From the NCBI GenBank assembly GCA_047651235.1, contig CP178758.1:1650001-1682000 (forward strand): a stretch of 32,000 nt of DNA, in the 5' to 3' direction. Shown here in pieces: positions 1 through 32,000 of this stretch. Within the stretch, counting starts at the first letter, position 1. Each line of letters opens with the position of its first letter. Origin of the DNA: Candidatus Electrothrix yaqonensis. GTDB lineage: Bacteria; Desulfobacterota; Desulfobulbia; Desulfobulbales; Desulfobulbaceae. The translations under genes and the position numbers were made by a program. The notes beneath the pieces are model-generated. The model saw only the letters and a list, made by a program, of their open reading frames with translations. It made no database searches and was not told the origin of the DNA.

Positions 1-17
1 TCATATTGCTGTTTCCC

Positions 18-46
18 TTGGGTAATACACCCTGTTCTGGTATAAT
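18..46 (+). promoter_or_regulatory. candidate sigma70-type promoter with extended -10 (TGgTATAAT at 38-46; weak -35 TTGGGT at 18-23, 17-nt spacer)
   Basis: Motif read directly from the sequence, about 65 nt upstream of the ATG at 113. No experimental support. Confidence 0.3.
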
Positions 47-112
47 TTGGCGCAGTTCTTTTAGAGATTGCAGCCCGAAAGATACATTCCCTTTTCCCAA
101 GAGGAAACCATT

Positions 113-535
113 ATGCCCGCACCCTTTACCCCGGAACAGCTGGAAGACCTTTCTCTGAACATAGACGAGCAGCTTGACGAGCTGCGGAACAGCCCATCCC
201 CGTACAGCGGGACCAAGGCCAGCAAGGAATCCAAGGAGCTTCCTGATCGCACCCCCAAGCAGTGGCAGGCCATTGCCGAGGTGACCGAGGAAGAGCCGCA
301 GACCTTCTGGCAGCGCTTTAAGCTGGCTGCCCATAAAGATCTCTGTGAGGAAGGCGGGGTGCTCCATGACCAATGGCAGAAATGGGGCGACCTGCGTAAG
401 GAGTCCGTGCTCAAGTCCTTCGGGGCAATTCTGGTGGCAATGGGCTTTTCCGGTAATGCCCTGCAGGTGCTGGCCGTGGCCGTAGCAGTGATCGTCATGC
501 ACATAGGCTGCACCGCCATCTGCGCGGAGGACTGA
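113..535 (+). CDS. hypothetical small protein with an acidic/helical N-terminal part and a C-terminal hydrophobic helix (FGAILVAMGFSGNALQVLAVAVAVIVMHIG)
   Basis: The track ORF 68-535 starts at TTG. The in-frame ATG at 113 is preceded by GAGGAA (101-106) and is the more likely start. Its stop TGA (533-535) lies 2 nt before the next ATG (538). No family recognised. Confidence 0.55.
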   Translation: MPAPFTPEQLEDLSLNIDEQLDELRNSPSPYSGTKASKESKELPDRTPKQWQAIAEVTEEEPQTFWQRFKLAAHKDLCEEGGVLHDQWQKWGDLRKESVLKSFGAILVAMGFSGNALQVLAVAVAVIVMHIGCTAICAED

Positions 536-537
536 CC

Positions 538-1476
538 ATGTCCATAGAATTACGCCTGACCTTCACCGATGCTACCCACGTCATGGTTTCCCTGCTCGGA
601 GCCAACCCGGATGCCTCTCCGCCTGCCGAGTTCACGAGTCCCCTCAAGGAAGCCGACCTGAACGAACTGCGCTGGTACCTGGAGGACTACGGCACCAGCT
701 ATGCTGCTGAACCGGATGATGCCCGGGCCAAGGCAGTCGAGGAGCTGGAGCTGAAAAATCCCTACAACCTTGCCGACTATCAGTCCGGCAAGCTCGCAAT
801 TCTTGACATCAAGGCCAGGGACTCCAACGGACGCTGGATCAACGTGGAGATGCAGATGACCGAGGACCGGAATTTCGATAAACGGGCCATCTACTACTGG
901 GCCGGGATACTGACCAGGCAGCTTGCCGAGGGCAGTATCTACGAGGAGCTGACCAAGACGATCAGCATCAATATCCTGGACTTCAACTTTGTGCCGGACG
1001 CGGATCGGTTCCACAACCGCTACAAGATCATCAACGTGGATACTCTGAAAGAGGACAGCCTGCATGACATCTTTGAACTGCACTACGTGGAGCTGAAGAA
1101 ATTCCGCAAGCAGTTCCATGAACTCGCGGCTCCGCTCGACCGCTGGGCCGCCTTTCTGTCCCGTGCAGGGGAGCTGGACAAGGAAAAACTTCCCCCGACC
1201 ATTGCCTGCGACCCGGCCCTGGTCAGGGCCGTCATGGCTGTGGACCGGCTGTTCGACGAAGACGAGCGCGAGATCTACGAAGCGCGCAGGCAGGCTATCA
1301 TTGATCAGGAGAGCAAAATCGCCTCTGCCCTGAAAGCGGGGATGGAGCAAGGTATGGAAAAGGGCATCCTCCAGGTTGCCCGGAACCTTCTTGATATTCT
1401 GGATGACGCCGGAATTGCCGAGAAAACAGGTTTGTCTCTTTCTGCTGTGCAGAAGTTGCGGCAAGGAAAGATATAA
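538..1476 (+). CDS. chimeric Rpn-family PD-(D/E)XK nuclease / putative transposase (PDDEXK_2, TIGR01784-like) with an unrelated ~70-aa N-terminal module
   Basis: From about aa 72 (LKNPY...LDIKARD...INVEMQ...YYW...ELHYVELKKF...) it is collinear with the intact Rpn at 29352-30245 (IVDPY...VDVKAV...IIEMQ...LYNA...[11 protein letters not shown]). It lacks the canonical [17 protein letters not shown] start. The first ~70 aa (MSIELRLTF...LRWYLEDYG...) are unrelated to Rpn. Confidence 0.8.
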   Translation: MSIELRLTFTDATHVMVSLLGANPDASPPAEFTSPLKEADLNELRWYLEDYGTSYAAEPDDARAKAVEELELKNPYNLADYQSGKLAILDIKARDSNGRWINVEMQMTEDRNFDKRAIYYWAGILTRQLAEGSIYEELTKTISINILDFNFVPDADRFHNRYKIINVDTLKEDSLHDIFELHYVELKKFRKQFHELAAPLDRWAAFLSRAGELDKEKLPPTIACDPALVRAVMAVDRLFDEDEREIYEARRQAIIDQESKIASALKAGMEQGMEKGILQVARNLLDILDDAGIAEKTGLSLSAVQKLRQGKI

Positions 1477-2780
1477 TGGAAAGACCTACAGAGCAGGCGG
1501 ACATTGCCGCCGTCCTGCAGTCATCGCAGAAGAAAGGCGGCAAGTGCAGGCTGTGCCTGCTGGTTCTGGTGCTCTGCTGTGCTGGCGGGGCATTCTTTTA
1601 TTTTCAGCAGAAGCAACCGGAAGGCGGCGGCCCGGAGATGAGCTTTACCACAGAACCGGTTACCATTGACAATCTGGTCGTTACCGTGACCGCTACCGGC
1701 ACCTTGGAGCCGACCAACAAGGTGGATGTGGGCAGCGAACTGTCTGGAAAGGTTGAAGCGGTGATGGCGGATTTTAATGATCAGGTGACCGAGGGGCAGG
1801 TGCTGGCCCGGCTGGATGTGTCCAAGCTCAAGGCCCAGGTCAAGCAGACCGAGGCATCGCTGCAGGCGGCCAAGGCCAGGGTGCTGCAGGCCGAAGCCAC
1901 TATCGAGGAGACCGGCAGTAAACTCAGGCAGCTGCAAAAGGTCTACAAACTCAGCAACGGCAAGATGCCTTCCCGGACAGATATGGACGCGGCCAAGGCT
2001 GCCTCTTCCCGGGCCAAGGCCGACCTTGCCAGCGCCAAGGCCGGGGTTGCCGAGGTGCAGGCAAAGCTGGACATCACCCTGACCGACCTGGCCAAGGCTG
2101 AGATCATCTCGCCGGTCAACGGGATTGTTTTGTCCAGAAAGATTGAAAAGGGCCAGACCGTGGCCGCCTCCTTTGAAGCACCGGTCCTGTTTGAGCTGGC
2201 TGAAGACCTGACCAAGATGGAACTGCATGTGGATGTGGACGAAGCAGACATCGGCCAAGTCAGCAAGGGGCAGGAGGCGGAGTTCACCGTGGACGCCTAC
2301 CCGGAGCGGAAGTTCTCCGCCGTGATCAGTCAGGTCCATTTTGCTGCCACCACCACGGACGGCGTGGTCACCTATGAAACCGTGCTGCTGGTGGACAATA
2401 CGGATCTGGCCCTCAGACCGGGCATGACCGCCACAGCGGAAATTGTGGTACAGCAGGTGGAAAATGCCCTGACCGTGCCCAATGCCGCCCTGCGCTTCAC
2501 CCCGCCGTCACCGGAAAAAAATACACAGAAACCTTCCCTGCTCAGTACTGTCTTTCCCCGTCGTTCGAGAAGGAGAAAAGAGCGGAAACCGACTATTGTG
2601 CCCAAGGGGAAACGGCAGCATGTCTGGATAGAGAGCAAACAGGGGCCGCCTAAGCAGATTGCCGTCAAGGTAGGTCTCAGCGACGGTATGCGGACCGAAA
2701 TACTGGAAGGAGAACTGCAGGATGGGGATGAGGTCATCACTGCCGCCCTGAGCGGCGGAAAAAGCCGCAGAGCGCGATGA
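1476..2780 (+). CDS. efflux transporter periplasmic adaptor subunit (HlyD/MacA family)
   Basis: It has an N-terminal TM segment, a long coiled-coil (LKAQVKQTEASLQAAKARVLQAEA...) and a barrel-sandwich hybrid motif (VDVGSELSGKV ... SPVNGIVL). The start overlaps the upstream stop (TAATG). Confidence 0.9.
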   Translation: MERPTEQADIAAVLQSSQKKGGKCRLCLLVLVLCCAGGAFFYFQQKQPEGGGPEMSFTTEPVTIDNLVVTVTATGTLEPTNKVDVGSELSGKVEAVMADFNDQVTEGQVLARLDVSKLKAQVKQTEASLQAAKARVLQAEATIEETGSKLRQLQKVYKLSNGKMPSRTDMDAAKAASSRAKADLASAKAGVAEVQAKLDITLTDLAKAEIISPVNGIVLSRKIEKGQTVAASFEAPVLFELAEDLTKMELHVDVDEADIGQVSKGQEAEFTVDAYPERKFSAVISQVHFAATTTDGVVTYETVLLVDNTDLALRPGMTATAEIVVQQVENALTVPNAALRFTPPSPEKNTQKPSLLSTVFPRRSRRRKERKPTIVPKGKRQHVWIESKQGPPKQIAVKVGLSDGMRTEILEGELQDGDEVITAALSGGKSRRAR

Positions 2781-3508
2781 GTACACGGACAATGGACACG
2801 GACAGCACGGACAGCGGATCACTCATCTGCCTGCGGGACATCACCAAAGCATACGGCATGGGCCAGGCCCGGACCTATGCCCTGCACGGGGTAGATCTGG
2901 ACATCGGCAAAGGCGATTTTGTCTCGATCATGGGGCCGAGCGGTTCCGGCAAATCCACCTGCATGAATATCCTCGGGTGCCTGGATACGCCCACCTCGGG
3001 CCAGTACCGCTTCGGCGGAGTGGAGGTCAGCGGCCTGAGCCGCAAACAGCGGGCCATGCTCCGCCGCTTTTACCTGGGCTTTGTCTTTCAGGGCTTCAAT
3101 CTGCTCAATCGGACCTCAGCCCAGGAAAACGTTGAATTGCCGCTGATGTACCGGGGAACTCCGGGCCGCAGACGGCGGGAGATGGCCCGACAGGCCCTGG
3201 AAGTTGTCGGCCTGGAGGGCCGAGAATCGCACACACCGGGCGAGCTTTCCGGCGGCCAGCAGCAGCGGGTGGCCATTGCCCGGGCCATTGTCACCAACCC
3301 TTCGGTGCTCTTTGCCGATGAACCCACCGGCAACCTGGACACCTCGCGCAGTCATGAGATTATGGAGCTGCTGGTCCGCCTGAACCGGGAAAACGGTATC
3401 ACCATTGTCATGGTCACCCATGAACCGGAAATGGCGGCCTATACCGGACGGATTATCCGTTTTATCGACGGCCAAGTGGCCCCGGATGCTGCAACGGAGG
3501 CAGCCTGA
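2777..3508 (+). CDS. ABC transporter ATP-binding protein (MacB/LolD type)
   Basis: Walker [10 protein letters not shown], signature [14 protein letters not shown], Walker [12 protein letters not shown]. There is an ATGA overlap with the adaptor gene. Confidence 0.93.
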
Positions 3509-4711
3509 ATGTTCCTGAAAATGATCCTGCTCGCCCTGCGCGACATCCGGCGCAATGTCATGCGTTCGGTCCTGACCGTGCTGGGCATCATCATCGGCGT
3601 GGCTGCGGTCATCACCCTGGTGACTATCGGCAACGGCACCACGGCCCAGGTTACCAATCAGATTGCCGCCATGGGCACCAACGTTCTGATGCTTGTGCCG
3701 GGCCAGCATCGGGGGCCGGGCCGCTCATCCGCACCCAGCTTCACCCTCCGTGATGTGGCGGCTGTGCGCCACGAAATTGCCGCCCTGAATGCCGTGGCAC
3801 CGGTTTGCTCCGCCGGTACAACTGCAGTGGCCGGAAACCGGAACTGGTCCACCAGTGTGACCGGCAGCACCAATGAATTTTTCACTGTCCGCAACTGGAC
3901 CATTGCCCAAGGCAGAATTTTTGAACCGGCGGAATTGAGTTCCGGCAGGGCGGTCTGCGTTATCGGGGCAACCGTGCGCAGCAACCTCTTTCCCGGCACA
4001 GATCCGGTGGGCAGAAAGATCCGCCTGGGCAAGGTCTCCTGTCAGGTGATCGGACTGTTGCAGGAAAAGGGGCAGTCAAGCATGGGCCGGGACCAGGACG
4101 ACCTGATCGTCATGCCCCTGCCTGCAGTGCAGCGCCGCTTCACCGGCAACCGGGATGTCTCGACGATTCAGGTTTCGGTTATGGACGGGGTATCGACAAA
4201 AAAGGTTGCCGACTACCTGACTTCGCTGATGCGTAAACGGCGGCATCTCGCGGAAAATGAAGAGGATAATTTCATGATTTGGGATACCAAGGAGCTGGCC
4301 GCCATGCTCACCGGCACCACCAAGAGCATGACCGCCCTGCTCAGTGCAGTGGCTGCGGTCAGCCTGCTGGTCGGCGGCATCGGGATCATGAACATCATGC
4401 TGGTCTCGGTGACCGAGCGCACCCGTGAGATCGGCATCCGCCTGGCCATCGGCGCCTTTGAACACGAGGTGCTGCTCCAGTTTCTGATCGAGTCCGTGGT
4501 GCTTTCTTCCTTCGGCGGCATCTTCGGCATTATCCTGGCCATGAGCGTGTCCTTCGGCCTCACTCAGATGATGGGAATCCCCTTTCTCCCGGATCTGAAG
4601 ATCATCGGCATTGCATTTCTGTTCTCCGCTGCGGTCGGGGTGGTTTTCGGCTATTTCCCGGCGTTGAAAGCGGCACGGCTTGATCCTATTGATGCGTTGA
4701 GGCATGAGTGA
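3509..4711 (+). CDS. ABC transporter permease (MacB-like periplasmic domain plus FtsX domain)
   Basis: The N-terminal TM, large periplasmic domain, three C-terminal TMs and the ending motif GYFPALKAARLDPIDALRHE are typical of MacB/FtsX permeases. It starts directly after the ATPase stop. Confidence 0.9.
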   Translation: MFLKMILLALRDIRRNVMRSVLTVLGIIIGVAAVITLVTIGNGTTAQVTNQIAAMGTNVLMLVPGQHRGPGRSSAPSFTLRDVAAVRHEIAALNAVAPVCSAGTTAVAGNRNWSTSVTGSTNEFFTVRNWTIAQGRIFEPAELSSGRAVCVIGATVRSNLFPGTDPVGRKIRLGKVSCQVIGLLQEKGQSSMGRDQDDLIVMPLPAVQRRFTGNRDVSTIQVSVMDGVSTKKVADYLTSLMRKRRHLAENEEDNFMIWDTKELAAMLTGTTKSMTALLSAVAAVSLLVGGIGIMNIMLVSVTERTREIGIRLAIGAFEHEVLLQFLIESVVLSSFGGIFGIILAMSVSFGLTQMMGIPFLPDLKIIGIAFLFSAAVGVVFGYFPALKAARLDPIDALRHE

Positions 4712-5001
4712 AGAGTTTTACTTTTGGAGAGAGCGGGCACAAGATTTCAGACGATTTGATTTACTGAAGCTCTGGGGTGCGATAGACCTCCTGCAAAACT
4801 TCGTGATTTGACAGAGACGGCGAATACTGATATTCTTTCACCCGTTTTTCCTGATTGTCAACGTCCCGGAGGTCGAAAAATTGTCCCGCCGTCTGACCGG
4901 TGTCGATATTGATCTACACCCGCGACAGGGGGATAGCTGACAACCGGACAACAGGACGCAGCAGCATAACTATCTTCTCTTGAACAAAGTGAGATCGCAG
5001 G

Positions 5002-5799
5002 ATGGATTTTTCATCAACAGCAATGCGCGCATTCAGCACTCTGTGGTATTTAATCCCGTTGGTGCTTCTCGCGGCGGTTGTCCTTCCGGCGATTCTGACA
5101 TCTCCCTGGTTTAAAGGGGCAATGGGTGAGTTTGTCGTCAATTTTTATGCAAAATGGTTGCTCGACAAAAGACAATATCACCTTGTAAAAAATGTAACAC
5201 TGCCTACCGAAGACGGAACCACCCAGATTGATCATATCATCGTCTCTGTCTTCGGCATCTTTGTGATTGAAACGAAAAATATGAAAGGCCGGATATATGG
5301 AGACCCGAAGCAGCGAACCTGGACTCAGAAAATATACAAGTATTCAAATGGATTCCAAAACCCATTGCGTCAGAACTATAAGCATATACAAGTACTGAAA
5401 TCTCTCTTGGGGTTAAATAAACAGCAAATACATTCTGTCATCGTTTTTGTTGGCGACAGCACATTCAGGACAGAAATGCCCGAAAATGTAACGTATGGCA
5501 GAGGCTGTATCAGATTCATTAAATCAAAGAAAAAGACGGTATTGTCGGAAGAGAAGGTAAAGGAAATTTTAGAAAAAATCGAATCAGGAAGACTGGTACC
5601 TTCCTTCAGAACGAACCGCGCACATAGAAAACATGTGAAGAGTATCGTTGCGAAAAAAGAAAAAGAAATTACGCCGAGTTGTCTGAAATGCGGCAGTTCA
5701 ATGGTATTGCGGGAAGCCGGGAAAGGCCGGAACGTCGGTAAAAAGTTTTGGGGCTGCACAAAGTTTCCTCAATGCAGAGGGACGAAGAACATTACATAA
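5002..5799 (+). CDS. NERD (nuclease-related domain) protein with a C-terminal topoisomerase-type C4 zinc ribbon
   Basis: N-terminal TM, then GEFVVNFYA...LPTEDGTTQIDHIIVSVFGIFVIETKNMKG...NPLRQNYKH (NERD core). The C-terminal CLKCGSSMVLREAGKGRNVGKKFWGCTKFPQC is the zinc ribbon. The gene is AT-richer than its flanks. Confidence 0.85.
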   Translation: MDFSSTAMRAFSTLWYLIPLVLLAAVVLPAILTSPWFKGAMGEFVVNFYAKWLLDKRQYHLVKNVTLPTEDGTTQIDHIIVSVFGIFVIETKNMKGRIYGDPKQRTWTQKIYKYSNGFQNPLRQNYKHIQVLKSLLGLNKQQIHSVIVFVGDSTFRTEMPENVTYGRGCIRFIKSKKKTVLSEEKVKEILEKIESGRLVPSFRTNRAHRKHVKSIVAKKEKEITPSCLKCGSSMVLREAGKGRNVGKKFWGCTKFPQCRGTKNIT

Positions 5800-5859
5800 A
5801 TAACCAAATGCAATCAAACAGAAAAACGTACCGTTCTACTCTGCTTTTTTCTGCTGGCG

Positions 5860-6843
5860 ATGTTTACGCTTAAGCAGCGCATGACGCTTCCAAAAAACAA
5901 TCAGAGGAATCAGGAGAGCAGACCGGATTTCCGGCAGCTCCGTACCCTGTGGCCGGTTCACGCCATGATGCTGCTGTCCGCCGGTCTGGTCTCCACCTCA
6001 TTCACAGTGGGTAAGGCCATTGCCGGAGGAATGCATCCGGCGGTCCTGACCCTGATTCGTTTTATCATTGCCGCCCTGCTCTTTCTTCCCTTTATCGTCC
6101 GGCAATACGGGGCAAAAATTCCGGACGCCCGGAGCCTGCTGGGCTATGCCAGTATTAGCTTCGCCCTGACCGGATTCTTCTGGTTGATGTTTCTTTCCCT
6201 GCGCTCCACCACCGCTCTGAATACCGGGGTGATCTTTACGCTGGTTCCGGGGATCTCCGGCCTGTACAGTGCCGTACTGCTCAGGGAACGTCTCGGGAAA
6301 TACCGGCTGCTCGCTATGATTCCGGCGGCTGTCGGGGCGACTTGGGTGCTGTTTCACGGCAGTCTGCAACAGCTCCTTGCCTTTAACCTGCATTCCGGTG
6401 ACCTGATTTTTTTCGGCGGCTGCCTGCTCATGGCCTTCTATACGCCGCTGGTCAGACTTTTTCACCAGGGCGAACCCATGTCCGTCATGACCTTCTGGAT
6501 TCTGGTCACCGGCAGTGGCTGGCTCCTGCTCTTTTCCGGCCACCGGTTGCCCCAAGTTCCCTGGAGCGACATCAGCCTTAAAGTTTGGGCGGGAATTGTT
6601 TACCTTGCTGTCTTTTCCACGATCATCACTTTTTTTCTCAGCCAGCTCTGCACCCTCTATCTCGGCCCGACACGGGTGATGGCCTACAGCTATCTGTACC
6701 CGCCGTTTATTCTCCTGATAGAGCGTCTTTTTGGCCATCCGCTGCCTTCCGTCCGGGTGCTGCCCGGCATCGCATTAATTGCAGCAGCCATGCTGATTGT
6801 CCAGCAGGGTGCAGAGGGATCAGAAAATATGAAGAAAACCTGA
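5860..6843 (+). CDS. DMT superfamily (EamA-like) transporter
   Basis: About 10 predicted TM helices in two EamA-like halves. The start is uncertain (5860 or the in-frame ATG at 5881). Confidence 0.8.
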   Translation: MFTLKQRMTLPKNNQRNQESRPDFRQLRTLWPVHAMMLLSAGLVSTSFTVGKAIAGGMHPAVLTLIRFIIAALLFLPFIVRQYGAKIPDARSLLGYASISFALTGFFWLMFLSLRSTTALNTGVIFTLVPGISGLYSAVLLRERLGKYRLLAMIPAAVGATWVLFHGSLQQLLAFNLHSGDLIFFGGCLLMAFYTPLVRLFHQGEPMSVMTFWILVTGSGWLLLFSGHRLPQVPWSDISLKVWAGIVYLAVFSTIITFFLSQLCTLYLGPTRVMAYSYLYPPFILLIERLFGHPLPSVRVLPGIALIAAAMLIVQQGAEGSENMKKT

Positions 6844-6935
6844 AACACGACATGAACTTTTTTTTGCTTGACCTTGCCGTCCCACTATGATAAAAAGGGT
6901 GCGTCTTCACGACGTGAAGGATGCATGAAAAATAT

Positions 6936-7011
6936 TCCTCGGTAGCTCAGTCGGTAGAGCGGGTGGCTGTTAACCACCTTGTCGGCGGTTCGAGTCCGTC
7001 CCGGGGAGCCA
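6936..7011 (+). tRNA. tRNA-Asn (anticodon GUU)
   Basis: Cloverleaf folded by hand. The acceptor TCCTCGG pairs with CCGGGGA, with a D arm GCTC/GAGC. The anticodon stem GGTGG/CCACC carries the loop CTGTTAA. The T arm is GGCGG-TTCGAGT-CCGTC, with discriminator G and an encoded CCA. Confidence 0.93.
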
Positions 7012-7020
7012 TATATTGCA

Positions 7021-7052
7021 GCCTGAAGGAGCAATCCTTCAGGCTTTTTTTG
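7021..7052 (+). terminator. rho-independent terminator after tRNA-Asn
   Basis: 10-bp perfect stem GCCTGAAGGA / TCCTTCAGGC with loop GCAA, followed by T7. Confidence 0.8.
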
Positions 7053-7174
7053 TTGCTTTTTCCGTATTCCAGAGCGGCGGCTCCGCGGCCTGTTACAGAG
7101 TTTTTGCGGAATTTTTGCCTGCCCTGCCTTCACTTCGGAAAACTTCAGAAAAGAAAAAACAGGAAAGTTTTGCC

Positions 7175-8544
7175 ATGAACGAGCGTATCAAAGAACTGCT
7201 GCACCTCGAACCGGCTGGACAGCAGGTCGAAGTACACGGCTGGGTCAGGACCTGCCGTGATTCCGGCAACCTGTGCTTTGTCGAACTCACGGACGGCTCC
7301 TGCCTGACCGGGCTGCAGATCATCGCCGAAGCAAACCTGGAGAATTATGCGGCTGAAGTCAGAACGCTCAGTACCGGCACGGCTGTTCGGGTGGTCGGCA
7401 CTCTGGTAGAATCTCCAGCCAAGGGACAGGCCGTGGAAGTCCGGGCAGAGCAGGTTACCGTGCTCGGCCAAGCTGATCCTGCCACCTATCCCCTGCAGAA
7501 AAAACGGCACAGCTTCGAGTTCCTTCGTTCCATCTGCGGTCGCGCACCAATGCCCTGGGTGCAGTTGCCCGCATCCGTTCTGAATTAAACTTCGCCATTC
7601 ATCGCTTTTTCCGGGATCGTGGTTTTCTCCAAGTCCATACTCCCATCATCACCACCTCGGACTGCGAAGGCGCCGGAGAAATGTTCACGGTTACAGCCCT
7701 GTCTGCAGAAGAACTCCGGGAAAAATACGCCTTTGCCAAAGATTTTTTCGGTCGCAAAGCCGGGCTCACGGTCAGCGGGCAACTGCAGGCCGAGATCTTT
7801 GCCCTGTCCCACGGTCGGGTCTACACTTTCGGCCCGACGTTCCGGGCGGAAAACTCCAACACCAGTCGGCATCTGGCTGAATTCTGGATGCTGGAACCGG
7901 AGATGGCCTTCTGTGATCTGATCTGCGATATGGAAGTGGCCGAAGCCCTGATCCGGGATCTGCTGACCGCAGTGCTGGAAAACTGCGCCGAGGATCTTGA
8001 CCTGTTCAACCGTTTTGTCAGCAAGGGCCTGCTGCAGCGGTTGGAGACCGTGCGGGAGAAATCCTTTGCCCGCATGACCTACACCGAGGCGGTCAGCGCC
8101 CTGAAGCAGTCCGGCAGGCGGTTTGATTTTCCGGTCGAATGGGGCACGGACCTTCAGTCGGAGCATGAACGTTTCCTCTGCGAGGAGGTTACGGGCAGGC
8201 CGGTGATTGTCACGGATTATCCCAAAACCATCAAGCCGTTCTACATGCGCCTCAACAATGACAGCAGAACCGTGGCCGCAATGGATATCCTGATGCCGGG
8301 CATCGGCGAGCTGGTGGGCGGCAGCCAGCGGGAGGAACGCTTTGACCTGCTGCACAGCCGCATGGCAAAGGCCGGGCTTGATCCGGAGGAATACGGCTGG
8401 TACCTGGATCTGCGACGGTACGGCTCCGTACCCCATGCCGGTTTCGGCCTCGGATTTGAGCGGCTGGTTCAGTTTGTTACGGGCATGACCAATATCCGGG
8501 ACGTTATCCCCTTTCCGAGAACGCCGGGCAGCGCACCCTGTTAA
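7175..8544 (+). pseudogene. asnS: asparagine--tRNA ligase, reading frame disrupted near 7529-7533
   Basis: The frame-2 ORF (MNERIKELL...[11 protein letters not shown]) and the frame-1 continuation ([27 protein letters not shown]...[11 protein letters not shown]...[21 protein letters not shown]...GGSQREER...GFGLGFERL) together make one full class-IIb AsnRS. The two halves are in different frames. Confidence 0.85.
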
Positions 8545-8550
8545 GGCAAT

Positions 8551-8904
8551 TCAAGGCGACTCCTTTTCAGACGCTTTCTCCAGAACAGGAACCTTGTCCA
8601 GATCTTTCAGCGCTGCTTCGTCGGGATAGACTTCCAAGCAGGGTTTGCAGGCCAGCGCATAGCAGCACCGGAAGGCATCTGCGCAGCAGGCGCAGGTTTC
8701 AATCATTTTCTCAAAGACGATTTTCGTCTCTTTTCCTTTTTCCAGCAGACCTGCGCCGCACAACTGTACTGCAGCTGTTTTTTCTTCCATGCCTTCCAGG
8801 ACATGCATCGCTTCGCTGAACAGCTCCTCATGCTCAACAGCGCAGGCAGGAGTGCTGGTCAGGGCCAAGGATACAGCCAGAAGGCCCATAATTTTCTTCC
8901 TCAT
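8551..8904 (-). CDS. hypothetical secreted cysteine-rich protein
   Basis: Signal peptide MRKKIMGLLAVSLALTSTPACA, and a C-terminal cluster CACCADAFRCCYALACKPC. It is the third gene in the same orientation after the Tae4/Tai4 pair. No family recognised. Confidence 0.55.
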   Translation of the reverse strand: MRKKIMGLLAVSLALTSTPACAVEHEELFSEAMHVLEGMEEKTAAVQLCGAGLLEKGKETKIVFEKMIETCACCADAFRCCYALACKPCLEVYPDEAALKDLDKVPVLEKASEKESP

Positions 8905-8951
8905 CTCTTTTTCTTCCTCTTCTTTGTCCTCTTTCTTTACATACGCCCCTC

Positions 8952-9350
8952 TCAGCGTGCAGAAATAATTCGTTTCAATGCCTCATTATCCTCCAGAAAA
9001 AAACATTTGTACAGGACAGGATCGATATCCTGCTTTGTCCTGAGTTCGGGCTGATATAATTCGATCTGTCGGGCGATCTCCTGCAGGGTTTCTGTCGAAG
9101 CCTCGGTCATCTCCGTATATCCCCCGCTGATCGCCCGGATATCATGCAAGTCATAGCCTTTTGTTTGAAAATATTGGAACAGGCAGTTGGCATAGGCAAA
9201 CTTCCAGAGACGCTGCTCCTCGGTCTGCCGGATCTGCACTGTATTCTGCTCCTTCAGTTCCTTCTGTTCTACTGCGCTGCAGGCGCTCTGCAGCAGGAGG
9301 GGCAAAAGAAACAGCAACAGAACAGACCGTTTTATGAGCATAAGGCGCAT
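8952..9350 (-). CDS. putative periplasmic amidase immunity protein (Tai4-like)
   Basis: It starts 1 nt after the Tae4 stop. It has an N-terminal signal/lipoprotein-like sequence (LLLFLLPLLLQSAC) and a small helical mature part. The assignment rests mainly on position and size. Confidence 0.55.
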   Translation of the reverse strand: MRLMLIKRSVLLLFLLPLLLQSACSAVEQKELKEQNTVQIRQTEEQRLWKFAYANCLFQYFQTKGYDLHDIRAISGGYTEMTEASTETLQEIARQIELYQPELRTKQDIDPVLYKCFFLEDNEALKRIISAR

Positions 9351-9866
9351 TTATGCGGCCTCCCAGAAAAGAATAGTATGCGCCTTGTCCCCGAAATCAC
9401 TCCGCACGCATTGTTCCCCGTCCCAGAGATCCGCGTGGCCGGTGGCGTCTGACCAGCCGGAAACTTCAAAGACGATAATGCCTTTTCTGCCCTTGAGATT
9501 TTCTTTGTACTCAGCCGGGGAAACCGTTTCAGGTGCGCCGTATTTTCCTTCCAGATACTGCAGAAGGACCCGCACCCGGAAGATATACCATTTTTTCGTC
9601 CGGTTGCCATCCTGCTGGACAGAGGATTTTTCACCGGAAGAAACCTGAGTTGTTTTTTTCCCGGCTTTATCCGTGGTAGTGTAATAGGGAATCAGGTGGT
9701 CCTCACCTGAAAAGTTGAGCGCCTGCGAAATTCTGGTCGCACAGGCGTTGGTAAAGACGCCGATCTCGTAATTCAGTTGTACTTTTCCGCCTATTTCAGT
9801 AAATACATCCTTTGCAGGTTTATTGGGGAAATGCGTAATAAGGGCTTCCCATTTCGGCAGTTTCAT
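9351..9866 (-). CDS. Tae4-family peptidoglycan amidase effector (type VI amidase effector 4 family)
   Basis: Family hallmarks are present: the catalytic Cys context FTNACATRISQALN, WYIFRVRVLLQYL, and KGRKGIIVFEVSGWSDATGHADLWDG (catalytic His). I prefer the ATG at 9866 (MKLPKW) because GGAGG lies 8 nt upstream; the track ORF begins at 9884. Confidence 0.85.
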   Translation of the reverse strand: MKLPKWEALITHFPNKPAKDVFTEIGGKVQLNYEIGVFTNACATRISQALNFSGEDHLIPYYTTTDKAGKKTTQVSSGEKSSVQQDGNRTKKWYIFRVRVLLQYLEGKYGAPETVSPAEYKENLKGRKGIIVFEVSGWSDATGHADLWDGEQCVRSDFGDKAHTILFWEAA

Positions 9867-10241
9867 GATTTTTTCCTCCAGCATAAAGATCGATCTCTGC
9901 TTACGTTGGTATAACAGGGTTATATACTACAGGCTATTCTATAGCCCGCCGCAGAGCAAGAATTATCTGCAGATGATATTAAGCGGAGCGGCTGCTGACA
10001 AATCAGCTTGTAGAACTCCTGATCCGCAGTTCTACGGACAGAAAATGCATCTGCTGATCAGTGAATCCGGGATCTCTGCAGAAATGTTTTTTTCTCCTGG
10101 AGAGTTCCCCTTCACCTTCATATAGATGCTGTTACAGATGGTTGTTACGCCCTGCGGGTTTAAACTGAAAATTTTGATACTTATTATGGTCTCCGGCATT
10201 CAGCCTTCAATGCTGCAGGTCACAACTTGGGTTAACATATC

Positions 10242-11648
10242 ATGCGCATTCAACCTGTGATTCTTGCCGGAGGAACCGGCACCCGGCTCTGGCCTCTGTC
10301 CCGTGAACTGTATCCCAAGCAGCTGCTCTGCCTGCTCGGTGAACAATCGCTGCTCCAGAACACCCTGATCCGGGTCAGCCTGCTGCCGGATACCCTGCCG
10401 CCGCTTATTGTGGTGGGCGAGGAACACCGTTTTCTGACCAGAACTCAGGTGGAGGCGCTGGATATATTTCCGGATTATCAGGTTCTTCTGGAACCTTTGG
10501 GCAAGGATACGGCCCCGGCAGTCTGCGGGGCGGCTCTGTTTGCCCGGCAGCATTTCGGGGAAAATATCCTGCTGCTCATGCTGCCTGCGGATCATCTTAT
10601 TGCCCGGCCGGATGATTTTGTCCGGGCAGTTGCACGGGCTGCAGAACAGGCCGCGCAGGGAAAGCTGACCACCTTCGGCATTGTCCCGGACCGACCGGAG
10701 ACCGGCTACGGTTATATCCGCAGAGGTGCGGATAACGCGGTGCAATCCTTTGTCGAAAAACCGGACCTGGAAACCGCAAAAAAATACCTTGCGGACCGCA
10801 ATTATTTCTGGAACAGCGGCATGTTCGCCTTTCCGGCGGATCCGCTGCTTGCAGAGCTGAAACGCCATGCTCCGGATATGCTCGCCTGTATGGAACAGGC
10901 GGTTGAACGAGGGACCACAGACGGGGTGTTTTTCCGTTTTGACCGGGAAGGGATGCAGCTATGTCCGGCAGATTCTATTGACTACGCCCTCATGGAAAAA
11001 ACGGACAACGCGGCAGTGGTGGAAGCGGATTTCGGCTGGAACGATATCGGCTCCTGGCAGGCCCTGTGGGAGGTGGCTGAAAAGGACGCGCAGGGCAATG
11101 TGACCGATGGAGACGTGCTGCTTGAGGATGTGGAAAACTGCCTGATCCGCTCTCAGGATACTTTGGTCGCGGCGATCGGCCTGCGCGACACCTTGGTGGT
11201 GGAGACCTCGGATGCCGTCCTAGTTGCCCCAATGGACCGGGCGCAGGATATCAAAAAAATTGTCAGCAGACTGAAACAACAGAAGCGGCCAGAGTTCCAC
11301 AGCCACCGTACCGTACATCGCCCCTGGGGCAGCTACACCACCCTGGAAATCCATGACCGCTTTCAGATCAAGCGGATCACGGTCAATCCGGGCGCACGCC
11401 TTTCCTCCCAGATGCACCATCACCGCCATGAGCACTGGGTGGTGGTCCGGGGAACGGCCAGAGTGGAAAACGGCGACCGGACCATCCTGCTCCGCGAAGA
11501 TGAATCAACCTATATCCGGCTGGGCACCGTGCATCGCCTGGAAAATCCGGGCGTGATTCCGCTGGAGCTGATTGAAATCCAGATCGGCAGTTATCTCGGA
11601 GAGGACGACATTGTCCGTTTTGATGACGAATATGGAAGGGGAAGTTGA
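10242..11648 (+). CDS. manC: bifunctional mannose-1-phosphate guanylyltransferase / mannose-6-phosphate isomerase
   Basis: The N-terminus ILAGGTGTRLWPLSRELYPKQ matches the nucleotidyltransferase domain. The C-terminal cupin has HHHRHEHWVVVRGTA...GTVHRLENPG. The length (468 aa) is typical. Confidence 0.93.
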   Translation: MRIQPVILAGGTGTRLWPLSRELYPKQLLCLLGEQSLLQNTLIRVSLLPDTLPPLIVVGEEHRFLTRTQVEALDIFPDYQVLLEPLGKDTAPAVCGAALFARQHFGENILLLMLPADHLIARPDDFVRAVARAAEQAAQGKLTTFGIVPDRPETGYGYIRRGADNAVQSFVEKPDLETAKKYLADRNYFWNSGMFAFPADPLLAELKRHAPDMLACMEQAVERGTTDGVFFRFDREGMQLCPADSIDYALMEKTDNAAVVEADFGWNDIGSWQALWEVAEKDAQGNVTDGDVLLEDVENCLIRSQDTLVAAIGLRDTLVVETSDAVLVAPMDRAQDIKKIVSRLKQQKRPEFHSHRTVHRPWGSYTTLEIHDRFQIKRITVNPGARLSSQMHHHRHEHWVVVRGTARVENGDRTILLREDESTYIRLGTVHRLENPGVIPLELIEIQIGSYLGEDDIVRFDDEYGRGS

Positions 11649-11860
11649 GCAGTGAAAGATGCTTTAGGAACGAGAATTAAATTCTGCCGCCTCAACAGCG
11701 GGACTGGCTGTCCTTCTGGTCGCCCGGCAATCATGATGACCGGAGGATTGCCTTGTTGGCGGGATTCAAGGGATAAAGCGGGAAGGAAGCGGAGGAGAAG
11801 AAAGGAGGTATTTCTTGATGAAAAAGTACATGAACCGGTTGATTAAGTCGGTTCAGATAT

Positions 11861-11895
11861 AAAAAACCGGGTAACGCGCCAAGCACGCACCCGGT
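11861..11895 (-). terminator. second (distal) candidate rho-independent terminator on the minus strand
   Basis: 7-bp stem ACCGGGT/ACCCGGT with a 16-nt loop, followed on the minus strand by T6 (A6 at 11861-11866 on plus). Confidence 0.4.
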
Positions 11896-11905
11896 GAACT
11901 CAATA

Positions 11906-11939
11906 CAGAAAAAAGGCCGCAAGCCTAAGATGCGGCCTT
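11906..11939 (-). terminator. rho-independent terminator downstream of the 12031-12585 gene
   Basis: 9-bp stem AAGGCCGCA/TGCGGCCTT (11913-11921 / 11931-11939), followed on the minus strand by a T-run (A-run on plus at 11906-11912). Confidence 0.65.
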
Positions 11940-12030
11940 GGTTACTCAATTCAGATCAACCGCGCAATCAAGTCCCTTTTAACAAACTGATACTTTTTAA
12001 TTAAGGATCAGGATAGTCGCAGCCAAGCTC

Positions 12031-12585
12031 TTAAGGACATTTTATTTTCCTGCCAAGAGCTTGAAATTCTGAGACAGCATAAAGACCATCTCCGGCTCCT
12101 GCAGTATAGTGTTCAATCCTGAAAGCATCAGTAACGGCATCAATATTCATGGTGATTAGCCTGTCCATACCCCAGTGTCTGTCAGGAACGACAATTACCT
12201 GTCCAGGACCGGTATATCCAAGCCTCTTGTCCTGCCATGAGATGAGATAGTCATCATTATTATCGACTTGGATTCGTATCTTCTTAACCTGATAGCAATG
12301 CGGACCCAAGAAGACTTGTAAAAAGTTCTGTTCCTGATCTTGATTTTCATCCCACCAGATAGGGCCTTGATCCCATTGATGGCCTGTTGCGAATATTTCT
12401 CCATCGGTAAGTGTACTGTAATCCGTTGTTAATCCATTCCCCCATCCACCGGTGAAAAATTCTCCCCATGCTGCAACTGTTTTACGTTTTGCAACATTTC
12501 CAGAAAAAGCCGGAACAGTGAATCCCAAAAGAATTGAAGTTGCAACAGTAAGAGTTATTGCCGATTTAACAGAGTGCTTTTTCAT
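12031..12585 (-). CDS. secreted hypothetical protein, possible galactose-binding-like (discoidin/F5_F8 type C-like) fold
   Basis: Signal peptide MKKHSVKSAITLTVATSILLGFTVPAFSG, a Trp/Asp-rich beta-type sequence, and a C-terminal YAVSEFQALG resembling the end of discoidin-type domains. AT-richer than the flanks. The family call is tentative. Confidence 0.5.
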   Translation of the reverse strand: MKKHSVKSAITLTVATSILLGFTVPAFSGNVAKRKTVAAWGEFFTGGWGNGLTTDYSTLTDGEIFATGHQWDQGPIWWDENQDQEQNFLQVFLGPHCYQVKKIRIQVDNNDDYLISWQDKRLGYTGPGQVIVVPDRHWGMDRLITMNIDAVTDAFRIEHYTAGAGDGLYAVSEFQALGRKIKCP

Positions 12586-12785
12586 TTTTCCCCTCCTTCA
12601 TTAGATGAATGATTCGCCGGATGTTGCACCATTAATCCAATTATGAACAACTATAATCAAAAAAGTCAAGAGAAAATAGCTGTTGATATAAAAAAGTTCC
12701 CCGCCAGTATCACAGCCCTTTCACAAACCGCGCACTGACTGGATATAGATGATTGGTATTTCAGGTGCAAACCCCAAATCACCTT

Positions 12786-13364
12786 TCAGATTCTATCCGC
12801 TGTCACCACATAGCGCTGCCGGGTACCGGGGCGGACTGCCCGGAAAGGATAGCAGGTGATCAGGGCCAGCTGGGCCCTTCCCTGCTGCGGCAGATAAAGT
12901 GCTTCTGCCTGCCGGACTGCAGTTGCGCTGACCCGGTAGCGCCATTGCCGCCCGTGCCCGTCCTCCAGAGTAAAGATATCTCCTTTACGCACACTGCGCA
13001 GAAAACGGAAATGGGTATCCCGGTGGGCTGCCAGGACACAGGTACCTGCCTGTCCGGGCGCAGCACCGGTCTGCAACATCCCCGGCCCGAAGGCAAGGGC
13101 CTCCCCGGACTGCCCGGCCAGCACGATCATCTCCCGGCCGTCTTTTTCCGCCTGCAGCCGGGCCACCGGCCAGGTATCGGCCCAGGGCCACGGCCTGACC
13201 GGGACATTCCGGCTCAGGGTCTGCTCCCAGGCCCGGTGCAGGAGCAGCTGGGCCAGCAGCCCCTTGGCATGAATCCACATGCTGTTGCCGCAGAGCAGCA
13301 TCCCGACGGCAGAGCACAGGACAGCAGCCAGCCCTGTGCTCTGCCGTCTCCACTTGGGCTGCAT
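12786..13364 (-). CDS. class GN sortase (proteobacterial sortase)
   Basis: N-terminal TM, then GTCVLAAHRDTHFRFL (catalytic His) and LALITCYPF (catalytic Cys, TC motif). I prefer the ATG at 13364, 2 nt after the target gene's stop; the track ORF starts at 13391. Confidence 0.85.
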   Translation of the reverse strand: MQPKWRRQSTGLAAVLCSAVGMLLCGNSMWIHAKGLLAQLLLHRAWEQTLSRNVPVRPWPWADTWPVARLQAEKDGREMIVLAGQSGEALAFGPGMLQTGAAPGQAGTCVLAAHRDTHFRFLRSVRKGDIFTLEDGHGRQWRYRVSATAVRQAEALYLPQQGRAQLALITCYPFRAVRPGTRQRYVVTADRI

Positions 13365-13366
13365 GA

Positions 13367-15478
13367 TCACGGCATTCTCCTGTGCAGCCAAATAAGCAGC
13401 CCGGTAAGAAGCAGGAACAGCGTGCCGATGAGGAGCTGCAGGGCCGCCGGGGTTGCCGTTGCAGAACCGCCTGCAAAAACCGAACTGTACTGCCAGCCTG
13501 CAGGCAGATTGCTCTTGACCGCTTGCTTCTGCAGCGAAGCATCTTTGGGCCGGGAAACCTTTTCCTCCACCGCAACCAAACTGGTATAGCGGCTGACCAG
13601 ATGATTGTTCAGGGCGAGTTCGGTCACCTCCTGCCGCACCTGCTGCGGATCAGCCCCGGAGGAGAGGCTGTCCAGCAGGATTCTGATTTTCTTCCGCGCC
13701 CAGAGCACCGCGATGCCGGGCCGGTCAGTAAAGGCCGTGGTATCAACCGTCATCTGCCAAGGCGTCACGCCGCCCCGCAGCCCGGCAAGCTGCAGCTGAC
13801 CCGCTTCTCCCTTTCCCTTCACCACCACGGTCAGCGGTTCGCCCTGATACAGATCCGGCAGCGGAGAGGGCAGGGTTTTGAGGCCCTCTGCCCCGGTCAG
13901 CTGCAGATTGGTGATGGCTGGTTGCTCCAGCATGAAGAACAGGCCGGTCATTTTTCCCCGCACCTCTTCCAGCTTGCCGATAAAAGTATAACTGCCCCGG
14001 CCCATTGCAGCTGCCCTGGTCATGAAATAGCTGTTCGGCGCCGAGCCGATCCCCACCGTGAACAGACGGGAGTCGCCGAGACGGTCATGGATCATGGTGA
14101 ACAGTTCCGCTTCGTTACTCACCGAACCGTCGGTCAGAAAAACGATCTGCCGGATGCGCTCGTGCTTCTGCTGACCGTCCAGGGCCATATCCAGCGCCGT
14201 GCTGATTTCCGTGCCGCCGTTGGCCTCAAGCCCTTCGATGAACGCAACGGCCCGGCTGATGTTCTCCGGACTGCCCGGCCTGCTGTCGTTGAACAGGGAA
14301 CGGGCTGTGCTGTTGAACTCAATTACATTGAATCGGTCACGGGGTCGCATACGCTCCACAGCCATGCGCAGGGCCTTTTTCGCCTGCCTGATGGACTCAC
14401 CGCCCATTGAACCGGAGGTATCCAAAATAAACACCACTTCGCGGGCCAGCGGTTCCTGCTGCGCCTGTTCCGGCGGCATCACCATGAGCAGCATGTAGCG
14501 TTCATCGCCCTTCTGCTCACTGAACAGGGTGACTGCGGGGGCCTGCTGTTTTTCCGGTTCCCATTCCAGAACAAAATCACGGTCTGCTTTGACCTCGCTG
14601 GTAAAACGGATATCTATACTCCTGTCCTCATTTTTACTGCTGGTAATCCCGTGATACAGGCTGTCGATTCGGGCCAGCTCCATCCCGGCTGCCAGATTCA
14701 CATGCAGGTTCACCGGATTCACTGCGGCTTCGTTCGGTTTGACGACCGACAGTTGCGGCAGGGTGTGAGCCGCAGTTTCACCAGCCCCTCCGGAAAAACC
14801 GGGAGAATATCTGGGCCCGACAAGCATGGGGAAGCGCAGCGAGTACAGGGAATCTTGGCGCTGCACCACCTGCTGGTATTCAATCTGAATAATCACGGTC
14901 TCTCCGGGACCGATATTGGCCACAGCCGTGGTGAAGATATTGGGCCGCTGCTGCGAAAGAAGCGAGGTCTTCTTGCCTGCCTTTTTGGCCGCCTCATAGG
15001 TTTTGCGGGCCTCTTCTTTTTTCTGAATTTTGCCGACGACCACCCGGTCATTGATCCGCATCTCCAGATGATCCACTGCGCTCTCGTCCGGCAGGGGAAA
15101 AACATACAGCGCCTCGACCCATTCATCAGAATCATTGCTGAAATGCTGTCTGACCGTGGCCCGCGCCGCAATGCCGCTCACCCTGATATCAACATCCATT
15201 GAAAGCATGGGCGCCGCCCGGAATTTCCCCGGCTCATCACTCGGCAACAGCAGCTCCCCCTGCTGCACAGCATCCAGGGTCACCAGTTCCTCCCGGCCTG
15301 TCCGGTCTGACTCGGTCTGCCCTGCGGGATCAGCTGCAGCAGACCCGAACCAGCCGAGCACCACCAGCACGGCCATAGTTAGGGTATAGACGGCCAGCAG
15401 TAAAGAACCGGGATCCAAATGGCGGGGTTGCTGATTGCGTTTTTCCTGTTTTTCCTGTTTTTTCTGTACTGATGTCAT
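13367..15478 (-). CDS. VIT + von Willebrand factor A domain protein, proteobacterial sortase target type
   Basis: It has an N-terminal TM/signal, a VIT-like region, and a vWA domain with the MIDAS motif FILDTSGSMGG. The C-terminus is tripartite: TM (AALQLLIGTLFLLLTGLLIWL) plus a basic tail HRRMP. I prefer the ATG at 15478, preceded by AAGGAGG; the track ORF extends to 15616. Confidence 0.85.
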   Translation of the reverse strand: MTSVQKKQEKQEKRNQQPRHLDPGSLLLAVYTLTMAVLVVLGWFGSAAADPAGQTESDRTGREELVTLDAVQQGELLLPSDEPGKFRAAPMLSMDVDIRVSGIAARATVRQHFSNDSDEWVEALYVFPLPDESAVDHLEMRINDRVVVGKIQKKEEARKTYEAAKKAGKKTSLLSQQRPNIFTTAVANIGPGETVIIQIEYQQVVQRQDSLYSLRFPMLVGPRYSPGFSGGAGETAAHTLPQLSVVKPNEAAVNPVNLHVNLAAGMELARIDSLYHGITSSKNEDRSIDIRFTSEVKADRDFVLEWEPEKQQAPAVTLFSEQKGDERYMLLMVMPPEQAQQEPLAREVVFILDTSGSMGGESIRQAKKALRMAVERMRPRDRFNVIEFNSTARSLFNDSRPGSPENISRAVAFIEGLEANGGTEISTALDMALDGQQKHERIRQIVFLTDGSVSNEAELFTMIHDRLGDSRLFTVGIGSAPNSYFMTRAAAMGRGSYTFIGKLEEVRGKMTGLFFMLEQPAITNLQLTGAEGLKTLPSPLPDLYQGEPLTVVVKGKGEAGQLQLAGLRGGVTPWQMTVDTTAFTDRPGIAVLWARKKIRILLDSLSSGADPQQVRQEVTELALNNHLVSRYTSLVAVEEKVSRPKDASLQKQAVKSNLPAGWQYSSVFAGGSATATPAALQLLIGTLFLLLTGLLIWLHRRMP

Positions 15479-15790
15479 TTCTTCATCCTCCTTGTCTCTT
15501 TTTCTTGCCCGAGCCTTGGGTCTGCTCTCCTGCTTTTTTTTAAATGAGCACGGCTTTTGTTTCCTGTCCCCAGTATGCACGATGACCATGACTGACTTTC
15601 TTTCTGATGATGACATGGAGGAAAAAGACGATGACAGAATGTGACAGGAAAACGATCAGATGAGCAGCGAACTGCTGGCAAGACGGACAGAATAATTTGC
15701 TGCCCTTTGCAGTTTCGGGTATATTTTCCCCCATCAGAGGCCGCAGAAATTCTCGGCAACGAAACAAAATATTGATCTTTCAAAAAAATC

Positions 15791-15805
15791 TGTTTCACCG
15801 AAACA
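15791..15805. promoter_or_regulatory. perfect palindrome TGTTTC-N3-GAAACA, candidate operator upstream of the TVP38 gene
   Basis: Read directly from the sequence, 23 nt upstream of the ATG at 15828. It overlaps one of two CGAAACAAAAT direct repeats (15760-15770, 15799-15809). Confidence 0.25.
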
Positions 15806-15827
15806 AAATCAGTTCTGCAGCTGGCAT

Positions 15828-16538
15828 ATGAACAGGAGCAATACAAAAGCCCGGAGAAAAATCATTCTCCTGCTGGTGATAGGGACGCTCATTGCTGCGT
15901 TTTTCGCCTTTGACCTGCAGCAGTATCTGCACTTTGCTGCTCTGCAGTCCGGTCGTGAGCGCTTTCATGTCTACTATGCCGAACATCAGCTGCTCACCAT
16001 AGCGGGCTACATGGCAGTATATATCCTGATCACCGCCCTTTCTCTACCGGGCGCCGCTGTGATGAGCCTGGCCGGAGGCGCACTGTTCGGGCTGTGGACC
16101 GGACTGGTGCTGGTCTCGTTCGCCAGCACCATCGGTGCAACGCTGGCCTTTCTCTCGGCCCGATTTCTGCTCAAAGATTTTATCCAGGGCAGATTCGGGG
16201 AAAAACTGAGCGCGATCAACAGAGGGATTGAGCAGGACGGGGCCTTCTATCTGTTCAGCCTTCGCCTGGTACCTGTTTTTCCGTTCTTTGTGATCAATCT
16301 GGTCATGGGACTGACGCCGATCCGCACCGGGATCTTTTACTGGGTCAGTCAGGTCGGTATGCTGCCGGGGGGCTTTGTGTATGTCAATGCAGGTACGCAG
16401 TTAGGCAGTCTGGAATCAGCCAGCGGCATTTTTTCTCCGGCCCTGATCTTTTCCTTTATCCTGCTCGGCATCTTCCCGCTGCTGGCTAGACAGCTTCTTG
16501 CGCTGCTCAGAAAAAGGAAAAAGAACCCCCGCGTCTGA
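15828..16538 (+). CDS. TVP38/TMEM64 family (DedA-superfamily, SNARE-associated) membrane protein
   Basis: Multi-TM protein with the typical PGAAVMSLAGGALFG and RLVPVFPFFVINLVMGLTPI motifs. Confidence 0.85.
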   Translation: MNRSNTKARRKIILLLVIGTLIAAFFAFDLQQYLHFAALQSGRERFHVYYAEHQLLTIAGYMAVYILITALSLPGAAVMSLAGGALFGLWTGLVLVSFASTIGATLAFLSARFLLKDFIQGRFGEKLSAINRGIEQDGAFYLFSLRLVPVFPFFVINLVMGLTPIRTGIFYWVSQVGMLPGGFVYVNAGTQLGSLESASGIFSPALIFSFILLGIFPLLARQLLALLRKRKKNPRV

Positions 16539-16651
16539 TCATGGAATTATGGAATTCGGGGAAAAACACTGAGAAATCCAAGAAATGAAGAAACCGAAAA
16601 CCCAACAATCAAATTCATAAAACCAAAACCATAAATTAATCGCACGTAATC

Positions 16652-18121
16652 ATGCAGTTTTCTAGAACGACCACAATGCATTTTCCTTTACGGAAAGATC
16701 CTGTTTCTGCCCGGTCCATGAGGACTATGAGGAGGTTCCTCGCCGTGGCAGGTATGCTCCTCCTTTTTCTGCCTGCGCCTCTTTTTGCCTCGGAAGGCGG
16801 CGCGCACCTCAGCATTCATCCGATCTGGATTCTCCCCTTTGCCCTGCTGTTAGGCTGTATCGCGGTGCTGCCGCTCGTGGCCCATCACTGGTGGGAGTCC
16901 AACCGGAACAGGGCTCTGGTGAGCGGGACATTCGCGCTTCTCTTTGTCGCCTACCTGCTCATCAACTTCGGCCATACAGGCTGGGTGGCTATCTATCACG
17001 CCATGCTGTTTGAATATCTGCCGTTTATCGTTTTGCTGGGTGCCCTGTTCATCATTTCCGGCGGCATTTATATCAAAGGATCGCTTGCCGGAACTCCTCT
17101 TGCCAACACCATACTTCTGCTCATCGGAGGAGCGGCAGCCAGTTTTATCGGCACCACAGGCGCTTCAATGGTCCTGATCCGGCCACTGTTGCGGGCAAAT
17201 CAGTCGCGAGAAAACAAAGTTCACCTTGTGGTCTTTTTTATTTTTGTGGTCTCCAACTGCGGCGGCCTGCTGACCCCGCTGGGCGATCCGCCGCTCTTTC
17301 TCGGTTTTCTCAAAGGAGTTCCCTTCGGCTGGACCATGCGGCTGTGGAAAGAATGGCTTTTTGTCAACGGTATCCTGATTGTTGCAGCCAACCTGCTTGA
17401 TCAATATGTTTTTGACCGGGAAGAAAAACGCCGTCCGGGCTCGCAGCTCGAACAGGTGATGGAGCATGAACCGCTGCGTATTCTCGGCTGGCACAACCTC
17501 CTTTTTCTGGCAGGGATTGTGCTGGTGATCCTGGGCAAAGGACAGGGATGGGGCGGCGAATGGCCCTTCGGCCTGCAGGAGATCCTGATGACCGGGATTA
17601 CCATTGCAGCGTATGTCACGACGAAAAAAGAAATCCGGGTAGAGAACAGGTTCACCTTTGCCCCCATCATTGAAGTGGCTGTTCTGTTTGCCGGGATTTT
17701 CATCACCATGATCGCCCCGCTGACCGTGCTGAACGCCCACGGCAGCGAGCTGGGCCTGAGCAAATCGTGGCATTTCTTCTGGGGGACCGGCCTGCTCTCC
17801 AGTTTTCTGGACAATGCGCCGACATATCTGACCTTTGCCGCCACAGCAGCCGGCAGCATGGGCGTCAGTGTGGACAGTCCGAAATACCTGGCAGATTTCC
17901 TTGCAGCCGGTGGCGACCGGGCTGTTGAACTGCTGATCGCCATTTCCTGCGGGGCCGTGTTTATGGGAGCCAATACCTATATCGGCAATGGCCCGAATTT
18001 TATGGTCAAGGCGATTGCCGAGGAAAACGGGGTGCGGATGCCGAGCTTTTTCGGCTACATGGCATGGTCGTCCTGCATCCTGCTTCCGGTTCTGCTTCTT
18101 GCCACCCTGATTTTCTTCTGA
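16652..18121 (+). CDS. ion-transporter-superfamily permease (ArsB/NhaD/CitMHS-like, commonly annotated sodium:proton antiporter)
   Basis: Polytopic membrane protein with PLVAHHWWESNRN near the N-terminus and FLDNAPTYLTF near the C-terminus. The start is uncertain; several in-frame Met codons lie between 16652 and about 16727. Confidence 0.7.
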   Translation: MQFSRTTTMHFPLRKDPVSARSMRTMRRFLAVAGMLLLFLPAPLFASEGGAHLSIHPIWILPFALLLGCIAVLPLVAHHWWESNRNRALVSGTFALLFVAYLLINFGHTGWVAIYHAMLFEYLPFIVLLGALFIISGGIYIKGSLAGTPLANTILLLIGGAAASFIGTTGASMVLIRPLLRANQSRENKVHLVVFFIFVVSNCGGLLTPLGDPPLFLGFLKGVPFGWTMRLWKEWLFVNGILIVAANLLDQYVFDREEKRRPGSQLEQVMEHEPLRILGWHNLLFLAGIVLVILGKGQGWGGEWPFGLQEILMTGITIAAYVTTKKEIRVENRFTFAPIIEVAVLFAGIFITMIAPLTVLNAHGSELGLSKSWHFFWGTGLLSSFLDNAPTYLTFAATAAGSMGVSVDSPKYLADFLAAGGDRAVELLIAISCGAVFMGANTYIGNGPNFMVKAIAEENGVRMPSFFGYMAWSSCILLPVLLLATLIFF

Positions 18122-18122
18122 T

Positions 18123-18213
18123 GAGGAATGCCGAGTTGACCGGTATTTTCCCGCAATAATCAACCGCAAGTGACCATTATACCAGGAAAATTTCGGTCAA
18201 CTCGGCATTATCC
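18123..18213 (+). other. attC-like hairpin at the proximal edge of the array (attC0)
   Basis: 25-nt arms at 18127-18151 (AATGCCGAGTTGACCGGTATTTTCC) and 18185-18209 (GGAAAATTTCGGTCAACTCGGCATT), complementary except for 2 positions. The R'-position box is ATTATCC (18207-18213) instead of GTTRRRY. Confidence 0.5.
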
Positions 18214-18239
18214 TTCAAAATCCAAAAGAAGAGTTAAGT

Positions 18240-18575
18240 ATGTATGGATTTTTAGTATTGCCGTTTTTAATTACCATAGGAATATCTATTCTCTTGGTAA
18301 ATTTGCTACCAAGAGTGCATAAAATCCTCAAGTTAAAAAAGCAAATTTCTTTTGGGAAATCAGTTTTATTGGTCATTATTTTATTTGTTCCATCATGTAT
18401 TGGTGTTATGGAAATTGTCGATTCAATACGCTACGGAACATTTACTTACAATAAGCATATGGAGGTTGATGGTAGAAGGATTCGAAATTGGATGCCACCA
18501 AAGGCAACGAATATTGTTGTTCACAAGACTTCTTACGGCCATTTTGCTAAGTTTACAATTGAAAAAAAATGCTGA
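18240..18575 (+). CDS. cassette 1 ORF a: small membrane protein (two TM helices)
   Basis: ATG with good hydrophobic helices. It ends at TGA (18573-18575) directly after an A8 tract and overlaps the next ORF by ATGCTGA. It may be the 5' half of one split gene. Confidence 0.5.
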   Translation: MYGFLVLPFLITIGISILLVNLLPRVHKILKLKKQISFGKSVLLVIILFVPSCIGVMEIVDSIRYGTFTYNKHMEVDGRRIRNWMPPKATNIVVHKTSYGHFAKFTIEKKC

Positions 18576-18811
18576 TGGATTGGCTTTCTCAAAAACGTAA
18601 TGAAACTGATATACCTCAAATAAAAGAGGATACATTCATGGACAGGAGTTCTGAGGCTCTAATATTTGAATCGTGGTTTAAAGAAGTTGGTTGGAAATAC
18701 CCCGTAGATAGTATAAAAAATCATGTGACACTAAGTTCAAATGGCGCTGGCTTTACTATTTGGTATTCTCAAACTCTTAACGAAGCATATTTATTTGCAA
18801 GTTACTGGTAA
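18569..18811 (+). CDS. cassette 1 ORF b: hypothetical 80-aa protein (possibly the 3' half of a split gene)
   Basis: The start overlaps the stop of ORF a. One extra A in the A8 tract (18561-18568) would fuse the two frames (…FTIEKK-MLMDWLSQ…). Confidence 0.45.
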   Translation: MLMDWLSQKRNETDIPQIKEDTFMDRSSEALIFESWFKEVGWKYPVDSIKNHVTLSSNGAGFTIWYSQTLNEAYLFASYW

Positions 18812-18849
18812 AATGATTAATTTTAATGTTTTTTGATATAAAAAATATT

Positions 18850-18950
18850 GGATAACAATCCGGCTTCACCTGACGCAAAAGCCGGGCACCTTTTTCAAAA
18901 AAATGAAAGTTTATCGTCGGCTTTTGCTCAGGTGAGCCGGGGCGTTAAGC
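18850..18950 (+). other. attC site 1 (R'' GGATAAC, R' GTTAAGC)
   Basis: AACAATCCGGCTTCACCTGACGCAAAAGCCG pairs imperfectly, with bulges, with CGGCTTTTGCTCAGGTGAGCCGGGGCGTT. R'' is the complement of the start of cassette 1 (TTATCC at 18208). Confidence 0.8.
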
Positions 18951-19001
18951 GGCTTCACATTTTCCCAAGCTGAACCATAAAGAAATTTACCGAGGTTAAC
19001 G

Positions 19002-19940
19002 GTGGGCCATAACGACCATCTTGAAGATTACTATCCGGATTTGCCAGAAGAGGCGGGCGTTATTACAAGGTCAGGCTTCGATCCTAATAATGAATGGCTT
19101 TCATCAGCACCGCCTGACCTGCGTCATGAGGCAATGCGGCAATGGTTCCTGAGTCGTTTTTGGGACCCAGCGAATGATACACCTTACAATGGTCGCGAAG
19201 GAGGATACCTCTATATTCATGGCGGTCCTTACGAAGCAGAGGATGAGTTGTATGGCAGGTTCGGGGATTTATTTAATGATGAGATAGTGCGTGCTGTAAT
19301 TGATGATGTAGAGTCGGATGGGATATATGAATGGGCCCCAATACATACTGAGCCCGATTACGATGAATACTTTTCTTTTGAAGTTGAATCGGAAGACTCG
19401 CCTTACCAACAATTTCTCCAACGTTTATCAGAAATTGATTCATTGAACGAGGCGGTTCTGGATTCTGAGCATAAAATACTGCTACGCCAACTTCTTTATT
19501 CACATCTGATTGCTGCTTTAGAAACATATTTGTCAGACACTATGTCATATTGGGTTAAATTCGATGAGGACGTTTTTAAAAGATTCGTTTCAAACTGCTC
19601 CGAATTTAAAAAAGAGAAATTATCGCTATCAACTATATTTAATCGTCTTGAAGCGCTAAGAGATCAGGTTGAGCAATACATACAGAAAACTGTCTGGCAT
19701 CGTCTTGACAGGGTTATGCCGCTTTTTTCGAGTTCGATGGATATCGAAAGGCCAGAAATTGAACAGCTAATGAAATACATTGTAATTCGTCATGACATAG
19801 TCCACAGAGGCGGAAGAACAAAGGAAGGTAGTCATGTGGAAATTACACCAGATAAGCTATCCGAGCTACGGCACTGTGTTGCAACCTTTGTTAAGAAAAT
19901 TGAAGGAAAAGTCACATCGAGAGGTGATTTTGAATTTTAG
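19002..19940 (+). CDS. cassette 2: hypothetical protein with a C-terminal HEPN-like domain (Rx4H: IRHDIVHRGG)
   Basis: GTG start with GAGG 5 nt upstream. The C-terminal ~150 aa is all-helical, with AALETYLSD near its start and RHDIVH near its end. This resembles the RiboL-PSP / MAE_28990-type HEPN families. The N-terminal ~140 aa is acidic and unrecognised. Confidence 0.55.
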   Translation: MGHNDHLEDYYPDLPEEAGVITRSGFDPNNEWLSSAPPDLRHEAMRQWFLSRFWDPANDTPYNGREGGYLYIHGGPYEAEDELYGRFGDLFNDEIVRAVIDDVESDGIYEWAPIHTEPDYDEYFSFEVESEDSPYQQFLQRLSEIDSLNEAVLDSEHKILLRQLLYSHLIAALETYLSDTMSYWVKFDEDVFKRFVSNCSEFKKEKLSLSTIFNRLEALRDQVEQYIQKTVWHRLDRVMPLFSSSMDIERPEIEQLMKYIVIRHDIVHRGGRTKEGSHVEITPDKLSELRHCVATFVKKIEGKVTSRGDFEF

Positions 19941-19955
19941 TCTTTTTCAAGAGCC

Positions 19956-20027
19956 GCTTAACAAGTTGCTGCACTCGGAATAATTACTCGCTGCGCTCCT
20001 AATTTTCCGGTGAGCAAGGCGTTATCG
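19956..20027 (+). other. attC site 2 (R'' GCTTAAC, R' GTTATCG)
   Basis: GCCGCTTAAC (19953-19962) is the exact reverse complement of GTTAAGCGGC (18944-18953) at the cassette start. The arm AACAAGTTGCTGCACTCGG pairs imperfectly with CCGGTGAGCAAGGCGTT. Confidence 0.85.
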
Positions 20028-20068
20028 CCGAACCGGTTACACAACATGAAGTATTACAGGAGTTACAT

Positions 20069-20557
20069 TTGATCTATATCGAAGCGATTTTTATGGGAAG
20101 TTTTGCAACTGTCTTCATGGACATTTTTGCCGGTATTCTTGCAACAAAAAAAGTAATTCATCCTTTTGTGTCATCGGGATCAATGGGTAGATGGTTTCTA
20201 TATATTTTTAAAGGAAAATTGTTTCACAAAGATATCGACCATTCACCAAAATTGAAGAATGAAAAAATGTGGTGCATGATATCGCATTATCTAATTGGCA
20301 TGATGTTGGCTGGAGTGTTCTTGATTCTTGAGCAGCACGTGCAGTTTGTTAATGATAATGTGTGGACGTCATTGGTGTTTGGAATTGGTACGGTTTGTTT
20401 TCCATGGTTTTGGTTATTGCCAAGCATTGGAAAAGGTGTGATGGCTTCACGATGTGATAACAGGATACAAATCATAAAAACAAATTTGATAAATCATACA
20501 AATTACGGAATTGGATTATTTTTATGGAGTGCTTTCATCCATCAATTTTTCTTTTGA
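20069..20557 (+). CDS. cassette 3: DUF2938-like integral membrane protein
   Basis: TTG start 6 nt after AGGAG (alternative ATG at 20093). About 4 TM helices with GRWFLY...F.H..I...P....E...ISHYLIG, which I associate with DUF2938. That assignment is from memory. Confidence 0.55.
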   Translation: MIYIEAIFMGSFATVFMDIFAGILATKKVIHPFVSSGSMGRWFLYIFKGKLFHKDIDHSPKLKNEKMWCMISHYLIGMMLAGVFLILEQHVQFVNDNVWTSLVFGIGTVCFPWFWLLPSIGKGVMASRCDNRIQIIKTNLINHTNYGIGLFLWSAFIHQFFF

Positions 20558-20582
20558 GCGTATTTAATATACCCAAAAATTG

Positions 20583-20659
20583 CGATAACAAGTGCTTCAA
20601 CGGGGCACCATAACCGCGCTTCCGCGCGGTCACGGTGCCCGTTAAGCACGGCGTTAGAT
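20583..20659 (+). other. attC site 3 (R'' CGATAAC, R' GTTAGAT)
   Basis: GCGATAAC (20582-20589) is the reverse complement of GTTATCGC (20021-20028). The arm AACAAGTGCTTCAACGGGGCACC pairs with GGTGCCCGTTAAGCACGGCGTT, with single-base bulges. Confidence 0.85.
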
Positions 20660-20677
20660 TTCAGAATGGAGAAGTAG

Positions 20678-21382
20678 ATGAATATAGTTAAAACCGCTCT
20701 GGTAACAGGTGGAAATAAAGGTATTGGTTTAGAAGTCACTAGAGAGCTTATAAATTTAGGTTATAAAGTTTTTGTAATCGCAAGAACCTTTGATAAATCT
20801 GAAATTCTAAATTCTGAAAATGTCGTCAAAAAGAGTTTTGACTTAACAAAAGTTGAGCTAATTCCTGAATTAATATCAGAGCTGGGTGAAATTGATATAT
20901 TAGTTAATAATGCAGGTGTCATGCATTCAATTCCGTTTAATAACTATCCTCAAGATAAAGTGGATGGAATGTTGAAACTAAACATTGAAGCTCCTGTTGC
21001 ATTAATTCGTGAAATATCAAAAAGTATGGTTAAGAAAGGCTCTGGTAGAATTGTAAACAATGCTTCAATTGCAGGGGAAATTGGCCATCCTGATATTTGG
21101 TACGGCATTACAAAAGCTGGACTAATTAATGCTACTAAGAGCTTCGCTAAAATTTTAGGAGCGAAAGGAATTGTCATTAATGCAGTTGCTCCTGGACCTG
21201 TTGAAACTGATATGCTTAATGTTATTCCAGAAGACCGAAAGAATGCAATTAAAAGTACTGTCTACACTGGTCGGTTCGCCAAACCTGAAGAAGTAGCAAA
21301 AACCATAGTTTGGTTGGCAACAGAATGTCCAGAATATATAAATGGAACATGTATAGATATTAATAATGGTGCTTATCCTTGA
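20678..21382 (+). CDS. cassette 4: short-chain dehydrogenase/reductase (FabG-like SDR)
   Basis: TGGNKGIG cofactor motif, NNAG, and the catalytic S...YGITK. GGAG lies upstream of the ATG. Confidence 0.9.
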   Translation: MNIVKTALVTGGNKGIGLEVTRELINLGYKVFVIARTFDKSEILNSENVVKKSFDLTKVELIPELISELGEIDILVNNAGVMHSIPFNNYPQDKVDGMLKLNIEAPVALIREISKSMVKKGSGRIVNNASIAGEIGHPDIWYGITKAGLINATKSFAKILGAKGIVINAVAPGPVETDMLNVIPEDRKNAIKSTVYTGRFAKPEEVAKTIVWLATECPEYINGTCIDINNGAYP

Positions 21383-21398
21383 TGATTGGCAACTAAAA

Positions 21399-21451
21399 AT
21401 CTAACAAGTTAATCAACTGGACGTATTACGGTTGTCATTAAGGCGTTCCCG
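21399..21451 (+). other. attC site 4 (R'' ATCTAAC, R'-position GTTCCCG), distal end of the array
   Basis: AAATCTAAC (21397-21405) is the reverse complement of GTTAGATTT (20653-20661). It is short (53 nt) and its right box after GTT is not RRRY, consistent with a junction to non-cassette DNA. Confidence 0.7.
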
Positions 21452-21609
21452 TTCCAACGCTTGGTCCTGCGGCGCTGCGCGCCTTCGGAAAGATGCACTG
21501 ACAGCTCCTGTTCGGAACGCCTGTAATTCCGCAGAGAGGTTGCCAGATTCAGTCAGGAAAGGTAATATCCCCGCACGATACTTTTCAACTCATTGCACGG
21601 AGAACAAGA

Positions 21610-22905
21610 ATGGGACAAACGGGACAGACACTAGCTGAAAAAATTTTCGCTGCCCATCTGCGCGATACCCCGACACCGGAAAACATGGTGCTGGATATAG
21701 ATGTCATCATGTGTCATGAAATCACCACGCCCATTGCCATCATGGATCTGGTAGACAAGGGCATGGATCGGGTGATTGATCCAAACCGGATCAAAGCGGT
21801 CATCGACCACGTAACCCCGGCCAAGGATTCCAAGACCGCGACCCAGGCCAAGATTATGCGGGATTGGGCCAAGCGGCATAAGATCAAAGATTTTTTTGAT
21901 GTGGGTCGCAACGGGGTCTGTCATGCCCTGTTCCCGGAAAAGGGTTTTATCCGGCCGGGAAATACGGTGATCATGGGCGATTCCCACACCTGCACCCACG
22001 GTGCTTTCGGGGCCTTTGCCGCAGGCGTTGGAACCACAGACCTGGAGGTGGGTATTCTCAAGGGGGTCTGTGCTTTCCGCAAACCCAAATCAATGAAGAT
22101 CGAAGTCACCGGCAGCCTGCCGCAGGGTGTGTATGCCAAGGACGTGATCCTCAAGATCATCAAGCAGCTCACCGTGAACGGGGCCACGGATATGGTCATG
22201 GAGTTCTGTGGCCCGGTGGTGGAGGAGATGGACATGTCCTCCCGGATGACCCTCTGTAATATGTCCGTGGAAGCGGGCGCCACCTCTGGCCTCTGCCTGC
22301 CGGACAAGGTCACGGCCGAGTACCTCTGGCCCTTTATCCAGGAGGATTATGCTTCGCTTGAAGATGCTGTAGAAGACTTCAGCAAATGGCATTCTGATCC
22401 TGCTGCGGAGTACGCCGAGACTCTGACTATTGATGTCTCTGACCTGCGCCCCCAGGTGACCTATGATTATAAGCCGGACAAGGTTAAGGATATTGATGAG
22501 CTGGCCGGAGCCAAGATCGATCAGGTCTATATCGGCTCCTGTACCAACGGGCGCATCGAAGATATCCGGGCTGCAGCCTCCATCCTGCGCGGACGTACCA
22601 TTGCCGACAGCGTGCGCGGGATACTGACCCCGGCCACCCCGGCCATCTACTCCCAAGCTCTGGACGAAGGGCTGATCAAAATCTTCATGGATGCGGGCTT
22701 TTGCGTACTCAACCCCACCTGCGGTGCCTGCCTGGGCATGAGCAGCGGCGTGCTGGCTGAGGGCGAGTCCTGCGCCTCCACCACCAACCGGAATTTCAAC
22801 GGTCGCATGGGCAAAGGCGGCATGGTCCATCTGATGAGCCCGCTGTCCGCCGCCGCAGCAGCGGTCACCGGAGAGATCACAGACCCGGCCCAGTTTATCA
22901 ACTAA
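21610..22905 (+). CDS. leuC: 3-isopropylmalate dehydratase large subunit
   Basis: Aconitase-family domains 1-3 with the Fe-S ligand contexts GDSHTCTHGA and GSCTNGR...NPTCGACLG. The 431-aa length matches the short LeuC type. Confidence 0.92.
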   Translation: MGQTGQTLAEKIFAAHLRDTPTPENMVLDIDVIMCHEITTPIAIMDLVDKGMDRVIDPNRIKAVIDHVTPAKDSKTATQAKIMRDWAKRHKIKDFFDVGRNGVCHALFPEKGFIRPGNTVIMGDSHTCTHGAFGAFAAGVGTTDLEVGILKGVCAFRKPKSMKIEVTGSLPQGVYAKDVILKIIKQLTVNGATDMVMEFCGPVVEEMDMSSRMTLCNMSVEAGATSGLCLPDKVTAEYLWPFIQEDYASLEDAVEDFSKWHSDPAAEYAETLTIDVSDLRPQVTYDYKPDKVKDIDELAGAKIDQVYIGSCTNGRIEDIRAAASILRGRTIADSVRGILTPATPAIYSQALDEGLIKIFMDAGFCVLNPTCGACLGMSSGVLAEGESCASTTNRNFNGRMGKGGMVHLMSPLSAAAAAVTGEITDPAQFIN

Positions 22906-22926
22906 GCAGCCCAGCTAAAAGGAGCA

Positions 22927-23475
22927 ATGAAGGACATGAAAGCATTCGGCGGTTCAGCCTTTTTTATCGACAGAGACGACATCAATACGGACGAGATTAT
23001 TCCGGCCAAATACCTCACCGAGATCACCAAGCGAGCCTTACAGCCTCATCTGCTGGAAGACCTGTTCCTGGACGGCAAGGAGTTCGACACCCAGGCAGAT
23101 GACTTCCAACAGGCATCGGTGCTGGTGACCCGCTCCAATTTCGGTTGCGGTTCCTCCCGTGAGCATGCAGTCTGGGCACTGGAGGTCAATGACATCAACG
23201 TAGTTCTCGGCGAGAGCTTTGCCCGTATCTTTCGCCAAAATATGTTCAACTGCGGTATCCTGGCGGTGGAGCTTGCCAAGGCGGATATTGACCAGCTTTT
23301 TGCCCTTGCCAGCGATAATGATAATATTAAAATCGGCATTGATCTGGAAAACGACATTGTGGTTGCAGAGAACAATCAAGGGAAGAAGGCGGAGTGCAGT
23401 TTCTCCATGAATCCCTTTGATAAGGAGCTGGTGGCTGCTGGTGGCTGGCTGGCCTATGCGGATCAGAAGTACTGA
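22927..23475 (+). CDS. leuD: 3-isopropylmalate dehydratase small subunit
   Basis: Aconitase swivel domain with NTDEIIPAKYL and NFGCGSSREHAVWAL. The start could instead be the ATG at 22936. Confidence 0.9.
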   Translation: MKDMKAFGGSAFFIDRDDINTDEIIPAKYLTEITKRALQPHLLEDLFLDGKEFDTQADDFQQASVLVTRSNFGCGSSREHAVWALEVNDINVVLGESFARIFRQNMFNCGILAVELAKADIDQLFALASDNDNIKIGIDLENDIVVAENNQGKKAECSFSMNPFDKELVAAGGWLAYADQKY

Positions 23476-23507
23476 TTTCATCGTACACTGCTGATGTGTC
23501 AGTAGAG

Positions 23508-23543
23508 AGCGGAGAGAGGGCTTGCCTTGTCTCCGCTTTTTTA
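23508..23543 (+). terminator. rho-independent terminator after leuD
   Basis: Stem AGCGGAGA (23508-23515) / TCTCCGCT (23530-23537), followed by TTTTTT. Confidence 0.7.
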
Positions 23544-23791
23544 TGGGGCAAGACACAAGGCATGCCCAATCAGGTTGCCCTGTTGATTCCAGCGCCTGAT
23601 GAATTTAAGCTGTAAGAGAGGAGACTGCGACGGAAAAGCGTCGGCTGCTTTTCACTGCTCCTGTTCCAGAGCCCTTTCACGTTCCTGCTCGTACTCCTCA
23701 TAGGGCATGGTTGCCAGATCAAAGCATTCATGTCAAAGGCTGGGCTGTTCTCTCGCTGTCCTCGGCGAGAGGCTTCTTCTCAATATTGAGT

Positions 23792-24498
23792 ATATAGCTG
23801 AAGCAGAATAAAATGAGTATTATATCGGCATGACATATTCAATAGATTTTCGCCGTAAAATTTTGGAAGTCAAAGAGCGGGACGGTCTGAGTTTCGAAAA
23901 AACCGCAGCCCGTTTCGGAGTCGGTAAATCCAGCGTGAGCCGATGGACGAAACGTGTCGAACCCTGCCGGAGCCGAAATAAACCGGCAACAAATATTGAC
24001 ATGGAACTGCTCGCCCGTGATGTTGAACTGTATCCCGATGCGTATCAGTATGAACGGTTCGGATGCAGCCAGCGCGGTATAGGGAAAGCTCTGAAACGCC
24101 TGAAAATCAGCCGTAAAAAAAACTCTTTCGCATCCGAAGGCGGATGAAAAGAAACGCTCTGTCTTTGTCGATAAAATCAGCACATATGAGGAATCCGGTT
24201 TTCCTCTGATTTATATTGATGAAAGCGGCTTCGCTCATGATATGCCGCGCACCTGCGGATATGCGCCCGTAGGTGAACGATGCTCCGGTATTCATAATTG
24301 GCGGGAGAAGGGCCGTATCAATGCTGTCGGCGCACTGTCCGGGAAAAATCTGCTGACGGTGACTCTGTTCGACGGGACCGTCAATTCCGATGTGTTTTAT
24401 GCATGGATCAGGCAGGATTTATTACCGAAACTGCCTGAACGCAGTGTGGTTGTCATGGACAACGCCTCTTTTCATAAACGTCGGGATATAGCTGGAGC
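23792..24498 (+). mobile_element. IS630-family insertion sequence, left end plus 5' two-thirds only
   Basis: The left terminus ATATAGCTGAAGCAGAATAAAATGAG (TA-flanked) closely matches the termini of the MITE-like element at 25089-25197. The transposase is interrupted. No matching right end follows the transposase at the expected distance. Confidence 0.8.
23830..24486 (+). pseudogene. IS630-family DDE transposase, frameshifted at an A8 tract (24115-24122) and truncated after the second catalytic Asp
   Basis: The HTH part is in frame 1 (MTYSIDFRRKILEVKERDGLSFEKTAARFGVGKSSVSRW...NKPATNIDMELL...YQYER). The catalytic part is in frame 2 (KKTLSHPKADEKKR...LIYIDESGFAHDMPRTCGY...VVVMDNASFHKRRDI). The region carrying the third acidic residue (PPYSPDLNPIE-type) is absent. 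Confidence 0.8.
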
Positions 24499-25081
24499 TA
24501 TAGATGGCGGCAGTACCGATTCTACCCTGCAGGAAATCAGCAGACGAGGGCTGACACCGGTCTCCTCCGCTCCTGGCCGGGGACCGCAGCAGCACACCGG
24601 GGCACGGGCATCAACCGGAGAAATTCTTCTTTTTCTCCATTGCGACACAGCCCTGCCGCCGGATTTTCCGTTTCAGACCCGGGAAACACTACAACAGAAA
24701 AACGTTGCGGCCGGTGCCTTCAGACTACATATTGGTGGACGGGGCCCAGGATTCCGCTGCCTTGAAGCCGGGGTCAATCTACGTTCAAGGCTCTTCAGCC
24801 TGCCTTATGGCGATCAGGCTTTGTTCATGCGCAGAACAACCTATTTTGCCAGCGGTGGCTTTCCGGGGCAGCCACTCATGGAGGATGTCGCCCTAGTAAA
24901 ACGCCTTAGAAAGCTGGGCAGGATTGTCCTTGCCCCGGCCTGTGTAACCACCTCGGCCCGGCGCTGGCAGCAGCACGGTCTGCTCAGAACAACCCTGCTC
25001 AATCAGCTCATCCTGCTGGGCAGTGCTGCGGGCGTTCCTCCGTACCGGCTGGCGCAGTGGTATTACAGAAAAAGGAGATAA
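24499..25081 (+). pseudogene. family-2 glycosyltransferase (TIGR04283-like), 5'-truncated and fused in frame to the transposase remnant
   Basis: The sequence is DGGSTDSTLQEI...GRGPQQHTGA...LLFLHCDTALP...PYGDQALFMRR...PLMEDVALVKRLR...TSARRW. The usual N-terminal ~40 aa (the IIIPTLNE-type start) is missing. Confidence 0.65.
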
Positions 25082-25088
25082 AGATAAA

Positions 25089-25197
25089 ATATAGCTGGAG
25101 CAGTATAAACTGAATACAGGATCAGCTATCTGAAAGGCGTGAAGGCAAAACTTATGCCTCTTGTGGGCATATTCAAATTATGTTGCTCCAGCTATAT
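25089..25197 (+). mobile_element. MITE-like internally deleted IS630-family derivative (~109 bp)
   Basis: Terminal inverted repeats ATATAGCTGGAGCA (25089-25102) and TGCTCCAGCTATAT (25184-25197), TA-flanked. The left 29 nt are near-identical to the IS left end at 23792. It has no coding capacity. Confidence 0.7.
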
Positions 25198-25249
25198 AAC
25201 AACATTACTCAAGTCAATTTTCCACGTCGAGATGTAAACGAAGATGAAG

Positions 25250-25426
25250 TTATAAGACAGCTTTGTCAACGGCATGAAAAGAGGCAAGCTTCGATTGATT
25301 TCGCATATGAGAAACAACGGAATTGCAAATTATTACCACAGCCTTTGTGAGTGCCAAAGTAGAATTAATACCCAAGCCACAGTCATCGGCAATTTCCTGA
25401 AAAAGCGCTACGATATTTACAGTCAT
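25250..25426 (-). CDS. hypothetical 58-aa ORF in an AT-rich patch (possibly a gene fragment)
   Basis: This is the in-frame Met-started tail (MTVNIVALFQEIADD...) of track ORF 25250-25663, whose upstream part overlaps fmdE. No RBS or family recognised. Confidence 0.2.
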   Translation of the reverse strand: MTVNIVALFQEIADDCGLGINSTLALTKAVVIICNSVVSHMRNQSKLASFHAVDKAVL

Positions 25427-25451
25427 AACAAACCTTGTAAATTCTGACAGA

Positions 25452-26033
25452 TCATACCGACTGATAATACCGCTGCCCGGCGCAGGCCCGGCAGATAATA
25501 CGGTCGTCCTGTTCCACATCGCGGTAATCCTGAACATGATCGCCGCACTGTTCGCATTGCACCCGGCGTTGCGGGCGACCCGGCATGTCGCAGTCCGGAA
25601 TGCTGACCTTGACCTCCTGCACCGTAAACAGCTCCTCCTCCGGCATGACCCTGTAGGCCGCAAGCTGCTGCTGGTACTTGTTCTCGATTTCCGGGCAGTA
25701 TTTTTTGGATAACTCGCGGGCTTCCTCCCGTGCTGTCACCCGGACTGCCTTGCCGGTTTCCAGATTGACAAAGGTGGCAGCCATAATGCCGAAGTCCATC
25801 CAGCGCATGGAGCGCTTGCCCAGACTGCAGCCGGTCACCGACTGGATGGCGTCCGTGGCGCAGCGGTCGATTTCCACCAGCACATACAGTTTTTTCCGGT
25901 CTGCTCCTTTGGGATCATCAATTCCGATATGGCGCAGGCCCAGCATGGACATGCGCACGCCGATGACCTGGCCGCCGCAGACATGCCCGTGAATCTTTGT
26001 TGAAACCTCCAGCAGTTCGTCAAAGGATTCCAT
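25452..26033 (-). CDS. FmdE-family protein with a C-terminal zinc ribbon
   Basis: HGHVCGGQVIGVRM and DRCATDAIQSVTGCSLGKR are typical of the FmdE/FwdE-like domain. The C-terminal CEQCGD...CRAC is the zinc ribbon. Confidence 0.85.
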   Translation of the reverse strand: MESFDELLEVSTKIHGHVCGGQVIGVRMSMLGLRHIGIDDPKGADRKKLYVLVEIDRCATDAIQSVTGCSLGKRSMRWMDFGIMAATFVNLETGKAVRVTAREEARELSKKYCPEIENKYQQQLAAYRVMPEEELFTVQEVKVSIPDCDMPGRPQRRVQCEQCGDHVQDYRDVEQDDRIICRACAGQRYYQSV

Positions 26034-26037
26034 CTTT

Positions 26038-26655
26038 TCAATCTCCTCTTTCCATTTCGTTCATTTCTTCGTCTATTTCTCTGTACGAGGCCAGCCTGGT
26101 GCGCAGCTCCGGGCAGCCCTGACCGGTCTTGGCAGAAAACAGCAGCCGGTCAGCCGGGGAGATATTCAGAGCCGTATCCAGGGCGGCAGCCTGTTTGTTC
26201 TGCTTGTTTCTGGAGAGCTTGTCCGCCTTGGTGTAGACCGGCAAGGCGCTCAGATTATTGTACCGCAGCCAATCTAACATCTCCCGGTCGGTCTGCTTGA
26301 GCTCATGGCGCAGATCAATAATCACCACCACGCAGACAAGGGTCTGCCGCTCCAGAAGATAGCCTGTGATGAGTTCTTCCCAGTCCGCACGCATCTTCCT
26401 GCCCACCTGGGCAAAGCCGTATCCGGGCAGGTCCACCAGAAACATTGTTTCTTTGATCTCAAAATAATTCAGGCTGCGGGTTTTTCCCGGTTTGGAACTG
26501 GTCTTGACCAGATTTTTCCGGTTCACCAGCTTGTTGATCAGGCTGGACTTGCCCACATTGGAACGACCGGCAAAGGCGATTTCCGGGTACAGCAGCTCCG
26601 GCAGCCGCTGCAGGCTGTAGACTGAATCAATGAAGGATACCTGATTAAAGTTCAT
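26038..26655 (-). CDS. engB: ribosome biogenesis GTP-binding protein YihA/YsxC
   Basis: G1 GRSNVGKSS, G3 DLPGYG, G4 TKADK. The size and order are typical of EngB. Confidence 0.93.
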   Translation of the reverse strand: MNFNQVSFIDSVYSLQRLPELLYPEIAFAGRSNVGKSSLINKLVNRKNLVKTSSKPGKTRSLNYFEIKETMFLVDLPGYGFAQVGRKMRADWEELITGYLLERQTLVCVVVIIDLRHELKQTDREMLDWLRYNNLSALPVYTKADKLSRNKQNKQAAALDTALNISPADRLLFSAKTGQGCPELRTRLASYREIDEEMNEMERGD

Positions 26656-26733
26656 AATTTTTATTCCGAAAGCCCGGATAGAATATATTGTCGAATTGAT
26701 TATTCATGAATTTCTGGAATCTAACGACCAAAT

Positions 26734-27204
26734 TTACCGATCAGGAACGCTGGTCAGTCCCATTTCCATACGCCCGGCAGCAAGATCAACAGCTGTTTGA
26801 GTAAACAATCTTTTCGGATCCGGACGGATTCCAACTCTTCCCAAATCCAGTCTGTCAGAGTCCCAACAAGCTTTGATGGTCAGGTCATCTGTTGCGACTT
26901 CATACGTGTGATAGCGGCAGGCAAACATCAATCTCTCGATATCAGCCTCTTCAAGTTTCAACAGATTTTTGGGGAATGTCTGAATATACTTTGCGGCTCT
27001 CGGCCCATGCTCCGGGTCAGTACCATCTGAAAGTCTCCTGCAGTCATGAAAGTATGCAAACAGCCCAAGTATATGTTCATTTACCTCTTCATGTGCTGCG
27101 ATAAAGCGGGCATATTCTGCGACCCGCTCCCAATGTCCATATCCATGCAGAGAATATGGCCGAACTGTTGTTTCATTCTTGATTTTTTGAATAAGTTCTT
27201 TCAT
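26734..27204 (-). CDS. HD-superfamily domain protein (putative metal-dependent phosphohydrolase)
   Basis: It has HGYGHWERV...FHDCRR...DPEHGPRAA...CWDSDRLDLGRVG (an H...HD...D pattern). AT-richer than engB and hisG. The precise family is not recognised. Confidence 0.65.
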   Translation of the reverse strand: MKELIQKIKNETTVRPYSLHGYGHWERVAEYARFIAAHEEVNEHILGLFAYFHDCRRLSDGTDPEHGPRAAKYIQTFPKNLLKLEEADIERLMFACRYHTYEVATDDLTIKACWDSDRLDLGRVGIRPDPKRLFTQTAVDLAAGRMEMGLTSVPDR

Positions 27205-27230
27205 ATTCTATCTGGGGCTAACGCAGGCAT

Positions 27231-27292
27231 CAGCGGTTCCGGCAGCCGCTGCAGGCTGTATACTGAATCTATAAAGGATACCTGGTTGACAT
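27231..27292 (-). pseudogene. decayed second copy of the engB 5' end
   Basis: By hand alignment it is ~52/60 identical to 26590-26649, including a 23-nt identical run TCCGGCAGCCGCTGCAGGCTGTA. It translates as VNQVSFIDSVYSLQRLPEPL against EngB's FNQVSFIDSVYSLQRLPELL. It has no in-frame ATG. Confidence 0.8.
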
Positions 27293-27406
27293 AGTTTCTT
27301 TGTGAAAAGAAATGACTGAGTGTTTTGCATAACGCAAGGGTCTGCTGCGCCGGGCCGGCCATCAGAGCAAAGCGGCGGCGGTACGGCGTCAGCCAGAACC
27401 CATTTT

Positions 27407-27904
27407 TTATGTGCTATCTTCTTGAGACATCGCGTTCTTGATGCTTCCCGCGAGTTTGTCCGGACTGTAAGATGCCCTCGCGCGAACTCGCAGGATCGGG
27501 AGACCAGCTGCAGCCAATGCATCATCAACGAATGCGTCACGGGCCTGACGACTCTTCCTGTCATGGGATGAATCATCAAGTTCTATTGCAAGCACAGGAC
27601 GGATTGGCCCCGGTTCGCACAGAACGAAATCGATGTGCTTCGACTGGATTCGGTTGAAAAAGGACTGGCGATTCTCAGTGCCTTTCTTGATGTAGAGCAG
27701 ATCTGCAAGGCGAATCTTGGCGAATATGAGCAGCTCAGAGCCGACGGCTTGCTGTAGTACGCCGAAGAATGATCGCTCTGCTCGGCTAAAAAGGTAGTCT
27801 TTGCGAGCATAAGGCAACTTTTTCTTAGCGGGTGCTTTGACTCCGAACAGTTTGAGGAGTATCCCGAGACAACCCGGCGGTTCGTTCTTGGCGGTCTGAT
27901 TCAT
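27407..27904 (-). CDS. DUF2726 domain protein (PD-(D/E)XK-clan nuclease-like)
   Basis: The sequence is FSRAERSFFGVLQQAVG...IFAKIRLADLL...NRIQSKHIDFVLCE...LAIELDDSSHDR...RDAFVDDALAAAGLPILRV. This is the typical DUF2726 pattern. Confidence 0.85.
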   Translation of the reverse strand: MNQTAKNEPPGCLGILLKLFGVKAPAKKKLPYARKDYLFSRAERSFFGVLQQAVGSELLIFAKIRLADLLYIKKGTENRQSFFNRIQSKHIDFVLCEPGPIRPVLAIELDDSSHDRKSRQARDAFVDDALAAAGLPILRVRARASYSPDKLAGSIKNAMSQEDST

Positions 27905-27928
27905 TTCATCTCCACATAACTATTCGGT

Positions 27929-28801
27929 TCAGATCACCTTGTTCAGAGAGTACTCGATAATCCCTTCAGCACCGAGCTTTTTCAGCTTGGGCACCAGATC
28001 TCGTACCTGATGTTCGGAGATCACGGTTTCCACGGAAAACCAGGGCTGCTTGTACAGCCGGGCCACGGTCGGTGCGGTGACGCTGGGCAGAATTTCGAGG
28101 ATCTTGTCAAACTGCTCCTCCGGCACGTTCATCTTCAGGCCGACGATCTTGTCCGCCCGCAGCGCTCCCTGCAGGAGCATGGCGATGTGGTCGATTTTTT
28201 CCCGTTTCCACGGATCAGCCATTGCCTGATGCCCGGCAATCAGCTGGGTGTTGGACTGCATCAGCTCGTGAATAACCCGCAGCCCGTGCGCCCGGATGGT
28301 GGCCTCGGTCTCGGTGACCTCGACAATGGCATCTGCCAGCCCGGACACAGCCTTGGCCTCGGTGGCGCCCCAGGAAAAGGAGATGTCCACCTGCAGGCCC
28401 TGTTCCTCAAAAAAATTACGGGTGACATTGACCAGCTCGGTGGCAATCCGCTTGCCGTCCAGCTGCTCTACAGTGGTGATCTCTGAGTCACCGGGCACGG
28501 CAATCACCCACCTGGTCGGGCGTTTGCTGACCTTGGAATAGACCAGATCCTCAATCACCTCCACGTCCGAGCCGTTTTCCAGGGTCCAGTCCTTGCCCGT
28601 AATTCCAGCATCCAGCATACCATCCTCAACATAGCGGGACATCTCCTGCGGACGGCAGATGTAGACGGACAGCTCCGGATCATCCACCTCGGGAAAATAA
28701 TTCCTGGCCGCCATTTTAATCTTCCAGCCGGATTTTTCAAACAGTTCAATGGTGGCCTTCTCCAGGCTGCCTTTGGGGATTCCTATCTTTAATATACTCA
28801 T
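27929..28801 (-). CDS. hisG: ATP phosphoribosyltransferase, long form
   Basis: 290 aa with a C-terminal regulatory domain. The beginning (LKIGIPKGSLEK) and the catalytic region are typical. Confidence 0.92.
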   Translation of the reverse strand: MSILKIGIPKGSLEKATIELFEKSGWKIKMAARNYFPEVDDPELSVYICRPQEMSRYVEDGMLDAGITGKDWTLENGSDVEVIEDLVYSKVSKRPTRWVIAVPGDSEITTVEQLDGKRIATELVNVTRNFFEEQGLQVDISFSWGATEAKAVSGLADAIVEVTETEATIRAHGLRVIHELMQSNTQLIAGHQAMADPWKREKIDHIAMLLQGALRADKIVGLKMNVPEEQFDKILEILPSVTAPTVARLYKQPWFSVETVISEHQVRDLVPKLKKLGAEGIIEYSLNKVI

Positions 28802-28869
28802 TTATTACCTCAATAGTTACGCTATATTCTCATCGTAAGGGCGAAAGAATTTTCGCCCTTGCATTATCA

Positions 28870-29247
28870 TCATCCATACACCTCAGCCGGATCAAAGACC
28901 TGTTCGCCCACGGTCTCCAGTTCGTCGCCGTTCACCCGGCGAAAAAAACAGCTTTTATAGCCCTTGTGGCAGGCTGCACCGCCGAGCTGCTCCACCTTGA
29001 AGACCACCGTGTCCAGGTCGCAGTCCACCAGAATCTCCTTAACCATCTGGACATGACCGGAGGACTCACCCTTGAGCCAGAGCTTGCTCCGCGAGCGGCT
29101 CCAATAATGGACCTTGCCGATTTCCAGGGTTTTCTGCCAGGATTCTTCGTTGATATAGGCCAGCATCAGCACTTCGCCGCTGGCCGCGTCCTGCGCAATA
29201 GCGGGCAGGAGACCGTCGGTTGATTTGGTGAAATTGAGTTCGATCAT
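28870..29247 (-). CDS. hisI: phosphoribosyl-AMP cyclohydrolase
   Basis: The sequence is LLPAIAQD...[13 protein letters not shown]...YWSRSR..LW.KGESSGH...DCD.D. This is the monofunctional HisI pattern. Confidence 0.92.
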
Positions 29248-29351
29248 TTTTTTTATAGATTGTGATTGTGTGATTGGAAATAACGATGCTGTTTGCTGCT
29301 CAGCAGAAACTTCTGAAAAAGGTCGGCTGCACTTGGCTGCCCTGTCGGTAT

Positions 29352-30245
29352 TTATTCCTGTTCCAGCAGGCGGGCAATACTTTCTTTGGATAATCCCGTG
29401 CCTGCAGCAATAATTTCAGGATCAATGTTCTGTGCAAGTAAGTTTCGAGCAATCGAAAGCCTCTCTTCCTGTTTTCCTTCCTTCAGTCCTTCCTTCAGTC
29501 CCTCCTGTTTTCCTTCCTGCAAGCCTTGTTCTCTCCCGTCCTTTTTTGCTTTTTCCAGCGAGCCTTTCTGTAGCCAGATAAAATCTCTGCGCTTGAACTG
29601 CACTTCCAGCTCTTCCTCACTGAGCAAGGCCGTATTGGCGATATCAAAGGCATCCAGCAGGTTCGGTTCGGTGAAAGAGCGGGGAATGAAATCAAGTTCA
29701 CCGGCGTTTTTGATAAAATAAATCCATTTATCCGTCACCGAGCGCAGTTCGTCCTCGCTTTTGGTAAACTTCGGCAGCTCGATAAAAACAAGCTCAATGT
29801 CACCGCTGTACTGAACAAAGCTGTCCTTTTCCCGCAGGTTCCAGTAGGAAATCACCCGGTCGAATTCATGAAACATCTCAAAATCGGTGATGGTCAGGGC
29901 GATGACCGGCTCCAGGGTCGCATACTTCTCTGATTTCTTCAGCTGGGTGGAATACAGCTTGGCCGCATTATACAGCACACGCTTTTCAAAACCTTCCACA
30001 TTGAGTACCTGCATCTCAATGATGACCTTGCGGTGGTCGGACAGGACAGCCTTGACATCCACATAGCTGTCTTTCATGCCTTTGAGCAGGGGCACCTGAT
30101 AGGGATCAACAATGGTGAGATCCGTGATTCCGGCGTCCCCGAAGTCAATGACCGCGTTGAGGAAATCAATCAGGATCGCCTTGGACTGCTCGCTGCCGAA
30201 GACTCGCTTAAAGGCGAAGTCAGTTTTAACATCTAGGAAGTCCAT
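29352..30245 (-). CDS. Rpn-family recombination-promoting nuclease / putative transposase (PDDEXK_2, TIGR01784-like), intact
   Basis: It has the canonical start [22 protein letters not shown], the core DVKAV...IIEMQ, IELPKF, and a C-terminal EG-repeat region ([21 protein letters not shown]) before the terminal helix. Confidence 0.9.
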
Positions 30246-30247
30246 GA

Positions 30248-30442
30248 CTATCTTAATGAAAGGAGCTTCCTGAGTGTGATAGTATCTGTTTCATTTTTCA
30301 TATATTTTTCAAACGGGATAGCTTCTTCGCCTCTTGTGGCTCTCAGCAGCTTGAGATCATCCATATCTTCTTTTGAGACGATTTCCAACCCATCTTTTTC
30401 GACCAGCTTTTCGTTGCTGATATTAATAGTTATGGAGTGCAT
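30248..30442 (-). CDS. hypothetical 64-aa protein translationally abutting the Rpn gene
   Basis: The stop TAG lies 2 nt before the Rpn ATG. The protein is acidic and small, and the gene is AT-rich. No family recognised. Confidence 0.45.
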   Translation of the reverse strand: MHSITINISNEKLVEKDGLEIVSKEDMDDLKLLRATRGEEAIPFEKYMKNETDTITLRKLLSLR

Positions 30443-30575
30443 ACTTGTTTACCTCGTATTCTTCTGGCTCCCAAACTCCAGCTTGGGAGCACGTATTTCT
30501 GAAGCTTTGCTTCTTGTTTGAAGCGGAGCTTCACGGTGTCTGTGCGCAAGCAGAGCTTGGGTGCCAGCTGTAAAA

Positions 30576-30645
30576 ATCTCCTTGGATTGTTCGCTGTCGA
30601 AGACCTGCCTGAAGGTAAAGTCAGTTTTAACATCAAGGAAGTCCA
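30576..30645 (-). pseudogene. 5' stub (about 23 codons) of a second Rpn paralog
   Basis: It encodes [23 protein letters not shown]. By hand alignment the repeat 30576-30649 is 62/74 nt identical to 30175-30248 (this includes 4 nt beyond the stub ATG at 30645). Homology stops abruptly at 30576. Confidence 0.8.
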
Positions 30646-30663
30646 TGAGATCTGGAGTATCAC

Positions 30664-31707
30664 TCACCAATCTACTGGTTTTATAGATTCAAATTTATTA
30701 CTGACCCATAATCTTGCTTTATCAGGTAATTGCCCTCCAATGCCATTCTCTTCAGAGACCTGTTCCCATACCAACACATGATATGCCGCTGGTTTGTCCT
30801 GGAGTTGTTTTTTTATATCTGACAAGTATAATTTTGCTAATTGCATGATTTGGTTATCATACTTAGAGGTAAGTCCGCATGAGGGCTTTGCTTTTGGAGT
30901 TCCGTTTGCAATTATTCGCTCTATTAACTCAGTTTTCGAGCCAGATTTTTTTATACTATGTTTACCGCAGATTTCTCGTAATTCCTTAACGGTGAGGGAT
31001 TCAAAATATAGACTTTGGGTTTCATTAGTTTCGGGAAGTTGTTTTAACAACCCAATCTTAACCAACTGATGATGGATAGATTTAGTCATTGGCCATTGTA
31101 GAGCTGCTTGTTCTTCTTTCATCCATCGAACTTCCTCGTGAAATGGTAGCCATCCTGCTGGAGGTTTCTTAACACCAAGTTTCTTTAAAGTTGATGGTTT
31201 AAGCATTATATCAAACTCTTCAACTTCTATATCAAGAGCGTTAGGATCAAGGTCATTGTCAAAATCTTCTTGGCAGTATGATTTCTTGTCGTAAGCCATC
31301 TCTAAAAAATCATTTCTATAGTCCGTGAGATCTGTTATTCGGACTAAAGTTTCTTCAGTATATGGAAAGACAGGAAATTGAAATCCACTTGATGCGACTA
31401 CTGGTTTCCTTGTTTTTAATGGCTTGTTCTTTACTTCATTTTTTCTTTCAATGGCTTCCGAAATAAGAACGGACATCATTCTTAATGAAGGTTCATTCGG
31501 GATGATTATTCCTAAATCATTGGCAAAGTCAATTTGTTTTTGAGTCGCTGGTTCTTGTGGCAATTCTATTATTTCTTCGGGAGTTGTTCCGTCTGCTAAT
31601 GCTTTCTGGATAGCTTCCTCTTTACTAAAAACTGAATAAATTTTTTTTCTTTTTCTGCCTGTCTTCGTCCCAACACCTTGTATCTCAAAGTCTATTAATA
31701 TCTTCAT
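30664..31707 (-). CDS. hypothetical protein with a SAP DNA-binding motif
   Basis: LTVKELREICGKHSIKKSGSKTELIERII fits the SAP helix-extended-helix motif. The N-terminal PATQKQIDFANDLGIIIP is another helix-hairpin-like module. The gene is strongly AT-rich. The rest is unrecognised. Confidence 0.65.
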   Translation of the reverse strand: MKILIDFEIQGVGTKTGRKRKKIYSVFSKEEAIQKALADGTTPEEIIELPQEPATQKQIDFANDLGIIIPNEPSLRMMSVLISEAIERKNEVKNKPLKTRKPVVASSGFQFPVFPYTEETLVRITDLTDYRNDFLEMAYDKKSYCQEDFDNDLDPNALDIEVEEFDIMLKPSTLKKLGVKKPPAGWLPFHEEVRWMKEEQAALQWPMTKSIHHQLVKIGLLKQLPETNETQSLYFESLTVKELREICGKHSIKKSGSKTELIERIIANGTPKAKPSCGLTSKYDNQIMQLAKLYLSDIKKQLQDKPAAYHVLVWEQVSEENGIGGQLPDKARLWVSNKFESIKPVDW

Positions 31708-31857
31708 AACGTTGTATGCTAGTTAGAGATAAACCCCAAAAATTGAGGAGAACTTAGCTCTCCCCAAACATTTCCTCTGAAAAATCAGACTATGATCTTA
31801 TCGTCCCGCAAGAGGCTCACGATATAGCCCGGTGATTCATCTCCGGGCCGGGAGACA

Positions 31858-32000
31858 TTATAACGCAGCCTTCCCCAACTGAAGCAACCGCGCCTGCACA
31901 CTGTCCAGCACCGAATCCCGGATAAACGCGCTTGCCCCGATAATCTCAATACCAATCAACTCCCCGGCGGCATTCACCTCCGCCGTGATATTCGGACTGA
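31858..32000 (-). CDS. DUF2283-like protein, C-terminal part (runs off the window)
   Basis: My manual translation of the minus strand gives ...SPNITAEVNAAGELIGIEIIGASAFIRDSVLDSVQARLLQLGKAAL*. The GIEI..AS pattern is typical of DUF2283. It is absent from the ORF track because its start lies outside the window. Confidence 0.45.
   Translation of the reverse strand, partial: SPNITAEVNAAGELIGIEIIGASAFIRDSVLDSVQARLLQLGKAAL

Follow-up and report, generated by a model that had tools for sequence, protein, structure and literature searches.

A probable integrase-less array of four integron gene cassettes between a permease gene and leuC/leuD in the chromosome of Candidatus Electrothrix sp. YB6

Gene content and composition of the locus

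The window (the whole 32-kb stretch of DNA that was analysed) derives from the chromosome of Candidatus Electrothrix sp. YB6 and contains, at 18208–21445, a block of four co-oriented cassettes, each with a terminal attC-like site. The block is located between a CitMHS_2-family permease gene and leuC/leuD, which are ordinary host genes. All sequence features quoted in a preliminary description of this DNA were recovered at their positions, and the orientation of each ORF towards its own attC was confirmed. The block had also been described as AT-richer than its surroundings, and its GC content is indeed 37.6%, compared with ~53% outside (53.3% in the left flank and 53.2% in the right flank), the step falling at the junctions. 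The features are as follows, all on the + strand.

16652–18121, +: CitMHS_2-family permease gene (Pfam PF16980, E 3.8e-157)
18123–18213, +: S0, atypical left-end site; R''-like GAGGAAT at 18123–18129, R'-like ATTATCC at 18207–18213
18208–18944, +: cassette 1, 34% GC; one gene of ~191 aa (18240–18811) for a small membrane-anchored protein without assigned function
18850–18950, +: S1, attC of cassette 1, 101 nt; R'' GGATAAC, R' GTTAAGC; long imperfect stem
18945–20021, +: cassette 2, 42% GC; 312-aa HEPN (RiboL-PSP type) protein (19002–19940)
19956–20027, +: S2, attC of cassette 2, 72 nt; R'' GCTTAAC, R' GTTATCG
20022–20653, +: cassette 3, 38% GC; 162-aa DUF2938 membrane protein (20069–20557)
20583–20659, +: S3, attC of cassette 3, 77 nt; R'' CGATAAC, R' GTTAGAT
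20654–21445, +: cassette 4, 34% GC; 234-aa short-chain dehydrogenase/reductase (SDR; 20678–21382)
21399–21451, +: S4, terminal site, 53 nt; R'' ATCTAAC, R' GTTCCCG; spacers AAGTT/AAGGC as in S2
21610–23475, +: leuC (21610–22905) and leuD (22927–23475), host core genes

Intact host genes lie a few to ~165 nt from the two ends of the array. The permease gene has a host-like GC content of 55%, stops at 18119–18121, and has an alternative start at 16745 that would give a protein of 458 aa. No permease orthologue above 64% identity was found in the GTDB representative genomes or JGI metagenomes, and no attC-like site lies upstream of the gene. LeuC and LeuD are 95–96% and 89–92% identical, respectively, to proteins of other Ca. 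Electrothrix genomes, nucleotide homology to these genomes is limited to 21596–23486, and a promoter-like site is located upstream of leuC (21540–21568). A comparison of the permease–leuC interval among relatives had been proposed earlier; the related genomes do not share one gene order upstream of leuC, and they therefore offer no empty-site allele. An IS630 remnant is present ~350 nt after leuD, and the window also carries two PDDEXK_2 genes.

Each cassette ORF is preceded by its own Shine-Dalgarno sequence. The gene of cassette 1 is broken by a −1 frameshift in an A8 run (18562–18569), and one added A restores a single ORF. Its homologues P0122 (191 aa) and P0123 (194 aa), which are 56–61% identical, read through the frameshift position, and the frameshift sequence is identical in an independent Logan assembly. 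A reading of the two ORFs as two genes was rejected on these grounds; cassette 1 is a pseudogene and, because of the frameshift, would be inactive. The gene of cassette 2 has a GTG start, and its product matches Pfam PF18735 (E 1.8e-9). As with the HEPN toxin and defence genes carried as integron cassettes, this product is a HEPN protein of the RiboL-PSP type and bears the R-x4-H motif RHDIVH; unlike them, it matched no PADLOC defence model, and cassette 2 contains no partner gene (MNT or antitoxin). The gene of cassette 3 has a TTG start following an AGGAG motif, and its product matches Pfam PF11158 (E 2.7e-33) and forms a singleton 90% cluster. The cassette-4 protein matches Pfam PF00106 (E 9e-40) with intact TGGxxGIG and YxxxK motifs, and it was classified as a generic SDR because it scored under every NCBIfam equivalog cutoff.

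Structure of the attC sites

An attC site was recognized by R'' AAC and R' GTT at the base of an imperfect hairpin of 55–140 nt, with a stable bottom strand, extrahelical bases on one ('') arm only, and an unpaired spacer between the R and L boxes. AAC...GTT is present in S1–S4 (101, 72, 77, and 53 nt, respectively). The preliminary description counted five sites and noted internal arms that pair imperfectly, with single-base bulges. This description fits S1–S3, which are canonical and have unpaired 2-nt spacers, but not S4, which has bulges on both arms, or S0, which has a paired spacer and no bulges. S3 is the strongest AAC...GTT-anchored hairpin in the 32-kb window (dG −28.2 kcal/mol, z −5.7), with bulges C and G confined to the bottom-strand 3' arm; its L box reads CTT-C-AAC / GTTAAG and therefore leaves an extrahelical G on the bottom strand. 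S1 ranks second among these hairpins (bottom strand dG −27.5 kcal/mol, z −5.9), and its single-base bulges (G and A) are likewise confined to the 3' arm of the bottom strand. The fold of S2 has a z of −2.8, with three bulges, all in the bottom-strand 3' arm, and in the L165 copy of this attC, a single divergent lineage, 8 of the 22 pairs differ on both sides yet still pair, so that the fold is kept by compensatory changes. S4 folds no better than shuffled sequence (dG −3.6 kcal/mol, z 0.1) and has a weak stem; it keeps the conserved boxes and fits the TAACAA...GGCGTT frame, and it is probably decayed.

S0 shows the order GAGGAAT, GCCGA, GTTGACC ... GGTCAAC, TCGGC, ATTATCC. It forms a palindrome free of bulges, with a perfect stem of 16 bp and AAT/ATT instead of AAC/GTT, and its only unpaired bases form symmetric 2x2 internal loops (dG −26.8 kcal/mol, z −8.2). 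S0 was found nowhere else in the window.

A surrogate attC model (R1), which was built from 5 non-window sites and is not IntegronFinder's curated one, ranked S2 and S3 first in the window. S2 was the best match (21.3 bits, E 6.5e-4), followed by a partial match to S3 at 20608–20659 that was anchored on an internal AAC (15.8 bits, E 0.027), and the 7.6 bits of S4 were not significant. R1 is a weak model that misses S1 and S0, and it gave no significant match in ~50 kb of related Electrothrix DNA. The Rfam search returned no attC match in the window.

Complementarity and shared motifs of the cassette ends

It had been claimed that the start of each of the four cassettes complements its own R'' and that this is unlikely by chance. 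The start of cassette 2 is complementary to its own R'' over 11 perfect nt (GTTAAGCGGCT at 18944 against 19952–19962), and those of cassettes 3 and 4 over 8 and 9 nt, respectively. The complementarity of cassette 1 is only 6/7 because position 18207 is A, not G. Furthermore, unanchored 8-mer reverse complements at a spacing of 300–1300 nt are not rare in the window (20 vs 14 ± 5.5 in shuffles), and the end complementarity is significant only because the complements sit exactly at R''/R' of successive hairpins. Anchored in this way, it amounts to ~23 extra matched bases, or roughly 4^-23. The claim accordingly stands for the anchored complements, with the shortfall in cassette 1. The shared right ends (GGCGTT) and left ends (TAACAA(G/T)) reported earlier were confirmed in S1–S4, and the window contains 3 instances of the pattern TAACAA-N30-60-GGCGTT, compared with an expectation of 0.07. 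We take the site ends (TAACAA... ...GGCGTTA) to resemble Vibrio-type attC repeats.

Cassette boundaries and relatives of cassette 2

Cassette 2 is ~91% nucleotide-identical to L162, L163, and L164, which represent three unrelated chromosomal contexts. Sequence similarity extends from 18942/18943 to 20024/20025 and breaks off at the predicted G|TT junctions on either side; because these breakpoints coincide with the junctions, the cassette boundaries were confirmed independently of the attC motifs. The right boundary of cassette 2 is the left boundary of cassette 3, which is thereby validated by homology, and a homologue of cassette 1 in L168 begins directly after a canonical G|TTATCC, confirming the left boundary of cassette 1. 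No relatives of cassettes 3 and 4 were found in other contexts, and attC features were used to place both the 3|4 boundary and the array's right end. The results showed that the cassette unit is a promoterless gene followed by its attC, with the G|TT crossover points as its limits.

In L174, a 62% homologue of cassette 2 takes the second place in the cassette run of a complete integron, whose IntI (TIGR02249, 472 bits vs a cutoff of 265) is divergently transcribed from the cassettes. Distant homologues of cassette 2 are common on conjugative plasmids (131/164 matches).

Integrase, expression signals and classification

The Pfam search found no Phage_integrase domain or tyrosine recombinase in the 32-kb window, and tblastn with a validated IntI1 probe found no IntI-like reading frame there. 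The 18 kb upstream and the 10.5 kb downstream of the array contain neither intI nor an intI pseudogene, in agreement with the earlier observation that intI is missing from the window. The layout of a complete integron, with intI, attI, and Pc beside the first cassette, was not found; the upstream neighbour is the co-oriented permease gene, and S0 at the left end is a hairpin, unlike an attI-like site. The window shows no excess of promoter-like sites (11 vs 11.2 expected). No terminator was predicted between the permease gene and the array, and no T-runs follow the hairpins, including the first one, for which this had already been noted. Because no terminator was predicted, read-through expression from the permease gene is plausible, and the cassettes, if expressed, would be transcribed in this way.

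The published definition of a CALIN asks for two or more attC sites that share a strand and are spaced <4 kb, in a neighbourhood free of integron integrases (Cury et al. 2016, PMC4889954). In the present array, S1–S3, plus S4, lie within 2.6 kb on the + strand of a 32-kb window without an integrase. Since the window has neither a tyrosine recombinase nor an IntI-like reading frame, integrase-less array (CALIN) is the right label. The block at 18208–21445 is thus very probably a chromosomal array of four integron gene cassettes with no integron integrase, attI, or Pc. This was also the reading of the preliminary description, and it is now supported by the cassette-2 breakpoints at G|TT, the IntI-linked homologue, and the absence of an integrase.

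Like known CALINs (PMC4889954), the array has at least two co-oriented attC sites <4 kb apart and lacks intI, intact or as a pseudogene, for 10 kb around, and it is small, with four cassettes of non-resistance genes that are mostly without known function. Nothing categorical separates it from them; its particularities are a cable-bacterium host (Desulfobulbaceae) and two degenerate terminal sites. In the literature searched, no paper paired "Electrothrix" with "integron". The array resembles the sedentary chromosomal integrons of marine Gammaproteobacteria (the Vibrio, Shewanella, and Photobacterium type) in that its cassettes lack promoters and carry their own ribosome-binding sites. Moreover, Photobacterium, Shewanella, and Halomonas have proteins that share at least 90% identity with the product of cassette 2. 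In contrast to those integrons, it has no intI, attI, or Pc and only four cassettes, and its attC sites are heterogeneous (53–101 nt) rather than a homogeneous repeat family.

Possible origins of the array

We propose that an IntI acting in trans, encoded either elsewhere in the genome or on a transient element, would have delivered the cassettes by bottom-strand attC recombination. S1, S2, and S3 retain the recombination features (AAC/GTT, unpaired spacer, and one-arm bulges), and therefore cassettes 2 and 3 should stay excisable if IntI is supplied. Both ends of the array may be frozen, S0 by its ATT crossover and lack of bulges and S4 by the loss of its stem.

A possible but rather doubtful alternative is that the array is a displaced piece or satellite of a complete integron located at another site on the 3.74-Mb chromosome of YB6, from which a rearrangement split it and whose IntI still shuffles its cassettes. 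Roughly half of CALINs share their replicon with an IntI gene, and rearrangement counts among the accepted origins of such arrays (PMC4889954); moreover, the surroundings of leuC have been rearranged between Electrothrix genomes, and the IS630 remnant and the PDDEXK_2 genes would fit such a history. However, both ends of the array are close to intact host genes, the sharp GC step at G|TT or A|TT suits site-specific insertion better than a random breakpoint, and the stretches surveyed on either side carry no intI. The YB6 genome paper, as a weak piece of evidence, mentions neither an integron nor an integrase.

It is less probable, and in our view unlikely, that the array was seeded de novo, with IntI inserting the first cassette at a non-att site (the S0 hairpin, A|TT) and the others following by attC x attC recombination. 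Experiments have established that cassettes can insert outside att sites, and small CALINs and SALINs have been proposed to originate in this manner (Loot et al., preprint, 10.1101/2022.09.11.507474). S0 lies directly after a host stop codon, has an intermediate GC content of 47%, and lacks attC bulges, and the TTCC after the last junction would extend the S0 palindrome by 2 bp, as if the array had split one hairpin (chance ~1/16); reconstructed without the array, this hairpin reads ...CTCGGCATTCCCG. As in insertion at such secondary sites (attG), the cassettes lie between ordinary chromosomal genes, far from an att site or integrase, and the right junction is G|TT followed by host DNA, compatible with the GWT rule (10.1101/2022.09.11.507474). 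The left junction differs, being A|TT in a strong hairpin, whereas attG is described as a double-stranded, unstructured non-att site with the consensus 5'-GWT-3', cleaved after G (10.1101/2022.09.11.507474). The box layout of S0 is also attC-like (7-5-7 ... 7-5-7; L boxes GTTGACC/GGTCAAC), so that a decayed attC carrying a G-to-A mutation is an equally good reading of S0, and the relatives provide no empty site to compare.

That the hairpins are terminators or REP-like repeats within a low-GC island gained via phage, IS, or homologous recombination is very improbable: the minimal R/L-box-with-bulge rule is unspecific (14 matches vs 11.7 in shuffles), S0 and S4 are non-canonical, and unanchored complements are common, but the G|TT homology breakpoints and the cassette family associated with a true IntI in L174 contradict such an island, the attC stem covaries, S0 is unrepeated, T-runs and predicted terminators are absent, and neither flanking direct repeats nor tRNA or phage genes accompany the block.

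CALINs are a real and already well-known kind of element, and the comparison of sequences showed that cassette 2, at least, behaves as a discrete mobile unit. Its 90% protein cluster extends over several gammaproteobacterial genera, Celerinatantimonas among them, and the sequence relationships indicate that one cassette of this cable bacterium has recently moved between bacterial phyla.

Setting and class of the array

The genome of the cable bacterium YB6 was closed using ONT and Illumina reads (PMC12093952). Candidatus Electrothrix sp. YB6 encodes a protein, ACL93V_07830 on a 3.74-Mb contig, that matches the cassette 1 protein at 100% identity, and an independent Logan assembly (SRR31704081_21969) agrees with the window across 11.8 kb with zero mismatches. 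The mean GC content of the window is 51.5%, compared with 37.6% in the array block (18208-21445) and approximately 53% in its flanks. The four cassettes are co-oriented and lie between a permease gene and leuCD.

Features of the array and its flanks in window coordinates (z, folding of the bottom strand relative to shuffled sequence)
16652-18121, CitMHS_2 permease gene (Pfam), upstream of the array; stop codon at 18119-18121
18123-18213, S0, hairpin site at the left end; z -8.2
18208-18944, cassette 1
18850-18950, S1, attC site of cassette 1; dG -27.5 kcal/mol, z -5.9
18945-20021, cassette 2 (HEPN)
19956-20027, S2, attC site of cassette 2; z -2.8
20022-20653, cassette 3 (DUF2938)
20583-20659, S3, attC site of cassette 3; dG -28.2 kcal/mol, z -5.7
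20654-21445, cassette 4 (SDR)
21399-21451, S4, attC site of cassette 4; z 0.1
downstream of the array, leuC and leuD (Pfam)

[quoted passage not shown] The absence of intI was borne out by Pfam scans of all sizeable ORFs of the window, in which no Phage_integrase domain was found, and by tblastn with IntI1, for which the best match in the window had an E value of 2.3; the other cassette-bearing loci searched with it gave no match. The IntI1 probe was validated with the NCBIfam equivalog for integron integrases, to which it scored 799.5 bits. On the upstream side the window extends 18 kb beyond the array and on the downstream side 10.5 kb, and with no integrase within these distances the array is a CALIN as defined in the literature (PMC4889954).

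Cassette-end complementarity and structure of the attC sites

All motifs quoted in the preliminary description were found where it had placed them. It had argued that each cassette begins with the complement of the R'' box of its own downstream attC, a pattern hard to obtain by chance in four successive cases. When the cassette start was taken from the G of the G|TT before it and compared with the sequence ending in AAC at the cassette's own attC, the complement was perfect over 11, 8, and 9 nt for cassettes 2, 3, and 4, respectively, but only 6/7 for cassette 1, because position 18207 is A and not G. The improbability holds for the anchored form, in which the complement lies exactly at the R'' of the next hairpin four times in succession, amounting to approximately 23 bases beyond the AAC/GTT triplets themselves. 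It does not hold for the unanchored form, since 8-mers with a reverse complement 300-1300 nt downstream were not enriched (20 observed versus 14 ± 5.5 in shuffled sequence), and the probability argument was therefore recast as anchored. Furthermore, the shared frame TAACAA-N30-60-GGCGTT occurred three times in 32 kb versus 0.07 expected; S1 shares these ends, and its loop is longer.

The bottom strands of S0-S4 were folded with DNA parameters. The results showed that S1-S3 fold as expected of attC sites with extrahelical bases, whereas S4 folds no better than shuffled sequence and S0 has no bulges. In S1-S3, the layout is R'' (7 nt), spacer, L'' ... L', spacer, R', with a short unpaired spacer between the R and L boxes and with single-base bulges confined to the 3' arm of the bottom strand; the L box of S3 bears the classical extrahelical G. 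S4 keeps R'' and R' and has the spacers AAGTT and AAGGC, as in S2, with bulges on both arms. S0 is of another type: it forms a 16-bp perfect stem with a fully paired spacer and only symmetric 2x2 internal loops, and carries AAT/ATT at the positions expected for AAC/GTT. When every AAC...GTT pair in the window was scanned with the triplets forced to pair, S3 ranked first and S1 second, and no comparable hairpin was found outside the array block. A minimal rule (AAC, spacer, 3 bp, one bulge, 4 bp, and a mirror half ending in GTT) was dropped, as it gave 14 matches versus 11.7 in shuffled sequence.

A sixth site or hairpin after S4 (21440-21530) was rejected (z -1.6, not significant). This region contains an inverted repeat of 8-9 bp, GGCGTTCC...GGAACGCC (21442-21522; z -1.6, not significant), which overlaps R' of S4 and closes a 90-nt stretch upstream of leuC that is unique to this genome.

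The Rfam scan of the window returned no attC match and a tRNA only. A surrogate attC covariance model (R1) was built from five attC sites of three loci carrying cassette homologues elsewhere (L162, L164, and L165), with none from the window; a seven-site MAFFT alignment had two sites out of register, and the model was rebuilt from five. The best window match of R1 was S2 (21.3 bits, E 6.5e-4), followed by S3, which was matched in part, over its 3' half (20608-20659; 15.8 bits, E 0.027). S4 was not significant at 7.6 bits, S1 and S0 were missed by the model, which has low power on long-loop sites, and nothing significant was found in approximately 50 kb of related Electrothrix DNA. These matches lend modest support to the predicted attC identity.

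Evidence of cassette mobility

Many relatives of the cassette 2 HEPN protein were found, at 79-92% identity. In blastn comparisons with loci L162, L163, and L164, an identity of approximately 91% extended from 18942/18943 to 20024/20025 and then stopped. The junction alignments showed that homology begins at G|TTAAGCGGC and ends at GGCG|TTA, with unrelated flanks. The neighbor genes form three distinct sets: a SpoU methylase and a beta-lactamase-fold gene, pspF and an RVT_1 gene, and a 2-hydroxyacid dehydrogenase and a Y2 transposase. In the divergent attC of a further copy (L165), 8/22 stem pairs were changed on both sides and still paired, with bulge positions kept. A HEPN homologue (62%) also occurs in L174, which comes from a genome of 5.18 Mb; it is carried there as the second cassette after the gene of a 334-aa recombinase, transcribed divergently. 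The recombinase scored 472 bits against the integron-integrase model TIGR02249 (cutoff 265). Taken together with the lack of an integrase in the window, the cassette 2 breakpoints, this link to IntI, and the covariation support the reading of an integrase-less, CALIN-type array.

The left boundary of cassette 1 was placed at 18207|18208, as its homologue in L168 starts immediately after a canonical G|TTATCC; the odd A at 18207 thus belongs to S0. A protein search of a plasmid collection gave homologues of 33-42% only and was uninformative on boundaries.

Several details of the homologous loci were also recorded. The HEPN cassette attC in L174 (10930-10960) has shrunk to approximately 20 nt (GCCTAAT-TGCGAC-GTTGGGC), and its R'' ends in AAT, the variant triplet also seen in S0. 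In L164, an RVT_1 reverse-transcriptase ORF (11080-12576) begins directly 3' of the HEPN cassette attC, a position recalling group IIC-attC introns, which target attC sites. In L162 (~13100-13450), three tandem copies of an approximately 120-nt repeat (CTGCCGCAGGCAATTGATAC...CATGGTTCAAG...) separate the beta-lactamase-fold gene from the cassette array.

Cassette cargo

Cassette 1 carries a single gene of approximately 191 aa, interrupted by a -1 frameshift at an A8 run (18562-18569). One added A restores the ORF, and the only homologues (191 and 194 aa) both read through; the frameshift is also present in the independent Logan assembly. The product of cassette 2 is a HEPN protein of the RiboL-PSP type (Pfam) with an R-x4-H motif; its gene starts with GTG where its relatives start with ATG. 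PADLOC matched no model to this protein. Clustered at 90% identity, it groups with proteins of Halomonas, Photobacterium, Shewanella, and Celerinatantimonas, and this gammaproteobacterial membership points to a recent transfer of cassette 2 across phyla. Cassette 3 encodes a DUF2938 membrane protein and cassette 4 a generic SDR, both singletons at 90% identity. PADLOC and NCBIfam searches of the cassette proteins gave no specific family beyond the generic SDR.

Origin of the array and nature of S0

Permease relatives in GTDB representative genomes and JGI metagenomes were at best 64% identical, came mostly from Planctomycetota MAGs, and showed no synteny; the empty-site allele sought through them was not found. 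In LeuC-anchored loci of other Electrothrix genomes, nucleotide conservation was limited to leuCD (21596-23486), and the upstream neighbors differ, which makes a presence/absence comparison impossible. The permease, which has no orthologue above 64% identity in these two collections, is itself a singleton 90% cluster and may perhaps have been horizontally acquired despite its host-like GC content.

S0 could be a decayed attC, as the arrangement of its boxes and its L-box sequences (GTTGACC/GGTCAAC) match the attC plan. Alternatively, it could be a hairpin of host origin that served as a secondary site; the reconstructed junction would be CTCGGCATTCCCGTTCC, and TTCC after the last junction would add 2 bp to the S0 palindrome, a weak indication (chance approximately 1/16). 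Genomic attG sites, as defined by experiment, are double-stranded and follow a GWT consensus (10.1101/2022.09.11.507474), a description that S0 does not fit. A fuller version of the host-hairpin explanation, which we regard as unlikely, would make S0 a pre-existing hairpin just 3' of the permease stop codon that mimics the attC box layout (7-5-7 ... 7-5-7) and is not a decayed attC; an integrase acting in trans would have used it as a folded secondary site, seeding the array de novo in a phylum that received the cassettes from Gammaproteobacteria. If so, S0 would represent a natural case of a CALIN arising at a genomic site that is structured and lacks the GWT consensus, unlike the double-stranded attG sites. 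The view that the permease gene is itself a cassette whose attC is S0 was rejected (no attC upstream of the permease, GC content host-like), as was S0 as a repeated REP-like element (no second copy in the window).

Approximately 350 nt after leuD lies an IS630-family remnant (23830-25081), with an HTH_Tnp_IS630 ORF (23830-24147) and a DDE_3 fragment fused in frame with the C-terminal part of a glycosyltransferase-2 ORF (24242-25081), suggesting an old insertion or deletion at a rearranged locus. PD-(D/E)XK 'transposase' genes (PDDEXK_2, Rpn-like) lie near both window ends (538-1476, forward strand; 29352-30245, reverse strand). Other low-GC patches (5002-5799, 9351-9884, and 27407-27904) contain accessory or defence-like genes (NERD with a zinc ribbon and a weak PglW match, Tae4 amidase, DUF2726), with no attC signal around them. 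After a tRNA gene (6936-7008, 64.5 bits) comes a strong hairpin with a T-run, and no integrase or island boundary was seen beside the gene.

Expression, mobilization, and significance

The cassettes are promoterless, each with its own ribosome-binding site. No terminator was predicted between the permease gene and the array, and promoter-like sites were not enriched, which makes it plausible that read-through from the permease expresses the cassettes; a promoter-like site for leuC was found at 21540-21568. Mobilization would require IntI in trans. Recombination of S1 with S2 and of S2 with S3 could still excise cassettes 2 and 3, whereas cassettes 1 and 4 each rely on a defective terminal site, so the array ends look frozen.

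The YB6 genome paper (PMC12093952) makes no mention of an integrase or integron, and no paper in the searched literature paired Electrothrix with integrons. The findings support an additional member of the well-described CALIN class in a host in which integron elements have not been discussed, and leave the current understanding of integrons unchanged. They add a documented integron cassette array for cable bacteria, a lineage with few closed genomes. The array illustrates CALIN decay, with the crossover triplet inactivated at one end, the hairpin collapsed at the other, and a cargo gene frameshifted. The 1.08-kb HEPN cassette recurs in other chromosomal arrays at approximately 91% nucleotide identity, and marine Gammaproteobacteria encode proteins at least 90% identical to its product, indicating that integron cassettes cross phyla in sediments; this cross-phylum cassette and the S0 site are the details of most interest.
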